Sequence record: MH359124
Reading direction: 5' to 3' (one strand)
Origin: Escherichia phage SF
Length of the DNA stretch: 64,000 nt
In this document: in pieces, positions 1-64,000 of the stretch
How the letters are laid out: the number at the start of each line of letters is the position of its first letter
Position numbering within the stretch: the first letter of the stretch is position 1
Translations under genes and position numbers: made by a program
Notes under the pieces: model-generated
The model's input: the letters and a program-made list of their open reading frames with translations, nothing else
The model's database searches: none
What the model was told of the DNA's origin: nothing

Positions 1-91
1 ATTTGAATGTCATGAACAAGGCATAAAAACTGCCAGACAATTTGCCGAGTTCATGAAAATAAAATTAGAGCCTACATCTATCTAATTTACT

Positions 92-120
92 AGCCCCTTC
101 CGAAAGGTTGGGGCTTTTTT
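92..120 (+). terminator. Rho-independent terminator (GC stem followed by T6)
   Basis: Seen in sequence: AGCCCC...GGGGCT stem followed by TTTTTT. Confidence 0.6.
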
Positions 121-130
121 GCATTTAGCA

Positions 131-182
131 GTTTACTTCTCCTCAGGTTGTGTTATAGTAGACCTTACTTACTAGAGGAGAA
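131..182 (+). promoter_or_regulatory. Early promoter cassette (GTTTAC -35, TATAGT -10) embedded in an 8-bp inverted repeat TTCTCCTC/GAGGAGAA that overlaps the SD
   Basis: Motifs read directly; same architecture recurs at 37926-37976 and 50631-50681. Confidence 0.55.
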
Positions 183-186
183 CGTT

Positions 187-366
187 ATGTCACGTAAAGA
201 AAAAATTTCTAAGTTAATGTTTTTAATTGAAGAGTACGCTAACGCTGTATCCGATTGGGAAAATGCCCACGGGTGTGAAGACGGTGATATCGATATCAAT
301 AAGGCAATGAAAAAGATGGCTGAAGCCCACACCGAATTGCAAATGTATGTTAACGAGATTATGTGA
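187..366 (+). CDS. Hypothetical protein (60 aa)
   Basis: ORF with GAGGAG SD 6 nt upstream of ATG at 187. Confidence 0.5.
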   Translation: MSRKEKISKLMFLIEEYANAVSDWENAHGCEDGDIDINKAMKKMAEAHTELQMYVNEIM

Positions 367-373
367 GGACATT

Positions 374-580
374 ATGCTTTACGATTATACCGGAAAATCT
401 GAAGACGGTGTACTTGAACTTTTACCTGAAAGCGCTGAAGATGATGATATGGTGGTGATGTTTTGTAAAAATGGTCCTGGGGATAAGGGATGGATTTATC
501 TTCGCCAAGAAAATGACTTAATTGTTTTGGACCCTAAACAAGTTGAAGAACTTTATCAACATTTAAAACACAATCGGTAG
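374..580 (+). CDS. Hypothetical protein
   Basis: ORF; internal ATG at 374 follows upstream stop, alternative start 347. Confidence 0.45.
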   Translation: MLYDYTGKSEDGVLELLPESAEDDDMVVMFCKNGPGDKGWIYLRQENDLIVLDPKQVEELYQHLKHNR

Positions 581-744
581 TTTACGACTTGGTAGGACTA
601 TGATATAGTAATCCTACCAAAACAAATGGAGAACAAAATGAAACTTTTGCTTATCGCTTATGTTGTAGTACAATACAATTATCCGATGTTTACTTATAAC
701 ATGGTAAACAGCATAGTGAATCTTATTGAAACGAGTATGGTAAA

Positions 745-924
745 ATGACACGTGAACAAGCTAATAAATTGATGGACCTTATCCGTGACTTACGTGAAGC
801 TGATTCAGATTTGAATGATGTAGCTTATCATGCGGTAAATGATAGCGGAGACTTTTACGAAAATCAGGTTGATGCTTGCCAGAATGCTTTGGTGAATTTT
901 GTTGAAACTTTAATTGGTGAATAA
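745..924 (+). CDS. Hypothetical small protein (59 aa, below ORF-track cutoff)
   Basis: Hand-translated MTREQANKLMDLIRDLREADSDLND... Confidence 0.4.
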   Translation: MTREQANKLMDLIRDLREADSDLNDVAYHAVNDSGDFYENQVDACQNALVNFVETLIGE

Positions 925-925
925 T

Positions 926-1456
926 ATGAAAACTGTAATTGAAACAACCGAGTTGTTTGGTGATTTATGTATTGAAAAACGTGGTTATGCTTACGTTCTG
1001 ACACAAGAAGACGATGCGGTTACTATTCTTCCTATGGAACTCGACAAGATTTTGAAACTCAATCCACCCGGCCATGCATCTGTAATTAACATTAACGAAG
1101 ACCTTCAAGTTCGTTTTTATCATGGACTTTATAGTGGGGTTAATATCGAAACTGAAGACGAATGTTTTTCTATTAATAATTGGAAAACATTCGTCACTAA
1201 GGTGAAAGAATTAATGGAATCTGAAACAGCCAAAAAGGCCAAACTTCAATGGGCTAAATGCCGTAATGCTTTTATTACAAATCAGGACCGCCCTGACTAT
1301 ACAACAGTCCTAGGCGTTAATCCTTCTTATGAAGATGGTGATGTCGTAGTTATTCGTCAAATTGATGACCTTCGTCAACATATCATTACATTAGACAAAG
1401 ATGAAGCAGTTGCTCTTAAAGCTTATCTTGATTCTATTATCCCGACTTTGAAATAA
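926..1456 (+). CDS. Hypothetical protein
   Basis: ORF; ATG at 926 preferred over TTG at 914. Confidence 0.55.
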   Translation: MKTVIETTELFGDLCIEKRGYAYVLTQEDDAVTILPMELDKILKLNPPGHASVININEDLQVRFYHGLYSGVNIETEDECFSINNWKTFVTKVKELMESETAKKAKLQWAKCRNAFITNQDRPDYTTVLGVNPSYEDGDVVVIRQIDDLRQHIITLDKDEAVALKAYLDSIIPTLK

Positions 1457-1465
1457 GGAATTATT

Positions 1466-1939
1466 ATGATTATCAATGAAAACTCTTGGCACTTTAAAAT
1501 TTATGCCGCGTTCAATAGTACATGGAATCGCCCGAAAACGTTGTGTGCTTATTTTTGGAAAACGTTAATCCCGGTATTGTCTGTTTCAATTATCGGATTT
1601 GCGATTTTAGCAGCAGTCGTAATCATTGGCCAGGAAATTTTAACTAAATTCTTTGTTTTTAGCAGTTTATGGACATTAGTTCCAGCCTCAATTGGCGTAG
1701 GCGTTTTAATGGTAGCAGTCATGGCTTTTATTGCTACCGGGTTGGTAATTGGTCCGTCTTGGTTGTTAGACAAATATAACGACAGAAAATATTATAAAGA
1801 AATTGAGTTCATTGCGCAAAACCAAGAACGAATTAAAAATGGACTTGAGCCTATTGAACGTAAGAAATCATTAATAGGCGAATACCTTAAAGCTCGTAAA
1901 GAAAAAGTCTGTCCTACTCTTGAATATAAGGCTAAATGA
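1466..1939 (+). CDS. Hypothetical integral membrane protein
   Basis: Several hydrophobic segments in translation. Confidence 0.55.
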   Translation: MIINENSWHFKIYAAFNSTWNRPKTLCAYFWKTLIPVLSVSIIGFAILAAVVIIGQEILTKFFVFSSLWTLVPASIGVGVLMVAVMAFIATGLVIGPSWLLDKYNDRKYYKEIEFIAQNQERIKNGLEPIERKKSLIGEYLKARKEKVCPTLEYKAK

Positions 1940-2925
1940 TGAAAACAATTATGAAAGGCTACTTTGGTAGCCACCTTTATGGAACGTCTACTCCTGAATC
2001 TGACGTCGATTTTAAAGAAATTTATGTCCCTCATGCTCGTGATATCTTGACCGGTAACGTTAAAGAACACATGAGCAAGAACACGAATAACACATCTTCT
2101 AAGAACACAAAAGACGACGTGGACCACGAGTTGTATAGTCTCAAATATTTCTTTAAACTAGCTATGGATGGTGAAACTGTCGCATTAGATATGCTTCACA
2201 CTCCGCAAAGTCTAGTAGTTAAATCTGATTTGCCTGACATGTGGAAGTATATTCAAGACAACAGGTCTCGTTTCTATACCACTAACATGAAATCTTATTT
2301 AGGGTATGTCCGTAAGCAAGCTTCTAAATACGGTGTCAAGGGTTCTCGACTGGCTATTCTTCGTCAAGCCCTTAAACGTTCTAATGAATGGGGTCAATAC
2401 TTTGATAATGGTGCAGTAATTCGTTTATCACATATGAAGAATGTTCTGCCCGTAGGTGAATTTGCTTCGTGGGTTGAAACCGAAAACGAGAAAACAGGTA
2501 AGCAAACGTTCTATAATCTGTTAGACCGTAAATTCCAAGACACATTAACCAATAAAGAGTTCAATGCCATCCTGGTTAAACTGGAAGAGAACTATGGCGA
2601 ACGTGCTCGTAAGGCAGAAGCTAACGAAGGTATTGACTGGAAAGCATTGAGTCATGCATGTCGTGGTGGACTTCAACTATTAGAAATTTATAAAACCGGC
2701 GACCTGGTTTACCCACTTCGGGATGCTCCATTTATTCTAGATGTTAAGCTTGGTAAACATACGTTTAAAACTGTACAAGAATTCCTAGAAGATATCGTTG
2801 ACCAAGTTGAACAAGCATCAGAACAAGCTGCCAAGAACGGTATGCAACAAAAAGTAGATATGAGTTTCTGGGATGATTTCCTTGAGCAAGTCTACTTAGA
2901 AAACCACAATTCGTACTATAAATGA
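1936..2925 (+). CDS. Predicted nucleotidyltransferase-fold protein (GS-x9-DxD motif)
   Basis: N-terminal GSHLYGTSTPESDVD resembles the Pol-beta-type NTase signature; rest unassigned. Confidence 0.45.
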   Translation: MMKTIMKGYFGSHLYGTSTPESDVDFKEIYVPHARDILTGNVKEHMSKNTNNTSSKNTKDDVDHELYSLKYFFKLAMDGETVALDMLHTPQSLVVKSDLPDMWKYIQDNRSRFYTTNMKSYLGYVRKQASKYGVKGSRLAILRQALKRSNEWGQYFDNGAVIRLSHMKNVLPVGEFASWVETENEKTGKQTFYNLLDRKFQDTLTNKEFNAILVKLEENYGERARKAEANEGIDWKALSHACRGGLQLLEIYKTGDLVYPLRDAPFILDVKLGKHTFKTVQEFLEDIVDQVEQASEQAAKNGMQQKVDMSFWDDFLEQVYLENHNSYYK

Positions 2926-2926
2926 T

Positions 2927-2947
2927 AAGGGCCTTCGGGCCCTTTAG
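2927..2947 (+). terminator. UUCG-tetraloop hairpin (GGGCC-TTCG-GGCCC), terminator or RNA stability element
   Basis: Seen in sequence. Confidence 0.5.
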
Positions 2948-3031
2948 GGGGTCAAAATATTTTTAAAAAGTAGTGTACATGCTTTTAGGATATGTTATTA
3001 TAGACATATCAAAACAAGAGGAGAAAACAAA

Positions 3032-3250
3032 ATGAAAACCAAAATGTTAGAAATGATTCGTGAAGCTGGTGATAAAGGTCTTATGGTTAACACTCGTGAT
3101 GCAGACCAACGTCAAGCATTCGGTGAACTGAAATCCAAAGGTCTGGTTAAAGCATCCTTGGGAATCGGTAATGCATTACGAGTCACTTTGACTCCTGCTG
3201 GTAAAGCAGTGTTCTTTCAACCTCTTACCAAAAAATCTCGTCGCAAATAA
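3032..3250 (+). CDS. Hypothetical protein (72 aa)
   Basis: ORF with GAGGAG SD. Confidence 0.5.
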   Translation: MKTKMLEMIREAGDKGLMVNTRDADQRQAFGELKSKGLVKASLGIGNALRVTLTPAGKAVFFQPLTKKSRRK

Positions 3251-3252
3251 TT

Positions 3253-3284
3253 GTTTACTTTTGCTTTAAACGTGTTATTATAGA
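3253..3284 (+). promoter_or_regulatory. T4-type early promoter (GTTTAC -35, TATTATAG -10)
   Basis: Consensus-like motifs; member of repeated ...tattatagacctatc... cassette family. Confidence 0.55.
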
Positions 3285-3320
3285 CCTATCGAAACGAAAT
3301 GAGTAAATTTGGAGAATAAA

Positions 3321-4301
3321 ATGTTCAACGTTCAAATCAAAAAAGGTATCTATCGTAATAACGAAATCTCTGGTTCTTATGTTGCCACAAAGACCTGGTT
3401 CCCGGCAAAGCTTAATCCTGAATGTTCCCACTTAGGTGATGGTAAAATTTTCGTTATGATTGATGGTTCTGAACGTGGAGTATGGGTCTTCAAATCAGAC
3501 ATCGTAATGGAAGGAGCTGAGACATCACCAGTTGCAGTTGTTGAAAGCACTGAAGATATGAAAACTCGTATCAACAAACGCTTTAAAGTAATGAGCATGA
3601 TGACGAATGGCATTATCGATGGCAAAATTCGTTCACTCATTATTTCAGGTGCAGCTGGTATTGGTAAGACGTATTCTCTGGATAAAGCACTTAATAATGC
3701 TAATGATAACGGTTTCATCAAATACAAAAGCATTAATGGTAAAATCTCTGGTATTGGCCTTTACGAACAACTTTGGCTCAACCGTGATGCAGACAGCGTT
3801 CTCTTAATCGACGACGTTGATGTATTCTCGGATATGGACATCTTGAACCTTCTTAAAGCAGCATTAGATACCGGTGATAAACGCAAAGTTTGTTGGAGCA
3901 CTGCGTCATCTTATCTCGATGATAAGGGTATTGATAAAGAATTTGAGTTTGAAGGTACTATCGTTTTCATTACAAACGTTGATATCGATAAAGAGTTAGA
4001 ACGCGGTTCGAAACTTGCTCCGCACCTTCAAGCTTTAGTATCTCGTTCAGTGTATCTCGACCTTGGAGTACACTCTAATGAAGAGATTATGGTTCGAGTT
4101 GAAGATGTAATATTATCTACTGACATGATGCAGAAACGTGGTCTGACGGATGCAGAAACGTATAAAGCATTGTCCTGGATGAAGGCTAACGTATCTCGTC
4201 TTCGCAATGTATCATTACGTACGGCTCTTTATGTAGCAGATTTTATTTCAACTGATAAAGACGGTTGGGAGGAAATCTCTGAAGTTACACTTCTGAAATA
4301 A
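3321..4301 (+). CDS. Predicted P-loop NTPase (Walker A GAAGIGKT, Walker B LLIDDVD)
   Basis: Motifs in translation; ATG at 3321 with GGAG SD. Confidence 0.5.
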   Translation: MFNVQIKKGIYRNNEISGSYVATKTWFPAKLNPECSHLGDGKIFVMIDGSERGVWVFKSDIVMEGAETSPVAVVESTEDMKTRINKRFKVMSMMTNGIIDGKIRSLIISGAAGIGKTYSLDKALNNANDNGFIKYKSINGKISGIGLYEQLWLNRDADSVLLIDDVDVFSDMDILNLLKAALDTGDKRKVCWSTASSYLDDKGIDKEFEFEGTIVFITNVDIDKELERGSKLAPHLQALVSRSVYLDLGVHSNEEIMVRVEDVILSTDMMQKRGLTDAETYKALSWMKANVSRLRNVSLRTALYVADFISTDKDGWEEISEVTLLK

Positions 4302-4311
4302 AGGTGAAATT

Positions 4312-4653
4312 ATGTTTGAACAATTTATTTACAATCTTTATAACGCAGGTCAGACTTTTTCCAAAGCTATGAAACAATCCGTCGAGGACTATGATAAAGA
4401 AGTTATCAACGGATATACCAATAGAGTTTATAAAACCGATTGTGAAGAAGGAGACTACAAGAGACTGCTCTTGGCCGCGAAGACTCAGGCCTTAATAAAT
4501 CTAGACCGAAAGCAGGTAAAGTTGGCAGGCGACTTCCGAGGTGAACTCTGCGCCATCAGGAATGAATATCGCATTCGTATCGAACACCAACGGAAAAATA
4601 CTACCCAATCCGCTTGGTTCAGTGGAAAAAATACCGAAAAAAGTTTCTTTTAG
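4312..4653 (+). CDS. Hypothetical protein
   Basis: ORF. Confidence 0.5.
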   Translation: MFEQFIYNLYNAGQTFSKAMKQSVEDYDKEVINGYTNRVYKTDCEEGDYKRLLLAAKTQALINLDRKQVKLAGDFRGELCAIRNEYRIRIEHQRKNTTQSAWFSGKNTEKSFF

Positions 4654-4655
4654 TT

Positions 4656-4686
4656 GTTTACAAGGTCTATGGTTATGTTATTATAG
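4656..4686 (+). promoter_or_regulatory. T4-type early promoter
   Basis: GTTTAC ... TATTATAG spacing. Confidence 0.5.
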
Positions 4687-4711
4687 ACCTATCAACTACT
4701 GGAGGTAAAAC

Positions 4712-5239
4712 ATGAACGCTAAAGATATTTTCAACCTGGTAAATTATAACGACGGTAAATTTAAATCTGAAGCACAAAGCAAGTTCTTTAATGACGTTGC
4801 TTATGGTAACGAGATTACCGTGGACGGAGGTCAGATTTTCAAATCTCGTTGGAATTGGATTGCTATCATCGATTCAGTTGGAATTGTGGAAGTCTACAAA
4901 AACACTAACAAAAAACGTACATTATTCTGGTCTCGTGAAACTAACGAGCAGTACAAAAAGGATAAAGCATCTCGTTTATCCAAAGTAACCCAGGAAGATA
5001 TCGAGTTTATCAAGAAAGATATCGAGATGTACGAAAATTTAATCGCTGAAGACCAGGCAGTACTCGATAAGTTTGATGAAATTAAAGCTTCTCGTGAAAT
5101 CCCTGACTTCATGAAAGAAACAGTAAACGAACGATACGCTCTCACTTCAGAACGTATTGCAAACTATACAAAACAGAAAGCAGAACGTATTAGTACTCTT
5201 CGGAAATTTGAAGAACGTTTAAAGACGGTTCACGCATAA
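4712..5239 (+). CDS. Hypothetical protein
   Basis: ORF with GGAGG SD. Confidence 0.5.
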   Translation: MNAKDIFNLVNYNDGKFKSEAQSKFFNDVAYGNEITVDGGQIFKSRWNWIAIIDSVGIVEVYKNTNKKRTLFWSRETNEQYKKDKASRLSKVTQEDIEFIKKDIEMYENLIAEDQAVLDKFDEIKASREIPDFMKETVNERYALTSERIANYTKQKAERISTLRKFEERLKTVHA

Positions 5240-5301
5240 ACGCTTTACCCAAGGACGGGTTATAATGGTTTTGAGTTCTAATTCAATCTGAGGAAATAGT
5301 T

Positions 5302-6297
5302 ATGAGCATTACATCTGATGCGGTAAAACATGAAATTAACGGTTTATGTGCTTCACAGATTAAAGTGTGGTTTAAAGACCATAATGATCGCAGAGCACTT
5401 AATTATGAGCAAATTGCTATCCAAGTTCATCAATTACTGACTAGTAAATTTGATTTTCATATGCCGTCTGAAATCTATACTAATCTGCCGCGAGCACTTA
5501 TTAAAGCGTGTAAAGGTTACGGAAAATCAATGGCCGATGGAATCTTCAGCGCGCTGAATAAACTTAACGTTCTGTCGATGATTAACTCTAACAACATTCT
5601 GCGTAATCTAGGACGTACCGATTTGTTCGGTCGTGAACAGTGTAAAATGCCTTTGAAATGGATTGTTGCTCATCTTAACGAGAACCAAACACGTTTTATG
5701 GCCGTATCAGCACGCTTACAAATGGGCCTAGATCGTCAGATGAACTTTAAAACTCATCCACGTTATTCAGGTTCAACAGACTTTTATAAATGTGAGCTTC
5801 AAAAGGTTGGTGGCAAAACTGTCTTAGTAGTTCGTGTAACGTTTGAAGGACGACGTCAAGGATATTTTGACATAATCGGCTCTGGACTTAAACATTGTGG
5901 ATTTATCGACGAAGTTGATATCAAGCGAGACGGCATTGGATACCGTATTGGATATGTTTGTACTCTTAAAGAAGAGATTTCAGGGCCAGCACCAGGACTA
6001 AAAGACGTTAGATATAAAGACGAGCTCGTTGAAGAAATAAAAGAAGTTGAATATGATATCAACCAAGAAGATGCTCTTAAAGACCTTATTGATGAACTGA
6101 ACCAAGACGTTATTCCTGTTCAGAAATTTGAATCAAAACATGCTGAGCAAATCAAATATTTTGAAGCTTTGATTAACGAACTTAATGTAACTATTCAACA
6201 GACTGACGATGAAATCTCACGATTAGCAGGCTTAAACGGTAAAAATAAAACAGAACGAGCTAATCTTATTCAAGTAGTAAAACTTCTTAAGGAATGA
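5302..6297 (+). CDS. Hypothetical protein with C-terminal coiled coil
   Basis: ORF; heptad-like C-terminus. Confidence 0.55.
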   Translation: MSITSDAVKHEINGLCASQIKVWFKDHNDRRALNYEQIAIQVHQLLTSKFDFHMPSEIYTNLPRALIKACKGYGKSMADGIFSALNKLNVLSMINSNNILRNLGRTDLFGREQCKMPLKWIVAHLNENQTRFMAVSARLQMGLDRQMNFKTHPRYSGSTDFYKCELQKVGGKTVLVVRVTFEGRRQGYFDIIGSGLKHCGFIDEVDIKRDGIGYRIGYVCTLKEEISGPAPGLKDVRYKDELVEEIKEVEYDINQEDALKDLIDELNQDVIPVQKFESKHAEQIKYFEALINELNVTIQQTDDEISRLAGLNGKNKTERANLIQVVKLLKE

Positions 6298-6352
6298 TGT
6301 ACAACCAAGGATGGTTAGAGTATAATAAATTTTTCAACATGAGGAATATAAA

Positions 6353-7312
6353 ATGGCTTCTATTACACGTAGAGAACTTATCAAAGAATTTACCTCGAAC
6401 GCATATACCCCAGGTCCTAATCCTATCCGTATGCCTGTAAAGACTCCTGAAGAGATTGAGGAAGTCTGTTCATATTATGGGATTACTTCTCGTAAGTTTA
6501 CTCAATTTGAATGCGTTACTAACACACCCGTTAAAGAGTTCATTAAAAATGGTGAGTTCAGCCGTTTATTAGCCAAACAGAAACTTCGTAATTTTTGTAT
6601 CGGCGGCTACGGACAATATTTTGCTAAACAGTTCAGAAATAACCTTAACAATCTGATGGCCATTGCTTCTCGTATTCGTCCTCAAGCAATTAACATGAAA
6701 CGTTTGAAATATACTTACGATAAGTTAGAAATCATGGTTATCAGCGAGAACGAGTTCACTCTTACGTATAAACCTAAGAATGATAACGTTGCTCGTGTAT
6801 TCCACCAAGCGTTGGAAGTGTTAGGTGATAATATCCACCAGATTAAAGCAATTTATTCTCGTGAGCTTAATATTATCGACCCTATCAAGAATAAGGGCCA
6901 TATCGCTATCCAGGCTCGTGTATCTATTGGTAAAAAGGTTCCTGCGCCATGGTGGCACAAAGACTCTGAATACTATCAAAATCTTAAAAAGGAAAATGCA
7001 TTGTTTGAAGCATCGCTTACTGGGACCCCAATTGAACAGGCCGAAGTCCTAAGTGCTTATTCTACTTCGGGTAAATCAATGTTTAAAGGTTTGCCAAATG
7101 TGTGCAAACTGTCTGCAGTAAAACTAAATGTTTCTAATGACCTTCTTCCGGCCGAAGATTACCATTACAATCAAATCAAGGCCACTGTGGGCCAACTGTC
7201 TGTTGAACTTGACAAAGCACAAGCTAAGCTTCGTGATGCTCAACAAGTAGTTACCAAGCTCCAGTTGCAGTACTCTAAACTTTTTAACGCAATGAATGCA
7301 TTAAAATCATAA
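6353..7312 (+). CDS. Hypothetical protein with C-terminal coiled coil
   Basis: ORF; heptad-like C-terminus. Confidence 0.55.
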   Translation: MASITRRELIKEFTSNAYTPGPNPIRMPVKTPEEIEEVCSYYGITSRKFTQFECVTNTPVKEFIKNGEFSRLLAKQKLRNFCIGGYGQYFAKQFRNNLNNLMAIASRIRPQAINMKRLKYTYDKLEIMVISENEFTLTYKPKNDNVARVFHQALEVLGDNIHQIKAIYSRELNIIDPIKNKGHIAIQARVSIGKKVPAPWWHKDSEYYQNLKKENALFEASLTGTPIEQAEVLSAYSTSGKSMFKGLPNVCKLSAVKLNVSNDLLPAEDYHYNQIKATVGQLSVELDKAQAKLRDAQQVVTKLQLQYSKLFNAMNALKS

Positions 7313-7360
7313 ATCAGTTTACAACCAAGGACGGTTGGAGTATAATCTTTCTATCTTAAC
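7311..7360 (+). repeat. 50-bp promoter cassette (PeSL-like), identical copy at 49117-49166
   Basis: Base-by-base comparison of both loci; contains GTTTAC and TATAAT. Confidence 0.8.
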
Positions 7361-7374
7361 GAGAGGAAAATATT

Positions 7375-8319
7375 ATGACACGTTCACATTACATTGATTA
7401 TTTTGCAGGTCTTATCGCTAACGTTCATGCCCAACGTGCTTCTGGTTCATTAGGATTTGATGTTCCACACAGAGTTGTAGTAAGTGACATTCTTCGCGAT
7501 TTTGGTACATACACAGGCCAAGAAAATCATATCTGTAAAGATACTCAGAATGCATATTCTCATTCATTAGGGACACTGCTTCAATGGTTTAAACGTTCTC
7601 GTTTATTATCTTCTACTGTAGCTCGTGATAACATTAAAAACTTTATGAAGCCGAGCTTTATTAAATCTGTGACATCTAAAATTGATTTAGTTGAATTTAC
7701 TATTATTAACGATGTTAAAAAGACTCATTTGGCTGATTGGTTATCTACCATTCCTGAAACTAAATTTGCTGATAAATTTGCTTGTGAATTCAATAACCAA
7801 GTGAATATGCTTTTTAAACATTCACGTAAATTATTCACAGGCGGTGATGGACGCACAAATAAAGTTCATGTTAAAGATTGGGTTACTGCAGTATTCAAAC
7901 CAACTGGTAATGGTAACGCATCATTGTCAATTGATATCCAGGTTCCTTATTACTACTCACGTAATCTCGGTACCATGAAAGCCGAAGAAATTAATAAGCA
8001 CAACAAAACTATTCGTTCGTTGTCTTATAAACTTCGTATGATGTTACAGACTATGGATGTTGTTGAAATGTTCAGCGAAACCGAAGATAACGGTTCAATG
8101 TTATTCAGTTCTCGTATTCAAATTAAGCTGAAGAACCCTAATGTGTTTAAGCCTATTAAAGAACCTAAAGCAGAAAAGGTTGATATCATGGCTGAAGAAC
8201 GTGAGTACCTCAAATCTCGTCTGAAAGAAGTCGAAGCCCAGATTGCAGAACAAACTAAATCGTTAAAAGCTCTGAATGCGAAAGCGGACGGTTTACGAAA
8301 TGCCATTGAGGTTTTATAA
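7375..8319 (+). CDS. Hypothetical protein with C-terminal coiled coil
   Basis: ORF. Confidence 0.55.
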   Translation: MTRSHYIDYFAGLIANVHAQRASGSLGFDVPHRVVVSDILRDFGTYTGQENHICKDTQNAYSHSLGTLLQWFKRSRLLSSTVARDNIKNFMKPSFIKSVTSKIDLVEFTIINDVKKTHLADWLSTIPETKFADKFACEFNNQVNMLFKHSRKLFTGGDGRTNKVHVKDWVTAVFKPTGNGNASLSIDIQVPYYYSRNLGTMKAEEINKHNKTIRSLSYKLRMMLQTMDVVEMFSETEDNGSMLFSSRIQIKLKNPNVFKPIKEPKAEKVDIMAEEREYLKSRLKEVEAQIAEQTKSLKALNAKADGLRNAIEVL

Positions 8320-8624
8320 TGAAACTACGTCTTTTAGAGGATATTGACATGAGCACTAATCATGGCTTGGTTAAGTTTATTGACGATAGTTCAAAGATTG
8401 AATTTGTTCAGCGAGATAAAATCCACGGTGAAGAAGAGTTCGTTCCTCCGGCATGGAACGAAATAATGAAAATGGTTGAACGACGTGAAAATGCTGCCAA
8501 ATCGGCAGCAAAACATCCATGCCCGGAATGTGGAACTATCCAAGTCCAACTGGTTAACTGGACCACTGATAACTTGAAATTGAAATGCCGTAAATGCTTC
8601 CACAAATTTGAGAGAACATTATAA
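8319..8624 (+). CDS. Hypothetical zinc-ribbon protein (CPEC...CRKC)
   Basis: Two CxxC pairs in C-terminus. Confidence 0.5.
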   Translation: MKLRLLEDIDMSTNHGLVKFIDDSSKIEFVQRDKIHGEEEFVPPAWNEIMKMVERRENAAKSAAKHPCPECGTIQVQLVNWTTDNLKLKCRKCFHKFERTL

Positions 8625-9037
8625 TGAGATATAGCCTTCGTTGTTTTATTATAGCTTTAGTTTTTGCCATCATTCCATTCATTTGGAACAGCCAGAATAC
8701 TTACATGGAAACTAAAGTAATTCCTGTGGAGGTAGTGGAATTAATTTCAGGACAATCTACAGGAAAATATTCTAAATTAGAATTTATTGCCGTCTATAAA
8801 GATGAGCAAGGACGAGTTTTTGACAGGCATGTATCACCGTCGTTTTATACGCTTCTGAATAAAGGTGATACGATAGCTATAGAAATTCGTGAGATGGATA
8901 TCAAACAAACTACTAAAAATAACTTAATTTGGTTCTTTGGTACAGTGTTGTTGGTTTCTATCTGTATCACAGGTTTTATTACATGTATTGTATTTGGCGT
9001 TGCATATTTAATCGATGAAAGGAAAAATAATGTTTAA
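8624..9037 (+). CDS. Hypothetical membrane protein (N- and C-terminal TM segments)
   Basis: Hydrophobic segments. Confidence 0.5.
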   Translation: MRYSLRCFIIALVFAIIPFIWNSQNTYMETKVIPVEVVELISGQSTGKYSKLEFIAVYKDEQGRVFDRHVSPSFYTLLNKGDTIAIEIREMDIKQTTKNNLIWFFGTVLLVSICITGFITCIVFGVAYLIDERKNNV

Positions 9038-9293
9038 AGTGTACGGGTATGACTCTACTATTCATAAATGCATTTATTGTGATAATGCGAAACGATTGCT
9101 GACTGTTAAGAAACAACCATTCGAATTCATTAATGTTATGCCGGAAAAAGGTGTGTTCGATGATGAGAAAATTGCTGAGCTTCTGGTTAAGCTTGGACGT
9201 GAATCACAAGTCGGATTGACTATGCCTCAAGTGTTTGCTCCTGATGGAAGTCACATTGGTGGATTTGACCAACTACGAGAATATTTTAAATGA
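9030..9293 (+). CDS. nrdC: Glutaredoxin/thioredoxin NrdC
   Basis: MFKVYGYD...CIYCDNAK... closely matches T4 NrdC as I recall it; CxxC active site. Confidence 0.9.
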   Translation: MFKVYGYDSTIHKCIYCDNAKRLLTVKKQPFEFINVMPEKGVFDDEKIAELLVKLGRESQVGLTMPQVFAPDGSHIGGFDQLREYFK

Positions 9294-9586
9294 ATATCGA
9301 TTTAACTTTCCCAGGCCCTTATGACCGGAACGAATTAGAAACTTTGTTATATCAAGAAATGTGCTCTCGTGCTAAGAACGATATTCAGTATGCTATTGAT
9401 AATCCATGGGGCGAATTTCGGGTAATGATGGGTAATAGAATCATCGGTGTCCAATGGCGATTCGTTGGCCTTGAGCCTGAGGACTATGAAGAAAACGAGC
9501 ATGGTGACTGGATTCCTGTTGGTGAATACCACTGGGAATACGGTGGTCCTGACTTCGAAGTTTCCTGTGCATGGGTAGAACAATAA
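9290..9586 (+). CDS. Hypothetical protein
   Basis: ORF, start overlaps upstream stop. Confidence 0.5.
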   Translation: MNIDLTFPGPYDRNELETLLYQEMCSRAKNDIQYAIDNPWGEFRVMMGNRIIGVQWRFVGLEPEDYEENEHGDWIPVGEYHWEYGGPDFEVSCAWVEQ

Positions 9587-9604
9587 CCTGCGAGAATATT
9601 TTAA

Positions 9605-9961
9605 ATGACATATTCATTAAATCTTAAAGATTTCCAAGATGTATACGAAGTTTGTGCCAATGAACTTGGTCCTGATGCTCCAACTATTATTGAAGTTTTA
9701 AATGTGCTCCCTTCATCATTAGCTTACGAAGCCAAATCATGGGGTTGGAACGACACTGTCGTTCGTGATGACCTTTACGTCCTGATGAACGATATGATGG
9801 TTAAAAAGGCAGAACCGGTTGCACCAATGGTTACCATTACCGTTGAAGAATATAATCGCCTGCAAGCCATTGAAGAGCTTCTGTGGAACATTGAATGTGA
9901 CCTGCCGTCAGGGCTAGAATCCTGGATTGATTATGAAGAGCTCAATAAACTCCGGGGTTAA
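9605..9961 (+). CDS. Hypothetical protein
   Basis: ORF. Confidence 0.5.
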   Translation: MTYSLNLKDFQDVYEVCANELGPDAPTIIEVLNVLPSSLAYEAKSWGWNDTVVRDDLYVLMNDMMVKKAEPVAPMVTITVEEYNRLQAIEELLWNIECDLPSGLESWIDYEELNKLRG

Positions 9962-10062
9962 ACCGTGGTATTCGGCTCGATGGGAGACAGTCGAGCCAGA
10001 CGTCGAAACAGTTTACAATGACGAAGAAACGTGTTATGATGAACCTTCAATAAATGAATTAA

Positions 10063-10491
10063 TTGATATGGAGTATGGTTATGAATATTTCTGAAACTCG
10101 CGGTAAATGGTTCAAGATCGTTAAAGAAGATGAAGAACTACAAGTCAAGTTTCCTGAATTAAAGAAAGGAACAATCATCAAGGTAATTGGTATTTCAACA
10201 ACGGCTGACCTGGCGAGCGGCATCGTTGAAGTGATGCTGTCTACCGGCGAGAAACTTTGCATCCACGACCGTGATATTGGTTTTTGGTGTTTCTGGGAAT
10301 CCAATTCAATAGATGAACTCGAAGAAATTGACCAAGTAGTTTGTGGCAGTGAACTTGGTGAATTCGAAGGGGAACGTATTTCTTATGCTTTAGCTAAATT
10401 AGCCGCACAAGAAAATAATGACGGCTATGAAGGTAATCTGATGCAAGCCGCAGCTGAATACATTGAATATTTAGAAAGACGTTTAAGTTAA
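10063..10491 (+). CDS. Hypothetical protein
   Basis: ORF; start ambiguous (ATG at 10063, 10075, 10081). Confidence 0.45.
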   Translation: MIWSMVMNISETRGKWFKIVKEDEELQVKFPELKKGTIIKVIGISTTADLASGIVEVMLSTGEKLCIHDRDIGFWCFWESNSIDELEEIDQVVCGSELGEFEGERISYALAKLAAQENNDGYEGNLMQAAAEYIEYLERRLS

Positions 10492-10500
10492 AGGTTTATT

Positions 10501-10680
10501 ATGAAAACTGAATTATTTTATGGCGAAAGAACAAACGGCCAAAAATCTTGGAAATTTGTTATAATTGGCGCTCCAAACAATCCGAACATGAGGACTTCAA
10601 TCATTTCGGTAACACGTCCTACTAAAAGAATGATTCGCCAATACAAACGTTTCCATCGTGACTTTTATAACGTTTACTAA
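10501..10680 (+). CDS. Hypothetical small basic protein (59 aa)
   Basis: Hand-translated; below ORF-track cutoff. Confidence 0.35.
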   Translation: MKTELFYGERTNGQKSWKFVIIGAPNNPNMRTSIISVTRPTKRMIRQYKRFHRDFYNVY

Positions 10681-10682
10681 AT

Positions 10683-10690
10683 TATAAATA
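10683..10690 (+). promoter_or_regulatory. T4 late promoter core TATAAATA upstream of gene 49, followed by CCCTTA/TAAGGG leader hairpin
   Basis: Exact TATAAATA; T4 gene 49 is known to be expressed from a late promoter. Confidence 0.55.
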
Positions 10691-10719
10691 CCCTTATCTA
10701 TTTAAGGTAAGGGTTTATC

Positions 10720-11193
10720 ATGTTATTATCAGGCGCAAAATACAAAGAAGAAAAACAAAAATTTTATGATGCACAGAATGGTAAGTGTCCTATTTGCCAC
10801 CGTGAATTAGACCCTGATGTTCAAGGTAACCATCTTGACCACGACCACGAATTAAACGGGCCAAAAGCAGGTAGAGTTCGTGGGTTACTCTGTAATCTGT
10901 GCAACGCAGCAGAAGGCCAAATGAAGCATAAGTTCAACCGTTCCGGTCTTAAAGGACGTGATGTCGACTACCTCGAATGGCTTGAAGCTCTTCTTGCTTA
11001 TTTGAAACAAGATTATTCTGATAATAATATCCATCCTAATTTTGTTCCAGACAAAACTAAAGAGTTCTCAAGACTAGGTAAAGAGGAAATGATGGCTGAG
11101 ATGCTTCAAAGAGGATTTGAATATAATGAATCTGATACCAAAACACAATTAATAGCTTCATTCAAAAAGCAGCTTAGAAAGAGTTTAAAATGA
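10720..11193 (+). CDS. 49: Endonuclease VII (Holliday junction resolvase)
   Basis: 157 aa, CPICHRELD...HLDHDHELNG...CNLCNAAEG matches T4 gp49. Confidence 0.92.
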   Translation: MLLSGAKYKEEKQKFYDAQNGKCPICHRELDPDVQGNHLDHDHELNGPKAGRVRGLLCNLCNAAEGQMKHKFNRSGLKGRDVDYLEWLEALLAYLKQDYSDNNIHPNFVPDKTKEFSRLGKEEMMAEMLQRGFEYNESDTKTQLIASFKKQLRKSLK

Positions 11194-13007
11194 AAATTGA
11201 AAAAGAAATTGAAGGATTAATTCATAAAACTAATAAAGATCTTTTGAACGAGAATGCTAATAAAGATTCTCGTGTTTTTCCAACTCAACGGGACCTTATG
11301 GCTGGTATTGTGTCTAAGCACATTGCCAAAAATATGGTCCCGTCTTTTATTATGAAAGCACATGAAAGCGGAATTATCCATTTCCATGATATTGATTATT
11401 CCCCTGCACTTCCATTTACTAATTGCTGTTTAGTAGATTTAAAAGGAATGCTTGAAAACGGATTTAAGCTAGGTAACGCTCAAATTGAAACGCCTAAATC
11501 GATCGGTGTTGCTACTGCAATTATGGCACAAATTACTGCACAGGTTGCTTCTCATCAATATGGCGGAACGACTTTTGCGAATGTAGATAAAGTACTTTCT
11601 CCTTATGTTAAACGCACCTATGCAAAACATATTGAGGATGCAGAAAAATGGCAAATCGCTGATGCGTTGAATTATGCTCAATCCAAAACAGAAAAAGATG
11701 TCTATGACGCGTTCCAAGCTTATGAATATGAAGTAAATACTCTCTTTAGTTCAAACGGACAAACGCCTTTTGTAACAATTACATTTGGTACTGGAACTGA
11801 CTGGACTGAACGAATTATTCAGAAGGCAATTCTTAAAAACCGCATTAAAGGCCTTGGTCGTGATGGAATAACTCCTATTTTCCCTAAGCTTGTTATGTTC
11901 GTTGAAGAAGGCGTTAATCTTTATAAAGATGATCCAAACTATGATATTAAACAACTTGCGTTAGAATGTGCAAGCAAAAGAATGTATCCTGACATTATTT
12001 CGGTTAAGAATAATAAAGCTATTACCGGTTCTTCAGTTCCTGTTTCTCCAATGGGTTGCCGTAGTTTCTTGAGCGTATGGAAAGATTCGACTGGTAATGA
12101 AATTCTTGATGGACGTAATAATCTCGGTGTTGTAACACTGAATCTTCCTCGTATCGCATTAGATTCTTATATTGGAACACAGTTCAATGAACAGAAATTT
12201 ATTGAATTGTTCAATGAACGAATGGATTTGTGTTTTGAAGCATTGATGTGTAGAATTAGTTCTTTAAAGGGTGTTAAAGCGACTGTTGCTCCTATTCTTT
12301 ACCAAGAAGGTGCATTTGGGGTTCGTCTTAAACCTGACGATGATATAATTGAGTTATTTAAAAACGGTAGAAGTTCAGTGTCTTTAGGATACATTGGTAT
12401 TCACGAATTGAATATTCTTGTCGGTCGTGATATTGGACAAGAAATTTTGACTAAAATGAATGCTCGTCTTAAGCAGTGGACTGAAAGAACTGGATTTGCT
12501 TTTAGTTTATACTCTACTCCTGCTGAAAACCTTTGTTATCGCTTCTGTAAACTTGATACTGAAAAATATGGAAGTGTAAAGGATGTTACTGATAAAGGCT
12601 GGTACACTAATAGTTTCCATGTTTCAGTAGAAGAAAATATCACTCCGTTTGAAAAGATTTCTCGCGAAGCCCCATATCATTTCATTGCGACAGGCGGTCA
12701 CATTTCTTATGTTGAACTTCCTGATATGAAAAATAACTTAAAAGGTCTTGAGGCTGTCTGGGATTACGCTGCACAACATTTAGATTATTTTGGTGTTAAT
12801 ATGCCAGTAGATAAATGTTTTACATGTGGAAGTACACATGAAATGACTCCTACTGAAAACGGATTTGTTTGTTCTATTTGTGGAGAAACTGATCCTAAAA
12901 AGATGAACACCATAAGAAGAACATGCGGTTATCTTGGAAATCCGAACGAACGTGGATTTAATCTCGGCAAAAATAAAGAAATCATGCATAGGGTTAAACA
13001 CCAATGA
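11190..13007 (+). CDS. nrdD: Anaerobic ribonucleoside-triphosphate reductase, uninterrupted
   Basis: 605 aa, T4 NrdD-like throughout; C-terminal glycyl-radical and Zn-Cys region. Confidence 0.92.
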   Translation: MKIEKEIEGLIHKTNKDLLNENANKDSRVFPTQRDLMAGIVSKHIAKNMVPSFIMKAHESGIIHFHDIDYSPALPFTNCCLVDLKGMLENGFKLGNAQIETPKSIGVATAIMAQITAQVASHQYGGTTFANVDKVLSPYVKRTYAKHIEDAEKWQIADALNYAQSKTEKDVYDAFQAYEYEVNTLFSSNGQTPFVTITFGTGTDWTERIIQKAILKNRIKGLGRDGITPIFPKLVMFVEEGVNLYKDDPNYDIKQLALECASKRMYPDIISVKNNKAITGSSVPVSPMGCRSFLSVWKDSTGNEILDGRNNLGVVTLNLPRIALDSYIGTQFNEQKFIELFNERMDLCFEALMCRISSLKGVKATVAPILYQEGAFGVRLKPDDDIIELFKNGRSSVSLGYIGIHELNILVGRDIGQEILTKMNARLKQWTERTGFAFSLYSTPAENLCYRFCKLDTEKYGSVKDVTDKGWYTNSFHVSVEENITPFEKISREAPYHFIATGGHISYVELPDMKNNLKGLEAVWDYAAQHLDYFGVNMPVDKCFTCGSTHEMTPTENGFVCSICGETDPKKMNTIRRTCGYLGNPNERGFNLGKNKEIMHRVKHQ

Positions 13008-13474
13008 ATTATGATAGATTTTATCCTTGCGATTTTGTGAATGGCCCTGGATGCAGGGTCGTTCTTTTCGTTACAGGTTGTTTGCATAAATGCGAGGGGT
13101 GTTATAATAAATCAACATGGAATGCTAGAAACGGTATTCCATTCACTGGTGAAACACTAGAACAATTAATTGAATGTTTGAATAATGATTATATAGAAGG
13201 ATTAACTATAACTGGAGGAGACCCTCTCTATCCTGATAACCGAGATGTTATTCACTCTGTAGTTCAAACAGTAAAAAATCTTTATCCCAATAAAAGCATT
13301 TGGTTGTGGACAGGATATAAGTTTGAAGATATTAAACAACTAGAAATGCTTAAATATGTTGATGTTATTATTGATGGGAAGTATGAGAAAAATCTTCCGA
13401 CTAAAAAACTGTGGCGAGGATCAGATAATCAGCGACTTTGGTCAAATACCGATGGGGTGTGGAAACATGATTAA
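13004..13474 (+). CDS. nrdG: Anaerobic RNR activating protein (radical SAM)
   Basis: 156 aa; Cys cluster CLHKCEGC; position after nrdD. Confidence 0.88.
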   Translation: MNYDRFYPCDFVNGPGCRVVLFVTGCLHKCEGCYNKSTWNARNGIPFTGETLEQLIECLNNDYIEGLTITGGDPLYPDNRDVIHSVVQTVKNLYPNKSIWLWTGYKFEDIKQLEMLKYVDVIIDGKYEKNLPTKKLWRGSDNQRLWSNTDGVWKHD

Positions 13475-13588
13475 ATTGAATTATATTATGGATACTATAA
13501 ATGATATGATTTTTCATTTTGGTCCAGAATTTTATTCCCAATATAGCTTAGTGTTTATCAATGTTTGGTTAATTAATTAAGGGTAAAT

Positions 13589-13804
13589 ATGTATAAATTT
13601 CGTAAAGGTTTAGCTGATTTTCTTACAACTGTAACGTTCTTTTTGTTTATGGCAGTTGGAGCTATTTTTCTTATTCCTTTTACTGTTGTATTTTTCGTGA
13701 TTAGTTTAATTTCTCCTGAAAAGGGTTTATCCTCCAGCGAATTCAACGAACGTTTGGACAAAATTACTAATAAACTGAATTCTGTTCTTGATAAAAAGGC
13801 TTAA
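13589..13804 (+). CDS. Hypothetical membrane protein
   Basis: Hydrophobic 71-aa ORF. Confidence 0.45.
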   Translation: MYKFRKGLADFLTTVTFFLFMAVGAIFLIPFTVVFFVISLISPEKGLSSSEFNERLDKITNKLNSVLDKKA

Positions 13805-13806
13805 TT

Positions 13807-14124
13807 ATGATTAGTTTTGAGCAGTATGTGGTAGAGAGTTGGAAGGGGTTTGATATGTTCGGTAATGACTATTATTTTTACGAATGTGATCTAAATCCTA
13901 GTTTTTGGGCTGGACGTGAACGAGATCTCGAAGAAATTAATGCTCGTGCCGAATTGTTAGGTGAATTACCTACGGTTTATTTTACCTTTGATGCATCCGG
14001 ATTTGTTATCCAGGTTTATTTTCCTGAAGAAAATTCTGGTGATGATTCTGTTAACCCGCCATATTGGGCTTACCAAGGAATTATTTCTCGTGGAACAAAA
14101 CTCGAACTTAAAGAACAAGATTGA
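13807..14124 (+). CDS. Hypothetical protein
   Basis: ORF. Confidence 0.45.
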   Translation: MISFEQYVVESWKGFDMFGNDYYFYECDLNPSFWAGRERDLEEINARAELLGELPTVYFTFDASGFVIQVYFPEENSGDDSVNPPYWAYQGIISRGTKLELKEQD

Positions 14125-14413
14125 AATTTATGGCATCCCTGAAGAAGTAGGACGTTGTCCAGGATGTTATACTGTTACAAAACTTTTAAAGGAGCTCAAT
14201 GCTCCTTATACATTTTATAAAGTCCTCACTAATAATGGTAAGATTGAATATGACCGTCCTTTAATCGTATCTCTTGCTAAACGTGCAGGATTCACTTCAC
14301 TTAATATTCGTTATCCTGTCATATTTTTAAATGGTAAGAAACAAAAGAATATTGCAGAGTTTAAAAAGTCCTTGATTTCATTAGGATACGACTCTGATAT
14401 CATAGAAGATTGA
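14090..14413 (+). CDS. nrdH: Glutaredoxin-like protein (NrdH-like), start uncertain
   Basis: IEIYGIPEEVGRCPGCYTV redox motif; no in-frame ATG nearby, GTG at 14090 with AAGGA SD is candidate. Confidence 0.6.
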   Translation: MEQNSNLKNKIEIYGIPEEVGRCPGCYTVTKLLKELNAPYTFYKVLTNNGKIEYDRPLIVSLAKRAGFTSLNIRYPVIFLNGKKQKNIAEFKKSLISLGYDSDIIED

Positions 14414-14437
14414 CCAGGTGCCGCCTGGTCTTCTTTA
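14412..14437 (+). terminator. Hairpin GACCAGG-TGCCG-CCTGGTC followed by T-rich tract
   Basis: Seen in sequence. Confidence 0.5.
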
Positions 14438-14581
14438 TCCCATTTCTAATATAATCTATTGGAATCTTTACTTCACCATCTCCTTGTGCCCCTCTCAAAT
14501 CAAAAATATTTTCATAAAACAGTTTACATCCTCAATAGATGTGTTAAGATTAAACCATCTTCTACTATAGAGGAAAATAAA

Positions 14582-14764
14582 ATGACAATTGAAGATAAAG
14601 AAATTAAGGTCGACCAGTACTATTCTGTCAACGGTAATGCCGTACAGATAACCAGAGTTTCAAGCCTGGATGTTTGGTACCGTTCAATCAAATATCCAGA
14701 AATTGGTGAAATGCTTTGTGACCGTGGTATCTTCTGTTCAATTGCGAAGGAAATTAAGCCATGA
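14582..14764 (+). CDS. Hypothetical protein (60 aa)
   Basis: ORF with AGAGGAAA SD. Confidence 0.45.
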   Translation: MTIEDKEIKVDQYYSVNGNAVQITRVSSLDVWYRSIKYPEIGEMLCDRGIFCSIAKEIKP

Positions 14765-15009
14765 TTAGTTTAGATTCAAAGAAAGTTGTTCTAACCCTTA
14801 AAGTTAATGACGAGCGACTGGTATTCATTACCATTTCCGATTTGCATGTTGAAATTGCTAATGGCGTTCGTACTTATCAAGCAAATAAAACTCAATGGGA
14901 TTATATCCCGATGTTGACGCTTACTCAGCGTTTAGAATCAATCGGTCTTAAAGACCTTTCAGTAAGTGAAGTGAATTTTATCAAACGCATTGTATCAATC
15001 AATCTCTGA
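14761..15009 (+). CDS. Hypothetical protein
   Basis: ORF. Confidence 0.45.
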   Translation: MISLDSKKVVLTLKVNDERLVFITISDLHVEIANGVRTYQANKTQWDYIPMLTLTQRLESIGLKDLSVSEVNFIKRIVSINL

Positions 15010-15016
15010 GGTACTT

Positions 15017-15310
15017 ATGGGTAAAACATATCGTCGTAAAGATTTGAAAGTTCGTGATTACGACTATTTTGGTAAACGTAAAGCTCCTGACGGTGTTAGC
15101 CACAAAGACATGGTTGAAAATATTTTCCGCTCAGATAAATGGAAACGTATGAAAGGCGTTGATTCTGAAGTCAAGAATGAAATGAATCGACAACTCCGCA
15201 AAGAAGTTCGTAAGTTGAAAAAAGATGTTTACAGTAAAGAAGATTATGATTATAATACTTCTCATACTGAAGCCAAACGTAAAGCTAACGAATGTTATCG
15301 TTACAGTTGA
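15017..15310 (+). CDS. Hypothetical basic protein
   Basis: ORF with GAGG SD. Confidence 0.45.
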   Translation: MGKTYRRKDLKVRDYDYFGKRKAPDGVSHKDMVENIFRSDKWKRMKGVDSEVKNEMNRQLRKEVRKLKKDVYSKEDYDYNTSHTEAKRKANECYRYS

Positions 15311-15317
15311 GGAAATT

Positions 15318-15452
15318 ATGAATATCAAACGAATGCTTTTTAAGCAGGGATTATATACTTTAAATGTTAATCCAAAGGGTGATACAACTAAATGGTCTGT
15401 AAATGACTGGATTAAGTTCATCGATGAAAATGGGGCGTGGAACACAAAATGA
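15318..15452 (+). CDS. Hypothetical small protein (44 aa)
   Basis: ORF with GAGGAAA SD. Confidence 0.35.
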   Translation: MNIKRMLFKQGLYTLNVNPKGDTTKWSVNDWIKFIDENGAWNTK

Positions 15453-15649
15453 ATCCTGAAAATATTGTGTCATGGCAACTTCGTGAAGAACGTGCCGAAT
15501 TCTTTGCCAATATGAAACTCAACGGTATTGAGGACGAAGACTTTTTACGTTGGTTCTGGATTTACAAATACAAAGAATGCCAACATGCTGTGCTATTGAC
15601 TTGCGCAGTTATGTACGAAGGCTGGAAAGGTGCCAAAAAGTTCGGTTAA
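15449..15649 (+). CDS. Hypothetical protein
   Basis: ORF. Confidence 0.4.
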   Translation: MNPENIVSWQLREERAEFFANMKLNGIEDEDFLRWFWIYKYKECQHAVLLTCAVMYEGWKGAKKFG

Positions 15650-15712
15650 TAGTTTACGATGGTAGGAAGATAATAACAGGTCTTCCTATCGTCTTAAAAT
15701 GAGGAAAATATC

Positions 15713-15952
15713 ATGGCCCAAGAATTAGATTTTATCAAATTCAAAAAACACCTCGACGTTAAAATTGGTGATTCAATTGTTAGGATTGAGTATGACATTT
15801 TAACAGATGCTATTACTGTTAGATGTGATGGAAATAGTTTCAGCTTCGATACAACCGAAAACAAATACCCGATCTATAAAGGCATTTTTGATATGGGTGT
15901 TGATATTACTCCACGTGATACAAATTACTTACTTTTCATGCTTAAAAAATAG
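15713..15952 (+). CDS. Hypothetical protein
   Basis: ORF with GAGGAAA SD. Confidence 0.5.
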   Translation: MAQELDFIKFKKHLDVKIGDSIVRIEYDILTDAITVRCDGNSFSFDTTENKYPIYKGIFDMGVDITPRDTNYLLFMLKK

Positions 15953-16013
15953 TATACAAACTCTTGAGAGTATAATTCTCTCATTGGATAATAAAATAAC
16001 CGAGGAAAATAAT

Positions 16014-16346
16014 ATGTCTACTAAAATCAAAAACGTAGTTAATTCTTTCGCTTTCGATAAAGTTGTTGCTCTTCTGGAATCTGGCAATATTGTTACTCCT
16101 CAAGTTCTTGACGCGTGGGAATTCCGTCTTTATGAAATCATGCAAAAACACGACCAGAAAATTGGACGTAATTCTATTCGTGAAATTCTAGTACAATATA
16201 TTCTTTCTGAATTTGACGTTGCCGCATTTGGTGTTGAATCTAAAGCTTATCAGAAACATGAAATCTCTGAAAAGACTATCCGTCGTATGAAAAAACAACG
16301 TAAGAAAAAATTTGTTGACCTGAAAATTGTTAAGGCGGTAAAATGA
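16014..16346 (+). CDS. Hypothetical protein
   Basis: ORF with GAGGAAA SD. Confidence 0.5.
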   Translation: MSTKIKNVVNSFAFDKVVALLESGNIVTPQVLDAWEFRLYEIMQKHDQKIGRNSIREILVQYILSEFDVAAFGVESKAYQKHEISEKTIRRMKKQRKKKFVDLKIVKAVK

Positions 16347-16570
16347 GCGTATTAACAGAAACTTTGATTAATGACCTGCGTCTAGCTGGTTACGAAGTTG
16401 GTACAAATAGTCTAGGTCTTCCTCAGATTGAAGGGCCTGGATTTATTTTGGAATACGAATTCAAACAATGGTGGTTATATGCTACGGTTGACGATGCGTT
16501 GAATATTGATTTCGTTGACCAATTTGATTCGCTGGATGCTGCTCTTGAAGCAGCAAAGGAACTAGAATGA
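16343..16570 (+). CDS. Hypothetical protein
   Basis: ORF, overlapping stop/start. Confidence 0.45.
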   Translation: MSVLTETLINDLRLAGYEVGTNSLGLPQIEGPGFILEYEFKQWWLYATVDDALNIDFVDQFDSLDAALEAAKELE

Positions 16571-16836
16571 AATTAACTCGAATCAGTATAACTGAAGAAA
16601 AGCTGGGCGAATTTTATGTTGACGAATACATGAAAGTCACGTATTTTCCATTCGTTAAAGGTGTTGGTTTTTGGGAAACTCATGTATCTCAATTAAACGA
16701 AGGCGACTATAACGAAACACATGAGAACTTTTTAGATTTTCTTTATAATGCCGGTCTTACTGAGCTTTATATCGATATCCATGAGTTCAAACGTTTAATG
16801 GAAAAAGTGTTTCAGGCTTATTGTTTGCTCCGATAG
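16567..16836 (+). CDS. Hypothetical protein
   Basis: ORF, overlapping stop/start. Confidence 0.45.
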   Translation: MKLTRISITEEKLGEFYVDEYMKVTYFPFVKGVGFWETHVSQLNEGDYNETHENFLDFLYNAGLTELYIDIHEFKRLMEKVFQAYCLLR

Positions 16837-16842
16837 TATCTC

Positions 16843-16880
16843 GTGCTTTAAGATAGGTCTCTAAATATTATGATATAATA
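16843..16880 (+). promoter_or_regulatory. Promoter region upstream of gene 55 (MotA-box-like TGCTTTA plus TATTAT/TATAAT -10 elements)
   Basis: Motifs read directly. Confidence 0.4.
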
Positions 16881-16908
16881 GACCTATGAATTGAGCTAAG
16901 AGGTACTT

Positions 16909-17466
16909 ATGACTGAACAAAAACCTAAAAATAACTATGTGAATAATAAAGAGCTTCTCGCCGCTATAATCGAGTGGAAAAAGGAGCTCTTAAATAATAA
17001 AGACCCAAACAAAATTATTCGTCAGAATGATACCATCGGTTTAGCAATTATGCTTATCGCCGAAGGCCTATCCAAACGTTTCAACTTTTCAGGATATACC
17101 CAATCTTGGAAGCAGGAGATGATTGCAGATGGGATTGAAGCCTCTATTAAGGGACTTCATAATTTCGACGAAACCAAGTACAATAACCCACATGCATACA
17201 TAACTCGAGCTTGTTTTAATGCTTTTGTCCAACGTATCAAAAAAGAACGTAAGGAAGTTGCAAAGAAATATAGTTACTTCGTTCATAACGTCTACGACAG
17301 TCATGACGATGATATGGTAGCGTTGGTAGATGAAACGTTTATTCAAGACATCTACGATAAAATGACGCATTATGAAGAATCCGCTTATAAAGCTCCTGGG
17401 GCTGAAAAGAAGGAAGTTGTTAGCGATTCGCCTAGTTTGGATTTTTTATATGAGGATGACAATTGA
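16909..17466 (+). CDS. 55: Late-transcription sigma factor gp55
   Basis: 185 aa, near-identical to T4 gp55 as I recall it. Confidence 0.93.
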
Positions 17467-17665
17467 CATCTCTAACTACTTAGAAGAACCTTTTGACGAA
17501 GCAATCCCTTATTTGGTAAAACTGTTGGGTCGTGAATTTAAAATTAATTTTGACATCGACCCTTTGAACCCACATGACGTGTCATTTTCGATAAATGGGA
17601 CTCCGGTTGAGTATGAGTTCTGTATTGAAGAGGATGGACGTTTTTATTTTAATTTAATGAGATAA
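17450..17665 (+). CDS. Hypothetical protein (start uncertain)
   Basis: ORF overlapping 3' end of gene 55. Confidence 0.35.
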
Positions 17666-17666
17666 T

Positions 17667-17990
17667 ATGACTACCGAGATTATTGAAAATAAAGAAGCGG
17701 AAGATGCAGTAGCTAAAATGCTACAAGAAATCCAAAAGAAAAATGAAGCTGAAGCACGTAAAAAATCCGAAAAGATTCTTAAAAAGAATCGTTTTGAACT
17801 AAACCGTCTTTATGCTCATGCTCAAGAAGCAGCAATTCAAAACAACTTCGAAGCTTATGAATATGCTATTAAGAAATCTCGGGATATTCTACGACAACCA
17901 TATAATGACAAGTTAATTAAAATCCAGTGGGTTACTACTCGTCAGGCTATTGAGGACATCATTAATGGCGCTAGTTCAAACAAAGTTTAA
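17667..17990 (+). CDS. Hypothetical protein
   Basis: ORF. Confidence 0.45.
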   Translation: MTTEIIENKEAEDAVAKMLQEIQKKNEAEARKKSEKILKKNRFELNRLYAHAQEAAIQNNFEAYEYAIKKSRDILRQPYNDKLIKIQWVTTRQAIEDIINGASSNKV

Positions 17991-18171
17991 ACGTCTTAAT
18001 CTGAACGCAGGATTCACCCTTAAATTGGGAGGTCCTCTTTGTGTTAAAATTTCCGAAAAGGAATATCACGACGGTTCTATTACAGAAATTTGTCCGCCTA
18101 TTGTAAAGGCAGACCCAAAACAACTCGTGTGGGTTGATTCATTTCAAGTTAAGAAATGGTGGAAACGATGA
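17965..18171 (+). CDS. Hypothetical protein
   Basis: ORF. Confidence 0.4.
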   Translation: MALVQTKFKRLNLNAGFTLKLGGPLCVKISEKEYHDGSITEICPPIVKADPKQLVWVDSFQVKKWWKR

Positions 18172-18210
18172 GAGAAATCGATTTAGGTATTTTCTGAGAG
18201 GTGATTATGC

Positions 18211-18384
18211 ATGACGAACGACCCGACCTCTGAAAATTTCGATAAAATCCGTAAAGGCAAAGCAGAAAGAATGAGACGTTTTAAAGAGTCTTATGATAAA
18301 GCTAAAGCCGAAGGAACTATTACATACAAGCCCATTCGATTTAAAAGTTCAAATGAGCCTCTGTACGGTGTACTATGTGGATAG
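18211..18384 (+). CDS. Hypothetical small protein (57 aa), followed directly by terminator
   Basis: Hand-translated MTNDPTSENFDKIRKGKAERMRRFKE... Confidence 0.35.
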   Translation: MTNDPTSENFDKIRKGKAERMRRFKESYDKAKAEGTITYKPIRFKSSNEPLYGVLCG

Positions 18385-18410
18385 GAACTCTTCGGAGTTC
18401 CTTTTTTTTT
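18383..18410 (+). terminator. UUCG-tetraloop terminator (GGAACTC-TTCG-GAGTTCC followed by T9)
   Basis: Seen in sequence. Confidence 0.7.
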
Positions 18411-18433
18411 GCTTTATAAACGGATGATAGAAT
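18410..18433 (+). promoter_or_regulatory. MotA-dependent middle promoter (TGCTTTA box, 12 nt, TAGAAT) for gene 47
   Basis: Same box/-10 arrangement recurs upstream of 39 and 56. Confidence 0.55.
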
Positions 18434-18456
18434 GAATTAACTAATGAGGAAATAAT

Positions 18457-19476
18457 ATGAAAATTTTGCACTTAGGCGACTTCCATATCGGAGTCAAACA
18501 AGACGACCCATGGGTTCAAGATATTCAACGTGATGGTATTCGTCAAGCAATTGAATACTCTAAGAAACACGGGATTAAAACTTGGATTCAATACGGTGAC
18601 TGGTTTGACGTCCGTAAAGCAATAACACATCGTACAATGGAATTCAATCGTGAAATCGTTGATATGATTTCTAAAGCAGGCATTCACGTTCATGTCACGA
18701 TAGGAAACCATGACATGGCGTTTAAGAATACAATAACACCTAACACTGTTTCCGAATTGTTAACTCAATTTGAAAACTTTACTATTTACGAGCATCCAAC
18801 TACTGTAGATTTTGACGGATGTCTGATTGATATCGTTCCATGGATGTGTGAAGAAAATACAGGTGAAATCTTAGAGCACATCAAGACTTCTTCCGCAGCG
18901 TATTGTGTTGGGCACTGGGAACTGAATGGCTTTTATTTCTATAAAGGAATGAAGTCTCATGGGCTTGAACCTGATTTCTTAAAGACTTATAAACAAGTCT
19001 GGTCCGGCCACTTCCACACAATCTCTGAAGCTGCTAACGTCAAATATATTGGGACACCATGGACCCTTACTGCAGGTGATGAGAACGACCCGCGCGGATT
19101 CTGGGTATTTGACACTGATGTTGAACGTATGGAATTTATTCCTAATGAAACAACATGGCATCGACGAATCACTTATCCGTTTAAAGGCAAAATCAATTAT
19201 TCTGATTATACTAATATAGCCTTACGTGTTATAGTATCAGAAATTGATTCAGAGTTGACTAAGTTTGAATCTGAACTTGAAAAAGTAGTTCACTCTCTTC
19301 GTATGGTTTCTAAAGTTGATAACAGTGTTGAATCTGATGACGACCAGGAAATCGAGATTAAATCACTTCAAGATATCATTAAAGAATATATTGACGCGAT
19401 TCCAGATATCTCAGACGAAGACAGAGAAGTGCTGGTCAAATATTCCAACGAACTTTATATTGAGGCAACACAATGA
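18457..19476 (+). CDS. 47: Recombination endonuclease subunit gp47 (Mre11-like)
   Basis: 339 aa, phosphoesterase motifs GDFH...GDWFD...GNHD. Confidence 0.92.
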   Translation: MKILHLGDFHIGVKQDDPWVQDIQRDGIRQAIEYSKKHGIKTWIQYGDWFDVRKAITHRTMEFNREIVDMISKAGIHVHVTIGNHDMAFKNTITPNTVSELLTQFENFTIYEHPTTVDFDGCLIDIVPWMCEENTGEILEHIKTSSAAYCVGHWELNGFYFYKGMKSHGLEPDFLKTYKQVWSGHFHTISEAANVKYIGTPWTLTAGDENDPRGFWVFDTDVERMEFIPNETTWHRRITYPFKGKINYSDYTNIALRVIVSEIDSELTKFESELEKVVHSLRMVSKVDNSVESDDDQEIEIKSLQDIIKEYIDAIPDISDEDREVLVKYSNELYIEATQ

Positions 19477-19730
19477 CTTTAGATGAATTTAACAATGCTG
19501 GGCTTGGGCTTGAAGTTGAAATGGACGTTAAAGATGATGATGGATTCGAGAACACTATCAAGTATTGGATTGAGCCATTACGCGTTGAAGGCAATGAAGT
19601 TAAAGCAGTTCATGTCTGCACCGACTGGGCTATTGAATTTAGCTTTAATATAATGGACAACGATACTCCTGGCTCTATTCTTAAAATGGCTGAAGCGTGT
19701 ATTGAGGATGCGTATAATGACGAAGACTGA
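19473..19730 (+). CDS. Hypothetical protein
   Basis: ORF. Confidence 0.45.
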   Translation: MTLDEFNNAGLGLEVEMDVKDDDGFENTIKYWIEPLRVEGNEVKAVHVCTDWAIEFSFNIMDNDTPGSILKMAEACIEDAYNDED

Positions 19731-19956
19731 TTATGAAATCCATCGTCATGAATTTAGTATTGGTGACGGTTATATTGGTATTGTTGAATGGACTGAGAAT
19801 TACGAGGAATCAACTCCTCGTTTCTTTGGAACAATGTATGTTACCTGTGAGTACGCGCCGGGTGTTGTTATGTATGCAGAACTAGATGAATATTTTGCTG
19901 ATAGAGATGACATGTTAAAATATGTAGAGGACTTCATTCGAAGAGAATACATATGA
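19717..19956 (+). CDS. Hypothetical protein
   Basis: ORF. Confidence 0.45.
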   Translation: MTKTDYEIHRHEFSIGDGYIGIVEWTENYEESTPRFFGTMYVTCEYAPGVVMYAELDEYFADRDDMLKYVEDFIRREYI

Positions 19957-21641
19957 AATCATTTAAATTAAATCGTGTTCGTTATCAAAACATCATGTCG
20001 GTAGGTGGGAATCCTATTGACATCCAATTAGATAAAGTCCAAAAGACATTAATCACTGGTAAAAATGGTGGTGGTAAATCTACGATGTTAGAAGCCATTA
20101 CTTTCGGACTTTTCGGTAAACCATTTCGTGATGTTAAGAAAGGACAAATCATTAATAGCACGAACAAGAAAGAGCTCTTAGTTGAGCTTTGGATGGAATT
20201 CGATGGTAAAAAATACTTCATTAAACGCGGCCAAAAGCCCAATATTTTCGAAATCTCCGTTGACGGTGTTCGTCTTGATGAATCTGCCAGCAGTCGTGAC
20301 TTCCAAGAAGAATTTGAACGTAGCATCGGAATGTCATACGCGTCTTTTAAACAAATCGTTGTGCTTGGGACGGCAGGGTATACCCCTTTCATGGCTCTTA
20401 GCACCCCTGCTCGTAGAAAACTTGTCGAAGACCTTTTAGAAGTCGGCACACTCGCTGAAATGGATAAAATCAATAAGTCTCTAGTTCGAGAACTTAATTC
20501 CCAGGGGCAAGTTCTCGATGCCAAGAAAGATGGTGTTATCCAACAAATTAAGATTTATAACGAGAATATCGAACGTCAAAAGAAATTATCTGGCGATAAT
20601 GTAGCGCGTCTACAGAATATGTATGACGACCTAGCCAAAGAAGCTCGTTCATTAAAAGCAGAAATTGAAGAAGCTAACGAGCGTCTACTTAATATCGTTC
20701 TTGATGAAGACCCTACTGAGGCATTCAACAAGATCGGACAAGAAGCATTCTTGATTAAATCTAAAATCGACTCATATAACAAAGTTATTAAGATGTATCA
20801 TGACGGTGGTACATGTCCTACTTGTGCATCACAGTTGCACCAGGGTGATCCTATTGTCTCTAAGATTACCAATAAGCTTCAAGAATGTAATCACTCATTC
20901 GAGCAACTTACATGTCACAGAGATAATCTGAGTGTCCTAGTGGACGAATATAGAGCTAATGTTAAGACTAAACAGGACCTTGCATCTGATATTCGTACCA
21001 AGAAACAAGCAATGATTGCCACTATTGATAAAGCTAAGAAAGTTAAAGCTGCAATAGAACAAGCCTCAGCTGAATTTATCGACCATGCTGATGAGATAGC
21101 TTTGCTTCAAAAAGAACTTGATAAAATCATTAAAACAAAATCGGATATCGTTCTTGAAAAATACCATCGTGGTATTATCACAGATATGTTAAAAGATTCT
21201 GGTATTAAAGGTGCTATCATTAAAAAATATGTGCCTCTGTTCAACAAGCAGATTAACCATTATCTTAAAATCATGGAAGCTGATTATGTGTTTTCTATTG
21301 ACGAAGAATTCAATGAATCTATAAAATCACGTGGTCGTGAAGATTTTAGTTATGCTTCATTTAGTCAAGGTGAAAAGGCCCGTATCGATATCGCGTTGTT
21401 GTTTACATGGCGAGATATTGCTGAAAAGGTCTCTGGTGTTAAAATCAACACTCTGATTCTTGATGAGGTTTTTGATGGTGCTGTCGATTCTGAGGCTGTT
21501 AAGGCTATAGATACCATTCTTGGAAGTTTACAAAATACTAATGTGTTCATTATCTCTCATCGAGACCATGACCCTCAACGTTATGGACAACATCTTCAGA
21601 TGAGCAAAGTTGGACGATTTACTGTAATGACCGTTTCATAA
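19953..21641 (+). CDS. 46: Recombination endonuclease subunit gp46 (Rad50/SbcC-like)
   Basis: 562 aa, Walker A GKNGGGKST, coiled-coil middle with CPTC zinc hook, C-terminal signature and D-loop LILDEVFDG. Confidence 0.92.
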   Translation: MKSFKLNRVRYQNIMSVGGNPIDIQLDKVQKTLITGKNGGGKSTMLEAITFGLFGKPFRDVKKGQIINSTNKKELLVELWMEFDGKKYFIKRGQKPNIFEISVDGVRLDESASSRDFQEEFERSIGMSYASFKQIVVLGTAGYTPFMALSTPARRKLVEDLLEVGTLAEMDKINKSLVRELNSQGQVLDAKKDGVIQQIKIYNENIERQKKLSGDNVARLQNMYDDLAKEARSLKAEIEEANERLLNIVLDEDPTEAFNKIGQEAFLIKSKIDSYNKVIKMYHDGGTCPTCASQLHQGDPIVSKITNKLQECNHSFEQLTCHRDNLSVLVDEYRANVKTKQDLASDIRTKKQAMIATIDKAKKVKAAIEQASAEFIDHADEIALLQKELDKIIKTKSDIVLEKYHRGIITDMLKDSGIKGAIIKKYVPLFNKQINHYLKIMEADYVFSIDEEFNESIKSRGREDFSYASFSQGEKARIDIALLFTWRDIAEKVSGVKINTLILDEVFDGAVDSEAVKAIDTILGSLQNTNVFIISHRDHDPQRYGQHLQMSKVGRFTVMTVS

Positions 21642-21695
21642 ACGCTTTAACACGATGTGGTTATAATGACCACATCAAATTAAATGGAGAACAAC

Positions 21696-21884
21696 ATGGA
21701 GTATTCAACCGGTCAACATCTTCTCGTTGTCCCTGAAATTAAAAAATATGTTTTGACCAATACGTTTTCAGGTGAAGAACATATTGTTACTGAACAAATG
21801 CTCAAATCTGCTTTTAAAGATGAGTATAATAAAATAATGTCTAATCGCAATTCCGCATGGACAGTTACCGACTTCTACGAATAA
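21696..21884 (+). CDS. Hypothetical protein
   Basis: ORF with GGAGAA SD. Confidence 0.45.
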   Translation: MEYSTGQHLLVVPEIKKYVLTNTFSGEEHIVTEQMLKSAFKDEYNKIMSNRNSAWTVTDFYE

Positions 21885-21896
21885 GAGAGAAATAAT

Positions 21897-22313
21897 ATGT
21901 TTACTACTGCTAAAGGTTTCACTGCTGCTGATCTGAAAGTTACTTCTATCCGTACTGACGCTAACCCACATAACCATAATCGTGTTCGTAAAGCATGGGT
22001 CCTGCATTGTGATGACGCAAGTGCTAAAAAACTCCAATCTTTGCCGCAAGAAACTCGTTTTATGATTTATGGTTTTATTGATAACGATGTATCTGATATG
22101 TGGATTCATCTGATGCGTAAGCACTATAAAGATTCTATTGAAGCCGGCGGAAAAATCGTTCTTGATAAAGATGGTTCTGAGCGTCTGGAAGATTTCTACT
22201 GTGTTGATGCCGACGAACAACTAATTGCAGCTGGCGAAATTGTTGCTTCTAAAATTCCAGAATATATTGAATCACTGCCTGAAGCTATTAAAAAGCAGAT
22301 GGTTTCTGCTTAA
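21897..22313 (+). CDS. rpbA: RNA polymerase-binding protein RpbA (by position and size)
   Basis: Synteny between 46 and 45. Confidence 0.55.
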   Translation: MFTTAKGFTAADLKVTSIRTDANPHNHNRVRKAWVLHCDDASAKKLQSLPQETRFMIYGFIDNDVSDMWIHLMRKHYKDSIEAGGKIVLDKDGSERLEDFYCVDADEQLIAAGEIVASKIPEYIESLPEAIKKQMVSA

Positions 22314-22355
22314 TAAATTTGTTATAAACTTTGAATTGTCTTGAAAGGAAATAAA

Positions 22356-23042
22356 ATGAAACTGTCTAAAGATACTATCGCTATTCTGAAAAACTTTGCC
22401 TCTATTAACTCCGGCATTCTGCTGAGTCAAGGTAAATTTATTATGACTCGTGCAGTTAATGGCACCACTTATGCGGAAGCAAATATCTCTGATGAAATTG
22501 ATTTTGACGTAGCACTTTACGATTTGAATAGCTTCTTAAGCATTTTGAGTCTAGTGTCTGATGATGCTGAAATTTCAATGCACACTGATGGCAATATTAA
22601 AATTGCAGACACACGTTCCACAGTTTATTGGCCTGCCGCTGACAAGAGCACCATTGTTTTTCCTAATAAGCCAATTCAATTCCCAGTGGCTTCTGTGATT
22701 ACTGAAATTAAAGCTGAAGACCTTCAACAATTGCTTCGAGTTTCACGTGGTCTTCAGATTGATACAATTGCTATTACAAATAAAGATGGTAAAATTGTTA
22801 TTAATGGCTATAATAAAGTTGAAGATTCTGGACTAACTCGTCCTAAGTATTCTTTGACTCTTACCGATTATGATGGTTCTAACAATTTTAACTTCGTAAT
22901 CAATATGGCTAATATGAAAATCCAGCCAGGTAACTATAAAGTAATGTTGTGGGGAGCTGGTGATAAAGTTGCAGCCAAGTTTGAAAGCCCTCAAGTAAGT
23001 TATGTTATTGCGATGGAAGCCGATTCTACTCACGACTTCTAA
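22356..23042 (+). CDS. 45: Sliding clamp gp45
   Basis: MKLSKDT...ALEADSTHDF matches T4 gp45; ATG at 22356 preferred over TTG at 22341. Confidence 0.93.
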   Translation: MKLSKDTIAILKNFASINSGILLSQGKFIMTRAVNGTTYAEANISDEIDFDVALYDLNSFLSILSLVSDDAEISMHTDGNIKIADTRSTVYWPAADKSTIVFPNKPIQFPVASVITEIKAEDLQQLLRVSRGLQIDTIAITNKDGKIVINGYNKVEDSGLTRPKYSLTLTDYDGSNNFNFVINMANMKIQPGNYKVMLWGAGDKVAAKFESPQVSYVIAMEADSTHDF

Positions 23043-23117
23043 GTCAAAGCTTTACGTTTAATGTAGTACTATTATGGAGGAGAAATCCTCCAGTTTAATG
23101 ATAATGAGGAAAATTAC

Positions 23118-24080
23118 ATGATTACTATCAATTCCAAAGAACACATTCTAGAACAGAAATATCGTCCTTCTTCCATTGACGAATGTATTCTGCCTGCATA
23201 TGACCATGAAACATTCAAGTCTTTAGTATCTAAAGGAAAACTTCCTCATATTATTTTACACTCTCCATCTCCTGGTACCGGTAAAACAACCGTGGCAAAA
23301 GCATTATGTAACGATATCAACGCTGAAATGATGTTCGTCAACGGTTCTGATTGTAAAATTGATTTTGTACGCGGTCCGTTAACTGCATTTGCTCGTTCAG
23401 TCTCAATGGAAGGCAAGCCGAAAGTTATTGTTATCGATGAATTTGACCGTAGTGGCCTCGCCGAATCACAACGGCACCTTCGTACATTCATGGAAGAATT
23501 CTCTAGTAACTGTTCTATTATTATTACTGCTAACAACATCGATGGAATTATTGAACCATTACGTAGTCGTTGTCGAGTTATCGAATTCGGACGTCCAACT
23601 GAAGAAGATAAAATCTCGATGATGAAGAAAATGATTCATCGTATGGTTGAAATCTGTAAGAACGAAAATATCGAAATCGCCGATATGAAAGTTGTTGCAG
23701 CTCTGGTTAAAAAGAACTTCCCGGACTTTCGTCGTACAATTGGTCAATTAGACCAGTACTCGTCTAAAGGTGTTCTTGATGCAGGTATTTTGTCTATCGT
23801 AACTAATGACCGTGGCACAGTCTCTGATGTTATTGAAGCAATGAAGAACAAAGATATCAAACAGCTTCGTGCATTAGCTCCAAAATATGCCGCAGATTAT
23901 TCATGGTTCATCGATAAATTAGTTTCAGAATGTTATGACCAAGTTACACCTGGTAAAAGTATTATTTCGCTTTATGAAATTGCAGGCGAAAACAATAAGT
24001 TTCATGGATTAGCAAGTAATATTGAATTACATGTTATGTATATGCTTCTTCAACTGACCTGCGAACTGACTTGGAAATAA
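23118..24080 (+). CDS. 44: Clamp loader large subunit gp44 (AAA+)
   Basis: Walker [18 protein letters not shown] motif. Confidence 0.93.
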
Positions 24081-24081
24081 T

Positions 24082-24645
24082 ATGAACTTATTCGATGATG
24101 ACGTCCGGCTTAACGAGCACCAAATTGCATGGAAGTCTAATGACGCTGATGCGATTCAAAAATGTGCTGATATGTTTAAAGAAAAACCCGAGAATGAATT
24201 CTTTAAAATCATTAATGCTATTAATGAAAAGAAATCTATGTCAATTGCTCAGGTCGACTACTCAAAATTTATGGTTGAGAACTCATTATCCCAGTTCCCA
24301 GAATGTATGCCAGCTGTTTACATGATGAACTTAGTCGGTTCTGAATTAAGTGATGAAGCGCATTTCAACTATATGATGGCGGCAATTCCGCGTGGTCGTC
24401 GATTCTCTAAATGGGCTAAACTAGTCGAAGACACTTCAGAGTTACTAGTTATCAAACTGTTGATGAAACATTACACAATCAACATGAATGATGCTACTGA
24501 GTATAAGCGGCTCCTTGAAAAAAATAACAAGTTGCCAATAGTCCTTAAAGAACTGAAGGCCATGGTCACTGATGAATTTCTCAAAGAAGTTACAAAAAAT
24601 GTGAAAGAACAAAAACAATTTAAAAAATTAGCATTGGAATGGTAA
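24082..24645 (+). CDS. 62: Clamp loader small subunit gp62
   Basis: 187 aa, synteny after 44. Confidence 0.85.
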
Positions 24646-24647
24646 AA

Positions 24648-25016
24648 ATGATTGAAATTAAATTGAAGAACCCTGAAGATTTTCTGAAAGTCAAAGAGAC
24701 TCTGACCCGTATGGGCATCGCTAATAACAAGGATAAAGTCCTTTACCAATCTTGTCATATCCTCCAAAAGCAAGGTAAGTACTATATCGTCCACTTTAAA
24801 GAAATGTTGCGTATGGATGGACGTCAGGTTGATATTGACGGTGAAGATTATCAGAGACGTGATTCGATTGCTCAGTTGCTTGAGGACTGGGGATTGATTG
24901 TTATTGAAGACTCTGCTCGTGAAGATCTATTTAGCCTGACTAATAACTTCCGAGTTATCTCTTTTAAACAGAAAGATGACTGGACTTTGAAAGCAAAATA
25001 TACAATTGGTAATTAA
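24648..25016 (+). CDS. regA: Translational repressor RegA
   Basis: MIEIKLKNPEDFLKVKETLTRMGIANNKD... matches T4 RegA. Confidence 0.9.
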   Translation: MIEIKLKNPEDFLKVKETLTRMGIANNKDKVLYQSCHILQKQGKYYIVHFKEMLRMDGRQVDIDGEDYQRRDSIAQLLEDWGLIVIEDSAREDLFSLTNNFRVISFKQKDDWTLKAKYTIGN

Positions 25017-25020
25017 AGCA

Positions 25021-25041
25021 ATGGGACTTCGGTCCCATTTG
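25021..25041 (+). terminator. UUCG-tetraloop hairpin (GGGAC-TTCG-GTCCC) after regA
   Basis: Seen in sequence; short T tract only. Confidence 0.4.
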
Positions 25042-25068
25042 GAGTATAATAAGTTCATCAACAAACAA

Positions 25069-25097
25069 AAGACAATAACTCGTCTAAAGGAAATTAA
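25069..25097 (+). promoter_or_regulatory. Candidate gp43 translational operator: 4-bp stem AGAC/GTCT with 8-nt loop AATAACTC immediately 5' of the SD
   Basis: Hairpin plus SD architecture; T4 gp43 is known to autoregulate via a hairpin operator. Confidence 0.45.
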
Positions 25098-27809
25098 ATG
25101 AAAGAATTTTACTTAACGGTTGAACAGATTGGTGATTCAATTTTCGAACGTTATATCGATTCTAACGGACGTGAACGTGTTCGTGAAGTAGAGTATAAGC
25201 CCTCGTTGTTTGCACATTGTCCAGAAAGTCAGGCCACGAAATATTTTGATATCTATGGTAAACCTTGTACTCGTAAACTGTTCGCTAACATGCGTGACGC
25301 GTCTCAATGGATTAAACGCATGGAAGATATCGGACTTGAAGCACTTGGCATGGACGATTTCAAATTGGCGTATTTGTCTGACACTTATAACTATGAAATC
25401 AAATATGACCATACAAAAATTCGTGTGGCTAACTTCGACATCGAAGTAACATCTCCGGACGGGTTCCCTGAGCCGTCACAAGCAAAACATCCGATTGATG
25501 CTATTACCCATTATGACTCAATTGACGACAGGTTCTACGTATTTGATCTATTGAATTCTCCATATGGTAATGTAGAAGAATGGTCTATCGAAATTGCGGC
25601 TAAGCTTCAAGAACAAGGTGGTGATGAAGTTCCGTCTGAAATTATCGATAAAATCATTTATATGCCGTTCGATAACGAAAAAGAATTGTTGATGGAATAT
25701 CTCAACTTCTGGCAACAGAAAACTCCTGTCATTTTGACTGGATGGAACGTTGAGTCATTTGATATTCCATATGTGTATAACCGAATCAAGAATATTTTTG
25801 GCGAATCTACCGCGAAACGTTTATCACCACATCGTAAAACTCGTGTTAAAGTTATCGAAAACATGTATGGTTCTCGTGAAATCATTACATTGTTCGGTAT
25901 CTCTGTTCTTGATTACATTGACCTTTACAAAAAATTCTCTTTTACCAATCAACCGTCATATTCTCTGGATTACATTTCAGAATTTGAATTGAACGTTGGT
26001 AAACTGAAATATGACGGCCCTATTTCTAAGCTTCGTGAAAGCAATCACCAACGATATATTTCTTATAACATTATCGACGTGTATCGTGTATTGCAAATTG
26101 ATGCTAAGCGTCAGTTCATCAACTTGAGTTTGGACATGGGTTATTATGCTAAGATACAGATTCAATCTGTGTTTAGTCCAATTAAAACATGGGATGCTAT
26201 TATTTTTAATAGCCTTAAAGAGCAGAACAAGGTGATTCCACAAGGTCGTTCTCACCCGGTTCAACCTTATCCTGGCGCTTTTGTTAAGGAACCTATTCCA
26301 AATCGATACAAATATGTAATGAGTTTCGACCTTACATCTCTGTATCCAAGTATTATTCGCCAAGTGAATATTAGCCCGGAAACAATAGCAGGAACGTTTA
26401 AAGTAGCTCCACTGCATGATTATATTAATGCAATCGCTGAACGTCCTTCTGATGTGTACAGTTGCTCTCCTAACGGCATGATGTATTATAAAGACCGTGA
26501 TGGTGTAGTTCCAACTGAAATCACTAAGGTCTTTAATCAACGTAAAGAACATAAAGGTTACATGCTTGCAGCTCAACGTAATGGTGAAATAATTAAAGAG
26601 GCATTGCATAATCCTAATCTTTCTGTTGACGAACCATTAGATGTTGATTATCGTTTCGACTTCAGCGATGAGATTAAAGAAAAGATTAAAAAGTTGTCTG
26701 CTAAATCTCTTAATGAAATGTTGTTTAGAGCTCAACGTACTGAAGTTGCAGGTATGACTGCACAGATTAACCGTAAATTGCTCATCAACTCGCTTTATGG
26801 TGCACTTGGAAACGTTTGGTTCCGTTATTACGATTTGCGTAATGCTACTGCAATCACAACATTTGGTCAAATGGCTTTACAGTGGATTGAACGTAAAGTT
26901 AATGAATATCTGAATGAAGTTTGTGGTACAGAAGGCGAAGCTTTCGTTCTATATGGTGATACAGACTCCATTTACGTATCTGCAGATAAAATTATTGATA
27001 AGGTTGGTGAATCTAAATTCCGTGATACCAACCATTGGGTAGACTTCTTAGATAAGTTTGCACGTGAACGTATGGAACCTGCTATTGATAGAGGTTTCCG
27101 TGAAATGTGCGAATACATGAATAATAAGCAACATTTGATGTTCATGGACCGAGAAGCTATCGCTGGGCCTCCACTCGGTTCTAAAGGTATTGGTGGATTC
27201 TGGACTGGTAAGAAACGTTATGCCTTAAACGTGTGGGATATGGAAGGTACTCGTTACGCTGAGCCTAAACTCAAAATCATGGGTCTAGAGACTCAGAAAT
27301 CTTCGACTCCTAAAGCAGTACAGAAAGCTCTTAAAGAATGTATTCGTCGTATGCTTCAAGAAGGTGAAGAATCATTACAAGAATATTTTAAAGAGTTTGA
27401 AAAAGAATTCCGTCGATTGAATTATATTAGCATCGCGTCGGTATCTTCTGCGAATAACATTGCTAAATATGATGTAGGTGGATTCCCTGGTCCCAAATGC
27501 CCGTTCCATATTCGTGGAATTCTGACGTATAACCGGGCTATCAAAGGTAATATCGATGCACCGCAAGTTGTAGAAGGTGAAAAAGTATATGTTCTGCCTT
27601 TACGTGAAGGAAACCCATTCGGTGATAAATGTATCGCATGGCCTTCTGGTACTGAAATCACAGATTTAATTAAAGACGACGTACTTCATTGGATGGACTA
27701 CACTGTTCTCCTTGAGAAGACATTTATTAAACCACTTGAAGGATTCACATCAGCAGCGAAACTCGATTATGAGAAGAAAGCATCTCTGTTCGATATGTTC
27801 GATTTTTGA
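25098..27809 (+). CDS. 43: DNA polymerase gp43 (family B)
   Basis: 903 aa; exo motif FDIEV, YGDTDS polymerase motif. Confidence 0.96.
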   Translation: MKEFYLTVEQIGDSIFERYIDSNGRERVREVEYKPSLFAHCPESQATKYFDIYGKPCTRKLFANMRDASQWIKRMEDIGLEALGMDDFKLAYLSDTYNYEIKYDHTKIRVANFDIEVTSPDGFPEPSQAKHPIDAITHYDSIDDRFYVFDLLNSPYGNVEEWSIEIAAKLQEQGGDEVPSEIIDKIIYMPFDNEKELLMEYLNFWQQKTPVILTGWNVESFDIPYVYNRIKNIFGESTAKRLSPHRKTRVKVIENMYGSREIITLFGISVLDYIDLYKKFSFTNQPSYSLDYISEFELNVGKLKYDGPISKLRESNHQRYISYNIIDVYRVLQIDAKRQFINLSLDMGYYAKIQIQSVFSPIKTWDAIIFNSLKEQNKVIPQGRSHPVQPYPGAFVKEPIPNRYKYVMSFDLTSLYPSIIRQVNISPETIAGTFKVAPLHDYINAIAERPSDVYSCSPNGMMYYKDRDGVVPTEITKVFNQRKEHKGYMLAAQRNGEIIKEALHNPNLSVDEPLDVDYRFDFSDEIKEKIKKLSAKSLNEMLFRAQRTEVAGMTAQINRKLLINSLYGALGNVWFRYYDLRNATAITTFGQMALQWIERKVNEYLNEVCGTEGEAFVLYGDTDSIYVSADKIIDKVGESKFRDTNHWVDFLDKFARERMEPAIDRGFREMCEYMNNKQHLMFMDREAIAGPPLGSKGIGGFWTGKKRYALNVWDMEGTRYAEPKLKIMGLETQKSSTPKAVQKALKECIRRMLQEGEESLQEYFKEFEKEFRRLNYISIASVSSANNIAKYDVGGFPGPKCPFHIRGILTYNRAIKGNIDAPQVVEGEKVYVLPLREGNPFGDKCIAWPSGTEITDLIKDDVLHWMDYTVLLEKTFIKPLEGFTSAAKLDYEKKASLFDMFDF

Positions 27810-27849
27810 TATAATGACATGGACGGTAAACTAATTAAATGAGAGAAAT

Positions 27850-28485
27850 ATGAAAACTACTCCTATTACTATCGCTATTGACGCAATCATAAAACAAGCT
27901 TCTTCTTTGGCCGCTATGGCCAAAGTAATTAGTCAAAACCCTGCTCGTTATAATGCTATTTTAGAAACTCTTCGACGCCCGGGACTTAGTAATTATGAAA
28001 GCCGAGTAATTATTACAGGTGTTGGTAAGAACGCTAATATCGCAACTAAAGCTTCTGAGACTTTTGCTTCACTCGGTATACCGAGTATGTACTTGAACAC
28101 TGGGCATTATTCTCACGGTGATGCAGGATTCATTGCGCCTAATGATGTGTTGATTCATATTAGTCGTTCTGGTAAAACTGAAGAAATGATAGGTGTGGCT
28201 AAGCATCTTAAAATGATTCGTCCGAACGTCAAACAGATTCTGTTGCATTGTAACCCAGACATTCCGCAAGAAAATGAAGCCCTTTTTGATTACTCTTTCT
28301 GTACAGGCATCGCTGTAGAAGTTGACGAGAACTCTTTAGCTCCGACTATGTCCACTACATTGTTGTTAGCGCTTATCGATACGTTTGCTATCAACCTTTC
28401 GTCTGAACGTGGATTTACCTCTAATGACTTCCTTAAGTTCCACCCTGGTGGTGCACTAGGTGCCATGTTACGAGGCGAACAATGA
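27850..28485 (+). CDS. SIS-domain sugar-phosphate isomerase, arabinose-5-phosphate isomerase (KdsD/GutQ) type, no CBS domains
   Basis: ITGVGKN, HGDAG, ISRSGKTEE, APTMSTT, FHPGGALG match the KdsD-type SIS signature. Confidence 0.8.
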   Translation: MKTTPITIAIDAIIKQASSLAAMAKVISQNPARYNAILETLRRPGLSNYESRVIITGVGKNANIATKASETFASLGIPSMYLNTGHYSHGDAGFIAPNDVLIHISRSGKTEEMIGVAKHLKMIRPNVKQILLHCNPDIPQENEALFDYSFCTGIAVEVDENSLAPTMSTTLLLALIDTFAINLSSERGFTSNDFLKFHPGGALGAMLRGEQ

Positions 28486-28625
28486 AAGCAATAACAATAG
28501 GACTTTTACTATTGATGCTTGTCATGACTATCTACTGGAGCTTAACGGCTCCAGTAATGGTCCCGACTCTTATAATCGGATGGATTATGATTGGACTACA
28601 AGCAAAGTATGAATGCTTTAACTAG
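28482..28625 (+). CDS. Hypothetical small membrane peptide (47 aa)
   Basis: Hand-translated MKAITIGLLLLMLVMTIYW...; ATG overlaps upstream stop (ATGA). Confidence 0.35.
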   Translation: MKAITIGLLLLMLVMTIYWSLTAPVMVPTLIIGWIMIGLQAKYECFN

Positions 28626-28666
28626 AATAGTGTACAATACTCCTACTTACCAATGAGGACCACAAC

Positions 28667-30352
28667 ATGAAAAAAGCTGTTATTCTTGGTGCTGGACTGG
28701 CAACTCGTTTGTATCCAATAACGCATCATATTCCTAAGGTGCTTGTTAACTATAAACAAGACACTATTCTGAGCAATTTGTATACAATCTATTCTGACCT
28801 TGGCGCAGATGAAATTATTGTAGTAGTTCATTCAAAATTTGCTGAAACCGTTCGAGCTTATTGTGAGCAAGAAGGGTTCAATGTGACTATTCGTACAGTT
28901 GATGAAGCGTATGGTTCTGCTTATGCTCTTGCTAAATTACACAAAGATTTAGACGGCCATAATGTAATTGTTAACTGGTGTGATATTATTCCCGATTTTG
29001 GTTCATGGTCTTGGAATGTTAACGCAATCTATGTTAAGGGTGACGAATGTCGATATAATTTCGACGGTGAAAATATCACTAACGTAGGTTCAACAGGTGG
29101 TAATGTTGTAGGAATTTATCAGTTCAAAGACTGGGAATTCTATATGGGTTCTACTGATGAGGAAATTCATGAATACTGCAAAGGACGCGATTTCGTAGAA
29201 TTCCTTTACGGCAGTGCATTCAATAAATCAGAGCTTATGAATCTAATTGATTTAGGTGATATGCCTAAACTTGAAAAAGCTCATGAAGTTCGTGAACTTA
29301 ATCGTAGTTTTAATGCAGTTGAAATTGGTGAAGAAACTGTAACTAAATTCGCATTAACCGAACAGGGTCGAGCTCTTCAGAAAGATGAGATTTCGTGGTA
29401 TCTTAAAGTGAAATCAGATTCAGTTCCTCAGTTAGTTTCTGTTAATGAAAATAACTTTGAAATGGAACGCATTAAAGGTAAGCCGGCATTTGAATATATT
29501 AAATCCAAATCAAGTCTTGCTCGACCACAAATTGTTGATGCAATCTTAGATGCACTGAAATTCAGCACAGACACTTATTTTGTAAGTCCTGAAACTGTTC
29601 GTCGTGATTTCACTAAAGAATTCTATACTAAAGTTATTGATCGTTGCGAAAGTATTCAACCATTGATTGATTCATTTGGTAAAATCACACATGTGAACTA
29701 CACTAAGATCGGACGTCTGAAGCCAATGTTGAAACAAGCTTTAGAACACCTTATTCGTTATCATAACCGTTCTCAGGGACAGTACTCTGTTATTCATGGC
29801 GACCCGAACTTCAGTAATACTATGATTACTGATAATGGTGAAGTCAAGTTTATCGACCCTCGTGGATATTTTGGCGAAACCAAGATTTACGGACCAAAAT
29901 TGTATGATGAAGCTAAAGTGCTTTACGCCGTTTCAGGTTATGATGAATTCAACGCTAATCCGACCTGGGGGCAGTTTACTATTGATGAAACAACTTGTAA
30001 TGTGACTATTAACATCAATCCATTAGTTTACAAATATGGAAAGATGAGTTCGTTTAACGAGTATCATCATTTGGCAGTGGCAATTATCTGGATTGCATTA
30101 GGTGGTTATTTCAAGAATAATCCACTTAAAGCGGTAGCCGCATATTATAAAGGTATGGAACTTCTGACTAAGCAATTACGTAACATGGGCCGTGTACTTC
30201 AGGACGGCTCTATTAGTTACGACGTAGCAGAACCTGTAACGGCTACTCTGATTACAAAAAATCCTGGTAAATGGGTACTAACTGATAAAGAAACTGGTGT
30301 TTCTTATCGTCCAATCGGTGGCGATATCACTCATCAATGGGAACGAATCTAA
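28667..30352 (+). CDS. Bifunctional sugar-1-phosphate nucleotidyltransferase (N-terminal) / APH-type sugar kinase (C-terminal)
   Basis: N-terminus ILGAGLATRL (NTP-transferase G-x-G-x-R loop); C-terminus IHGDPNFSN...FIDPRG (APH/ChoK catalytic loop and metal-binding D). Confidence 0.75.
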   Translation: MKKAVILGAGLATRLYPITHHIPKVLVNYKQDTILSNLYTIYSDLGADEIIVVVHSKFAETVRAYCEQEGFNVTIRTVDEAYGSAYALAKLHKDLDGHNVIVNWCDIIPDFGSWSWNVNAIYVKGDECRYNFDGENITNVGSTGGNVVGIYQFKDWEFYMGSTDEEIHEYCKGRDFVEFLYGSAFNKSELMNLIDLGDMPKLEKAHEVRELNRSFNAVEIGEETVTKFALTEQGRALQKDEISWYLKVKSDSVPQLVSVNENNFEMERIKGKPAFEYIKSKSSLARPQIVDAILDALKFSTDTYFVSPETVRRDFTKEFYTKVIDRCESIQPLIDSFGKITHVNYTKIGRLKPMLKQALEHLIRYHNRSQGQYSVIHGDPNFSNTMITDNGEVKFIDPRGYFGETKIYGPKLYDEAKVLYAVSGYDEFNANPTWGQFTIDETTCNVTININPLVYKYGKMSSFNEYHHLAVAIIWIALGGYFKNNPLKAVAAYYKGMELLTKQLRNMGRVLQDGSISYDVAEPVTATLITKNPGKWVLTDKETGVSYRPIGGDITHQWERI

Positions 30353-30738
30353 TGCACCGTGTAGAAAACATGCTTAATCTTTGTTTTGATGTCGATGATT
30401 GTATAACAGAGTGGAATAACAATCGTGATTACGTGAACTTCAAACCAGACGTCGAAATGGTGTCTGCCATTAATGCCCTGTATGATGCAGGGCATACCAT
30501 AACGCTTTACACTGCTCGCGGTATGAAGTCAGTCGGTCCTGGTCGTATAGCAATTGACATTCTCCCAAGTCTGATTCAGAACTTGTCAAACATTGGATTG
30601 AAGTACCATAATTTGCTAACACATAAACCAGTATATGATTGGATTATCGACGACAAAGCTATGCGTCCTGACGAATTCAAAGCTCTTATGAATAAAGGCG
30701 AATTCGAAACATTTAAATCATATAAACCGAATCTATAA
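30352..30738 (+). CDS. HAD-superfamily phosphatase (KdsC-like motif DVDDCIT)
   Basis: DxD nucleophile motif near N-terminus, DDK motif near C-terminus; TAATG coupling to upstream gene. Confidence 0.6.
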   Translation: MHRVENMLNLCFDVDDCITEWNNNRDYVNFKPDVEMVSAINALYDAGHTITLYTARGMKSVGPGRIAIDILPSLIQNLSNIGLKYHNLLTHKPVYDWIIDDKAMRPDEFKALMNKGEFETFKSYKPNL

Positions 30739-30798
30739 TAATTTAAGTAAGACCTGCAAAAACCATCGCGTCAATTAACGTGAGATGCAAAAAAAAAA

Positions 30799-31959
30799 AT
30801 GAATACTTTTAAAATCGGAACGAATTTTGATTTAGCTCTTCTTGATAAAATCGTAGAGCTCAATAAAACTTATCCTAATAGCTTGATAAACGAAGTATAC
30901 GGCTCTACAAGAGAAATGGCTTTTGTAGCAGCCAGACCTGATTTTAGGCTTCCTGACGTTGACAAAAAGATGTTAGAAGATTACGTTAAACGTTGTAACG
31001 AATTGGGTATTTGCTTTAACTATACACTCAACACGATAAATCCTGGTTCAAAAAGAGAACTAGTTGAGTGGAAGAAGAAAGCTATTCAGGATTATGTTCA
31101 GTATCTTTGGTCAATAGGTGTATGGCGTATTACTATCGCTAACCCTGTTGTTATGGAAATTGTTCGTGAAGTCAATAAAGACATTGAGATTGAAGTTTCA
31201 ACAATTCTACATGTCGATGCTGTAACTCAAATCAAATACTTGCATGACCAATATAATATCAAAAAGGTCTGCTGTGGAATTCATAAGAACCGTTCAGTTT
31301 CTTTCCTGAAGCGTGCAGCAGAGTTTTGTAATAAGAACAATATAATATTTGAAGTTCTCGTAAATGAATTCTGCTCTAATGCTGGTAAAGGGTATACAAC
31401 ACATTGTAGCTATCGTGACTCTTGCTATATTTTCCATAGCACCGATGTTACAGTAGATGATGCCAAATCCTTAAATGGATATCCAATGCAACACTGTATT
31501 AAAGCTCGTGATACAGATCCATTTAACTGGTTGAGAACTCGTTTTGTTCGTCCTCAAGATTTGAAACTTTATAATGATATTGGTATCACTCAATTTAAAG
31601 TTTCGGGACGTACAGGTAGCACAGACTACATTTTGAAAGTTCTTGAAGCTTATGCTTCTGAAAAGTTTGAAGGTAATTTGTTAGAACTGTGGAAGCCTTT
31701 AGAGACCATTTTCACTCTTGAAAATGAGACCGAGTTTTCACATACGGTAAATATTGAAACCTCTTTGTTAGATGGCTTTTTAGAAAAAAGGTGGTTCAAA
31801 CATCCGGATTTCGATTGTGCTAATGAAATCTGCGGGACGACGTGTACATATTGTGAAAGATATTATAAACGTCAGTTATCTAAAAATGGGTTATCAGAAA
31901 ACTCTATATCTATTATTGATATAACTAACTCTGATGACGCTTTGAGGTACCCAGAATGA
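30799..31959 (+). CDS. Cys-rich protein, possible peptidase-U32-family / Fe-S enzyme
   Basis: YTLNTI, EIEVSTILH, EVLVNEFCS...HCSYRDSC resemble U32 blocks; C-terminal CGTTCTYC (CX3CX2C). Confidence 0.4.
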   Translation: MNTFKIGTNFDLALLDKIVELNKTYPNSLINEVYGSTREMAFVAARPDFRLPDVDKKMLEDYVKRCNELGICFNYTLNTINPGSKRELVEWKKKAIQDYVQYLWSIGVWRITIANPVVMEIVREVNKDIEIEVSTILHVDAVTQIKYLHDQYNIKKVCCGIHKNRSVSFLKRAAEFCNKNNIIFEVLVNEFCSNAGKGYTTHCSYRDSCYIFHSTDVTVDDAKSLNGYPMQHCIKARDTDPFNWLRTRFVRPQDLKLYNDIGITQFKVSGRTGSTDYILKVLEAYASEKFEGNLLELWKPLETIFTLENETEFSHTVNIETSLLDGFLEKRWFKHPDFDCANEICGTTCTYCERYYKRQLSKNGLSENSISIIDITNSDDALRYPE

Positions 31960-32040
31960 TTTCTAGAAAAAACTTTTAACCACCAACTTAACGAAGAGAT
32001 TTTGACTATGAAAATTAACAGCAACGAACAAATTCTTAAA

Positions 32041-32061
32041 AAGGCCCTTATGGGCCTTTTT
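32041..32061 (+). terminator. Hairpin GGCCC-TTAT-GGGCC followed by T5
   Basis: Seen in sequence. Confidence 0.55.
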
Positions 32062-32237
32062 GAAACTAAAGCGGCTAAAGTGATTAAAGAGCCTGTTCAA
32101 TTGTAATACTACGCTGATGCATTTCTTCATAGCGTTCTTGGAAGTATCGATGCTGAAGCTTTACGTTATATCAACATCGCTAAGAAATTCAAATAAGCTT
32201 TATGAATTGAGTATATAATAACTGTATTGAGGTAAAC

Positions 32238-32954
32238 ATGGGAAAACATAACACAATGAAATATATTAAAGCCGCAGATTTTCAATCCGCATTTAAAGCT
32301 GTCAATCGTGAAATTTTAGAAAATCCACAGTTCGTTACTGATTCTCGTATTGGACGTTGTAATGAAATTGGGTCTATGACAGTAGTTGTTGATACCCCTT
32401 CATCATTCAAAATGACCGACCCACGTATTAATCGCATCTCTTATGAATATGCTGAAGATTTCTGGAAATTTATGATTTCTGGTGGTACTGATGCAGAAGA
32501 AGCATTTAAGGCATATCCTAATGTCGCTAAATTTATTTCTAAACCAAAATCAGATGCTTTGCCTACGAACTTCAACACTTTCTATGGTCCTCGCATTGCG
32601 GCCCAGTTACCAGCTCTTCTCAAAGAACTTAAAGAGAAACCTAATTCACGAAGAGTTGTGTTCCAAATTCTAGAAAGTTCAGATCAGGCTTTGCTTGATT
32701 CAGACGAAACACTTGAATATCCATGTACTGACTCAGTGACTTATTATATTCGTGATGGTAAGCTTTATACCCACTGTCATATGCGTTCTCAGAACTGTGC
32801 TGTTGTTATGCAGTTGGATTTTTATCTCCAAGGAAAATTACTTCATTATATCGCTAACGAATGTGGTGTAGAAGTTGGTGATTATACTCATACCATGGTA
32901 AGTGCCCATGTGTTTGAACGTGATTTTGATTATGTTAAAGGATTCCTTGACTAA
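32238..32954 (+). CDS. 42: dCMP hydroxymethylase (thymidylate-synthase fold), divergent from T4 gp42
   Basis: NSRR, PCTDS (nucleophile Cys), YIRD, HMRSQN...QLDFY align with T4 dCH catalytic blocks; syntenic between 43 and uvsX. Confidence 0.7.
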   Translation: MGKHNTMKYIKAADFQSAFKAVNREILENPQFVTDSRIGRCNEIGSMTVVVDTPSSFKMTDPRINRISYEYAEDFWKFMISGGTDAEEAFKAYPNVAKFISKPKSDALPTNFNTFYGPRIAAQLPALLKELKEKPNSRRVVFQILESSDQALLDSDETLEYPCTDSVTYYIRDGKLYTHCHMRSQNCAVVMQLDFYLQGKLLHYIANECGVEVGDYTHTMVSAHVFERDFDYVKGFLD

Positions 32955-33853
32955 TGGCTATTTTCCGCGTACCTATCTTGAGTATGCGGTCTTATGAAAC
33001 TGGACAGTATGCTATCCTTAAGGATGGCAACTTCCAACTTCATTTGCACCGTGCTAATCCAGGTGATGTGATTACATATCCACGTAATGCATCTGATATT
33101 AAAGAATGTGAACGTCTTTTCCCGGAATTTAAGTTTGTTCCATTATGGTATAAAGATAACGCATATAACACTCGTAAATATTTCTGGTCTGAAAATGAAT
33201 TTGTGGTTGATTCATTAATTGATTATTATGATTGTGATTTTCTAATCACAGATATCACTGGATATGACGGCACTTTTGACGTAGAATTCAATTTCAATAT
33301 CACTGCGGACCCTAATAAACCACGTTTTTATATTGACGAATTCTTAAAAACCGACATGTTGTCTGTTAATCGTTCACTTCAAACTACTGTGTTGAATGAA
33401 CGTCAAAAAGAAGTGCTGGTTAACGCAGGTGCAGATGGTAATAAGATTATCGTAACCCGGAAAGTTATACGTCCTTCCATCATGCAGCGTCTTGTAGGTG
33501 ATTTGGCTCCTATTCATCTAGATGGTATTTTTCATCCATTTCGAATTAGTGACCCGTGTTATCGTTTTGAACAAGTGGTTGAATGTGCAATTCAATTAGG
33601 TCAACCGCTTTATATAACCGATCCAAATAATAGCTTCGACAGAAATAAGTATCCTGAAGAAGCGCTGATTCGAATTTTTAATCCAACTAAAACTGAGTAC
33701 TATCAAATTCTTAAAGGACGGCCGAAGATTCAATATTTCGAAAATCCTGAAGAAGTATTCCATCCAGGTCTTGGCGAGTTCATCTACTTTAACGCTTTAA
33801 TTTCTTCACCGTATAATATACCTAAATATGAAGATGTCGTAATCGAGGAATAA
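32954..33853 (+). CDS. Hypothetical protein (299 aa) at the position of T4 beta-gt
   Basis: ORF; no motif recognised. Confidence 0.5.
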   Translation: MAIFRVPILSMRSYETGQYAILKDGNFQLHLHRANPGDVITYPRNASDIKECERLFPEFKFVPLWYKDNAYNTRKYFWSENEFVVDSLIDYYDCDFLITDITGYDGTFDVEFNFNITADPNKPRFYIDEFLKTDMLSVNRSLQTTVLNERQKEVLVNAGADGNKIIVTRKVIRPSIMQRLVGDLAPIHLDGIFHPFRISDPCYRFEQVVECAIQLGQPLYITDPNNSFDRNKYPEEALIRIFNPTKTEYYQILKGRPKIQYFENPEEVFHPGLGEFIYFNALISSPYNIPKYEDVVIEE

Positions 33854-33854
33854 A

Positions 33855-34403
33855 ATGGCTAAAATTATTTTAGTAGATGGCCCGGATAATGCTGGTAAAA
33901 CAACTTTCATTAATGACATAATGGAAATTAGTGAAAGATATGTAAAGATTGATTTCCCTAAACGAACAGTTGATGGACGTTTCGACGTTAAGTCTCGAAA
34001 TGAAGTTGGCTGTTTCGAAACGATGTTGAATTATTTAGACCCTACTAAGATTTATCTGTTAGACCGTGGATATATTAGTAACTGGGTTTATGGACGTATT
34101 CGACAAGATGCGGACTCGGTTCTTGACGTTTATGAACAGGATTATGTTCGTCTTTGCCAAAACCACGATGTGTTCACAATTATTTTAACACGTAACGAAA
34201 TGACTGAAAGTTTTGAAGACGACCTTATTACTTTGTCTTCATTCGGTTTTAATACAGTAATTTCATATTTTGAAGAGTTTGCAATCCATAACGAAATCCA
34301 AACGTATCAATTACTTAATCATGATGGTGCTAACAAAGTTATAGGATTTAATGCAAGCGAACGTAATAATTTGATTACAGAAATCATCAAATGGGCTCGT
34401 TAA
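33855..34403 (+). CDS. P-loop nucleotide kinase, thymidylate/dNMP-kinase-like
   Basis: Walker A GPDNAGKTT and DRGY motif resembling the TMPK DRY motif. Confidence 0.55.
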   Translation: MAKIILVDGPDNAGKTTFINDIMEISERYVKIDFPKRTVDGRFDVKSRNEVGCFETMLNYLDPTKIYLLDRGYISNWVYGRIRQDADSVLDVYEQDYVRLCQNHDVFTIILTRNEMTESFEDDLITLSSFGFNTVISYFEEFAIHNEIQTYQLLNHDGANKVIGFNASERNNLITEIIKWAR

Positions 34404-34423
34404 GAGCCTGTTTAAAGTTTTTA

Positions 34424-34450
34424 AATGCTGTATAACCATTAGTATATAAT
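34424..34450 (+). promoter_or_regulatory. Candidate middle promoter for uvsX (TGCTGTA MotA-like box, 12 nt, TATAAT)
   Basis: Motifs read directly. Confidence 0.4.
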
Positions 34451-34503
34451 CATCTTATCTTTTAAACATGAGTAAAATATAATGATGCCTATGGAAAAAT
34501 ACA

Positions 34504-35676
34504 ATGTCTGATTTAAAATCTCGTCTGATTAAAGCTTCTACTTCTAAAATGACCGCAGACTTGACTAAGTCTAAGTTGTTTAATAATCGCGATGAAGTCC
34601 CTACTCGTATTCCGATGTTGAATATTGCATTAGGTGGTGCACTGAATGCTGGGTTGCAATCAGGCTTAACTATTTTTGCTGCTCCTTCTAAACACTTTAA
34701 AACGTTGTTTGGACTGACCATGGTTGCAGCATATATGAAGAAATATAAAGATGCAATTTGTTTGTTCTATGATTCTGAATTTGGTGCTTCAGAATCTTAT
34801 TTTCGTTCAATGGGTGTTGATTTAGACCGTGTAGTTCATACTCCGATTCAATCTGTCGAACAACTTAAAGTTGATATGACTAATCAGCTTGATGCTATCG
34901 AACGCGGTGATAAAGTTATTATCTTTATCGATTCAATCGGTAATACTGCATCTAAGAAAGAAACTGAAGATGCATTGAACGAGAAAGTCGTAGGTGATAT
35001 GTCTCGTGCTAAGGCACTTAAATCTCTTTTCCGTATTGTGACTCCTTATCTGACTATTAAAGATATTCCGTGTGTTGCAATCAACCATACAGCAATGGAA
35101 ATTGGCGGATTGTATCCTAAAGAGATTATGGGTGGTGGTACAGGTATTCTTTATTCTGCCAACACGGTATTTTTTATCTCTAAACGTCAGGTTAAAGAAG
35201 GTACAGAATTGACCGGTTATGACTTCACGTTGAAAGCAGAAAAATCTCGTACGGTTAAAGAAAAATCTACTTTCCCAATCACGGTTAATTTCGATGGTGG
35301 TATTGACCCATTCAGTGGCTTGTTAGAAATGGCAACTGAAATTGGTTTTGTAGTTAAGCCTAAAGCTGGTTGGTATGCTCGTGAATTCCTTGACGAGGAA
35401 ACAGGCGAAATGATTCGTGAAGAGAAATCATGGCGTGCTAAAGCTACTGATTGTGTAGAATTCTGGGGACCGTTGTTTAAACACAAACCTTTCCGAGATG
35501 CAATTGAAACTAAATATAAGCTAGGTGCTATCTCTTCTATTAAAGAAGTTGATGACGCTGTTAACGACCTTATTAATTGCAAAGCAACAACTAAAGTTCC
35601 GGTTAAAACTTCTGATGCTCCGTCTGCAGCAGATATAGAAAACGACCTTGACGAAATGGAAGATTTCGATGAATAA
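34504..35676 (+). CDS. uvsX: Recombinase UvsX (RecA-like)
   Basis: 390 aa, matches T4 UvsX. Confidence 0.95.
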   Translation: MSDLKSRLIKASTSKMTADLTKSKLFNNRDEVPTRIPMLNIALGGALNAGLQSGLTIFAAPSKHFKTLFGLTMVAAYMKKYKDAICLFYDSEFGASESYFRSMGVDLDRVVHTPIQSVEQLKVDMTNQLDAIERGDKVIIFIDSIGNTASKKETEDALNEKVVGDMSRAKALKSLFRIVTPYLTIKDIPCVAINHTAMEIGGLYPKEIMGGGTGILYSANTVFFISKRQVKEGTELTGYDFTLKAEKSRTVKEKSTFPITVNFDGGIDPFSGLLEMATEIGFVVKPKAGWYAREFLDEETGEMIREEKSWRAKATDCVEFWGPLFKHKPFRDAIETKYKLGAISSIKEVDDAVNDLINCKATTKVPVKTSDAPSAADIENDLDEMEDFDE

Positions 35677-36010
35677 TCTCGATGATTTAAATCTAGAAAT
35701 CGTTGATGAATCCCCTTCTTCGGAAGGGGAAGACATTCGCAAAGAACGAGTGTTTAATGAATCTCTTAAAATTATCCGTTCAGCAATGGAAAATGTCATT
35801 CAAGAGATTCTGATTACGCTTGAAGATGGTTCTCATCATATAGTCTATATTACAAAACTAGACTGGGTTGATGGTAAAATCGTAATGGACTTTGCAGTTC
35901 TTGACCAGGACAGAAAAGCAGAACTTGCACCACATGTTGAAAAATGTGTTACAATGCAAGTACAACAAGCTTTTAATGAACGGACCAAGAAAAAATTTAA
36001 ATTCTTTTAA
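35669..36010 (+). CDS. 40: Head vertex assembly chaperone gp40
   Basis: Synteny between uvsX and 41; start overlaps uvsX stop. Confidence 0.65.
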   Translation: MNNLDDLNLEIVDESPSSEGEDIRKERVFNESLKIIRSAMENVIQEILITLEDGSHHIVYITKLDWVDGKIVMDFAVLDQDRKAELAPHVEKCVTMQVQQAFNERTKKKFKFF

Positions 36011-36019
36011 GGAGTTATC

Positions 36020-37462
36020 GTGGTAGAAATTATTTTGTCTCATCTAGTATATGACCAGGCTTATTTTTCTAAGGTCTGGCCTTATATGGATTCTGAGTAT
36101 TTTGAGCGTGGACCGGCAAAAAACGTCTTTAAAATTATAAAGAGCCACGTTAACGAATATAATGCAATGCCATCTATCAATGCGTTAAAGGTGGCTTTAG
36201 ATAACAGTTCTTTAACTGAAGCCGAATACAAAGGAACTTCAGACCTAATTGAAAAATTGGCTGATACTCCTGAAGACCACGAATGGTTGGTTAAAGAAAC
36301 TGAGAAATATGTCCAGCAAAAAGCGATGTATAATGCTACATCAAAAATCATTGAGATTCAGTCTAATGCTGAACTACCTCCAGAACAACGTAACAAGAAA
36401 ATGCCTGACGTAGGAGCTATTCCTGATATTATGCGTCAAGCACTTTCAATTTCGTTTGATAGTTATGTTGGGCATGACTGGATGGAAGACTACGAAGCAC
36501 GCTGGCTTTCTTATCTGAACAAAGCACGTAAGGTCCCGTTCAAATTAAACATTCTGAATAAAATCACTAAAGGTGGTGCTGAAACTGGTACACTGAATGT
36601 TTTAATGGCTGGTGTTAATGTTGGTAAATCTTTAGGCCTTTGTTCACTTGCTGCAGATTATCTTCAAACAGGTCATAATGTTCTTTATATTTCCATGGAA
36701 ATGGCTGAAGAAGTTTGTGCTAAGCGTATAGATGCAAACATGCTTGACGTATCACTTGATGATATTGATGATGGTAACGTATCTTATGCCGAATATAAAG
36801 CCAAGATGGAAAAATGGCGTTCAAAAACAACATTAGGACGTTTAGTAGTTAAACAGTATCCTACTGGTGGAGCTAATGCTAATACATTCCGTGCATTGCT
36901 TAATGAGTTAAAACTTAAGAAGAACTTTGTGCCATCTGTAATCATGGTTGATTACTTAGGTATTTGCGGGTCTTGTCGTATCAGAGTTTACACTGAAAAT
37001 AGTTACACATTAGTTAAAGCTATCGCAGAAGAACTTCGTGCATTAGCAGTAGAATCTGAAACAGTTCTATGGACTGCAGCTCAAGTAGGACGTGCAGCAT
37101 GGGATGCTTCGGATATGAACATGAGCGATATTGCAGAATCGGCAGGTTTACCAGCAACGGCAGATTTCATGTTGGCCGTAATTGAAACCGAAGAACTTGC
37201 ACAAGCTGAACAACAACTTATCAAACAAATCAAATCACGATATGGTGATAAGAATAAGTGGAATAAATTCCTGATGGGTGTACGTAAAGGCAACCAGAAA
37301 TGGATTGAGATTGAGCAAGAAGGCATGAACACACCTAACACAGTAAATGAAAACGCAGGTGCTCAGATGCGTCAGGCAGAGGTGAATCGTACGGAACGCG
37401 TAGGTAAAGCCAAAGCAACACGTGCTGACCTAGATAGCTTAGCCAACGAGTTAAAATTTTAA
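36020..37462 (+). CDS. 41: Replicative DNA helicase gp41 (DnaB-like), GTG start
   Basis: MVEIILSHLVYDQAYFSKVWPYMDSEYF; Walker A GVNVGKS; AAGGAG SD before GTG. Confidence 0.93.
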   Translation: MVEIILSHLVYDQAYFSKVWPYMDSEYFERGPAKNVFKIIKSHVNEYNAMPSINALKVALDNSSLTEAEYKGTSDLIEKLADTPEDHEWLVKETEKYVQQKAMYNATSKIIEIQSNAELPPEQRNKKMPDVGAIPDIMRQALSISFDSYVGHDWMEDYEARWLSYLNKARKVPFKLNILNKITKGGAETGTLNVLMAGVNVGKSLGLCSLAADYLQTGHNVLYISMEMAEEVCAKRIDANMLDVSLDDIDDGNVSYAEYKAKMEKWRSKTTLGRLVVKQYPTGGANANTFRALLNELKLKKNFVPSVIMVDYLGICGSCRIRVYTENSYTLVKAIAEELRALAVESETVLWTAAQVGRAAWDASDMNMSDIAESAGLPATADFMLAVIETEELAQAEQQLIKQIKSRYGDKNKWNKFLMGVRKGNQKWIEIEQEGMNTPNTVNENAGAQMRQAEVNRTERVGKAKATRADLDSLANELKF

Positions 37463-37467
37463 TAAAA

Positions 37468-37495
37468 AGGAGACTTCGGTCTCCTTTCGGGGTTT
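37468..37495 (+). terminator. UUCG-tetraloop terminator (GGAGAC-TTCG-GTCTCC)
   Basis: Seen in sequence. Confidence 0.6.
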
Positions 37496-37550
37496 ACATC
37501 TTCCTCTAGGCATGATATGATGTACTTACACAAACCAAGAGGAAAACATT

Positions 37551-37925
37551 ATGAATATGTCTCAAGCAATTTTTACTGCAATCACCGAAAACACAACTGT
37601 TGAAGTAGTTTCTCCGCTGGCAACCTACGTTATTCTTGCTCCTAAAACTATTGTATCTCGTATGGAAAACATGGGCAAACGTATCGTACAAATTGTTGGA
37701 GCTGGAAATCAAAAACTTGATTATCTGCGAACCATCAAAGCTTATGAACATTTCCAACTCGAAAAAGGTTCTCCTATCCAGGTAGAACTCGTAAATGGTG
37801 ATATCGTTCGAGCAATGTTCCATCATTTCTATGCATTGAATGACCCATCTAAAGCTGTTCGTTTAATTGCATACGACGCAAACCAAACCGAAATCAACGC
37901 AGATATATCTAAATTACATTTTTAA
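37551..37925 (+). CDS. Hypothetical protein
   Basis: ORF with GAGGAAA SD. Confidence 0.5.
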   Translation: MNMSQAIFTAITENTTVEVVSPLATYVILAPKTIVSRMENMGKRIVQIVGAGNQKLDYLRTIKAYEHFQLEKGSPIQVELVNGDIVRAMFHHFYALNDPSKAVRLIAYDANQTEINADISKLHF

Positions 37926-37976
37926 GTTTACTTCTCCAGTAGTTGTGTTATGATAGACCTATCAACTACTGGAGAA
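37926..37976 (+). promoter_or_regulatory. Early promoter cassette with perfect 14-bp inverted repeat TTCTCCAGTAGTTG/CAACTACTGGAGAA spanning promoter and SD
   Basis: Arms at 37932-37945 and 37963-37976 checked base by base. Confidence 0.6.
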
Positions 37977-37980
37977 CAAA

Positions 37981-38298
37981 ATGAAAACCATCGACTGTAA
38001 AGCAGAATTTAAGATTTTTTATCACGGATCAAGTAGTTCAGCTAACATAGAAAATATGCTTTGTCCTCCTGAGGAAACAGGAGTTCTGTCTGAAACTGGA
38101 CGTAAGAAAAACTTGGATCGTGTATTCTTTACTGAAGATATCGGTTTAGCAAAGATTTATGCAGGACGAGCAGCACGCTCTTGTGGAGGTGAACCACGTC
38201 TCTATCGAGTAATTTCTCCGGTAGACGTAGTTCAAATGAATAATACTAAAGGTGCTACAGTTTATCACGCTGAATGGGCATTTTGCGAGGAAATATGA
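37981..38298 (+). CDS. Hypothetical protein
   Basis: ORF. Confidence 0.5.
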   Translation: MKTIDCKAEFKIFYHGSSSSANIENMLCPPEETGVLSETGRKKNLDRVFFTEDIGLAKIYAGRAARSCGGEPRLYRVISPVDVVQMNNTKGATVYHAEWAFCEEI

Positions 38299-38483
38299 GC
38301 AAATTAACTAAAGTTACTTTTATCGGTTGGTTTAAAAGCGGCGAGATGTTCACTAAAGATATCATGTTATCAGGTGATCGCGAAGAAATCGAGTGGGTTG
38401 CGGTACAACTTGCCGAAGTGAACAACGCATTAGTTAAAGCATTTGTTAATGACGAGAAAGTTTTCGAAGCAGATTTTCGATAA
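38295..38483 (+). CDS. dmd: Dmd (61.5), antitoxin against host RnlA/LsoA-type toxins
   Basis: MSKLTKVTFIGWFKSGEMFTKDIML...ALVKAFVNDEKVFEADFR matches T4 Dmd. Confidence 0.85.
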   Translation: MSKLTKVTFIGWFKSGEMFTKDIMLSGDREEIEWVAVQLAEVNNALVKAFVNDEKVFEADFR

Positions 38484-38554
38484 TTTTAAAATAACCGTTT
38501 ACAAGCACCACATACTGTGTTACTATCTTTCTATCAACTACAGAGGAAATTGAA

Positions 38555-38923
38555 ATGAAAAAATTAATCGCTTTAGCAATGGTATTTGGATTAACCGGAT
38601 GTGGTGCCCATGGCTTTATCCCTAATAACGTTGGCCAACTGATTTACAATCCGAATGTTAAACAGTATGAACAACCTAAAGTTGAAGTGGAAGACCCGGT
38701 TACTGTAGGTAATCGAATGATTCAAGCTGATGCTCATGCTCAACGTTATCGTGATTCTGATACTGTGGCTGTGTCAAAAGAACAACGCGTTAAAGAACAT
38801 TGCTTACAGGCTACTGAAATCGCATTCATTCGCTATGTTGAAACAACTGGTAAAGAGCCTACCCAGAAACAAATCGCAAATAACTACGTCCAGTGTATTG
38901 AACGTTTAAACAAATTTAATTAA
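38555..38923 (+). CDS. Putative lipoprotein (lipobox LTGC)
   Basis: Signal peptide MKKLIALAMVFGLTGCG. Confidence 0.55.
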   Translation: MKKLIALAMVFGLTGCGAHGFIPNNVGQLIYNPNVKQYEQPKVEVEDPVTVGNRMIQADAHAQRYRDSDTVAVSKEQRVKEHCLQATEIAFIRYVETTGKEPTQKQIANNYVQCIERLNKFN

Positions 38924-38984
38924 TTGGTTTACGCCAAAGTTAAAACAAGATATTATAAACATAACAAATCAAGAGGAAATTAAC

Positions 38985-39233
38985 ATGGAATTATTCGTAG
39001 CTAGTTCAGTAGCGGTTTTAATCGCAGGTATTGGTTCAATCATCATTTACATGTTGCCTTGGGTAATCGCACTTATTCGTGGCACAAAAAGCACAACAGC
39101 AATCTTCTTTGTATCTTTACTCTTTAACTGGACGATGATTGGTTGGATTGGAACTTTAATTTGGTCTATCGTTGCCGAAAAGAAATCTGCCCAGCAGCCT
39201 CAACAAGTAATTATTATTCGCGAAAAAGAATAA
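38985..39233 (+). CDS. Hypothetical membrane protein
   Basis: Two hydrophobic segments. Confidence 0.5.
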   Translation: MELFVASSVAVLIAGIGSIIIYMLPWVIALIRGTKSTTAIFFVSLLFNWTMIGWIGTLIWSIVAEKKSAQQPQQVIIIREKE

Positions 39234-39296
39234 ACTTGTTTACATTATAGATGGACTATAGTATAGTAGTCCTATCAAATTAACTAAGGAGTTAAA

Positions 39297-39590
39297 ATGA
39301 AAAAGTTATCATTGGCAGCAATCTTACTTGCAGTATCATGTGCACCAGCTCCAGTTACGGCAGGTTATGATAAAGACCTCTGTGAGTGGTCAATGACTGC
39401 AAATCAAGAAGATGTTGAACAACAAATCTTCTCTGATATCATGAACATCACTAAACGAGACCGTCCTAATATGGTTAATAAAGTTGTTGAACAACTTAAG
39501 TCTGGCGGTATCATGCAGTACAATTATGTTTTGTATTGTGACCCTAATTTCGATAACAAAGATATCGTAACCGAAATCACAGGTGAATAA
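39297..39590 (+). CDS. sp: Spackle periplasmic protein (lysozyme inhibitor / superinfection exclusion)
   Basis: Signal peptide plus GYDKDLCEWSMTA...YVLYCD matches T4 Sp. Confidence 0.85.
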   Translation: MKKLSLAAILLAVSCAPAPVTAGYDKDLCEWSMTANQEDVEQQIFSDIMNITKRDRPNMVNKVVEQLKSGGIMQYNYVLYCDPNFDNKDIVTEITGE

Positions 39591-39591
39591 T

Positions 39592-40242
39592 ATGATTTAT
39601 TATATGCACAAAAATGCGCCGTTTAAATATGGTAAATTTCCTAATGCACAATGTTATAATATAACGCCTAATGAAAATAATAACGGATATCATATTGGTG
39701 TAATTTTTGTAATTGTTAAAGATAACGAAATCGTTGCCTGGGCAGATTTTAAAGGTACAACGTATGATGTTAATCCTGTGCCTTTCACATATTACAATAT
39801 AATGGATTTGGCATATGATTATAATTGGTTTAATCATGACGCGTTGGCTCATATTGAAGGTGTAGGATTTGACATCTCTTATTCTAGATATTCATTATGT
39901 CCTATGAGCCGAGCTCACGGTAAAGATGCATCATATCTTTCATTTCGGAAACGTGTAAACTTCAAACGTAGTACAGAGTATGTCGGTGGACTCTTTGTTA
40001 AAGATAATAAAATAACCCGTATTAGTTATCCTTTAAGTGTAGGTCAAAAAGATGTTGATGTTGATTTAGACTTAACTGAAAATAACATTAATCGTATTGC
40101 TTCTGTATATTTTGATATCGATGAAAAAATTGTAGTGTGTGGATACGAATTACCACCTGAAGAAAAGGCTGAAGCAATTGAAGTTGAATTAGAAATTTCT
40201 GTTGATGACCAAATATTTAATGCATTTATGAATCGAGGTTAA
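39592..40242 (+). CDS. Hypothetical protein
   Basis: ORF. Confidence 0.5.
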   Translation: MIYYMHKNAPFKYGKFPNAQCYNITPNENNNGYHIGVIFVIVKDNEIVAWADFKGTTYDVNPVPFTYYNIMDLAYDYNWFNHDALAHIEGVGFDISYSRYSLCPMSRAHGKDASYLSFRKRVNFKRSTEYVGGLFVKDNKITRISYPLSVGQKDVDVDLDLTENNINRIASVYFDIDEKIVVCGYELPPEEKAEAIEVELEISVDDQIFNAFMNRG

Positions 40243-40243
40243 A

Positions 40244-40441
40244 ATGACTACTGCAATTTGCACTGGTTCCAAAATTAGTGTTTTTACAAGTTTTGAAGAT
40301 TATGAAGTTGTTTCAAAACACCAATACCATATTAGCGTAAAAGCTAATGACGGTGTAATTTGGAATATTCCACAGTATGAAGGCACTACATATGAAGTCA
40401 AAGATATAAATGGTGACAAAGCAATCTTTGTAATTGATTAA
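40244..40441 (+). CDS. Hypothetical protein
   Basis: ORF. Confidence 0.45.
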   Translation: MTTAICTGSKISVFTSFEDYEVVSKHQYHISVKANDGVIWNIPQYEGTTYEVKDINGDKAIFVID

Positions 40442-40460
40442 ATATACTCAGGAGGTACCT

Positions 40461-40928
40461 ATGGGTATTATTAACACTGCAATAGATTCTGTTTATGCAT
40501 ATAAGTTTATTCGACTAATGCAAAAACCTTTTACCGAATGGAAAGCATACGAAGCCAAAATCATCGATGAACGTGGAAGTGTTCTTAAACGTCCTTCTAC
40601 TCCAGAAGAGAAAGCGGCTTATACACCTTTTCATGCTTCAGTTCGTTCAATGAAGCGAATGATGAGCACTGTTCCAGGTCTTAATGGAATGGCCTCAATG
40701 ATGTCTGCCTGGAGTGCTGTAGCTTCACGCTATAACATTACGGAAGAACAACAGAAAGAAATATTTAAAGAACTCCCTTTATTTGAGGATATGGTTGCTG
40801 GTGATTCAGGTGGCAGCCCTCAAGCTATTGCATCAGGAACAACTACAGGTGCAGTCGTAAATAAAGGCCCAGAACAAATTCCTTCCAAGAAAAGAAAGCG
40901 AATTAAAGTAAATATTAATAAGTTGTGA
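40461..40928 (+). CDS. Hypothetical protein
   Basis: ORF with GGAGG SD before ATG at 40461. Confidence 0.5.
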   Translation: MGIINTAIDSVYAYKFIRLMQKPFTEWKAYEAKIIDERGSVLKRPSTPEEKAAYTPFHASVRSMKRMMSTVPGLNGMASMMSAWSAVASRYNITEEQQKEIFKELPLFEDMVAGDSGGSPQAIASGTTTGAVVNKGPEQIPSKKRKRIKVNINKL

Positions 40929-40967
40929 TATGATGGCCTTATTAATTTAAGGCCTCTGGAGAATACT

Positions 40968-41990
40968 ATGGCTGAATGGATAGATAATGAATTTGCTTAT
41001 CGTGCGTTTTCTCACCTACCTCGTTTTAGACAAATCAATAATTCAAGCACATTTAAATTAACATTTCGTTGTCCAGTTTGTGGCGACTCCCAGACCGATG
41101 CAATGAAAGCTCGCGGATGGTATTATGGCGGTACTCCTGGTAATGTACATTGTTATAATTGTCAATACCACAATACAATTTCCGGATACTTAAAAGAGTA
41201 TGATGAAGAGCTTTATCGCGAATACCTAATGGAAGTTCGTAAAGAAAAAGCTAGAATGGAACCAAAGATTGAAAAGGTTCCTGAACATAAACCAGAACCG
41301 GAGAAAAAGACTATAAATTCTTTGCCGTCTTGTTCTCGTCTGGACAAGCTGCCTGAAGAGCATCCTATTGTGAAATATGTTAAGTCTCGATGCATTCCTA
41401 AAGAATCATGGAACAGATTATGGTTCACATTAGAATGGCCTAAATTGGTCAACAAGATTCAACCTGGTACGTATAAGAAAGAGATTCCCGAACCACGTTT
41501 AGTGATTCCTATTTTTAATAAAGACGGGAAGGCTGAGTCATTCCAAGGACGTGCACTTCGTAAAGATGCTCCTCAGAAATATATCACTATTAAAGCGTTC
41601 GAGTCTGCAACAAAAATTTATGGTGTTGAACGTGTTAAGGAAGGAGACGTCTGGGTAATGGAAGGCCCTATTGATAGTTTATTCATACCCAATGCAATCG
41701 CTATTACAGGCGGCTCAATAGATTTAGATGTGGTACCATTTAAAGAACGTCGGGTATGGGTAATGGATAATGAACCTAGGCATCCAGATACTATAGCTCG
41801 CATGAAGCGATTAGTTGATGCAGGCGAACGTGTTATGTTCTGGGACCGAGCTCCATGGAGATCAAAGGATGTGAACGATATGGTAATGAAAGAAAATGCA
41901 ACACCACAAGAAATTTTAGAATATATGAAACAGAATATTTCAAGTGGGTTGCATGCTAAAATGAGATTATCTCGTTATTCTAAGATTTAA
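40968..41990 (+). CDS. 61: DNA primase gp61
   Basis: 340 aa, zinc ribbon CPVCGDS...CYNC, TOPRIM-like region. Confidence 0.92.
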   Translation: MAEWIDNEFAYRAFSHLPRFRQINNSSTFKLTFRCPVCGDSQTDAMKARGWYYGGTPGNVHCYNCQYHNTISGYLKEYDEELYREYLMEVRKEKARMEPKIEKVPEHKPEPEKKTINSLPSCSRLDKLPEEHPIVKYVKSRCIPKESWNRLWFTLEWPKLVNKIQPGTYKKEIPEPRLVIPIFNKDGKAESFQGRALRKDAPQKYITIKAFESATKIYGVERVKEGDVWVMEGPIDSLFIPNAIAITGGSIDLDVVPFKERRVWVMDNEPRHPDTIARMKRLVDAGERVMFWDRAPWRSKDVNDMVMKENATPQEILEYMKQNISSGLHAKMRLSRYSKI

Positions 41991-42184
41991 ACAAGCCCTA
42001 TAATAGCAAATGCCAAATCAACTACGGTATCCAATGGAACAGAAGGAACCATAACACCATGGGCAACTAACAATGGCGCAATCCCGAAGTTCCATGAAAT
42101 AATGCCACCTACAACTATTGCAGCGATAGCAGTTTTCTTTTTATTGCCTTTAATAGCGTTGATTAACGATGGAAGTTTAAACAT
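41987..42184 (-). CDS. Hypothetical small membrane protein on the opposite strand
   Basis: 65-aa hydrophobic ORF with AAGGAG SD 5 nt before ATG. Confidence 0.45.
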   Translation of the reverse strand: MFKLPSLINAIKGNKKKTAIAAIVVGGIISWNFGIAPLLVAHGVMVPSVPLDTVVDLAFAIIGLV

Positions 42185-42215
42185 AATATCTCCTTAGTTA
42201 CCTATTATTTATTAC

Positions 42216-42239
42216 GCTTTATAAAATTAATGTTAGAAT
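42216..42239 (+). promoter_or_regulatory. MotA-box middle promoter (GCTTTA, 12 nt, TAGAAT) for gene 56
   Basis: Same arrangement as promoters of 47 and 39. Confidence 0.5.
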
Positions 42240-42273
42240 TAACTTCTCTTATACTGAATTGAAAGGAAAAATA

Positions 42274-42795
42274 ATGGCGCACTTTAACGAATGTTCACAA
42301 CTTATTTCTGGTGTTGATAAAGCAGAAGAAGCTTATTTTAATGCTCTGATTCATGAAGATAAAGACCCATTGCAGGTAATGCTTGATATGCAGAAATCTT
42401 TACAGGTTCGTCTGGCAAATGACAAGCCTGAACATAACAAACATCCTGATGAATTGGCCACTGCTGGCGATGTTGTTGATTGGCTGCGTAATCAGAAAGA
42501 TTATATCGATGATGAATTCCGTGAACTGCTGACTTCACTTGGTGGTATGAGCAATGGTGAAAAAGCCGCTAGCTCTGTATGGAAGCCGTGGAAAGCACAA
42601 CATGCTGAATATCGAAATCGACGTATCGATGAACTGTCTCCTGAAGACCAGCTTGAAATTAAATTCGAGATGATTGATATCCTCCACTTTGTTCTGAATA
42701 TGTTCCAAGGCCTAGGTCTTTCCGCTGAAGAAATCTTTAAACTTTACTACTTGAAAAACCAACACAACTTTGAACGCCAGGATAATGGTTACTGA
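42274..42795 (+). CDS. 56: dCTP/dCDP pyrophosphatase gp56 (MazG-like)
   Basis: MAHFNEC...matches T4 gp56. Confidence 0.9.
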   Translation: MAHFNECSQLISGVDKAEEAYFNALIHEDKDPLQVMLDMQKSLQVRLANDKPEHNKHPDELATAGDVVDWLRNQKDYIDDEFRELLTSLGGMSNGEKAASSVWKPWKAQHAEYRNRRIDELSPEDQLEIKFEMIDILHFVLNMFQGLGLSAEEIFKLYYLKNQHNFERQDNGY

Positions 42796-42802
42796 TTAGG
42801 GT

Positions 42803-42810
42803 TATAAATA
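42803..42810 (+). promoter_or_regulatory. T4 late promoter core TATAAATA upstream of soc
   Basis: Exact TATAAATA about 30 nt before soc ATG. Confidence 0.6.
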
Positions 42811-42841
42811 CACCTGTAATTAAACAACAAAGGAGTTAATT

Positions 42842-43078
42842 ATGGGTGGTTATGTAAACATCAAAACCTTTACACGTCCGGCTGGTGAAGGCAAAGAAGT
42901 TAAAGGTATGGAAGTTTCTGTACCGTTTGAGATTTATTCAAACGAACATCGGATTGCAGATTCTCATTACCAAATCTTTCCATCAGAAAAGGCAGCATAT
43001 TCTACTGTAGTTTCTGATGCAGCTGATTGGAAAACTAAGAATGCTGCAATGTTTACCCCTACACCAGTAAGCGGTTAA
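42842..43078 (+). CDS. soc: Small outer capsid protein Soc
   Basis: GYVNIKTF...HYQIFPSEKAAYSTV matches T4 Soc. Confidence 0.9.
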   Translation: MGGYVNIKTFTRPAGEGKEVKGMEVSVPFEIYSNEHRIADSHYQIFPSEKAAYSTVVSDAADWKTKNAAMFTPTPVSG

Positions 43079-43087
43079 ATAATTTAA

Positions 43088-43113
43088 GGAATCCTTCGGG
43101 ATTCCTTTTTTTT
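43088..43113 (+). terminator. UUCG-tetraloop terminator (GGAATCC-TTCG-GGATTCC followed by T8)
   Basis: Seen in sequence. Confidence 0.7.
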
Positions 43114-43180
43114 GTTTCTAGAGTTTACAACCACTAAAAACTGTGTTAAGATATTCTTACTTACTCAAGAGGAGAACAAT

Positions 43181-43408
43181 ATGTTAAATCGTTGGATTAA
43201 ACCTAATAACACATTAGGTGCTTTGATTGCTCAAGAAGTTTCGTTGAAATACGGTCTTGGATATTATGATGATGTAGTCGTACACTCGTTCATGATGGAT
43301 GGCGAAGACGTCAAATTTAATGCCGAAATCCGTTGGGACGATGGTGGTGTTCGTTTTGTTCGAGGAACAATTAATGCTTACGATGCTGAAGAAGTTGTTT
43401 GCTGTTAA
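43181..43408 (+). CDS. Hypothetical protein
   Basis: ORF with GAGGAG SD. Confidence 0.5.
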   Translation: MLNRWIKPNNTLGALIAQEVSLKYGLGYYDDVVVHSFMMDGEDVKFNAEIRWDDGGVRFVRGTINAYDAEEVVCC

Positions 43409-43419
43409 ACCAGGCGAAG

Positions 43420-43622
43420 GTATGATGCCTATTCCTGATACACACGAAAAAAGTTGGGAATATATCGGTGACGGAATGATGGAAGAAGTTGTTCGTCCAA
43501 AAACAAAACAGGTTAATGCTTCAAGCTCTTCAAGTTATAATCATTCATACGTATCATCTTGGCCTGGTGATTCCGGGTCAAGTTATTCTGATTGTGGTTC
43601 AAGCTCAGGGAGCTGTGAATGA
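43420..43622 (+). CDS. Hypothetical protein with Ser-rich C-terminus
   Basis: ORF with GAAGG SD. Confidence 0.4.
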
Positions 43623-43798
43623 ACAGAATAGTAAAATGGTTTAAAAGCTGGAATGATGGAGTCGGACCAGAAGATTGGTTAGATGTTTTTGAAGAGAAAA
43701 TGGTCAAAGAACTCCAGAAACATGAAGAGAAGCTCGTCGAAGATGAAGGCGAACGTATTGTAAAACTTTATATGGGTGAACCATCGAGGAAATTATAA
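43619..43798 (+). CDS. Hypothetical small protein (59 aa)
   Basis: Hand-translated; ATGA overlap with upstream stop. Confidence 0.35.
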   Translation: MNRIVKWFKSWNDGVGPEDWLDVFEEKMVKELQKHEEKLVEDEGERIVKLYMGEPSRKL

Positions 43799-44262
43799 TG
43801 GATGCTATGCTATTTAAAATGTATTTGCTTGAAGCCAAGTCGTTTAAACATATACCAGTAGAAGATAAGACTCCACTAGAAATAGCTATTCTCATTAACA
43901 AATGTCTAAATAATCCGCAATATATCGTAGAAGAATTCTGCAAATTGCAGATTCCTAAAGGTTACAAAATTCGTGTAGAGCGAGTTGGAGCTATTACTCG
44001 TTCTAAAAATTCTCCGTTTAGTCTTGAAGAAGGCATAAAGGACTTAGGTTATGAATCTACGGAAAATGCCGTTTATGTGAATCCAGAAAAGCGTTTAGAT
44101 TTGTTTGAAAAGCGAGACCATAAGTATTTTGCCAAAAAATACTTTATTACGTCATTAGCAGATTTAATCCATTTGCAACGAGCTATTTGGAAATTTTTTA
44201 AGACAAAAGGTGTAGCGCTAGAAACATTCTCCGAACCTGCTAGTTTTTATCTCGGTGAATAA
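43798..44262 (+). CDS. Hypothetical protein
   Basis: ORF. Confidence 0.5.
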   Translation: MDAMLFKMYLLEAKSFKHIPVEDKTPLEIAILINKCLNNPQYIVEEFCKLQIPKGYKIRVERVGAITRSKNSPFSLEEGIKDLGYESTENAVYVNPEKRLDLFEKRDHKYFAKKYFITSLADLIHLQRAIWKFFKTKGVALETFSEPASFYLGE

Positions 44263-44263
44263 T

Positions 44264-44443
44264 ATGGACTTGATGAGTATGTTTGATGAGCCTGAAGTTG
44301 AGGCTCCTAAAGTGCATCGTAGTGAACTTGTTGATGAACTAGATAGTATTATACAACGTCACGGCTTTAGTTTACCTGTTGAAGCCCTGAAAGACCTTGC
44401 CTCTTATTATGACGACCCTCCACCATGGAGTCCTTGGAAATGA
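44264..44443 (+). CDS. Hypothetical small protein
   Basis: ORF. Confidence 0.4.
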   Translation: MDLMSMFDEPEVEAPKVHRSELVDELDSIIQRHGFSLPVEALKDLASYYDDPPPWSPWK

Positions 44444-44659
44444 AAGAGAAATTTAAAGAGAAATTCTTACTAGAAATCAAGGAAAAAGACTTTGAGACAT
44501 GGTATCGAATGGTGAAAGGGTTGACATTGCTTTTTAAAGCATCCTTATTCATGTTAGAACAACCTGGTCCTGATGGACCTTTAGTAGGAAAGCTTAAAAA
44601 GTAGTTTACATTCCCTCCTCTCGTGTTATGATAGGCTTATCTTTAAATGGAGGTCTATC

Positions 44660-45241
44660 ATGACATGTCAATCTGAACTTCAAGAACGCGAATACCTAAC
44701 AAATCTGATTGATAGCAAATTCACCCGCCAAGAACAAAACATTCTCTGGGCTTGCACAGATTCTAAGGAAGACCCGGATTTCCACTATGAATTAGACCAT
44801 CTTGTTCGTAAGCATATGACTTCTACAGTACCAGTAGAACTCTACCGCGGTGTAACTCCAGAAGAAGTAGAACGTCTTTCCCTTCTTTCTGTTGGATGTC
44901 ATTGGTCTCCTGGACGAGTAACATCATTCACAACTGATTTCAGTACAGCTCGTCAATTCTCCGGGAGTTGGGAGTATCAGACGTACACTATTCTTAGTCT
45001 CAGGAATGCTCCATTCATTTTTGATTACTACCAAAACATGGTTAACATTGTACTTGCCGGAAAGAACCCTAAGCATGTTATGGAAGAAACACGTGTTGAC
45101 GTCCTAGATATGATTGAATCTGAACAAGAGTACATGGTCTCAGGTATCTCTAGATTTGAGATTGTGGAAATTGAAGACTTAGAATATGACCCTTTATCTC
45201 AGTTATACAAAATCATTCATTTAAAAATGTTGAATTTTTAG
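44660..45241 (+). CDS. Mod-family ADP-ribosyltransferase (ModA/ModB-like)
   Basis: R-S-E-type pattern: ELYRG, FSTAR, EQEYMVSG; synteny next to srd. Confidence 0.65.
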   Translation: MTCQSELQEREYLTNLIDSKFTRQEQNILWACTDSKEDPDFHYELDHLVRKHMTSTVPVELYRGVTPEEVERLSLLSVGCHWSPGRVTSFTTDFSTARQFSGSWEYQTYTILSLRNAPFIFDYYQNMVNIVLAGKNPKHVMEETRVDVLDMIESEQEYMVSGISRFEIVEIEDLEYDPLSQLYKIIHLKMLNF

Positions 45242-45298
45242 TGTACAAACTCTTCCGACGATGATACTATACTTTTATCAACCACAGGAGAAACCTAA

Positions 45299-45907
45299 AT
45301 GTTTATGCCGTATAATGAATGTGAAATTGAGGAAATGGTTCGACGTGCTCAATGCCTGGATTATCAAGATATGCTTCAGTACAAAATCGATGAGCAATTC
45401 AGTGACATTGAACAAAGTGTACTATGGCAGTGTATGGAAAACAAGCCTGATAGCATCCAACAAGATTTAAGTGCAATCGTTCGTAGAAATTGGTCTTCTT
45501 CAGTTCCTGAGACAATGTATCGTGGAATCTCTAAGAAAACTATGGCCACACTCGATGATAAAGGCATTGGTAGTATTATTAAATTTGACAGAGTAATGAG
45601 CTTCAGCCCAGTGTTCGGTGTAGCACGTAACTTTGCTTCATATAATTTTTACGGAACATTTAATATGTTCTGCATCAAAGATGCACCATTTGCTTTCAAC
45701 TTCCGTGAACATATGCTTAATATGATTCTGGCTGCACCATCTTGCGAGTTCAATGGAGCTTTCCCTGAAGCGACAAGACGGTCTAATGCTAGACTTATAT
45801 CTGACGAATGTGAATTTATGCTCCCTATAGGGACTACACTGCGTGTAGATTCTATTATTCAAGATGGACGTTATACAATCTGGAATCTGTCTATTGTCGG
45901 TTACTGA
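45299..45907 (+). CDS. Mod-family ADP-ribosyltransferase (ModA/ModB-like)
   Basis: TMYRG, FSPVF, ECEFMLP; paralogous to preceding ORF. Confidence 0.65.
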   Translation: MFMPYNECEIEEMVRRAQCLDYQDMLQYKIDEQFSDIEQSVLWQCMENKPDSIQQDLSAIVRRNWSSSVPETMYRGISKKTMATLDDKGIGSIIKFDRVMSFSPVFGVARNFASYNFYGTFNMFCIKDAPFAFNFREHMLNMILAAPSCEFNGAFPEATRRSNARLISDECEFMLPIGTTLRVDSIIQDGRYTIWNLSIVGY

Positions 45908-46059
45908 CTGGATTGGAATAACCGGATGGAACTCAGAACCATTATAACACATAAAAAATTAAAGCATTTTACGAAAAAAGTGTGTACACTACCTGAGGGC
46001 ATGATATTATAGACCTATCAGCTAAATGACCTAACGTCCGTAAGACAGAGGAAAATATT

Positions 46060-46806
46060 ATGTTATCAAATAATAAAATTAACAAAATCAATCGTCGTCT
46101 TGACCACACCAGAGCTTCTGCGAAGAGACGCTCTAAGGATTTTAACTTAGATTTTAATTACCTTAAAAACATCCTTGATCAAAAGGTCTGCGCTTACTCA
46201 GGTGAATCTTTCAATAACTCTGTTGAAGGTGAGAAATTATCCTTAGAACGTTTTAATAACGATATCGGCTACATTAAAGGTAATGTTATCCCGGTTAAGA
46301 AAAAATATAACACGGCTCGTTCTGATTTAACATTAGAAGAACTTATTGATAAACGTGATGCCATTGCAAGACGTATCGCTAATCCTTCTGCCCGTAAAGT
46401 AGAGAAACTTAATCTCGACGAGAAGAAATGGGCCCAAATTAAAAAGGTTTATGGTACTATTTTAAAAATCCGAGCAAAACGTGAAAATCGTGTTAAGCAT
46501 ATGGCGAACATGATGAAAAATCAACCTTTATCTAACGAATCTAAACTTAGAATTGTTGCTTTGAAAGCACGCATTAATGGCTCACATCAAGCAGAAGGCC
46601 ATGAACTTACTAAACTCAACGTTCTTCTTAAAGGCTCTGACTGGAAAACTAAAACTAAATTAACTGACGCTGAATCGCTTTTCGATACATATGATAAAGT
46701 TATCCAAGGTCTGCAACGTTTTGAAAAGATCGGTTTCATTGGTAAATTAAAATTGAAACGTGGCTTACCACTTAGCGCATCATTATTCCAACTGATTAAA
46801 GGTTAA
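46060..46806 (+). CDS. srd: Srd-like protein (by synteny and size)
   Basis: 248 aa between mod genes and dda. Confidence 0.5.
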   Translation: MLSNNKINKINRRLDHTRASAKRRSKDFNLDFNYLKNILDQKVCAYSGESFNNSVEGEKLSLERFNNDIGYIKGNVIPVKKKYNTARSDLTLEELIDKRDAIARRIANPSARKVEKLNLDEKKWAQIKKVYGTILKIRAKRENRVKHMANMMKNQPLSNESKLRIVALKARINGSHQAEGHELTKLNVLLKGSDWKTKTKLTDAESLFDTYDKVIQGLQRFEKIGFIGKLKLKRGLPLSASLFQLIKG

Positions 46807-46808
46807 TT

Positions 46809-47120
46809 ATGGTTTATGTATATGCAATAGTTTATCGAGATATGGAAGGATTTACTGTCCCGGTTCCACTTGATGAGCATCGTCCTGCAGTATTTTTTAG
46901 AAAGGATATTGCAGATAAAGTTTTCGATACTTTGAAAACACAGTATAAAACAGATTTAAAAATGGGAGTTCTAAGAATGGTCGAAACTCCGCGTAAGTTC
47001 TGGTTTAATAAGCTTGAAATGAAACACGTTAAACTAGATGCGGAGACGCAAAGATTGTATCAACGAATCCTGGATACAGGCCGTATTGTTAGTATTCCAA
47101 TTGCAGGGACTTTACGATGA
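46809..47120 (+). CDS. Hypothetical protein (dda.1 position)
   Basis: ORF. Confidence 0.5.
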   Translation: MVYVYAIVYRDMEGFTVPVPLDEHRPAVFFRKDIADKVFDTLKTQYKTDLKMGVLRMVETPRKFWFNKLEMKHVKLDAETQRLYQRILDTGRIVSIPIAGTLR

Positions 47121-48430
47121 CATTTGATGATTTGACTGAAGGTCAGAAAAACGCCTTCAACGTTGTTATGAACGCCATTAAAGAAAAGAAACATCACGTA
47201 ACTATTAATGGGCCTGCTGGCACAGGTAAAACAACCCTTACTAGATTCATCGTTGAAGCCCTTATTTCTTCTGGAGAATCAGGTATTATTTTAGCAGCCC
47301 CTACACATGCTGCTAAAAAGGTTCTAAGCAAACTTGCGGGTCAAGAAGCATCGACTATTCATAGCATTCTTAAAATCAACCCAACTACATACGAAGAAAA
47401 CGTATTGTTTGAACAGAAAAAGGTCCCCGACTTAGCCTTGTGCCGTGTACTGTTATTTGATGAAGCGTCAATGTGCGACCGTTCTCTGTTTAAAATAATG
47501 TTAGCTAGTATCCCTAAATGGTGTACAGTAATTGGAATCGGCGACCGATGCCAGATTCGTCCGGTAGACCCAGGCGAATCAACTGCGTATCTAAGTCCTT
47601 TCTTCACTCACAAAGACTTCGTGCAATGCAACCTTACAGAAGTTAAACGTAGCAATGCACCAATTATTGATGTTGCGACTGATATTCGTAATGGTAAATG
47701 GATTTACGATAAAGTAGTTGATGGACACGGTGTTCATGGATATACAGACCTTAAATCGTATATGATGAACTATTTTAACGTCGTTAAAACTCCTGAAGAC
47801 CTTTTCGAAAATCGAATGATGGCATTCACAAATAAGTCGGTGGACAAGTTAAATTCAATTATTCGCCGAAAACTTCTTGAAACAGAAAAACCGTTTATTA
47901 AAGACGAGGTCATTGTTCTACAAGAGCCATTTACTAAGACATATAAGCTAGATGGTAAAAATATGACCGAAATGCTTTTCAATAACGGCCAATTCGTTCG
48001 TATTCGAGATGCTGTAGAAACGTCTACATTCGTTAAAGCACGTGGTGTTTCAGGCGAATATATGATACGATACTGGAATCTTACAGTAGAAACATATGGG
48101 GATGATGAAGAATACATCCGCGAAGATATAAAGGTTATTTCTTCTGAAGAAGAGCTTTATAAATTCAATTTGTTTTTAGCTAAGACCGCAGAAACATACA
48201 AATTTTGGAATAAAGGTGGTAAAGCTCCATGGAGCGAATTCTGGGATGCTAAACGTATGTTCACTAAGGTGAAGGCACTACCAGTATCAACCTTCCATAA
48301 AGCCCAGGGTATGTCTGTTGACACAGCCTTTGTTTATACACCGTGTATCCATTATGCCGATTCAGAATTAGCTAAACAGTTATTGTATGTCGGCACAACT
48401 CGTGGTCGTTTTGACGTCCATTTTATTTGA
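47117..48430 (+). CDS. dda: DNA helicase Dda (SF1B)
   Basis: MTFDDLTEGQKNAFN..., Walker A GPAGTGKTT, matches T4 Dda. Confidence 0.95.
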   Translation: MTFDDLTEGQKNAFNVVMNAIKEKKHHVTINGPAGTGKTTLTRFIVEALISSGESGIILAAPTHAAKKVLSKLAGQEASTIHSILKINPTTYEENVLFEQKKVPDLALCRVLLFDEASMCDRSLFKIMLASIPKWCTVIGIGDRCQIRPVDPGESTAYLSPFFTHKDFVQCNLTEVKRSNAPIIDVATDIRNGKWIYDKVVDGHGVHGYTDLKSYMMNYFNVVKTPEDLFENRMMAFTNKSVDKLNSIIRRKLLETEKPFIKDEVIVLQEPFTKTYKLDGKNMTEMLFNNGQFVRIRDAVETSTFVKARGVSGEYMIRYWNLTVETYGDDEEYIREDIKVISSEEELYKFNLFLAKTAETYKFWNKGGKAPWSEFWDAKRMFTKVKALPVSTFHKAQGMSVDTAFVYTPCIHYADSELAKQLLYVGTTRGRFDVHFI

Positions 48431-48439
48431 GAGAAAATT

Positions 48440-49117
48440 ATGAGCACTGATGTTATTATAGATTTTGAAACATTCGGCAATACATCAAAAGCGGCTGTTA
48501 TTGACCTTGCGGTTATTGCATATAATTCCGACCCTGAAGTTGTTGAATCATTTGAAGAACTTGTTCAACGAGGTAAGCGAATTAAATTTAATCTAGCTTC
48601 TCAGAAAGGGAAGCGAGTTTTCGCTAAATCTACTATGAAATGGTGGAAAGAACAATCGGCTGAAGCACGTAAAAACTTGGCTCCGTCTGAAGACGATGTC
48701 ACTACGCTTGAAGGCATTAAAATCTTTTTAGATTATTGCCGAGCTAATAAAGTTGACCAATGGAAATCACAGATGTGGTGCCGTGGTATGAGCTTTGACT
48801 TCCCGATCTTGGTCGATTTGATTCGTGACCTCTATCGTGATGAAGGTGTTCCTGAACCAGAGATTGATACTGATAAATTAGAACCGGTTAAATTCTGGGC
48901 TCAACGCGATATTCGTACGGCAATCGAAGCTTACTCGTTGACACGAGGATTAAGTATGTGTCCATTACCGATAGGTACGCTAAAAGGATTCGTTGCCCAT
49001 GATAGTATTCATGATTGTGCTAAAGATATTTTGATGTTAAAATATGCTCAGCGTTATGCGCTTGGTCTTGAAGATGTCCCTGAGAATCCAGACCCGTTAA
49101 GTGTAAAACAGCGATAA
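48440..49117 (+). CDS. dexA: Exonuclease A (DnaQ-like 3'-5' exonuclease)
   Basis: Synteny after dda; N-terminal IDFETFG exo I motif. Confidence 0.85.
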   Translation: MSTDVIIDFETFGNTSKAAVIDLAVIAYNSDPEVVESFEELVQRGKRIKFNLASQKGKRVFAKSTMKWWKEQSAEARKNLAPSEDDVTTLEGIKIFLDYCRANKVDQWKSQMWCRGMSFDFPILVDLIRDLYRDEGVPEPEIDTDKLEPVKFWAQRDIRTAIEAYSLTRGLSMCPLPIGTLKGFVAHDSIHDCAKDILMLKYAQRYALGLEDVPENPDPLSVKQR

Positions 49118-49166
49118 AATCAGTTTACAACCAAGGACGGTTGGAGTATAATCTTTCTATCTTAAC
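49117..49166 (+). repeat. Second copy of the 50-bp promoter cassette identical to 7311-7360
   Basis: Base-by-base identity. Confidence 0.8.
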
Positions 49167-49183
49167 CAAACAGGAAAAACATT

Positions 49184-49678
49184 ATGAATATCAATACTAC
49201 GGCTACTTACATCCTGAAAGACGAAAAACAAATCAACTGGTACGGTGCTTCAGTGCGAGCTTATGAAAAGTTTTGTGAAATTTTAGGTGCCACTCAAGGT
49301 AATAGTTTCACTATTGTTAACTTCATTAAACAAGCTGAAGGCCCTTGGTTATTCTTAGAAATTAAAAATTCATATGGTACAATTTCTACTACTGCCATTC
49401 CAAGCACCGACTTTGAACTCTTGATTGAAGAAGTAGAACCCGTTAAAGACATCTGTATTGATATGGATATCGCTTGTATGTACGGTACTCTGATTAAGCA
49501 TATTGAGCCTACTGATTTATTGTGTAAATATGTTTCAATTCGACGCCCATTCGCTGGTCCAGTAAATGGATGGGTAACTGACCAATGGATTGAAGACGGT
49601 GTTGAACTTCTGAACGTTGTTCACGCAAGTGATTTTAGTGTAGTTCCACGTAGTGCTGTGGTTAATATCCTTAATTAA
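49184..49678 (+). CDS. Hypothetical protein, member 1 of tandem paralog triplet
   Basis: Shares C-terminal block DQWIEDGVELLNVVHASDFSVVP with the next two ORFs. Confidence 0.6.
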   Translation: MNINTTATYILKDEKQINWYGASVRAYEKFCEILGATQGNSFTIVNFIKQAEGPWLFLEIKNSYGTISTTAIPSTDFELLIEEVEPVKDICIDMDIACMYGTLIKHIEPTDLLCKYVSIRRPFAGPVNGWVTDQWIEDGVELLNVVHASDFSVVPRSAVVNILN

Positions 49679-49741
49679 TGTTGTACATCCAAGGACGGAT
49701 GGAGTATAATGAATTCAATTTAACAAAGAGAGAGAGAAATT

Positions 49742-50197
49742 ATGATTACTATTGGTGAAATTAAGCGTGTATCAATTGCATCCCGGTCTAAAGCCGCAGG
49801 TCGTCTGGTTGAAGTTATCGGACTTCGCACAAATGGCATGGGACGTATTAAAGAAGTTAAAGTTCGAATCATTCCTAGTTTTGGACGTCAGGATACTCAG
49901 TACGCTTACGTAAGTCCTAAATTCTTGGAAACTCCTGTGAGCGCTCATTTTGCTTCCACTGAACCTAATGTACAGTTCAAATGGGCCCTTTGCAAAGGCG
50001 TTGAATTCCAGACTGATAAAGAATTTGACTTCATCGATGAATACGGTTATCCAAGCAAAACTGATACTATGTGTGGCTTCATTAGTGACCAATGGGTTGA
50101 AGATGGTGAAAAGTTATACAATATCGTATTCTTAGGTGACTTCCGAGTTGTTAAAGAATCTGAAATCACTCGCTATGTGTCTCCTCGTAAAGCTTAA
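49742..50197 (+). CDS. Hypothetical protein, member 2 of tandem paralog triplet
   Basis: SIASRSKAAGRLVEV and DQWVEDGEKLYNIVFLGDFRVV shared. Confidence 0.6.
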   Translation: MITIGEIKRVSIASRSKAAGRLVEVIGLRTNGMGRIKEVKVRIIPSFGRQDTQYAYVSPKFLETPVSAHFASTEPNVQFKWALCKGVEFQTDKEFDFIDEYGYPSKTDTMCGFISDQWVEDGEKLYNIVFLGDFRVVKESEITRYVSPRKA

Positions 50198-50206
50198 GGA
50201 ATTATT

Positions 50207-50626
50207 ATGAATATTGTAAATCTCTCTACAAGTGATTACGTATATGTATCTGTTGCTTCTCGCTCTAAAGTTGCTGGGAAGTTGGTTGAAGTTCTTTCTG
50301 TAAGTTGTGGACTCTTTAGTCCACATCAAGTTAAAGTTCGTGATGCTGATGGCAACATTGGCTACGTCTCAAGCCAATTCATTGAACCAGAAGAAAAAGC
50401 GTTCAAATGGGGACTATGCAGATCGGTTTCTGTTGAAAAAGACCATGAATTCACTATTGCTGCGGCAACTGATGGAACGCCGTGGAAAACTAAGCAAATC
50501 GCCGGATTTATTAGTGACCGTTGGGTAGAAGATGGTGTTAAGCTTTATAACATCGTTTTCGCTGGACAGTTCATGGTAGTTCCTGAATTCCAAATTAAAA
50601 AATATAGCCCAGCTGCTTTCGCATAA
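50207..50626 (+). CDS. Hypothetical protein, member 3 of tandem paralog triplet
   Basis: SVASRSKVAGKLVEV and DRWVEDGVKLYNIVFAGQFMVV shared. Confidence 0.6.
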   Translation: MNIVNLSTSDYVYVSVASRSKVAGKLVEVLSVSCGLFSPHQVKVRDADGNIGYVSSQFIEPEEKAFKWGLCRSVSVEKDHEFTIAAATDGTPWKTKQIAGFISDRWVEDGVKLYNIVFAGQFMVVPEFQIKKYSPAAFA

Positions 50627-50630
50627 AGTT

Positions 50631-50681
50631 GTTTACTTCTCCTCTGGTTTTGATATTATAACCATATCAACCAGAGGAGAA
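50631..50681 (+). promoter_or_regulatory. Early promoter cassette with perfect 13-bp inverted repeat TTCTCCTCTGGTT/AACCAGAGGAGAA spanning promoter and SD
   Basis: Arms at 50637-50649 and 50669-50681. Confidence 0.6.
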
Positions 50682-50685
50682 TAAT

Positions 50686-51210
50686 ATGTTAGTTTACCGC
50701 GTAGAACGTAGTTTTTGTACTCAACGTGAATCATTACCAGGAATTGCTATCGAAGACGGTAAAGCCGTCAGAATTTGGGAAACCTCTTGGAATAAAGAAC
50801 CTCGTTCGCCATACGGTTGGTCGGGCACCGACAACTCTGAAGAAACATGGGAGTTCCTTGATAAGCATGGAATACTCTCAGGTAACTTCTACCATCATGG
50901 CGACAACTACAATGTCTCTAATCGTCCTACAGTAAATGAAGACAAACTCCTTGAACAAAATATCTTAAGATACTATAGAATTGAGCACACATTTGAATTG
51001 AGTGAAGATTGGGCTCAAGGGTTCTATTTTGGATTTGAAAGTGTTGACGCGGTTTATGCATGGTTTGATGACCAGGTGGATGTTGAACTCTTGAAAGCTA
51101 AAGGATACTACATAGCGGTCTATGAAGCACCTGATTTCATCCTCGGAAGTTGTCAATTAATGTTTAGACGTTCATTGGCAGAACAAGTTGATTTTATTTT
51201 GCTAAAATGA
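50686..51210 (+). CDS. Hypothetical protein (motB position)
   Basis: ORF; synteny only. Confidence 0.45.
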   Translation: MLVYRVERSFCTQRESLPGIAIEDGKAVRIWETSWNKEPRSPYGWSGTDNSEETWEFLDKHGILSGNFYHHGDNYNVSNRPTVNEDKLLEQNILRYYRIEHTFELSEDWAQGFYFGFESVDAVYAWFDDQVDVELLKAKGYYIAVYEAPDFILGSCQLMFRRSLAEQVDFILLK

Positions 51211-51267
51211 TGTACAACAACTATGGTCTATGATACTATAGACCTATCAAAACAAGAGGAGAATATT

Positions 51268-51495
51268 ATGAAACGTCAAATCATTAAAAACGTAACTACT
51301 GATTCAAACATCGATGAGTTTGAAGATGTTCTGTTTAATCCTGATTTAGTTGTTGTACAGAAAAACTGGACCGAATTTTTATGCTACACTGAAGTGGTTT
51401 ACGTTTACGAAAAACTCGGCGATGAAATGCCTATCTATGGTATCTTCCGTGAAATCACTGAAAATGGTACAACTTATTGGAAGGAAACTTACTAA
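51268..51495 (+). CDS. Hypothetical protein
   Basis: ORF with GAGGAG SD. Confidence 0.5.
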
Positions 51496-51905
51496 TGGCT
51501 AATAAATTCCGCGTTAACTCATGGTACCAATTTATAGATAAACGTGCCCAAGAAGAGTTTATTAAAGACCACACTGATAATGGGATTTATGCACGACGTC
51601 TTGGCATGGAACCATTTAAAGTATTAGATGTTGACCATCTTGGACGTCCTACTAAAATTGTGACATCTACTGGCACGGTTGGATACGCAACAGGCGGTGA
51701 TATCCTTGATGAAAACTTTATCTGGCTCTCCACGAATGAATCAGAGTTCTTTGACGAAGTTGAAAATCCATATCAAGCGTCCGAAGAGCAAGATTCTGGT
51801 AAACTTGACGAATTGTCTGAATTTCCAGTGATGACGATTACTATCGAAAATAACGACCAGGCATGGTCTTTGTATCAAATGTTGAAAGCACATTTTAAGG
51901 AATAA
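51495..51905 (+). CDS. Hypothetical protein
   Basis: ORF; TAATG coupling. Confidence 0.5.
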
Positions 51906-51907
51906 TA

Positions 51908-52087
51908 ATGCCATTATACGACTATAAATGTCAATCTGAAGATTGTGGCCATGAATATGAAAAAATTAAAAGAATTTCTGAACGAGAAAACGATGTTTGC
52001 CCTGAATGTCATCGTTTGTCTACTCGTCGGGTTTCTGCTCCTAAACATGTGAACGGTGGTTTTTACGACTTACTTAAGAAGGGATAA
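51908..52087 (+). CDS. FmdB-type zinc-ribbon protein (59 aa, below ORF-track cutoff)
   Basis: MPLYDYKCQSEDCGHEY...CPECH: two CxxC pairs. Confidence 0.5.
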   Translation: MPLYDYKCQSEDCGHEYEKIKRISERENDVCPECHRLSTRRVSAPKHVNGGFYDLLKKG

Positions 52088-52089
52088 TT

Positions 52090-52515
52090 ATGGCTTTTAA
52101 AGGTTTTGAAGTTGGTAAGAAATATCGTATTATCAAAGGACAGGAAGATAATTTCTTGAGAATTCTTAATACGACTGGTAAACGTCTTAATACTAATCTG
52201 CATACTACTTTATTGTCCAAAGATTTTATTGTGGAAGAGATGATTGGTTACGGCGTTTCGGTTATTGCCGTAGAAGCCGTAGGCGATTATGGCCGAACTA
52301 TTCATAGTATGCAAGGTGATATTCTGCTTTATGGTGCAGAATTTAAATTCTTTGAAGAAGTTCCGGAACCAGATACATCTGTCGATTTCAAAAAAGGCTC
52401 TGTAGAATTTGTTGACGGTTCGGTGATCGTATCAGGTGATGTGGTCATTACAGTTAAAAGTGAACAAGGGCGTTTGGCTGCAATTGATGCACTTCAGAAA
52501 ATTAAATTTAAATAA
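52090..52515 (+). CDS. Hypothetical protein
   Basis: ORF. Confidence 0.5.
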   Translation: MAFKGFEVGKKYRIIKGQEDNFLRILNTTGKRLNTNLHTTLLSKDFIVEEMIGYGVSVIAVEAVGDYGRTIHSMQGDILLYGAEFKFFEEVPEPDTSVDFKKGSVEFVDGSVIVSGDVVITVKSEQGRLAAIDALQKIKFK

Positions 52516-52532
52516 GGGCTTCGGCCCTTTTT
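52516..52532 (+). terminator. UUCG-tetraloop terminator (GGGC-TTCG-GCCC followed by T5)
   Basis: Seen in sequence. Confidence 0.65.
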
Positions 52533-52556
52533 GCTTTAGATTTCGGATGATAGAAT
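52531..52556 (+). promoter_or_regulatory. MotA-box middle promoter (TGCTTTA, 12 nt, TAGAAT) for gene 39
   Basis: Near-identical to the gene 47 promoter at 18410-18433. Confidence 0.55.
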
Positions 52557-52578
52557 ACCTTCATAACGAGGAGACGAC

Positions 52579-54396
52579 ATGATTAAAAATGAAATTAAGG
52601 TATTGTCAGACGTAGAACATATTAAGAAACGTAGTGGCATGTATATTGGTTCTTCGGCCAAAGAAGCCCATGAGCGTTTTTTGTTTGGTAAATATCAACA
52701 AGTTGAATATGTTCCTGGTCTGGTTAAATTAATCGATGAGATTATTGACAACTCGGTTGATGAAGCTATTCGTACATCATTTAAGTTTGCAAATAAAATT
52801 GATGTGCAAATTAAAAATAATCAAGTTTCGGTGGAAGATAACGGACGTGGTATTCCTCAAGGTTTAGTTACTGACCAAACAGGTGAACAAATTCCTGGGC
52901 CTGTAGCAGCCTGGACTATTCCAAAGGCTGGCGGTAACTTTGGTGATGACTCTGAACGTAAGACCGGTGGTATGAACGGCGTCGGGAGTAGTTTAACTAA
53001 TATCTTCTCTACGTTGTTTACAGGCATCACGTCAGATGGCGAAAATGAAATCACTGTTAACTGTTCAAACGGAATGGAAAACAAATCATGGTCTTCTAAG
53101 AAATCTAAAGGTAAAGGCACTAAAGTAATCTTCACTCCTGATTTCTCTTCATTTGAAGAGCATAATTTATCTCAAATTTATTTAGATATTACTTTAGACC
53201 GACTTCAAACATTGGCAGTCGTTTATCCTGATATCAAGTTCACATTTAATGGTAAAAAGGTTGATGGTAATTTTAAACGATTTGCTAAACAATTTGGCGA
53301 AGATAACATCATTCAAGAAAATGATAAAGTCTCTATAGCATTCACAACATCACCAGATGGCTTCCGTCATTTAACTTATGTGAATAACATCCATACTAAA
53401 AATGGCGGTCATCACGTTGAATGTGTAATGGATGATATCTGCGAACATCTTTTGCCTGGTATTAAAAAGAAATATAAGGGTATTGAAGTCACTAAAGCTC
53501 GTGTTAAAGAATGTCTCACAATGTTGATGTTTATTAGAGACATGAGCAACATGCGTTTTGATTCTCAGACTAAAGAACGTTTAACGTCAACGTATGGCGA
53601 TATTCGTAATCATATCCAATTAGATACTAAGAAAATTGCTCAGGCACTTCTTAAAAACGAAGCCTTGATTATGCCTATTGTTGAAGCAGCATTAGCTCGT
53701 AAATTGGCAGCAGAAAAAGCTGCAGAAACTAAAGCAGCTAAAAAGGCAACTAAAGCTAAGGTTCATAAGCATATTAAAGCTAACCAATGTGGTAAAGATG
53801 CAGATACGACATTGTTTTTAACAGAAGGTGATTCTGCAATTGGTTATCTCATTGATGTTCGTGACCGTGAACTACACGGCGGATTTCCATTACGTGGTAA
53901 GGTGATGAATAGCTGGGGTATGTCATATGCTGATATGATGAAGAACAAAGAGCTCTTTGATATCTGTGCTATCACAGGTCTTATTCTTGGTGAAAAGGCA
54001 GAGAATACGAACTATCGTAATATTGCAATTATGACCGATGCCGATCATGACGGTCTTGGAAGTATTTATCCGGCTTTGCTTGCTTTCTTTAGTAATTGGC
54101 CTGAATTGTTTGAACAAGGACGTATTCGCTTTGTTAAAACGCCTGTAATTATTGCACAAATTGGCAAAACTCAAAAATGGTTTTATACTGTAACTGAGTA
54201 TGAAGAAGCTAAAGATACACTGCCTAAGCATAGTATTCGATACATCAAAGGATTGGGCTCCCTTGAAAAGTCAGAATATCGTGAAATGATTCAGAACCCT
54301 GTGTACGACGTAGTTAAACTTCCTGAAAATTGGAAAGAACTCTTTGAAATGTTGTTGGGTGATGATTCAGAACTTCGTAAAGAATGGATGTCCTAA
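52579..54396 (+). CDS. 39: DNA topoisomerase II large subunit, contiguous gp39+gp60 equivalent (GyrB-like)
   Basis: 605 aa single ORF with ATPase N-terminus and TOPRIM C-terminus. Confidence 0.9.
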   Translation: MIKNEIKVLSDVEHIKKRSGMYIGSSAKEAHERFLFGKYQQVEYVPGLVKLIDEIIDNSVDEAIRTSFKFANKIDVQIKNNQVSVEDNGRGIPQGLVTDQTGEQIPGPVAAWTIPKAGGNFGDDSERKTGGMNGVGSSLTNIFSTLFTGITSDGENEITVNCSNGMENKSWSSKKSKGKGTKVIFTPDFSSFEEHNLSQIYLDITLDRLQTLAVVYPDIKFTFNGKKVDGNFKRFAKQFGEDNIIQENDKVSIAFTTSPDGFRHLTYVNNIHTKNGGHHVECVMDDICEHLLPGIKKKYKGIEVTKARVKECLTMLMFIRDMSNMRFDSQTKERLTSTYGDIRNHIQLDTKKIAQALLKNEALIMPIVEAALARKLAAEKAAETKAAKKATKAKVHKHIKANQCGKDADTTLFLTEGDSAIGYLIDVRDRELHGGFPLRGKVMNSWGMSYADMMKNKELFDICAITGLILGEKAENTNYRNIAIMTDADHDGLGSIYPALLAFFSNWPELFEQGRIRFVKTPVIIAQIGKTQKWFYTVTEYEEAKDTLPKHSIRYIKGLGSLEKSEYREMIQNPVYDVVKLPENWKELFEMLLGDDSELRKEWMS

Positions 54397-54418
54397 GCTC
54401 CTTCGGGAGCTTCATTTT
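54397..54418 (+). terminator. UUCG-tetraloop hairpin (AGCTCC-TTCG-GGAGCT)
   Basis: Seen in sequence. Confidence 0.5.
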
Positions 54419-54438
54419 AATTTTAATAAGGCTTAATT

Positions 54439-55539
54439 ATGAAAGTTATGTTTATCCCATCTCGTGCAGTCCCATTTAATCCTGACCGTGTACAAGGTGG
54501 TCTTGAAGCAGTACATTTAAATGTGCTGAAATATTTAGTTTCTATTGGTGCCGATATTGATTATATCGGTTTTGATAATGACACGTTTGGTGACTGGAAA
54601 GTTACACACCACCCTGTTGGACATCTGACTAAATTCAGTCTAGGTATGAGTTATACTATGGCTCGTAAGATTGTTGAACTAGCCGGCATCCATGAATACG
54701 ATTTTGTTGTTACTATGGAACCGACTAAACTAACCGTTCAGGCAATTAAAGACGCAGGTCTCTCTAAAGTTCATAAGAATTTTATGGCAACACCATTTGA
54801 ACCTGTATCTCGTGGCATTGTTCAAATTTGGGACCAGACTATTCAAATTCATAAGAATGGTGGTAAGAGTTATGCTCCTACTAAAGCCTTCCGTGAATTT
54901 GAACGCAAATATTGTTATATGACTTCAGGTCTGACTGACAAAATTGATTATGATTATTGGCGAGCAAATCCGTTGTTTGAAGCCGAAGATTATCCGGTTA
55001 TTTGTTTGAATGAGAAACCTGAAGTTCTTCCTGCGACTGATCTGATTATTAGTGCACAACGTTATGACACTAAAATGCGTCGTACTGATGTTGCTCTTGA
55101 AGCGATTAAAGCACTAGGCGAAAATGGTGTAGGATACTGTCCAAGCAAATGGGCACCACCAGCTAAATATCCTGTTATTATTGATGCTCCACACAGTGAA
55201 ATCATGGAACGTCTTAAAACAGCTAAAGCACTTATTAATACGTGTCCTGACACAGGTACGGTAGAGAATAGTTCTATTGAAGCCATCTCTAAAGGTGTCC
55301 CTGTAATCCAGTTAGTTTTTAAGGATTATCCTCATGCGACATTCGAATACGACCCAGATACTGTGCGTGTAGAAATTGATTCCTCTACTCCTAAGAAAGA
55401 AGTAGTTGCGCTTTACACAAAAGCTGTATTAGAATTCACTGACACATACGAAGCTCGAGTTAAACGTGCTGAAGCAGTATGGAAGAAGTATAACCGAGAT
55501 GCAGTTGTTGCGATGTGGGATAAAATCTTCACAGCGTAA
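54439..55539 (+). CDS. GT-B-fold glycosyltransferase (GT4-like), candidate DNA hydroxymethylcytosine glycosyl(arabinosyl)transferase
   Basis: C-terminal GTVENSSIEAISKGVPVI resembles the GT4 EX7E region; inserted between 39 and rIIA where T4 has only a small ORF. Confidence 0.6.
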   Translation: MKVMFIPSRAVPFNPDRVQGGLEAVHLNVLKYLVSIGADIDYIGFDNDTFGDWKVTHHPVGHLTKFSLGMSYTMARKIVELAGIHEYDFVVTMEPTKLTVQAIKDAGLSKVHKNFMATPFEPVSRGIVQIWDQTIQIHKNGGKSYAPTKAFREFERKYCYMTSGLTDKIDYDYWRANPLFEAEDYPVICLNEKPEVLPATDLIISAQRYDTKMRRTDVALEAIKALGENGVGYCPSKWAPPAKYPVIIDAPHSEIMERLKTAKALINTCPDTGTVENSSIEAISKGVPVIQLVFKDYPHATFEYDPDTVRVEIDSSTPKKEVVALYTKAVLEFTDTYEARVKRAEAVWKKYNRDAVVAMWDKIFTA

Positions 55540-55631
55540 ATCCTGAATAGCCTGAGGCACTATTACACATAAGATGATAGATTATATGGTCTTTAGTAAT
55601 AGTGCCCTAGGAATCTACTGAAGAGAATATT

Positions 55632-55832
55632 ATGAGAACATATAACGTGGACTTGGAACTTTTTGATAAAGCTGTGCTCCGGGAATTCCGGCTTATCCAA
55701 AGGTTTTTTGATATCGAGTCAGCTGAAGCCTTTAAAGAACGCTTTAAGGAAATTCGATATAAAATACAAACCGATACAGCTACTAAAGAAGAACTTCTTG
55801 AAGTAGCAGAAATTTTTAAACGTAACTTGTGA
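55632..55832 (+). CDS. Hypothetical protein (rIIA.1 position)
   Basis: ORF. Confidence 0.45.
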   Translation: MRTYNVDLELFDKAVLREFRLIQRFFDIESAEAFKERFKEIRYKIQTDTATKEELLEVAEIFKRNL

Positions 55833-55844
55833 TGAGAGAAAAAT

Positions 55845-58058
55845 ATGATTATTGAAACGGCTAAAGAAACGATTATCGGTTCAGGCGGTAAGAGCACAGC
55901 ATTTACTATTCAAGGCAATAGCAAAGTTTATAAGATTTTGTCTAATGACCTTTATACAAACAAAGAATTGGCTTGTGTACGTGAATTAATCACAAACTGT
56001 ATTGATGGACAAATTCTTAATGGTTGCACTGATAAGTTTATTGTTCAGGCTCCAGGTCGTTTAGACCCACGTTTTGTAGTTCGAGACTTTGGTCCTGGTA
56101 TGAGTGATTTCACCATTCGAGGTAATGACGAAGAGCCAGGAATCTATAACTCATATTTTGCTTCAACTAAAACATCGAGTAACGATTTCATTGGTGGATT
56201 CGGACTCGGTTCTAAAGCTCCACTAGCATATACTGATACGTTTAACATTACTTCTTATCATAATGGTGAAGTTCGTGGTTACGTAATCTACCAAGATGAC
56301 ACGGGTCCACAAATTAAGCCAACATTTGTAGATAAGATGGGTCCTGATGACAGGACCGGCGTTGAAGTAGTTGTGCCTGTTAACCCAGAAGATTTTGAAA
56401 AGTTCGCATCCGAAATTGCTTATGTTATGCGTCCTCTCGGCGATATTGCAGAAGTTCGTGGTGTTAAAGATATCAAATACTTCCCAGAATTTGATGATGT
56501 TTATTTAGCCAAGGAAGCTCCATGGGGTGAACGTGGTAATATCATGGCTGTTTATGGTGGTATTGTATATCCAATCGGAAGTGTTATTAAAGAACAAACA
56601 TGGATGATGACGCGATGCACTACAGCTTATATTAAATTCCCTATGGGTGAACTAGATGTAGCCCCGTCTCGTGAAGCATTGTCATTTGATAAACGTACAG
56701 TAGCAAATATCCATAAACGCGTTGCAGAAATCGATGCAAAATTATTTGCTGAAGATTCTAAGAAATGGATTGATTGTGAATATCCACGTCATGTATTCCG
56801 TGAAATCGATTCTCTTGGTTACTCTGCTCGTAAATACATGGAAAAAGCTGGTTCTAATATTGAATCACTGAAATATTCTAAAGAACAGCTAACTTATTCT
56901 GAGTTGTACAAACGTTTTAAAATGGGACCTGAATGGTGCAACCTTGGCGTTGTATATGATATCGTTTCAGACCCACGGCTTCGTCGTATTCGTGAAAGCG
57001 GAAGCTCGTCTTCAACTATTTCAATTAATAGCCTGCTAGGTATTAGTCGTAAGCATATTGATATTGTTATTGACGATGTGAAAGGCCGCGTACCAATGAT
57101 GCGTGCTCTGAACGATGCTTTGACTTCCACCGATGCATCAACACTCGTTGATAAGGTTCCTTCCGGATGGGGTAGTAGCGTATTATTCATTAACCCAGAA
57201 GACGAAGTTGCAATGAAACTTCTGGAACGATTAAAGGTTATTTTCGCTGGTGATAGCCTTAAATTTTATAAGACCTCCGAAATTCTTGCATTGGTTAAAC
57301 CGTGGATTGAAGTTAAAGAACGTTCATCACAGCCTCGTCCTAAATCACCGAGTGCTCATCGGTTCTTTAAGAATGAAAACGATGTTTGGGTATCAGAAGA
57401 TCTCTTTATTCCGGCCGGTAAAGCTGATGAGATTCAAGGTTATGTTGTAATTCGTAATCGTTCTAACGCTGAATGTCTTGACGCAGATAAAGGTTGGTTG
57501 AACTATGATTCTAGTTTCTTGACTCGTATTGCCGATTTGTCAGGTATTAAAGAGTTCACTGTAGTTCGCCCACAGATTGCTAAGAAAGTTCGTAAACTTG
57601 GTGAAGTAGAATGCTTGTTCGAAAAATCAATTAATGACTATATTATGCTAATCGATAAAGTAGATTATGATGAGTATGTATCACCAAGTCGTAGAGCACA
57701 GCCTTATTTGAATCATATTACTCGTAATGAAGAGCTTAACTTCCTCAGTAAGTATTTTAGCTCTAAGAACAAAGAAATCAGTAAAGATTTTGCAAAACTT
57801 TCAACAGTAAATAATCGTTGGGGATGGAATCGATTCGCAGGTGCTGATAACAGAGACCTGAACAGGAAGTTAGAATTGTGTGCTAAAATTTTCGATAAGC
57901 TTAAAGATAATGCTTACGATAATGATGATAAAATGGTTATTGAATTTGAAACCAATTATCATATTGTGTCAGAATACATGGGACGACGTGGTACTCTTTC
58001 TAAAGAACAGGTCGCTCAAATCGTTAAATTCATGAAGGCCGTGGAAGCGGCCAAATAA
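55845..58058 (+). CDS. rIIA: rIIA membrane-associated protector from prophage-induced early lysis
   Basis: 737 aa; N-terminal region matches T4 rIIA. Confidence 0.93.
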   Translation: MIIETAKETIIGSGGKSTAFTIQGNSKVYKILSNDLYTNKELACVRELITNCIDGQILNGCTDKFIVQAPGRLDPRFVVRDFGPGMSDFTIRGNDEEPGIYNSYFASTKTSSNDFIGGFGLGSKAPLAYTDTFNITSYHNGEVRGYVIYQDDTGPQIKPTFVDKMGPDDRTGVEVVVPVNPEDFEKFASEIAYVMRPLGDIAEVRGVKDIKYFPEFDDVYLAKEAPWGERGNIMAVYGGIVYPIGSVIKEQTWMMTRCTTAYIKFPMGELDVAPSREALSFDKRTVANIHKRVAEIDAKLFAEDSKKWIDCEYPRHVFREIDSLGYSARKYMEKAGSNIESLKYSKEQLTYSELYKRFKMGPEWCNLGVVYDIVSDPRLRRIRESGSSSSTISINSLLGISRKHIDIVIDDVKGRVPMMRALNDALTSTDASTLVDKVPSGWGSSVLFINPEDEVAMKLLERLKVIFAGDSLKFYKTSEILALVKPWIEVKERSSQPRPKSPSAHRFFKNENDVWVSEDLFIPAGKADEIQGYVVIRNRSNAECLDADKGWLNYDSSFLTRIADLSGIKEFTVVRPQIAKKVRKLGEVECLFEKSINDYIMLIDKVDYDEYVSPSRRAQPYLNHITRNEELNFLSKYFSSKNKEISKDFAKLSTVNNRWGWNRFAGADNRDLNRKLELCAKIFDKLKDNAYDNDDKMVIEFETNYHIVSEYMGRRGTLSKEQVAQIVKFMKAVEAAK

Positions 58059-58067
58059 GGAAACATT

Positions 58068-59003
58068 ATGTACAATATCAAATGCTTGTCCCAAGAAGAA
58101 CAGTTAGAAGCTTACAACCTGGTCAAATCAGGCAAATGGACCCGTAAAGAAATTGCCGATTACTTCGACATTTCAACAGATACTCTTCGTAAGATTGTTA
58201 AGAATTTTAAAGCTGAAGAGAAAGCAGCTAAATTTGAAGACGAAGAACAGGTCCCAGAAAATAATGAACCTATTATTACAGGTCATCGTCCAGAAATCGT
58301 ATGGAACGCGTCATCTAAATTTATTTCAATCATTGAAGGACGCGTAGCATACAATGCGACCCCATCAAGTCATGCAAATTTTGAAGAAATTAAAGCTAAT
58401 TTGGTCGCAGGAAACCTTAGTAAAGCTGTCGAACTTATTAACATCAAGAAAGCTATTACTAAGTTTGTTGACGGTAATGTTACTATTGAAGGTGGTAGTT
58501 TATTTTATCAAGGTATAGAGATTCGTTCAGGACTGGTTAATCGTATTATTGATTCCATGGAAAAAGGCGAAGACTTTAAATTCTATCTGCCGTTCCTTGA
58601 AAACCTGTTAGAAAACCCAAGCGAAAAAGCTGTACAACGTTTATTCGACTTCTTGGTTGCAAACGATATTGAAATCACTGAAGATGGGCATTTCTATGCG
58701 TGGAAAGTAGTTCGTAAAGACTATTTAGATTGCTATAGCGGTACATTTGATAACTCGCCTGGTAAAGTTGTTTCAATGCCTCGTACTCGTGTTAACGATG
58801 ATGATACTCAAACCTGCTCCCGTGGTCTACATGTTTGTGCTAAATCATATATTCGTTACTTTGGTTCTAGCTCAGATAAAGTTGTTAAGGTTAAAGTTCA
58901 TCCACGTGATGTTGTATCTATCCCAGTTGACTATGGCGATGCTAAGATGCGTACTTGTCGTTATGAAGTAATTTCAGACGTTACTGAATTATTTGCAGAA
59001 TAA
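58068..59003 (+). CDS. rIIB: rIIB
   Basis: MYNIKCL... matches T4 rIIB; follows rIIA. Confidence 0.9.
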   Translation: MYNIKCLSQEEQLEAYNLVKSGKWTRKEIADYFDISTDTLRKIVKNFKAEEKAAKFEDEEQVPENNEPIITGHRPEIVWNASSKFISIIEGRVAYNATPSSHANFEEIKANLVAGNLSKAVELINIKKAITKFVDGNVTIEGGSLFYQGIEIRSGLVNRIIDSMEKGEDFKFYLPFLENLLENPSEKAVQRLFDFLVANDIEITEDGHFYAWKVVRKDYLDCYSGTFDNSPGKVVSMPRTRVNDDDTQTCSRGLHVCAKSYIRYFGSSSDKVVKVKVHPRDVVSIPVDYGDAKMRTCRYEVISDVTELFAE

Positions 59004-59008
59004 TAATT

Positions 59009-59030
59009 GGGGACTTCGGTCCCCTTTTTT
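59009..59030 (+). terminator. UUCG-tetraloop terminator (GGGGAC-TTCG-GTCCCC followed by T6)
   Basis: Seen in sequence. Confidence 0.7.
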
Positions 59031-59044
59031 CTTTAGGGGTAATT

Positions 59045-59332
59045 ATGATTCATCCATTTGACGTATCAGAATCCAAAATTGCTAATCTTCGTGGTCATCA
59101 TAAGTGTAAATCAGTTTATTGCGCTAAATTGGTAAAACATCCTGGCGATGCACACTACGGCTGGTTAGAATGCGACGAAGTTGTTATTGAAATTCCGCCT
59201 GTAGATGCAGAATATCTTGAAGAAGGTGATCGCATTTATTTTGGCGAACTACACATCAGAGGTATCTATGGTAAAGACGAACTTGGGGCTGTTGAGACTG
59301 AAGAATCTTCCGACATTTATCCTGTCGAATGA
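59045..59332 (+). CDS. Hypothetical protein
   Basis: ORF. Confidence 0.5.
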   Translation: MIHPFDVSESKIANLRGHHKCKSVYCAKLVKHPGDAHYGWLECDEVVIEIPPVDAEYLEEGDRIYFGELHIRGIYGKDELGAVETEESSDIYPVE

Positions 59333-59348
59333 GTTTTTGACTAGTGAA

Positions 59349-59825
59349 ATGAAGGTGAAGATTGCTGACACTGCTCGGTATTCCCTGAGCCAAAATCCTG
59401 GCCAAAACAAAGAAGATGTAGTTCGACGTTGTAAGGTTGCGGTCTTTGCAGAGTATGTAGTAGCAAATTGGCTAGACGGATATGTTAATAAAGGTATTGA
59501 AGACGTAGAAGACCCATACACGTATGCATGGGACGTGTTAGCCCATCCCAAGTATTGCGGAATTCGTGTAGAAGTCAAGACACACCAGATAGATTCTAAA
59601 TGGATTTCGGTTACCACAGGATACAGTGGTGATTATCCGGGTGGTAATGGAATCAATATAGGGCCCTTCTTGAACCATCGAGTCGCAGACTGCATTATTA
59701 TATTAGATGTCAAAGAAACCTCACCTGACGTCTTCTCTTATTCTATAAAGTTCGTGGGAGACCATGAAGACCTAAAGAAAATCGTCCGCAAGAGCAACTA
59801 CAACGGGTGGTATCTTCATCTTTAA
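59349..59825 (+). CDS. Hypothetical protein (denB position; identity not established)
   Basis: ORF between rIIB and ndd; internal ATG at 59349 avoids overlap. Confidence 0.4.
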   Translation: MKVKIADTARYSLSQNPGQNKEDVVRRCKVAVFAEYVVANWLDGYVNKGIEDVEDPYTYAWDVLAHPKYCGIRVEVKTHQIDSKWISVTTGYSGDYPGGNGINIGPFLNHRVADCIIILDVKETSPDVFSYSIKFVGDHEDLKKIVRKSNYNGWYLHL

Positions 59826-59893
59826 TTTCATAAAAGTGTTTACAACTAAGTAGGACTATGATACAGTAGTCCTATCTAAAAGAGGATAGCATC

Positions 59894-60157
59894 ATGAAAT
59901 TTAAATTTTTCTACGCAAAACATAAAGTAACAGGCGAATTTGTTTCAATGTACAACACCGCAGATGATGAAGGGATGATTTATACCCATTTAGGCCTATC
60001 TCATTGGGACTCAGACGTGCCTTATATGTCATCTGAAGCCGAAATAACTCGTCTGGTTAATGGACATATGAACGACCATTTTAGTGTTATTCTTTCTAAA
60101 GACCTTAAAGAGGTTATCAACAAAGGATATATGGAACTCGCGGAAGTTGAGATATGA
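59894..60157 (+). CDS. Hypothetical protein
   Basis: ORF. Confidence 0.5.
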   Translation: MKFKFFYAKHKVTGEFVSMYNTADDEGMIYTHLGLSHWDSDVPYMSSEAEITRLVNGHMNDHFSVILSKDLKEVINKGYMELAEVEI

Positions 60158-60404
60158 GCTCTAAAATGTGGATAGGAATATGGTTTCTTAGTATCCCTAT
60201 GATTTGTATAATATTTTCAATTGCATTGAGGTACTTATGAAAAATGCACTTATTGTACTAAGAACAATTTGCGATACAGGTTTTTACATCGCATGTTCGT
60301 TCACTGGAACATGGTTGGCTTTAACATATTTTAATGTAATTTAATTGTTTACAACACAGTAGGATTATGGTATAGTAGTCCTATCAAAACACGAGGAAAA
60401 CAAA

Positions 60405-60605
60405 ATGGCTAAGCTTTTTAAAGATGTTGAAATTGGTGAAAAATTTGTCCTGAATAATGGTCAGCAGCTTATTCGTGTAGCTTCTATAGCCGGACAAACT
60501 CATAACTGCATAGCCCCAACGTGTTGGACCCGATTCTTTATTGAGGATGACACCGAATGTTTAACTGTTGAAGAGCTTTTTGAACGTTCTGATATAACCG
60601 AATAA
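60405..60605 (+). CDS. Hypothetical protein
   Basis: ORF. Confidence 0.5.
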   Translation: MAKLFKDVEIGEKFVLNNGQQLIRVASIAGQTHNCIAPTCWTRFFIEDDTECLTVEELFERSDITE

Positions 60606-60681
60606 AATTGTACAAACTCTTGAGAGCAGAGTATAATGCTCTCATGGATTACAAAAACATTAATCAATTGAGGAAATTAGC

Positions 60682-61128
60682 ATGTCCAAATATTTAACTC
60701 GTAAAGACCTTCTGGCAGTTGGCGGTGAAGTTGTTGCAGTAGTTCGTAATGGCGAATACGGTTCTGAAGTTTCTAAAGAGTTTCGTTCTCGTGAAGGTTT
60801 TTACTTCTTTGTTAAAGGTTCATCTGATTGGCGTCAAGTAGCAGCACGATTCTTTGTAGGACGTCAACGTTCTAAACAAGGGTTGGATGCAATTCTTTCT
60901 CACATTCGTCAAGGCCGTTCGCAACTAGCCCGTACTATGGGCACTAACAATATTGAATATGATGTAATCTTTGTTGCAGCTAAGAACATGAAACCACTGA
61001 CCACTGGTTATGGTAAAGGACAATTGGCTCTGGCATTCACTCGCAATCATACATCAGAATATCAAACACTCACTGAAATGAACCGTCTTCTGGCAGATAA
61101 TTTCAAATTCATTCTGCAGAGTTATTAA
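60682..61128 (+). CDS. ndd: Nucleoid disruption protein Ndd
   Basis: [11 protein letters not shown]...[13 protein letters not shown]...[20 protein letters not shown] matches T4 Ndd. Confidence 0.9.
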
Positions 61129-61180
61129 TTTATATAGGCCTATTAAGTTAGGCCTTTAATTTATTTTTGAGGTAATTAAA

Positions 61181-61330
61181 ATGGTAACATGGATTATTGC
61201 ATTGTTGTGTTGGTCGTTTTTATTCATTAACACTTTAGTTACAGGCGAAACAACAGTATTTCAACAGGCTGTATCACAAGGTACCTTAGCGGTCTTAGCT
61301 CTTTTTAACGTATTAAAAGGCGAGCAATGA
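61181..61330 (+). CDS. Hypothetical small membrane peptide (49 aa)
   Basis: Hand-translated MVTWIIALLCWSFLF... Confidence 0.3.
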   Translation: MVTWIIALLCWSFLFINTLVTGETTVFQQAVSQGTLAVLALFNVLKGEQ

Positions 61331-61468
61331 TTAAGAAAATCTTAGCAGGAGCCTTCGGGCTCTTGTTGTTGCTTACGGTCCTGTACTACGGTGTGATGTT
61401 TGGGCTAATCCAAGTAGTGCTTTTCATTTCAGATGTTATAATGGCTATTCGTTCATTAATATGGTGAA
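61328..61468 (+). CDS. Hypothetical small membrane peptide (46 aa)
   Basis: Hand-translated MIKKILAGAFGLLLLLTVLYY... Confidence 0.3.
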
Positions 61469-61471
61469 AAT

Positions 61472-62797
61472 ATGCAATTGAATTCTCGTAATCTAAAAAG
61501 TATTATTGATAACGAAGCCTTAGCATATGCGATGTACACCGTTGAAAACCGTGCAATCCCAAACATGATTGATGGATTTAAGCCGGTTCAACGTTTTGTG
61601 GTTCATCGTGCGTTAGATTTGGCTCGTGGTAATAAAGAAAAATTTCATAAACTTGCGTCAATTGCAGGCGGTGTTGCAGATTTAGGTTATCACCATGGTG
61701 AATCTTCTGCACAAGATGCAGGTGCATTGATGGCTAACACATGGAACAACAACTATCCACTGTTAGATGGCCAAGGCAACTTTGGTTCTCGAACAGTCCA
61801 AAAAGCTGCAGCATCTCGTTATATTTTTGCTCGTGTAAGTAAAAATTTCTATAACGTATATAAAGATACTGAATATGCTCCAGCTCATGAAGATAAAGAA
61901 CACATTCCACCAAAATTCTATCTTCCTATTATTCCAACAGTTCTTTTGAATGGCGTCTCTGGTATTGCAACCGGTTACGCAACAAATATTCTGCCTCATA
62001 GTTTTAAATCAGTCAAAAAGGCTGTATTACAAGCTCTTCAAGGTAAAAATGTCACTAAGCCAAAAGTTGAATTCCCGGAATTCCGTGGTGAAGTACATGA
62101 AGTTGATGGGCGTTATGAGATTCACGGAACATATAAGTTCACATCCCGAACTCAAATGCAGATAACTGAAATCCCATATAAATTCGACCGTGAAACGTAT
62201 GTGAGTAAGGTTCTTGACCCATTGGAAGACAAAGGTCTAATCTCATGGGAAGATGATTGTGGTGAACACGGCTTTGGGTTTAAGGTGAAGTTCCGTAAAG
62301 AGTACTCGCTTCCTGATGATGAAGAGCTACGTCATGAAAAAATCATGAAAGATTTTAGTCTCATCGAACGTCGTTCGCAAAACATCACAGTGATTAATGA
62401 AAAGGGTAAATTAGCGGTCTATGATAACGTAGTGGACTTAATCAAAGATTTTGTTGAAGTCCGTAAGACTTATGTTCAGAAACGTATTGACAACAAAATC
62501 CTTGAATCTGAAAAAGCATTTAAACTGGCTTTTGCTAAGGCACACTTCATCAAAAAAGTTATTACAGGTGAAATTGTGATTCAGGGCAAGACTCGTAAAG
62601 CTTTGACTGAAGAGCTAGCACAAATCGAAATGTATAAAGAACATGTCGATAAACTGGTAGGCCTTAACATCTTCCATATCACTTCCGACGAAGCACGTAA
62701 ACTAGCAGAAGAAGCTAAGGCTAAGAAAGAAGAAAATGAGTATTGGAAGTCTACTGATGTTGTGACAGAGTACACTAAAGACTTGGAGGCACTTTGA
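61472..62797 (+). CDS. 52: DNA topoisomerase II medium subunit gp52 (GyrA-like)
   Basis: 441 aa; N-terminal AYAMYTVENRAIPNMIDGFKPVQR. Confidence 0.92.
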   Translation: MQLNSRNLKSIIDNEALAYAMYTVENRAIPNMIDGFKPVQRFVVHRALDLARGNKEKFHKLASIAGGVADLGYHHGESSAQDAGALMANTWNNNYPLLDGQGNFGSRTVQKAAASRYIFARVSKNFYNVYKDTEYAPAHEDKEHIPPKFYLPIIPTVLLNGVSGIATGYATNILPHSFKSVKKAVLQALQGKNVTKPKVEFPEFRGEVHEVDGRYEIHGTYKFTSRTQMQITEIPYKFDRETYVSKVLDPLEDKGLISWEDDCGEHGFGFKVKFRKEYSLPDDEELRHEKIMKDFSLIERRSQNITVINEKGKLAVYDNVVDLIKDFVEVRKTYVQKRIDNKILESEKAFKLAFAKAHFIKKVITGEIVIQGKTRKALTEELAQIEMYKEHVDKLVGLNIFHITSDEARKLAEEAKAKKEENEYWKSTDVVTEYTKDLEAL

Positions 62798-62873
62798 GTG
62801 CCCTAGCCTTAGGATTTCTCGGTGCAATAGCTGCACTAGTGATTTGGCTGTATTGGTTGGACAAACATGATTA

Positions 62874-62893
62874 GGGAGCTTCGGCTCCCTTTT
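62874..62893 (+). terminator. UUCG-tetraloop terminator (GGGAGC-TTCG-GCTCCC followed by T-rich tract)
   Basis: Seen in sequence. Confidence 0.65.
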
Positions 62894-62984
62894 GTGCATT
62901 TTTTTCTCACAAAACAGTTTACTTTTGCTTCAAACATGATATTATAGACCTATCAAAACAAAACAACCAAATTGGAGAAATAAA

Positions 62985-63200
62985 ATGTCTAAAATGAAAT
63001 TAACCCAAAACACAACTACTCGTTTCGGTAAAGTTAAACCTGGTATGAATGCTCCCCGTAAAGCACTTGTTGAAGAATTAAATTTCTTAGAAGTTGAAAT
63101 CAATTCTTTAGTGGTTCGCGGTTCAAATGGACATCATTTAGAAAAGCTTCGTTCTAAAAAGGCAAAACTTATTGGCCTTATTAAAGAAATGAGTTTGTAA
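62985..63200 (+). CDS. Hypothetical basic protein
   Basis: ORF. Confidence 0.5.
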   Translation: MSKMKLTQNTTTRFGKVKPGMNAPRKALVEELNFLEVEINSLVVRGSNGHHLEKLRSKKAKLIGLIKEMSL

Positions 63201-63304
63201 ATTTTACCAGGGCTTTTGGAAAAAGAGCCCAAAATAAAGTTTACTTTTGCTTCAAACGTGATATTATAGACCTATCAAAACAAATACTAATTTGGAGAAA
63301 TAAA

Positions 63305-63937
63305 ATGTCTAAAGTTACTTACATCATCAAAGCTTCTGAAAACGCTCTGAATGAAAAAACTGCTGCAATAATGGTTTATGTCATTAAGAACAACTTCACC
63401 ACGGCTGCCAATGTCCGTGAAGCTCTGGAAGCGGAATACAATGCATCGGTTGTTAACTCTAACATTGGTGTATTGATTAAGAAAGGTTTAGTCGAAAAAT
63501 CCGGTGATGGACTTGTAGCAACAGGCGAAGCAATGGATATTATCCAAAAAGCTGCAGACCTCTTTGCCCAAGAAAATGCTCCAGAACTTCTTCAGAAACG
63601 TAACACTAGAAAAGCACGTGGAGTTACTCCTGAAATGCACGAATTAGCGAACTTTGTTTTTGAAAATATTAAAGATAAAGTTGAAGTTAAAGAAATTGGT
63701 GAAAACCGTAGTAACTTGGAAGTTCGATTTGCAAAACGAGTTCTAGGTATTCGTCAGATCGAAATTCGTCGAAATGGTTCTCTTAGAATCTTTGCATACA
63801 ACATGTCAGAAACTGAATCAAAGCTGTTTACTTCTCTTGAAAATGATGTTAAGATTAAGATCGGTGGTAAATATACATACATTGACTTCCCTAATGTGTC
63901 CAAAGAAATCATTACCCTTGTAACTAACGTACTGTGA
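63305..63937 (+). CDS. motA: Middle-transcription activator MotA
   Basis: MSKVTYIIKAS...SNIGVLIKKGLVEKSGDGL matches T4 MotA. Confidence 0.9.
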   Translation: MSKVTYIIKASENALNEKTAAIMVYVIKNNFTTAANVREALEAEYNASVVNSNIGVLIKKGLVEKSGDGLVATGEAMDIIQKAADLFAQENAPELLQKRNTRKARGVTPEMHELANFVFENIKDKVEVKEIGENRSNLEVRFAKRVLGIRQIEIRRNGSLRIFAYNMSETESKLFTSLENDVKIKIGGKYTYIDFPNVSKEIITLVTNVL

Positions 63938-64000
63938 GGAATACATAATGAATAAGCTGAATATTATTAACGAACTTCGTAAATGTGCAGAACCTACTCA

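Follow-up and report, generated by a model that had tools for sequence, protein, structure and literature searches.

NrdC.11 of RB69-like T-even phages, a divergent member of the RlaP nucleotidyltransferase family and a candidate RNA 3'-end repair enzyme

The window analysed here is a stretch of 64,000 nucleotides whose first 8 kb share 95-98% identity with RB69-like T-even phages (Mosigvirus), with 853 phage records matching. The open reading frame at 1936-2925 on the plus strand is real and intact, running uninterrupted from ATG to TGA over 329 codons, and, judged by its sequence, it is the nrdC.11 gene of such a phage. The encoded protein is 100% identical to a protein of Escherichia phage SF and 98% identical to NrdC.11 of RB69 (RB69p103, NP_861793.1), which is annotated as a nucleotidyltransferase. 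In RB69, nrdC.11 is flanked on one side by mobD.1 and a membrane-protein gene and on the other by RB69ORF102c and nrdC.10, and the NrdC.11 proteins of T4 and RB69 (PHROG 388) are products of the same gene in the same place, between mobD.1 and nrdC.10. Close variants of the T4/RB69 type differ essentially only in the choice of start codon: two neighbouring ATGs, at 1936 and 1939, make the start of nrdC.11 ambiguous, and databases carry both the 329-residue and the 328-residue forms. The features of the locus are collected in Table 1.

Table 1. Features of the nrdC.11 locus, in window coordinates
Feature	Position	Strand	Remarks
Predicted membrane-protein gene, 157 aa (phrog_944)	1466..1939	+	Upstream of nrdC.11; genomic context rather than a functional partner
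nrdC.11 coding sequence (329 aa + TGA stop)	1936..2925	+	Alternative start ATG 1939
N-terminal Pol-beta-type nucleotidyltransferase domain, residues 7-136	1954..2343	+	Part covered by PF10127 (RlaP)
Predicted NTP/metal-binding motif G11-S12...D23-V-D25 (GS-x10-DxD)	1966..2010	+	Aligned to S-G-S...D49-x-D51 of canonical RlaPs
D61-V-D63; D63 is the putative third catalytic carboxylate, on strand 62-68	2116..2124	+	96% conserved
C-terminal, mainly helical domain, residues 137-329	2344..2922	+	Specific to the NrdC.11 subtype; beyond the PF10127 profile
Three-stranded beta insertion in the helical domain, residues 177-201	2464..2538	+	Model strands 177-184, 188-195 and 198-201
GC-rich hairpin with UUCG loop (GGGCC-UUCG-GGCCC)	2927..2944	+	Directly after the tandem stops TGA-TAA
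Early-promoter-like sites, next two genes	2974-3001, 3254-3281		TGTACA-16-TATTAT and TTTACT-16-TATTAT, both with an upstream TG

A short run of genes in the same orientation, mobD.1, the membrane-protein gene and nrdC.11, ends with nrdC.11. The TGA of the upstream gene overlaps the ATG of nrdC.11 (ATGA), which makes it probable that both genes are transcribed together and that their translation is coupled. Of 39 relatives of 60-90% identity, 37 have the phrog_944 gene close to nrdC.11; it is absent beside homologues below ~60% identity, and the upstream ORFs of distant phages are unrelated to it. As this gene order is not kept below 60% identity, the membrane protein, which is also without a relative of solved structure, was rejected as a conserved partner. 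The hairpin that follows nrdC.11 has a predicted energy of -13.4 kcal/mol and is possibly the 3' end or a stabiliser of the transcript, although the evidence for it is weak because its z-score is only -1.15. The promoter-like sites associated with the next two genes suggest that each small gene in this region has a promoter of its own. Farther along, nrdC.10 (window 3309-4301) encodes a protein of 326-330 residues with the P-loop GAAGIGKT, assigned to phrog_1250 and with a weak clamp-loader-like match; its longest ORF begins at a TTG at 3309, and the annotated ATG is at 3321. ARAGORN found no tRNA genes in window 1-64000.

Homologues of NrdC.11 were recovered by tblastn in 1519 phage records, mostly T4-like, with at least 80% of the protein covered in 1448. 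Identity is ~77% to the versions of T4-type phages and declines to 28-31% in Vibrio and Sinorhizobium phages. nrdC.11 is a catalogued, named and widespread gene and does not encode a new kind of enzyme; its product matches the 'nucleotidyltransferase' family PHROG 388 with an E-value of 2e-125. Many GenBank and UniRef records (for example those of phages PHB12, moskry and AV110-116) label the protein 'thioredoxin'. This label is an annotation error, since NrdC.11 has no thioredoxin-family match, and it seems to have been inherited from the gene name. Only the last 39 codons of nrdC.11 are left in one T4 record (OL964745.1), and in phage ECD7 (KY683735.1) the match is split in two and amounts to 67% of the protein; these remnants indicate that the gene can be lost or disrupted in viable phages. 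T4 mutants that have lost the segment from nrdC.11 to mobD.3 are likewise viable, and deletion in the laboratory is possible (PMC9825161).

NrdC.11 is almost certainly a member of the RlaP family, as indicated by its match to PF10127 ('RNA repair pathway DNA polymerase beta family'), which reaches 48.6 bits over residues 7-136 (cut-off 23; E 1.1e-12). An exhaustive search of cluster representatives at 50% identity retrieved 3259 with E<=1e-3. Conservation was assessed in an alignment of 139 sequences, namely NrdC.11 and 138 cluster representatives with 34-52% identity to it, and 138 of these 139 diverse subfamily members also match PF10127. The Pol-beta signature, which combines hG[GS], DxD and a third strictly conserved aspartate, is present in full. 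Residues 11-25 (nt 1966-2010) read GSHLYGTSTPESDVD, and the GS...DxD motif that they contain is far above chance. The initial annotation had described this motif as GS-x9-DxD; the Pol-beta-type assignment holds, and the spacer is corrected to ten residues, which lies inside the Pol-beta consensus of 9-13. G11, S12, D23, D25 and D63 are conserved at 96-100% across the alignment. Invariant or nearly invariant positions in the N-terminal part are G11, S12, L14, Y15, G16, S22, D23, D25, N57, D61, D63, D85, Y124, Q128, K131 and Y132, and those in the C-terminal part are R223, D234, K236, H240, R243, P260 and K271.

The predicted structure agrees with this assignment. A single-sequence AlphaFold run gave an all-helix model with a pLDDT of 42; the model used here is based on an alignment with the 138 diverse homologues and reaches a pLDDT of 94.4 and a pTM of 0.87. 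It contains a nucleotidyltransferase sheet with strands at residues 3-10, 24-31 (starting from D23/D25), 45-49 and 62-68 (bearing D63), followed by a largely helical C-terminal half that ends in two long helices (277-300 and 309-328). The C-terminal domain carries conserved basic and aromatic residues, including a YGxRA...DWKAxSHAxR motif at residues 220-243 (nt 2593-2664), and its beta insertion is variable in sequence, with poorly conserved columns among homologues. The Pol-beta-type fold originally proposed is therefore borne out by the family match, the confident model and its structural neighbours. Absence of any nucleotidyltransferase family match, or a predicted fold lacking the catalytic beta-sheet, would have spoken against the initial annotation; neither was found, because PF10127 is matched above its threshold and the model has beta-strands that bear the catalytic aspartates.

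Foldseek searches of the PDB returned nucleotidyltransferases as all of the top matches, namely 3c18, kanamycin nucleotidyltransferase and HalB, with probabilities of 0.99-1.0 but E-values of ~2e-3 and low TM-scores; structures in which a nucleotidyltransferase domain is joined to a helical bundle are among the fold matches. No solved structure turned up as a sequence relative of NrdC.11 when the PDB was searched by sequence and by profile. Kanamycin nucleotidyltransferase / ANT(4') and the nucleotidyltransferase-like protein 3c18 share 9-11% identity with NrdC.11 at TM-scores of 0.26-0.4, and they differ from it in acting on small molecules and in a genomic context unrelated to that of nrdC.11. 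HalB of the Hailong system (PDB 9dbh/9dbj) is 16% identical to NrdC.11 and has no family-level sequence match to it. HalB is a homotetramer of 217-residue subunits that processively synthesises poly-dA primed on its own tyrosine (PMC13434031), and it is encoded beside the channel HalA, whereas NrdC.11 has no HalA-like partner.

Canonical RlaPs, such as those of P. fluorescens and P. aeruginosa and the YcgL type of B. subtilis, share with NrdC.11 the Pol-beta core with its GS, DxD and third aspartate, an architecture, predicted by the model in the case of NrdC.11, in which a helical domain follows the nucleotidyltransferase domain, and an association with RNA ligase or repair operons. The NrdC.11 type differs in being ~60 residues longer, with the beta insertion at 177-201, and in a C-terminal domain that is matched by neither Pfam nor the canonical RlaP profile. 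When that profile, built from 24 sequences, was compared with the NrdC.11 profile by hhalign, the two aligned with a probability of 92.5% (E 5e-7) over the N-terminal 88 columns only; GS was paired with GS, D23/D25 with D49/D51, and D63 with D88, so that the invariant aspartates of canonical RlaPs (D49, D51 and D88) all have a counterpart. Direct profile matches to canonical RlaPs end at about residue 136 (Pfam) or 91 (hhalign), leaving the C-terminal domains unaligned. With matches limited to the N-terminal catalytic core, the substrate-binding C-terminal domain must have diverged, and substrate specificity may therefore differ. A protein from a Deferribacter megaplasmid matches PF10127 over positions 2-246 of 249 (E 9.5e-23) and the NrdC.11 profile over 311 columns (probability 99.8%, E 3.9e-30), and so appears to form a full-length, transitive bridge between the C-terminal domains of NrdC.11 and canonical RlaPs. 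Taken with the direct alignment that is confined to the N-terminus, this bridge argues that NrdC.11 belongs to a divergent, longer branch of RlaPs in which the substrate-side domain has been remodelled.

The two subtypes are also distributed differently among phages. Canonical RlaPs occur in 80 phage records, mainly of phiKZ-like jumbo phages and in none of the T-even phages, and no canonical RlaP was found in the window or in RB69 loci. Phage lineages are accordingly split by subtype, with the NrdC.11 type in mostly T4-like phages and the canonical type mostly in phiKZ-like jumbo phages.

The chemistry of the family has been described for the canonical type. As given in PMC7824862, PMC6514570 and PMC12776372, the name RlaP was chosen by Burroughs and Aravind (2016) because the family is linked to genes for RNA ligases; their prediction was that it puts back, ahead of ligation, the nucleotides that cleaved RNAs have lost. 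Two Pseudomonas RlaPs, PfRlaP and PaRlaP, whose genes lie between rtcB and rtcA, were subsequently assayed by Carruthers, Fatma and Huang (bioRxiv, December 2025; PMC12776372). Among E. coli macromolecules these enzymes label RNA only and not proteins; they add 1-2 NMPs to an RNA 3'-OH and then stop, do not extend DNA, are most active with Mn2+ and require the three strictly conserved aspartates (PMC12776372). They favour the 3' end of the 5' half in a cleaved-tRNA mimic and partially rescue the aminoacylation of a tRNA that lacks one anticodon-loop nucleotide; rRNA and full-length tRNAs are labelled in vitro as well, with little discrimination among NTPs (PMC12776372). In the crystal structure of PfRlaP, the N-terminal nucleotidyltransferase domain and a C-terminal helical domain form a cleft, and the last helix packs onto the nucleotidyltransferase domain (PMC12776372). 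The same study places T4 NrdC.11 in cluster 5, 'of unknown function', of the PF10127 similarity network and the assayed RlaPs in cluster 1a (PMC12776372). The initial description of NrdC.11 as a nucleotidyltransferase-fold protein of unknown function is thus right about the fold and outdated about the function, the gene being nrdC.11 and its family one for which NMP addition to RNA 3' ends has been reported (PMC12776372).

Linkage of the NrdC.11 subtype to RNA-repair genes in bacteria is newly shown here. Species-representative genomes were scanned with a 33-sequence subset of the alignment, which gave 80 loci of 33-52% identity. Of these 80 loci, 17 have a gene for an RNA-repair enzyme within 6 kb (RtcB in 9, Pnkp in 9, Hen1 in 8, T4-type PseT in 3 and Rnl1 in 1). 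These counts come from tblastn with reference proteins, because a crude clustering of ORFs lumped the two RlaP types together and included some antisense ORFs. By estimate, a single-copy repair gene would be expected by chance within a 12-kb interval in well under 1% of genomes. Clustering of neighbouring ORFs placed Ro60/TROVE and a ResIII helicase near the NrdC.11 type in 5 loci each. In an operon on the Asticcacaulis plasmid pASDW145_1, Hen1 and Pnkp (kinase/phosphatase/ligase) are followed by an NrdC.11-type protein (37% identity, BLASTP E 5e-59) and a canonical RlaP, and rtcB precedes the gene for the Deferribacter homologue by 2.5 kb. A 4-kb metagenomic contig (L014:62-3803) encodes, in order, an NrdC.11-type protein, an NT5C-like protein, a T4-type Pnkp (AAA_33 + HAD_PNKP), a small ORF and Rnl1 (RNA_lig_T4_1); no other locus found links the NrdC.11 type physically with the two T4-type repair enzymes.

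In bacteria, the NrdC.11 type accompanies canonical RlaP rather than replacing it. Of the 71 bacterial and archaeal loci with enough downstream sequence, 31 have a canonical, short RlaP as the next gene downstream, on the same strand. Examples of such tandems are L047:6001-7802, L068:6001-7790 and L006:5001-6790 (within L015-L089). The two-RlaP tandem often stands behind Pnkp-Hen1, and T-even phages carry the first RlaP only. An apparent 601-aa fusion of both RlaP types in locus L063 was rejected as a wrong-frame ORF in high-GC DNA. The frequency of the pairing argues that the two types are non-redundant, so that the NrdC.11 type may do something other than the activity measured for canonical RlaPs.

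Physical linkage to RNA ligase or Pnkp genes is mostly absent from phage genomes. A ligase or RtcB gene lies within 8 kb in only 2 of 79 viral loci from IMG/VR, which are not independent samples because they are mostly T4-like genomes. In phage phiM7, the homologue sits between two RNA ligase genes, each ~4.5 kb away. RB69 has both pseT and rnlA, ~80 kb from nrdC.11 and outside the region that the window spans (rI to motA).

Based on the homology of its catalytic core and on this genomic context, NrdC.11 probably adds nucleotides to RNA 3' ends, with the RNA substrate and the activity inferred by analogy from two Pseudomonas homologues of a different subfamily. The reading that we favour, with somewhat more confidence than reserve, is that NrdC.11 is an RNA 3'-end nucleotidyltransferase that restores nucleotides to host-cleaved tRNA before PseT and RnlA reseal it. 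According to this model, the enzyme would use G11-S12, D23, D25 and D63 to hold an NTP together with two divalent metal ions, and would extend a broken RNA at its 3'-OH by one or a few nucleotides, template-free. In the infected cell, its substrates would be host tRNAs or other translation RNAs that have been cut and trimmed by host anticodon nucleases. Once the lost nucleotide has been replaced, PseT (end healing) and RnlA (RNA ligase) would reseal the full-length RNA. The case on which the idea of RNA repair as counter-defence was founded is T4 tRNA repair by the pair PseT and RnlA, and a counter-defence role for NrdC.11, as repair of host-cleaved RNA, is plausible.

The tandem arrangement with canonical RlaP is a warning that the specificity of the NrdC.11 subtype may be distinct. 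In the bacterial pairs, the NrdC.11 type may be specialised for one nucleotide, work on another RNA end or form a heteromer with canonical RlaP. We tentatively raise the further possibility, for which we hold a lower expectation than for the favoured reading, that the NrdC.11 type is a second, non-redundant RNA-repair activity and, in T-even phages, the missing third component of the PseT-RnlA pathway, one that reverses nucleotide excision of the RloC type.

The same chemistry could serve other ends. NrdC.11 might be an RNA 3'-end nucleotidyltransferase that tails host or phage RNAs, as a mark for decay or a stabilising modification, or that rebuilds the trimmed 3' CCA ends of tRNAs. The labelling of rRNA and full-length tRNAs by RlaPs with little NTP specificity (PMC12776372), the lack of linkage between nrdC.11 and pseT/rnlA in T4-like genomes and a window without tRNA genes are all compatible with such a role, but bacterial members of the subtype reside in Pnkp/Hen1 and RtcB/Ro60 repair operons and not with decay machinery, and CCA or poly(A) addition is further opposed by the absence of the PolyA_pol head domain (PF01743) from the Pfam matches at E<=1. 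We therefore regard tailing or CCA repair as unlikely.

Less probable still is the nucleotidylation of a protein, as by MntA or DrrA, or of a small molecule, as by kanamycin nucleotidyltransferase, with a host defence or metabolic factor as the possible target. The suggestion of an MNT-type enzyme in the initial annotation fails here: the only NCBIfam match is MntA (NF047752), at 12.9 bits against a cut-off of 60, no HEPN partner gene was found nearby, and NrdC.11 is three times longer than MntA, which belongs to a type VII toxin-antitoxin system. E. coli proteins were not substrates of the assayed RlaPs (PMC12776372), and the genomic context of the subtype is that of RNA repair.

We give very little credence to a nucleotide or oligonucleotide signal or decoy, whether a HalB-like oligodeoxyadenylate that closes a Hailong-type channel or a product of the cyclic-oligonucleotide type, since the resemblance is at the level of the fold only, no CD-NTase or SMODS family in Pfam and no PADLOC model was matched at E<=1 (which leaves the proposed 'nucleotide-signalling' enzyme unsupported), nrdC.11 is surrounded by phage early genes, the membrane protein encoded upstream lacks a relative of solved structure and is missing beside homologues below ~60% identity, and RlaPs halt after 1-2 additions and do not accept DNA (PMC12776372). 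A Hailong-like module of membrane protein and nucleotidyltransferase was rejected for the lack of a PADLOC match and of any structural relative of the membrane protein.

Because the family's function was predicted in 2016 and T4 NrdC.11 was flagged in the 2025 preprint, the gene adds no new kind of system. What is added here is context evidence specific to the subtype, the pairing with canonical RlaP in bacteria and the finding that the 'thioredoxin' label is wrong. The lesion left by RloC-type nucleotide excision has been thought irreparable by phage enzymes since 2008. If repair by NrdC.11 before resealing by PseT and RnlA proves true, phages could undo the action of nucleotide-excising anticodon nucleases such as RloC. 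NrdC.11, the gene for which is carried by more than 1500 sequenced phages, is an obvious candidate for the question of RloC versus phage repair.

Follow-up and report, generated by a model that had tools for sequence, protein, structure and literature searches.

An RB69-type interval without a-glucosyltransferase between genes 55 and 47 of a T-even phage, and the regulatory module at its end

Introduction

The DNA of coliphage RB69 contains mono- and di-arabinosyl 5-hydroxycytosine, and its gp48 has been demonstrated to act as a 5hodCMP synthase (PMC13326640). Arabinose is present in RB69, which possesses none of the glucosyltransferase genes a-gt, b-gt, and ba-gt (PMC6024577). In Mosigvirus NP, 5-ara-dC and 5-ara-ara-dC occur at a 1:4 ratio (PMC13390438); the published studies of RB69, Mosigvirus NP, and HY126 report arabinose and no glucose (PMC6024577, PMC13326640, PMC13390438). 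An arabinosyl-5-hydroxycytosine pathway is described for RB69, HY126, Bas46/47, and DLP3 (Thomas 2018, PMC6024577; Lee 2026, PMC13326640, citing He 2026 and Mahler 2025), and the roles of its isomerase, bifunctional kinase/pyrophosphorylase, and phosphatase are given in PMC13326640. To which restriction, CRISPR, and glycosylase defences a phage is exposed depends on the type of sugar on its cytosines, as does whether its DNA can be cut, sequenced, and engineered, and recognising an arabinose-type phage from its sequence is useful in practice.

The other systems relevant to the studied locus are the PeSL cassettes of T4-like phages, in which a terminator is combined with an early sigma-70 promoter (Arbiol 2010, PMC2839356). 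A middle-promoter form, PmSL, has been described only for Vibrio phage nt-1 (Comeau 2014, PMC4122927). Neither of these two papers mentions a-gt.

Results

The window, i.e., the 64,000-nucleotide stretch of Escherichia phage SF (MH359124) analysed here, belongs to Mosigvirus and is a close relative of RB69; phage APCEc01 matches it at 95–98% identity across almost its entire length. Over the 55–47 interval, the DNA identity to RB69, APCEc01, and HY126 is 98.3–99.0% (98.3% to RB69). The gene order of RB69 (NC_004928), 55/a-gt.5/a-gt.4/a-gt.3/a-gt.2/47, between which its annotation lists nothing else, is the same as in the window and recurs in the other Mosigvirus genomes HY126, APCEc01, and PhAPEC2. 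The interval proteins are 96.5–100% identical to those of RB69, and the hairpin with its MotA box is common to both phages. In 124 deposited phage genomes, the junction devoid of a-gt is covered to at least 80% and matches at one place only. Some of these records annotate a terminator at the junction.

Table 1. Positions of the 55–47 interval features, the arabinosyl-5-hydroxycytosine genes, and motA in the window
Feature	Position	Strand	Identity (amino acid), family, or basis
Gene 55, late sigma factor	16909-17466	+	90.7% T4 gp55; 99.5% RB69 gp55
a-gt.5 homologue, 71 aa	17450-17665	+	46.6% T4 a-gt.5; Pfam DUF5491; phrog_1169
a-gt.4 homologue, 107 aa	17667-17990	+	57.7% T4 a-gt.4; Pfam DUF2654, E = 1e-27; 100% RB69
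a-gt.3 homologue, 68 aa	17965-18171	+	69.2% T4 a-gt.3; phrog_1648
a-gt.2 homologue, 57 aa	18211-18384	+	75.9% T4 a-gt.2; Pfam DUF5486, E = 4.5e-28
Terminator-like hairpin (8-bp stem, UUCG loop), then T-run; first half of module	18383-18410	+	terminator scan
MotA-type middle promoter (predicted); second half of module	18410-18433	+	pattern search
Gene 47, SbcD-like recombination nuclease subunit	18457-19476	+	74.9% T4 gp47; 99.1% RB69 gp47; Pfam Metallophos
Arabinose-5-phosphate isomerase (RB69 gp55 homologue), first gene of cluster	27850-28485	+	100% RB69p055; Pfam SIS
Bifunctional sugar kinase + UDP-arabinose pyrophosphorylase (RB69 gp52:53, HY126 AfhE)	28667-30352	+	99.5-99.7% RB69p053, p052
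HAD-like sugar phosphatase (RB69 gp51, HY126 AfhF)	30352-30738	+	98.4% RB69p051
Peptidase U32-like protein (RB69 gp50), pathway role uncertain	30799-31959	+	99% RB69p050; Pfam Peptidase_U32
5-hydroxy-dCMP synthase, in place of T4 gene 42	32238-32954	+	98.7% RB69 gp48; Pfam Thymidylat_synt
Putative first arabinosyltransferase (RB69 gp46:47), 299 aa	32954-33853	+	at the b-gt position of T4
Small nucleotide kinase (RB69 gp45)	33855-34403	+	98.9% RB69p045; role predicted in PMC13326640
Second arabinosyltransferase (RB69 ORF003c/gp3), 366 aa, between gene 39 and rIIA.1	54439-55539	+	99.2% RB69p003
motA, activator for MotA-box promoters	63305-63937	+	Pfam MotA_activ, E = 5e-39; MotCF

The T4 locus runs 55, a-gt.5 to a-gt.2, mobB, a-gt, 47.1, 47; its flanking genes and four small genes are those of the window, whereas mobB, a-gt, and 47.1, which T4 carries between a-gt.2 and 47, are absent here. 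A sequence-only reading of this DNA had claimed that no a-gt lies between genes 55 and 47 and that the interval holds only small ORFs of about 57–107 aa. Both statements are borne out, the four small genes being plus-strand ORFs of 71, 107, 68, and 57 aa. Their names derive solely from the neighbouring gene in T4; each of the four falls into a PHROG family without a known function (a-gt.3 matches no Pfam family), neither Pfam nor PHROGs assigns them a function, and no paper came up in a full-text literature search for a-gt.2 to a-gt.5. The a-gt.5 homologue is identical to that of RB69 over the 69 aa aligned, from 17456, and shares 17 nt with the end of gene 55, which is also the case in T4. 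Since a-gt.5 and a-gt.4 abut or overlap the gene preceding them, they are probably co-transcribed with gene 55. The minus-strand ORFs of the interval and a minus-strand terminator-like site at 18114–18092 inside a-gt.3 are unsupported, and we regard them as chance occurrences.

From the end of a-gt.2 to the start of gene 47 (18384 to 18457), there are only 72 nt of regulatory sequence, including the Shine–Dalgarno motif GAGG of gene 47 at 18446–18449. A terminator had been claimed to end the group of small ORFs, and a GC-rich hairpin directly followed by a U-run is indeed predicted there: AGGAACTC-TTCG-GAGTTCCT at 18383–18402, with the T-run (8 T) extending to 18410 and the stop codon of a-gt.2 falling within the 5' half of the stem. 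For this hairpin, a free energy of -12 kcal/mol is predicted, with a modest z = -2.7 against shuffled sequences. When compared with the hairpins of T4, Jiaodavirus, CC31, Dhakavirus, and one upstream of gene 39, a set picked by looking for hairpins, which favours pairing, the stem stays paired by compensatory changes: 7 of the 8 pairs are changed on both sides and 94.6% of the cells are paired, a result reached by none of the 500 shuffles. An Rfam search of the whole window gave no match.

The claimed MotA-type promoter before gene 47 was also recovered as a prediction. The pattern was defined as (a/t)(a/t)(a/t)TGCTTtA, 11–13 nt, and a -10 element TAnnnT in a phage encoding MotA; at 18407–18433 we found TTTTGCTTTA, 11 nt, and TAGAAT, i.e., a MotA box TGCTTTA (18410–16) and a TG-extended -10 element (18428–33), and motA is present in the window. 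The pattern has 15 matches in the window, while 3.5 are expected. APCEc01 has an annotated asiA-like anti-sigma gene, which lies outside the region corresponding to the window.

The same hairpin–promoter arrangement occurs at this position in five genera, a comparison resting on anchored extraction of the junctions. In this comparison, the T-run after the hairpin is longer in the window, with 9 T, than in RB69 (6) and DCP548 (7). T4 has the module after a-gt.2, as in the window, plus a second copy after a-gt, and such a pair, one module on each side of a-gt, was found in T4, T2, and Jiaodavirus. In these three, the slot between the module and gene 47 is occupied by the a-gt cassette; it is empty in the window, and a single module is present in five genomes lacking a-gt (the window, RB69, DCP548, CC31, and Dhakavirus E33). 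Enterobacter phage CC31 and Dhakavirus E33 resemble the window in having four small ORFs, one hairpin–promoter module, and no a-gt. The 55–47 slot is devoid of a-gt also in Karamvirus (CC31), Dhakavirus, and Krischvirus.

In the window, tblastn gave no significant match for T4 a-gt (best E = 0.087), mobB (best E = 0.35), or 47.1 (best E = 0.31). A search for a glucosyltransferase homologue elsewhere, which the sequence-only reading had proposed, was run on the window and on the complete APCEc01 genome, so that 64 kb of the phage genome were searched directly and the remainder was judged from APCEc01. Neither the window nor the full 168,771-bp APCEc01 sequence gave a significant match to a-gt, b-gt, mobB, or 47.1 of T4 or to ba-gt of RB14 (tblastn, best E = 0.036). 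A profile of a-gt built from T4, T2, and Jiaodavirus, together with phmmer, applied with filters off to all stop-to-stop ORFs of both sequences, gave only E > 1, and for b-gt (PF09198) and ba-gt (TAGT, PF20691), tblastn and phmmer gave E values of at least 0.3 everywhere in both. The positive controls matched their own Pfam families (AGT, T4-Gluco-transf, and TAGT), T4 a-gt scoring 862 bits on PF11440 (AGT). Two faint tblastn matches to a-gt were discarded as chance: positions 3447–3686 of the window (E = 0.087) lie in a 330-aa ORF that faintly resembles P-loop NTPases and HTH domains, and positions 113835–114014 of APCEc01 (E = 0.036) in a 200-aa ORF without a Pfam match. The sequence-only reading was also right that b-gt is missing: neither sequence has a homologue, and its position holds a different, 299-aa GT-B protein.

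All the RB69 genes for arabinosyl-5-hydroxycytosine are present in the window at 97–100% amino acid identity. A thymidylate-synthase homologue, distinct by sequence from T4 gp42 (only 24.8% identity), is near-identical to PDB chains 9iqc, 9ir2, and 9iqu (E = 2e-162), the 5-hydroxy-dCMP synthase activity being known for RB69 gp48 (PMC13326640). For the supply of UDP-arabinose, an isomerase, a kinase/pyrophosphorylase (Pfam NTP_transferase and weak kinase matches), and a phosphatase were found at 98–100% identity to RB69. Two GT-B proteins correspond to the arabinosyltransferases, one beside the synthase and the other between gene 39 and rIIA; neither is assigned a function by Pfam or PHROGs. 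For the 299-aa protein, the GT-B fold comes from a structure predicted here. For the 366-aa protein, the AlphaFold model was built on 5 sequence clusters only (pLDDT 62.6, N-terminal half poor), which sufficed for Foldseek: PDB 9ir0 and 9iqz ranked first, at 99% identity (“phage HY126 glycosyltransferase”, with and without UDP), and GT-B enzymes, PimA among them, came next. Two genes split in the RB69 reference sequence are intact in the window, which agrees with the published view of these splits as sequencing errors. The arabinose cluster is widespread in T4-like phages of Acinetobacter, Yersinia, Edwardsiella, Serratia, and Pseudomonas.

Discussion

The presented data suggest, with a probability that we place at roughly 0.92, that the 55–47 stretch is the normal interval of an RB69-type T-even phage, devoid of a-gt because this phage group arabinosylates 5-hydroxycytosine instead of glucosylating hydroxymethylcytosine. 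According to the RB69/HY126 literature, the thymidylate-synthase homologue would make 5-hydroxy-dCMP, which would then be incorporated at replication; UDP-arabinose would be formed from ribulose-5-phosphate via the isomerase, the bifunctional kinase/pyrophosphorylase, and the phosphatase, and the two GT-B transferases would add the first and then the second arabinose. Judging from its gene content, the DNA of this phage probably carries arabinosylated 5-hydroxycytosine, and neither hydroxymethylcytosine nor glucose.

The earlier proposal that glucosylation is replaced by a different modification is supported both by the RB69 arabinose genes, present at 97–100% identity, and by the published chemistry of the relatives. 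Its assumption of a hydroxymethylcytosine base does not stand, since the group makes 5-hydroxycytosine with a synthase about 25% identical to T4 gp42 (PMC13326640). The use of the empty slot as an argument for lost glucosylation fared in between: the conclusion holds, but the slot itself is weak evidence, being empty also in CC31, Dhakavirus, and Krischvirus. For CC31 (Karamvirus), homologues of b-gt and ba-gt are reported at other places in the genome (PMC6024577), and an empty 55–47 slot alone is therefore not diagnostic of absent glucosylation. The absence of a-gt in this phage group is correct, ordinary, and already published: the lack of a-gt, b-gt, and ba-gt in RB69-type phages has been known since at least 2018, and the replacement pathway was worked out in 2018–2026, so for the window itself nothing is new.

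Two other explanations of the missing gene may be set against this RB69-type reading. That the phage still glucosylates its DNA via a moved or strongly diverged a-gt or b-gt is very improbable: neither the window nor the complete genome of APCEc01 yielded a homologue, the weak match at 3447–3686 is a P-loop NTPase-like ORF and no transferase, and the transferases that are present are 97–99% identical to those of RB69 and HY126, phages whose DNA is reported to bear arabinosylated 5-hydroxycytosine rather than glucose (PMC6024577, PMC13326640). The chance that an error of assembly or sequencing is the cause is negligible, as the same junction occurs in 124 independent phage records (at least 80% coverage, a single place), some with an annotated terminator, and nothing in support of an artefact was found.

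The hairpin and promoter are probably active in this phage, to judge from their sequence features. The GC-rich UUCG hairpin with its U-run would end or attenuate the upstream transcripts or stabilise their 3' ends, while the adjoining MotA box and extended -10 promoter would start transcription anew in the middle period, reading into genes 47 and 46 for the recombination nuclease.

How the slot became empty in one group of phages and occupied in another can be considered from two sides. The ancestor may have had a-gt, which Mosigvirus lost via recombination between the flanking modules with one fused module left behind, a history to which we assign somewhat less than even odds. It agrees with the position of the modules, which flank a-gt as a pair in T4, T2, and Jiaodavirus and occur singly at the same place in the phages lacking the gene, and with the 66% identity between the T4 and Jiaodavirus a-gt, which is near the 70% of gp47, as expected under vertical descent. 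For RB49 and phi1, experiments showed that excision gives rise to the same two-cassette/one-cassette topology (PMC2839356), and middle-promoter versions of the cassettes have been described (PMC4122927). However, such a history needs 2–3 independent losses (in Mosigvirus, Dhakavirus, and Karamvirus). The hybrid look of the window module, the left part of which resembles the upstream copy of T4 and the right part the downstream copy, is not decisive, because CGGATGATAGAAT also occurs upstream of gene 39 and may be mere promoter consensus; since this right part is similar to the extended -10 consensus, we dropped the idea that a chimera of the two T4 modules proves a deletion scar.

Alternatively, the lineage may never have had a-gt, the single module being an ancestral unoccupied site into which the cassette was inserted, e.g., via a mini-circle, in the ancestors of Tequatrovirus and Jiaodavirus; we regard this as conceivable, short of an even chance. 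The slot is empty in four of the six genera sampled, a-gt is of use only to phages that make hydroxymethylcytosine, while the arabinose cluster is widespread and may be old, and other mobile genes use the slot, such as mobB in T4 and a GIY-YIG-like ORF in Dhakavirus IME540. Against an insertion speaks the presence of a-gt in the identical slot of two genera whose mutual relationship is no closer than that of either to the genera lacking the gene, with a divergence matching that of the flanking genes; the shared slot is as easily explained by ancient presence.

We tentatively suggest that a-gt may be a self-contained cassette bounded by two modules, with the single RB69-type module as its empty docking site or excision scar. 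If this is true, modification genes might be exchanged between T-even genera by recombination at regulatory cassettes, with the expression of the neighbouring recombination genes undisturbed. That duplicated regulatory modules frame a-gt is the small addition made by this analysis.

In relation to the known systems, no difference in gene set was detected between the window and the pathway of RB69, HY126, Bas46/47, and DLP3. The module at 18383–18433 has the structure of the PeSL/PmSL cassettes, namely a stem-loop with a promoter immediately behind it, next to a gene that some relatives have and others lack. As in these cassettes, two copies surround the gene in one phage and one copy is present in the phage without it, and the same holds for a-gt, where recombination between the modules would, by analogy, take place. 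The duplicated modules framing a-gt fit a model, already published, in which genes are shuffled by way of regulatory cassettes.

Gene Content of the Interval between Genes 55 and 47

The sequence-only reading held that the interval between genes 55 and 47 lacks the alpha-glucosyltransferase gene (a-gt) and contains just small ORFs, a terminator and a MotA-type promoter, a description that proved accurate on every point. In T4 the gene order is 55, a-gt.5, a-gt.4, a-gt.3, a-gt.2, mobB, a-gt, 47.1 and 47; tblastn with the T4 proteins recovered the flanking genes and four small ORFs, and found no counterparts of mobB, a-gt and 47.1 in the window. The RB69 reference annotation has the identical arrangement and already uses the names a-gt.2 to a-gt.5. 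The junction without a-gt is found in 124 deposited genomes, each covered to at least 80% at one matching place.

Pfam places three of the small ORFs (DUF5491, DUF2654 and DUF5486), and PHROGs all four, in families of unknown function. Since these genes are retained whatever the modification chemistry, their names imply no role in glucosylation. In the T2 record AP018813 (locus 1389–3324 of the piece used), a-gt is labelled “N-acetylmuramoyl-L-alanine amidase”, and the a-gt.4, a-gt.3 and a-gt.2 homologues tail completion protein, head assembly cochaperone and prohead protease. Such labels are clearly mistaken, and one of them seems to have passed on to the name of the PHROG family matched by a-gt.2.

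Features of the window discussed in the text (T4 identities from tblastn with T4 proteins)
Feature	Position	Identity, counterpart or property
Gene 55	16909–17466	90.7% to T4
a-gt.5 homologue	17450–17665	46.6% to T4
a-gt.4 homologue	17667–17990	57.7% to T4
a-gt.3 homologue	17965–18171	69.2% to T4
a-gt.2 homologue	18211–18384	75.9% to T4
Hairpin AGGAACTC-TTCG-GAGTTCCT, then T-run	18383–18410	−12 kcal/mol
Predicted MotA promoter TGCTTTA, 11 nt, TAGAAT	18410–18433	directly after T-run
Gene 47	18457–19476	74.9% to T4
SIS-domain isomerase	27850–28485	RB69 gp55
Nucleotidyltransferase/kinase, 561 aa	28667–30352	RB69 gp52:53
Small phosphatase	30352–30738	RB69 gp51
U32-type protein	30799–31959	RB69 gp50
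Thymidylate-synthase homologue	32238–32954	RB69 gp48
299-aa protein	32954–33853	RB69 gp46:47
Small kinase	33855–34403	RB69 gp45
366-aa protein	54439–55539	RB69 gp3

Relatives of the Phage

When 2.6 kb spanning this interval was compared with phage genomes, 145 matched over most of the query. The closest were the Escherichia phages HY126 (99.0%), APCEc01 and PhAPEC2 (98.8–98.9%), which all belong to the RB69 group (genus Mosigvirus). RB69 itself is 96.5–97.4% identical to the window over the portion compared, and 98.3% in the 55-to-47 interval.

The complete genome of APCEc01 (168,771 bp) aligns to nearly the whole window, mostly at 95–98% identity. Positions 2923–3273 have no counterpart found there and 10071–10491 reach merely 86%; both look like local replacements in a variable early region. 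At 38480–38555, between intact dmd and imm.1, the window lacks the gene 61.4 homologue present in RB69 (p038) and APCEc01, a gap of about 203 bp; a search with RB69 p038 gave no match in the window.

Search for Glucosyltransferases

T4 a-gt, T4 beta-glucosyltransferase (b-gt) and RB14 beta-alpha-glucosyltransferase (ba-gt) were searched against the window and the complete APCEc01 genome. tblastn gave a best E-value of 0.036, and a three-genus a-gt profile together with phmmer, run with filters off over all 2,132 stop-to-stop ORFs, returned only E > 1; the same queries strongly matched their own Pfam families. The two best (weak) tblastn matches were rejected as a-gt because the ORFs containing them are not transferases. 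Neither the window nor its relative's complete genome yielded an a-gt, b-gt or ba-gt homologue. The variable nrdC.x-like region carries a 330-aa ORF (3309–4301) with faint signals for AAA_22, AAA_16, nSTAND3 (P-loop NTPase) and HTH_37 that stay under the Pfam cut-offs.

Among the matches listed, which are indicative, T4 a-gt homologues form three identity bands: at least 90% in Tequatrovirus-type coliphages and relatives, near 66% in Klebsiella and Raoultella phages, and below 60% in a few, including Erwinia phage Cronus.

Hairpin–Promoter Module

The 72-nt spacer between a-gt.2 and 47 contains the hairpin joined to the MotA-type promoter. The MotA-box pattern is about fourfold enriched within the window, which also encodes motA. 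Comparison anchored on the MotA box revealed this module in every sampled member of the Tevenvirinae: a GC-rich hairpin whose loop is TTCG or TTAG, a few T, then (T/A)GCTTT(A/C), 11–13 nt usually ending TGn, and TAnAAT. Compensatory changes maintain pairing in seven non-identical hairpins, with both sides changing at 7 of 8 pairs; 94.6% of cells are paired, a value matched by none of 500 shuffles, for sequences that were chosen as hairpins.

The T-run (18403–18411) is a length-variable homopolymer, with 9 T in the window, 7 in DCP548 and 6 in RB69, which alters the terminator U-tract and leaves promoter spacing unaffected. A second module immediately precedes gene 39 (52505–52556; AAGGGC-TTCG-GCCCTT, TGCTTTA, 12 nt, TAGAAT) and shares CGGATGATAGAAT with the pre-47 module. 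Upstream of gene 55 (16844–16879), 23 nt separate a TGCTTTA box from a strong extended −10 (TGATATAAT), too long a distance for a standard MotA promoter; TATTAT occurs 15 nt from the box.

Judging from sequence and conservation, the small genes, whose ORFs abut or overlap, would be co-transcribed with gene 55; the hairpin with its U-run may stop or attenuate these transcripts or protect their 3′ ends, and the adjacent promoter would provide a separate middle-period start for genes 47 and 46.

Discussion

The absence of a-gt between genes 55 and 47 is confirmed, and it is the standard, already published architecture of RB69-type phages. The accompanying interpretation, that a different modification replaces glucosylation, is supported and correct, having been established previously (PMC6024577, PMC13326640, PMC13390438). 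RB69 DNA contains arabinose and no glucose, homologues of a-gt, b-gt and ba-gt were not found, and ORF003c was proposed as a GT-B arabinosyltransferase (Thomas et al. 2018, PMC6024577). The implicit assumption of a hydroxymethylcytosine base was wrong: the modified base is mono- and di-arabosylated 5-hydroxycytosine, with 5-hydroxy-dCMP the product of RB69 gp48, gp46:47 and gp3 the proposed first and second transferases, and gp55, gp52:53 and gp51 the proposed makers of UDP-arabinofuranose (Lee et al. 2026, PMC13326640). That paper cites He et al. 2026 for HY126 biochemistry and crystal structures and Mahler et al. 2025 for Bas46 and Bas47. Mosigvirus NP carries 5-ara-dC and 5-ara-ara-dC at a ratio of 1:4 (Durham collection paper, PMC13390438).

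The empty slot between a-gt.2 and 47 alone does not indicate loss of glucosylation, since Karamvirus CC31 has no a-gt there either, yet reportedly carries homologues of b-gt and ba-gt (PMC6024577). What counts as evidence is the position of b-gt together with the arabinose cluster. CC31 shares four small ORFs without a-gt with the divergent Mosigvirus DCP548 and Dhakavirus E33; Krischvirus FL38 has two small ORFs only, and T2 and a Jiaodavirus have a-gt in the slot, without mobB. The slot of Dhakavirus IME540 holds an ORF of 205 aa (2397–3014 of the piece compared) that weakly matches GIY-YIG; this suggests, as does mobB in T4, that homing endonuclease genes land at the a-gt.2/47 junction.

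Phages that carry a-gt have a module on either side of it, two in all; those that lack it have one. This topology is that of promoter–stem-loop cassettes, for which the two-versus-one state was described and recombination between cassettes was shown experimentally to produce it (Arbiol et al. 2010, PMC2839356); a middle-promoter variant is mentioned by Comeau et al. (2014, PMC4122927), and neither paper discusses a-gt. Based on this match, we think that either excision or insertion mediated by the cassettes accounts for the presence or absence of a-gt. Between T4 and the Jiaodavirus, protein identity is 66% for a-gt, close to the 70% of gp47, and such similar divergence fits ancient presence followed by several losses; alternatively, there may have been old transfers of a-gt.

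Seven genes of the arabinose cluster lie between DNA polymerase and uvsX and the eighth between gene 39 and rIIA.1, and all eight proteins are 97–100% identical to their RB69 counterparts. The genes for the 299-aa and 561-aa proteins are single intact ORFs in the window, unlike in the RB69 reference, where both are split (p046/p047 and p052/p053), which supports the published view that the splits are sequencing errors. The thymidylate-synthase homologue shares just 24.8% identity with T4 gp42, in contrast to 61% and 68% for the adjoining polymerase and UvsX, and is thus a distinct enzyme at the equivalent position. In place of T4 b-gt and segA, the window encodes a GT-B transferase and a small kinase between this homologue and uvsX (32954–34403); therefore, compared with T4, the a-gt slot is simply empty, whereas b-gt has been replaced in place.

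Follow-up and report, generated by a model that had tools for sequence, protein, structure and literature searches.

The arabinosyl-5-hydroxycytosine system of phages RB69 and HY126 has reportedly been described by He et al. (Nat Chem Biol 2026) and Mahler et al. (CHM 2025). It has also been described by Lee et al. (NAR 2026; PMC13326640), who found RB69 DNA to carry beta-D-Araf-(1-3)-alpha-D-Araf-5-hydroxy-dC and showed with 18O2 that RB69 gp48 makes 5-hydroxy-dCMP. The core pathway is supported by independent LC-MS on Mosigvirus NP, and the 'ara-hmC' assignment of 2018 is now termed erroneous (PMC13390438). The module is known from earlier publications (Thomas 2018; Mahler 2025; He 2026; Lee 2026), and a demonstrated role is wanting only for its U32 protein and its TMPK-like kinase.

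The window analysed here is a stretch of 64,000 nucleotides from Escherichia phage SF (MH359124). All seven plus-strand ORFs of the original prediction were found at their positions between gp43 (25098-27809) and UvsX (34504-35676); for the HAD ORF, the mechanical ORF list placed the start at 30337. The count of seven was a slight underestimate, since a 47-aa ORF and an ORF049 remnant lie in the same interval. The statement that T4 carries other genes in this slot was correct (imm.1, imm, 42, b-gt, and segA), and profile-HMM searches upheld the SIS, NTP_transferase, APH, HAD, Peptidase_U32, and thymidylate synthase family calls, with APH sub-threshold and HAD below the cut-off. The gene order is identical to that of RB69 gp45-gp55 plus gp3 and of the HY126 Afh cluster, and the proteins are 97-100% identical, which identifies the same system. 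The split ORFs 46/47 and 52/53 of RB69 are single ORFs here, as the RB69/HY126 papers predicted. The block matched 231 phage records; in 150, identity was 95-99% across 80% or more of the query. It is carried by about 150 sequenced Mosigvirus (RB69-like) phages. Compared with Enterobacter phage Entb_45, dN/dS was 0.04-0.13 in six genes, while dS was saturated for U32. Based on the gene-for-gene identity with RB69 and HY126, the N169 signature, the solved structures of the ThyA homolog and the second transferase, and the published biochemistry, NMR, and LC-MS, the interval is very probably the Mosigvirus (RB69/HY126-type) cytosine hypermodification locus, with the U32 protein as a putative O2-independent second hydroxylase route (Table 1). 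The original prediction is partly supported; it was right about a sugar-nucleotide and DNA hypermodification module of the RB69 group that replaces T4 glucosylation.

Table 1. Features of the hypermodification locus and related genes in the window.
Feature	Position	Strand	Basis
SIS-only arabinose-5-phosphate isomerase (RB69 gp55 homolog), Ru5P -> Ara5P	27850..28485	+	profiles, PHROG, published structure comparison
Conserved 47-aa hydrophobic small ORF, function unknown	28482..28625	+	PHROG 3610, 1e-26, full length; CDS annotated at the same place in HY126
Bifunctional kinase/nucleotidyltransferase (RB69 gp52:53, HY126 AfhE type), 561 aa	28667..30352	+	Pfam, kinase motifs, HY126 ortholog activities
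HAD-type phosphatase (RB69 gp51, HY126 AfhF type), Ara-1,5-P2 -> Ara-1-P	30352..30738	+	NCBIfam TIGR01689, published role
U32-family Fe-S protein (RB69 gp50 homolog), putative O2-independent prephenate-dependent (d)CMP C5-hydroxylase	30799..31959	+	profile, model, neighbourhood, phyletic distribution
Broken remnant of RB69 ORF049 (79 aa, function unknown)	31956..32218	+	alignment to RB69; intact ORF is PHROG 8601
ThyA-superfamily flavin/O2-dependent dCMP 5-hydroxylase (5hodCMP synthase; RB69 gp48 homolog)	32238..32954	+	identity, signature, structures
GT-B DNA arabinosyltransferase 1 (RB69 gp46:47 homolog), 299 aa	32954..33853	+	fold comparison; PMC13326640 Table 1
TMPK-like P-loop nucleotide kinase (RB69 gp45 homolog), putative 5-hydroxy-dNMP kinase	33855..34403	+	PHROG, gene context
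Terminator-like hairpin, module end	34389..34413	+	consensus scan only
gp56-type dCTPase/dUTPase, supplies dCMP and clears dCTP	42259..42795	+	Pfam dUTPase_2, 1.2e-6; position of RB69 gene 56; role per PMC13326640 Table 1
Arabinosyltransferase 2 (RB69 gp3 homolog), predicted to add second arabinose	54439..55539	+	363/366 residues identical to RB69p003; assigned in PMC13326640 and PMC6024577

The locus differs from that of RB69 in ORF049, which is disrupted by a frameshift and a nonsense codon. In the alignment to RB69, an extra A in the A-run at 31967-31972 leads to a stop at 31977-31979, and GAA is changed to TAA at 32104-32106. ORF049 is also shortened in HY126. A conserved GC-rich hairpin lies within the remnant at 32038-32061. 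The ORF049 slot holds a chorismate mutase in related genera; ORF049 itself was rejected as a chorismate mutase.

The ThyA homolog (Pfam Thymidylat_synt, 2.3e-15) is 99% identical to RB69 gp48, and the solved structures 9iqc, 9ir2, and 9iqu are near-identical to it. Its signature is E143/N169/D177/F209, against D/D/D/Y in T4 gp42 and L/D/N/Y in E. coli ThyA. The earlier dCMP hydroxymethylase call is contradicted by this identity and by N at the position where T4 gp42 keeps D169. Because the homolog matches the RB69 hydroxylase so closely and has E143/N169/D177, the modified base is 5-O-arabinosyl-5-hydroxycytosine and not the arabinosyl-hmC originally predicted. For near-identical orthologs, the literature shows that dCMP is yielded by the gp56 dCTPase and hydroxylated at C5 by the ThyA-family enzyme using flavin and O2; kinases then convert 5hodCMP to 5hodCTP, which is inserted by the polymerase in place of C. 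The TMPK-like kinase (PHROG 761 'thymidylate kinase', 5e-45; NCBIfam dTMP kinase at E = 0.01 only) was found in every ThyA-hydroxylase module examined and in 11 of 39 U32-only modules. Most likely it serves the cassette as a dedicated 5-hydroxy-dNMP kinase, but its role may be redundant or different, since the RB69 gp1-type dNMP kinase already phosphorylates 5hodCMP (PMC13326640).

The arabinose supply begins with the isomerase (NCBIfam KpsF/GutQ, 2e-32, and KdsD, 7e-31, both profiles being matched in their SIS part only; Pfam SIS, 1e-10; PHROG 5670 'arabinose 5-phosphate isomerase', 4e-116), the role of which was assigned in RB69 via structure comparison (PMC13326640). The bifunctional enzyme matches Pfam NTP_transferase at residues 3-99 (8.5e-10), has sub-threshold APH/fructosamine-kinase-like matches at residues 344-409, and contains visible HGDPNFSN...IDPRG kinase motifs. 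The HAD phosphatase matches the capsule-biosynthesis phosphatase profile TIGR01689 of NCBIfam at 3.5e-13, under the curated cut-off, and gave no match in the Pfam profile search. According to He et al., as far as their work is relayed in PMC13326640, the C-terminal kinase of the HY126 ortholog converts Ara5P to Ara-1,5-P2, the HAD enzyme then takes off the 5-phosphate, and the N-terminal nucleotidyltransferase forms UDP-Araf from Ara-1-P and UTP. By analogy with these near-identical orthologs, for which the isomerase step is likewise described in the literature, Ru5P is converted to Ara5P by the SIS isomerase, Ara5P to Ara-1,5-P2 by the kinase domain of the 561-aa protein, the latter to Ara-1-P by the HAD phosphatase, and Ara-1-P to UDP-arabinofuranose by the nucleotidyltransferase domain. 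The original prediction was right that the NDP-arabinose donor is made from ribulose-5-P but wrong on the free-arabinose step, which is absent from the HY126 route as relayed there.

The 299-aa protein gave no match in Pfam or NCBIfam profile searches. Its AF2 model (pLDDT 94.7) matched GT-B enzymes in Foldseek, including MshA (3c4q, TMq 0.60), 6kih (TMq 0.61), and UDP-GlcNAc 2-epimerases. Contrary to the original prediction, a role is thus evident: it is assigned as the transferase that adds the first arabinose to DNA (PMC13326640 Table 1). For transferase 2, near-identical structures have been solved (9iqz and 9ir0, 'phage HY126 glycosyltransferase with UDP'). The suspected further modification step does exist as the addition of a second arabinose, but it is assigned to this gp3 homolog outside the interval and not to the U32, 299-aa, or kinase components. 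From fold comparison, it is predicted that the two GT-B transferases would put one arabinose and then a second on the 5-hydroxyl in DNA; the order in which they act is hypothesized.

The U32 protein matches Pfam Peptidase_U32 (6.3e-11), and the best PDB match of its AF2 model (pLDDT 91.8) is the U32 protein 5d88. Relative to the characterised U32 hydroxylases it is remote (HMM scores of 6-15 bits); hhalign against TrhP/RlhA/UbiU/UbiV gave a 96.3% probability, C203 and C209 being aligned with the canonical Cys pair. The canonical CX6CX15CX3C is not conserved as such, just two of its Cys being aligned, while ten Cys are invariant across 121 homologs, including a C-terminal CX4CX3CX2C. The gene is intact in 220 of 220 phage records and its product ranks second in conservation within the module (87% amino acid identity to Entb_45, dS saturated). 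All U32 subfamilies with an assigned function are linked to O2-independent hydroxylation, and prephenate is the proven oxygen donor for UbiU/UbiV (PMC10990095). No published function was found for the phage U32 protein in the literature covered; He et al. 2026 and Mahler et al. 2025 lie outside that coverage and may already assign or test the gene.

In 51 phage records of sister genera, U32 and the ThyA homolog flank a genuine AroQ chorismate mutase gene (Pfam CM_2, 40.9 bits; cut-off 27), the start of which overlaps the stop of U32 in Entb_45. In unrelated uncultured phages, a DAHP synthase abuts U32 in seven loci and is fused to CM_2 in five of them; chorismate mutase is thus found beside U32 in two independent phage lineages. 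It is absent from the phage of this window, having been lost relative to the sister genera. The displacement set comprised 39 non-Tevenvirinae loci with U32 at 40-56% identity. A homolog of the 299-aa transferase lies on the same strand within 5 kb of U32 in 26 of these (8 abutting), the bifunctional enzyme is present in 17, and a ThyA-type hydroxylase was found in none within the approximately 10 kb checked around U32 (for one contig, 26 of 44 kb). The single ThyA match among these loci was rejected as an ordinary L143/D169/N177 thymidylate synthase. U32 was absent from 57 Acinetobacter and 22 Rhizobium phage records carrying the ThyA hydroxylase. About 40 Escherichia phage records (e.g., Dhakavirus WG01) also have this hydroxylase without U32, so a phage can live in a facultative anaerobe without U32. 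Just eight species genomes contain the U32 clade, all of anaerobes. The phyletic pattern, drawn from few independent clades, is thus one of restriction to anaerobes, facultative or strict, and to their phages. The window also encodes the anaerobic ribonucleotide reductase NrdD/NrdG, by which anaerobic replication is to be expected.

Taken together, the ten invariant Cys, the remote homology to TrhP/RlhA/UbiU/UbiV, the chorismate mutase neighbour, the ThyA displacement, the anaerobe-limited distribution, the intactness, and NrdD/NrdG suggest, at the level of sequence and gene context, that the U32 protein hydroxylates pyrimidine nucleotides at C5 in a prephenate-dependent, O2-independent manner. 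It would provide a second route to the same 5-hydroxypyrimidine nucleotide, drawing the oxygen from prephenate and passing electrons through Fe-S clusters; in this phage, prephenate would come from host PheA/TyrA. If so, DNA modification could continue in the gut under anoxia, when the O2-dependent enzyme fails.

That U32 serves the sugar branch or acts as a redox helper (e.g., in pentose modification or flavin re-reduction for the ThyA-type hydroxylase) is unlikely. The label 'sugar or heterocycle reductase' given to gp50 by Lee et al. (PMC13326640 Table 1), the gene position between the HAD phosphatase and the ThyA homolog, and the many Cys, suitable for any Fe-S redox enzyme, would fit it. 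However, U32 is missing from Dhakavirus and Acinetobacter phages, in which the sugar branch is complete and the ThyA hydroxylase present, and two of the latter phages, DLP3 and Maestro, reportedly make arabinosylated 5hoC (PMC13326640). Moreover, eight uncultured-phage loci consist of kinase, GT, and U32 alone, with neither arabinose genes nor a ThyA homolog, and the recurrent chorismate mutase or DAHP synthase-CM neighbour would be left unexplained.

Still less probable is that U32 hydroxylates host or phage tRNA/rRNA to tune translation, as TrhP/RlhA do on RNA, is a genuine peptidase, or acts on cytosine already in DNA. TrhP and RlhA are the sole U32 enzymes known for pyrimidine C5 hydroxylation, both on RNA (PMC10990095), the phage protein shares a CYxxH motif with RlhA, and databases label the gene peptidase or collagenase. 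Against the RNA and peptidase readings, U32 is tightly linked on the same strand to DNA glycosyltransferase, nucleotide kinase, dCMP deaminase, and dUTPase genes across distant phages, it lacks an RNA-binding extension and falls far short of the 653 aa of RlhA, and no relevant protease mechanism is known to have been demonstrated for any U32 member. Action on cytosine already in DNA is compatible with these observations.

The model of a T4-like dCMP hydroxymethylase forming hmC, with Ara5P passing through free arabinose and Ara-1-P to NDP-Ara and ara-hmC as the product, is scarcely credible: although published in 2018 (PMC6024577), compatible with the matches of the ThyA homolog to thymidylate-synthase and CMP-hydroxymethylase families, and echoed by the free-arabinose wording in Table 1 of PMC13326640, it is already refuted for RB69 by LC-MS and NMR, as 18O2 labelling, co-injection with a 5hodC standard, and NMR established an ether link at C5 of 5-hydroxycytosine, and the text of PMC13326640 adopts the Ara-1,5-P2 route shown for HY126.

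Among other known systems, the 5hoC modules of Acinetobacter phages DLP3/Maestro, Dhakavirus WG01, and Rhizobium phage RL38J1 share a core of ThyA-type hydroxylase, GT299-family transferase, and TMPK-like kinase with this locus. Sugar-activation genes also occur in DLP3, Maestro, and WG01. These modules are without U32 and chorismate mutase, differ in transferase numbers, and, in RL38J1, involve different sugars. The arabinose route follows the logic of the GmhB step of ADP-heptose synthesis (heptose-1,7-bisphosphate 7-phosphatase), i.e., a kinase, then a distal-phosphate phosphatase, then a nucleotidyltransferase; here, the substrate is a pentose, a single polypeptide combines kinase and nucleotidyltransferase, and the HAD enzyme matches the capsule-phosphatase subfamily only, and weakly.

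The U32 hydroxylases TrhP (ho5U34, tRNA), RlhA (ho5C2501, 23S rRNA), and UbiU/UbiV (ubiquinone) share the U32 TIM-barrel, conserved Cys, the KxxGR motif, and a genomic tie to prephenate supply with the phage protein. Their O2-dependent counterparts (TrhO and the flavin enzymes UbiI/H/F; PMC10990095) mirror the flavin ThyA homolog adjoining phage U32. Unlike them, phage U32 forms a distinct remote subfamily with C192, C203, C209, and C233 plus the extra C-terminal Cys motif, and it would act on a free deoxynucleotide instead of RNA or a prenylphenol. The hmC system of T4, with gene 42 and alpha- and beta-glucosyltransferases, occupies the same slot from gene 43 to uvsX. The logic is shared as well: dCMP is the substrate of a modifying enzyme of the ThyA family, dCTP is kept out by a dCTPase, and sugars are attached by GT-B enzymes once the DNA has been replicated. 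The two ThyA-family enzymes are 27% identical, a flavin/O2 hydroxylase (N169) here and a folate-dependent hydroxymethylase (D169) in T4; the sugar donor is UDP-arabinofuranose from phage enzymes instead of host UDP-glucose, and the sugar is attached by an ether linkage at C5, whereas in T4 it is attached via a methylene.

All seven ORFs of the original prediction were found on the plus strand between gp43 and UvsX, and the family calls made for them (SIS, nucleotidyltransferase/APH-like, HAD, U32, ThyA, and P-loop) were upheld by profile searches (see the table). The equivalent slot in T4 contains imm.1, imm, 42, b-gt, and segA. The module was matched in 231 phage records, and for 150 of these the identity was 95-99% across 80% or more of the query; Escherichia phage PNJ-6 was nearest (98.2%). 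Because gene order and identity match RB69 (ORFs 45-55) and HY126, the window is assigned as a segment of a Mosigvirus genome; chance does not account for the arrangement of the block. A promoter scan gave no information (21 sites versus 26.8 expected).

Positions and matches of features in the window and in related records
Feature	Position	Match or remark
Endonuclease VII	10720-11193	just ahead of NrdD/NrdG
NrdD (605 aa) and NrdG (156 aa)	11190-13474	anaerobic ribonucleotide reductase and activase; Pfam NRDD 5e-171
gp43	25098-27809	
Isomerase	27850-28485	SIS / KpsF-GutQ-KdsD family
Strongly hydrophobic 47-aa ORF, between isomerase and bifunctional enzyme	28482-28625	PHROG 3610, full length, 1e-26; annotated in HY126
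Bifunctional enzyme	28667-30352	N-terminal sugar-1-phosphate nucleotidyltransferase fused to APH/choline-kinase-like domain
HAD phosphatase	30352-30738	TIGR01689 3.5e-13, below curated cut-off
U32 protein (RB69 gp50 homolog)	30799-31959	Pfam Peptidase_U32 6.3e-11; 42.4 bits, cut-off 22.4
ORF049 homolog, disrupted	31956-32218	79 aa in RB69; PHROG 8601
Run with extra A in ORF049 homolog	31967-31972	leads to stop at 31977-31979
Perfect hairpin in ORF049 homolog	32038-32061	AAAAAGGCCC-TTAT-GGGCCTTTTT; conserved in RB69
GAA-to-TAA change in ORF049 homolog	32104-32106	
ThyA homolog (RB69 gp48 homolog)	32238-32954	thymidylate-synthase superfamily 2.3e-15
299-aa protein	32954-33853	no HMM match in profile searches
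TMPK-like P-loop kinase	33855-34403	PHROG 761 'thymidylate kinase' 5e-45; NCBIfam DTMP_kinase E=0.01, far under cut-off; no significant Pfam match
UvsX	34504-35676	
gp56 dCTPase	42259-42795	
Second transferase	54439-55539	RB69 gp3 99% (363/366 residues)
U32 block, L070 (Phocaeicola faecalis)	3044-7137	
U32 block, L008	5135-9098	
U32 after dCMP deaminase, L007	7447-9086	
U32 after dCMP deaminase, L011	6504-8083	
TET-associated glycosyltransferase, L012	8098-9000	
TET-associated glycosyltransferase, L039	11062-11976	
ORF049-like gene and chorismate mutase, L024 / Yersinia phage vB_YenM_TG1	24991-25489 (record coordinates)	

The acceptor base was originally taken to be hydroxymethylcytosine (hmC) and the ThyA homolog to be a dCMP hydroxymethylase; neither assignment holds, and the base is 5-hydroxycytosine (5hoC). 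The ThyA homolog shares 99% identity with RB69 gp48 and 27% with T4 gp42. RB69 gp48 binds flavin and produces 5-hydroxy-dCMP (5hodCMP) with oxygen from 18O2, and a signature at position 169, D169N when numbered as in E. coli ThyA, is predictive of the activity (Lee et al., PMC13326640). The hydroxylase signature, with N at ThyA D169, D at N177, and E at L143, is present in the window enzyme, and the T4-type Asp at the D169 position is absent. The residues E143/N169/D177/F209 are shared with the homologs of Acinetobacter phage Maestro, Dhakavirus WG01, and Enterobacter phage Entb_45 of a sister genus, and E143/N169/D177 also with the RB69 enzyme; the diagnostic residues are D/D/D/Y in T4 gp42 and L/D/N/Y in E. 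coli ThyA. Structures of near-identical proteins have been solved (9iqc, 9ir2, and 9iqu). The RB69 DNA contains beta-D-Araf-(1-3)-alpha-D-Araf-5-hydroxy-2'-deoxycytidine, in which the sugar is ether-linked directly to C5 (Lee et al., PMC13326640). In a second Mosigvirus, 5-ara-dC and 5-ara-ara-dC were confirmed and the hmC assignment was termed erroneous (PMC13390438); virion DNA with mono- or di-arabinosyl-5-hydroxy-dC has been shown for RB69 and Mosigvirus NP (PMC13326640, PMC13390438). From protein identities of 97-100%, we infer that the same nucleosides replace dC in the virion DNA of phage SF. In the proposal of Thomas et al. 2018 (PMC6024577), UDP-arabinose was synthesized by ORF055c and ORF53_52c, and the base was named arabinosyl-hmC. 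The original interpretation is essentially this view, since revised; as submitted, the finding is not new, and its chemistry is out of date.

The prediction was right about the donor pathway and the module's overall purpose. The UDP-arabinofuranose (UDP-Araf) branch, consisting of the SIS isomerase, the fused kinase/nucleotidyltransferase, and the HAD phosphatase, is phage-encoded according to HMM matches and synteny with RB69 and HY126. The isomerase (211 aa) covers only the SIS part (47-202 of the 328 positions in the KdsD model), and the tandem CBS pair that follows SIS in KdsD/GutQ was not found by profile comparison; the enzyme acts as an arabinose-5-phosphate isomerase in a truncated form made up of SIS alone. 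The kinase-domain matches of the bifunctional enzyme were below curated cut-offs, and the motifs HGDPNFSN...IDPRG are visible in its sequence. The HAD phosphatase is small and had no Pfam match. In HY126, the bifunctional enzyme AfhE converts arabinose-5-phosphate (Ara5P) to Ara-1,5-P2 and later yields UDP-arabinose, and the HAD protein AfhF removes the 5-phosphate (He et al. 2026, as reported in PMC13326640). The sugar steps thus proceed through Ara-1,5-P2 before 5-phosphate removal, and not through free arabinose as had been supposed. The 299-aa protein, for which no obvious role had been seen, does have one, being assigned as GT-B arabinosyltransferase 1: its AF2 model (pLDDT 94.7) matched GT-B folds (MshA 3c4q, TMq 0.60; sucrose-phosphate synthase 6kih, 0.61; UDP-GlcNAc 2-epimerases), consistent with the published assignment (PMC13326640). 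Together with the second transferase outside the interval, near-identical to PDB 9iqz/9ir0, two GT-B DNA arabinosyltransferases are predicted in the window. Transfer onto DNA has been confirmed experimentally only for two transferases of Acinetobacter phage DLP3. The TMPK-like kinase contains GPDNAGKT and LLDRGY, and its published fold matches are TMPKs (PMC13326640).

The core pathway is very probably as follows. By the steps shown in the literature for near-identical orthologs, gp56 would convert dCTP to dCMP, and the flavin- and O2-dependent ThyA homolog would convert dCMP to 5hodCMP, which would be phosphorylated and built into DNA; ribulose-5-P would be converted through Ara5P, Ara-1,5-P2, and Ara-1-P to UDP-Araf. 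The two GT-B enzymes, assigned by fold comparison, would perform the two arabinosyl transfers on DNA. The module yields DNA resistant to many restriction enzymes, CRISPR nucleases, and sequencing chemistries, and its relevance to phage therapy and engineering is already in the literature. The switch from hmC to 5hoC tied cytosine modification to O2, a drawback in the gut for a phage that also destroys its own dCTP pool.

The U32 protein is proposed, with moderate confidence and from comparative sequence data, to represent a new Fe-S subfamily performing O2-free C5 hydroxylation of free pyrimidine deoxynucleotides with prephenate as the oxygen donor. Its RB69 homolog gp50 was labeled 'sugar or heterocycle reductase' once, in a table of PMC13326640; the discussion there states that RNA hydroxylation (RlhA; TrhP/TrhO) uses no 5hodCMP-synthase homolog, and gp50 was not linked to RNA hydroxylation. 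Each U32 subfamily characterized so far has a link to hydroxylation without O2: TrhP acts on C5 of U34 in tRNA, RlhA on C5 of C2501 in 23S rRNA, and UbiU/V on three ring positions in ubiquinone biosynthesis (PMC10990095). Prephenate was identified as the oxygen donor for UbiU/V by 18O labeling and proposed for the whole family, for which in vitro hydroxylase activity is yet to be shown and an activity assay is awaited (PMC10990095). The phage-clade profile matched E. coli TrhP/RlhA/UbiU/UbiV with 96.3% probability (hhalign, E 1.9e-9). Direct HMM scores against the characterized enzymes were weak, which indicates that the phage clade is a distinct subfamily. The best PDB match of the AF2 model (pLDDT 91.8) was the U32 protein 5d88, followed by generic TIM barrels only (Foldseek), so that no solved TrhP, RlhA, or UbiU/V was available for comparison; a PDB sequence search with the U32 protein, the bifunctional enzyme, and the TMPK-like kinase found nothing. 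Across 121 homologs, the most distant at about 49% identity, ten cysteines show no or almost no variation (C158, C177, C192, C203, C209, C233, and the C-terminal C340-x4-C345-x3-C349-x2-C352), and they would be enough for two clusters. Of the canonical four-Cys motif for a 4Fe-4S cluster (CX6CX15CX3C or a variant), the first two positions are matched by C203 and C209, here as CX5C, and the third and fourth do not align. The protein is full-length in all 220 phage records, its identity to the Entb_45 homolog (87%) exceeds that of the ThyA homolog (83%) and the GT (68%), and its gene is saturated at synonymous sites.

The hydroxylase, the GT, and the TMPK-like kinase occur as a trio in every ThyA-hydroxylase system examined (RB69, Maestro, DLP3, WG01, and Rhizobium phage RL38J1). 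The census outside Tevenvirinae comprised 39 U32 loci, some redundant. A homolog of the window's 299-aa GT, oriented like U32 and no more than 5 kb away, was found in 26 of the 39 (eight abutting, six within about 200 bp), a homolog of the bifunctional enzyme in 17, the TMPK-like kinase in 11, the isomerase in 10, and a dCMP deaminase in 6. The recurrent orders were kinase-GT-U32, GT-isomerase-bifunctional-(DAHPS-CM)-U32, and U32-GT-bifunctional. A ThyA-family gene was present in a single locus, as checked locally (26 of 44 kb for one contig); this match was rejected as a hydroxylase, being an ordinary L143/D169/N177 thymidylate synthase. Since the partners of the ThyA systems recur around U32, the U32 protein holds the position and partnerships of the ThyA-type hydroxylase.

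The U32 protein was detected in 220 phage records, with listed hosts all belonging to Enterobacterales or Shewanella. The ThyA hydroxylase was detected in 376, including 57 Acinetobacter and 22 Rhizobium phages; no phage of these two host genera appeared among the U32 matches. About 40 Escherichia phage records, such as Dhakavirus WG01, contain the ThyA hydroxylase without U32. A strict aerobe-versus-anaerobe host rule was therefore rejected, as E. coli Dhakaviruses lack U32; the rule is one-way. The U32 clade occurred in 8 of 100,044 species-representative genomes, all of anaerobic lineages (Erysipelotrichales, a Bacillota MAG, Lachnospiraceae, two Romboutsia, BRC1, Tannerella, and Phocaeicola faecalis). 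The distribution of U32 is underlain by few independent clades. This restriction to anaerobes, with the displacement of the ThyA-type hydroxylase, is what points to O2-independent action of U32. Phage SF itself encodes NrdD and NrdG and is thus equipped for O2-free replication, where an O2-dependent hydroxylase cannot supply the only cytosine nucleotide.

Several U32 loci showed other contexts. In L070, L008, and L065, bacterial genomes or MAGs of anaerobes, the clade belongs to another conserved block in the order GP88-family protein, methyltransferase (a guanylate kinase fusion in L070), 265-aa protein, and U32. Next in L008 come an NT5C nucleotidase, a PnuC-like transporter, a deoxynucleoside kinase, a radical-SAM/SPASM protein, a second U32-like protein, and a nucleoside deoxyribosyltransferase. 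The arrangement may represent a pathway that hydroxylates and then methylates a nucleotide. In L007 and L011, two loci of uncultured large phages, one on a 466-kb contig, U32 comes immediately after a ComEB-type dCMP deaminase. Pol III alpha and UDG-family proteins lie near it, with a TMPK-like kinase in L007, and neither locus has a GT close by; the context hints at action on dUMP in some members or at a 5-hydroxyuracil base as the product. In the kinase-GT-U32 cassettes of L012 and L039, a TET-associated glycosyltransferase (TAGT, Pfam 4e-8) lies right after U32 and no TET/JBP dioxygenase is in view, and U32 might stand in for the O2-dependent TET partner.

Genes of prephenate synthesis adjoin U32 in two independent groups of phages, an indirect sign of dependence on prephenate. 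In Entb_45, U32 and the ThyA homolog are separated by a 79-aa gene that begins in overlap with the stop of U32 and encodes a bona fide AroQ chorismate mutase (CM; CM_2 40.9 bits, cut-off 27; several NCBIfam CM models near 3e-9). The same CM was found by tblastn in 51 phage records, with the same neighborhood in every record listed. Their hosts were Klebsiella, Serratia (including LC53 and 92A1), Yersinia, Enterobacter, Edwardsiella, Erwinia, Pectobacterium, Shewanella, Providencia, Morganella, Kosakonia, and E. coli (phage EcS1). In IMG/VR, 13 of 15 Tevenvirinae loci have the CM as well. In uncultured phages with U32 at 40-56% identity, a DAHP synthase adjoins U32 in seven loci, five of them with a C-terminal CM_2 fusion (E 1e-9 to 2e-24). 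An Ara5P-using KDO-8-P synthase was rejected for the DAHP_synth_1 neighbor in L010 (237 bits for DAHPS versus 63 for KDO8PS).

Mosigviruses, the window included, lack the CM, and their slot between U32 and the ThyA homolog contains an unrelated 79-aa ORF (ORF049 in RB69). Although of equal length and in a common slot, ORF049 and the Entb_45 CM share no sequence; RB69 ORF049 and the window remnant were rejected as CM, with no Pfam or NCBIfam match and BLASTP E=6.9 against the Entb_45 CM. ORF049 is intact in most Mosigviruses, 40 aa long in HY126, partial in PNJ-6, and broken in the window; the breaks may be real or homopolymer sequencing errors. Yersinia phages carry an ORF049-like gene and the CM one after the other in this slot, so the Mosigvirus state looks like CM loss, not replacement. 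A full-text literature search for U32, CM, or prephenate tied to phage DNA modification, with He et al. 2026 and Mahler et al. 2025 outside its reach, returned nothing relevant. The connection of U32, CM, and anaerobiosis is not in the texts searched and is the part worth following up.

At low O2, the Fe-S clusters of U32 would oxidize the pyrimidine ring, and hydroxide captured from prephenate decarboxylation would give the 5-hydroxy nucleotide and phenylpyruvate. Host PheA/TyrA would presumably supply prephenate in this phage, and the TMPK-like kinase would phosphorylate the hydroxylated monophosphate. If so, RB69-like phages have a pair of non-homologous dCMP 5-hydroxylases, of which one depends on flavin and O2 and the other, U32, on prephenate, and the latter would resolve the O2 dependence of 5hoC. 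Many uncultured phages of anaerobes would then rely on U32 alone, in a minimal cassette of hydroxylase, kinase, and GT, some bringing their own CM or DAHP synthase-CM fusion to feed it. O2-dependent differences in host range and restriction evasion would be expected between phages with and without U32, and action on a soluble nucleotide would provide a tractable system for prephenate-dependent hydroxylation chemistry. The phage protein shares the Peptidase_U32 domain and TIM-barrel fold with TrhP, RlhA, UbiU, and UbiV, and the proposed pair of ThyA-type and U32 hydroxylases would be parallel to UbiI/H/F with UbiU/V and to TrhO with TrhP.
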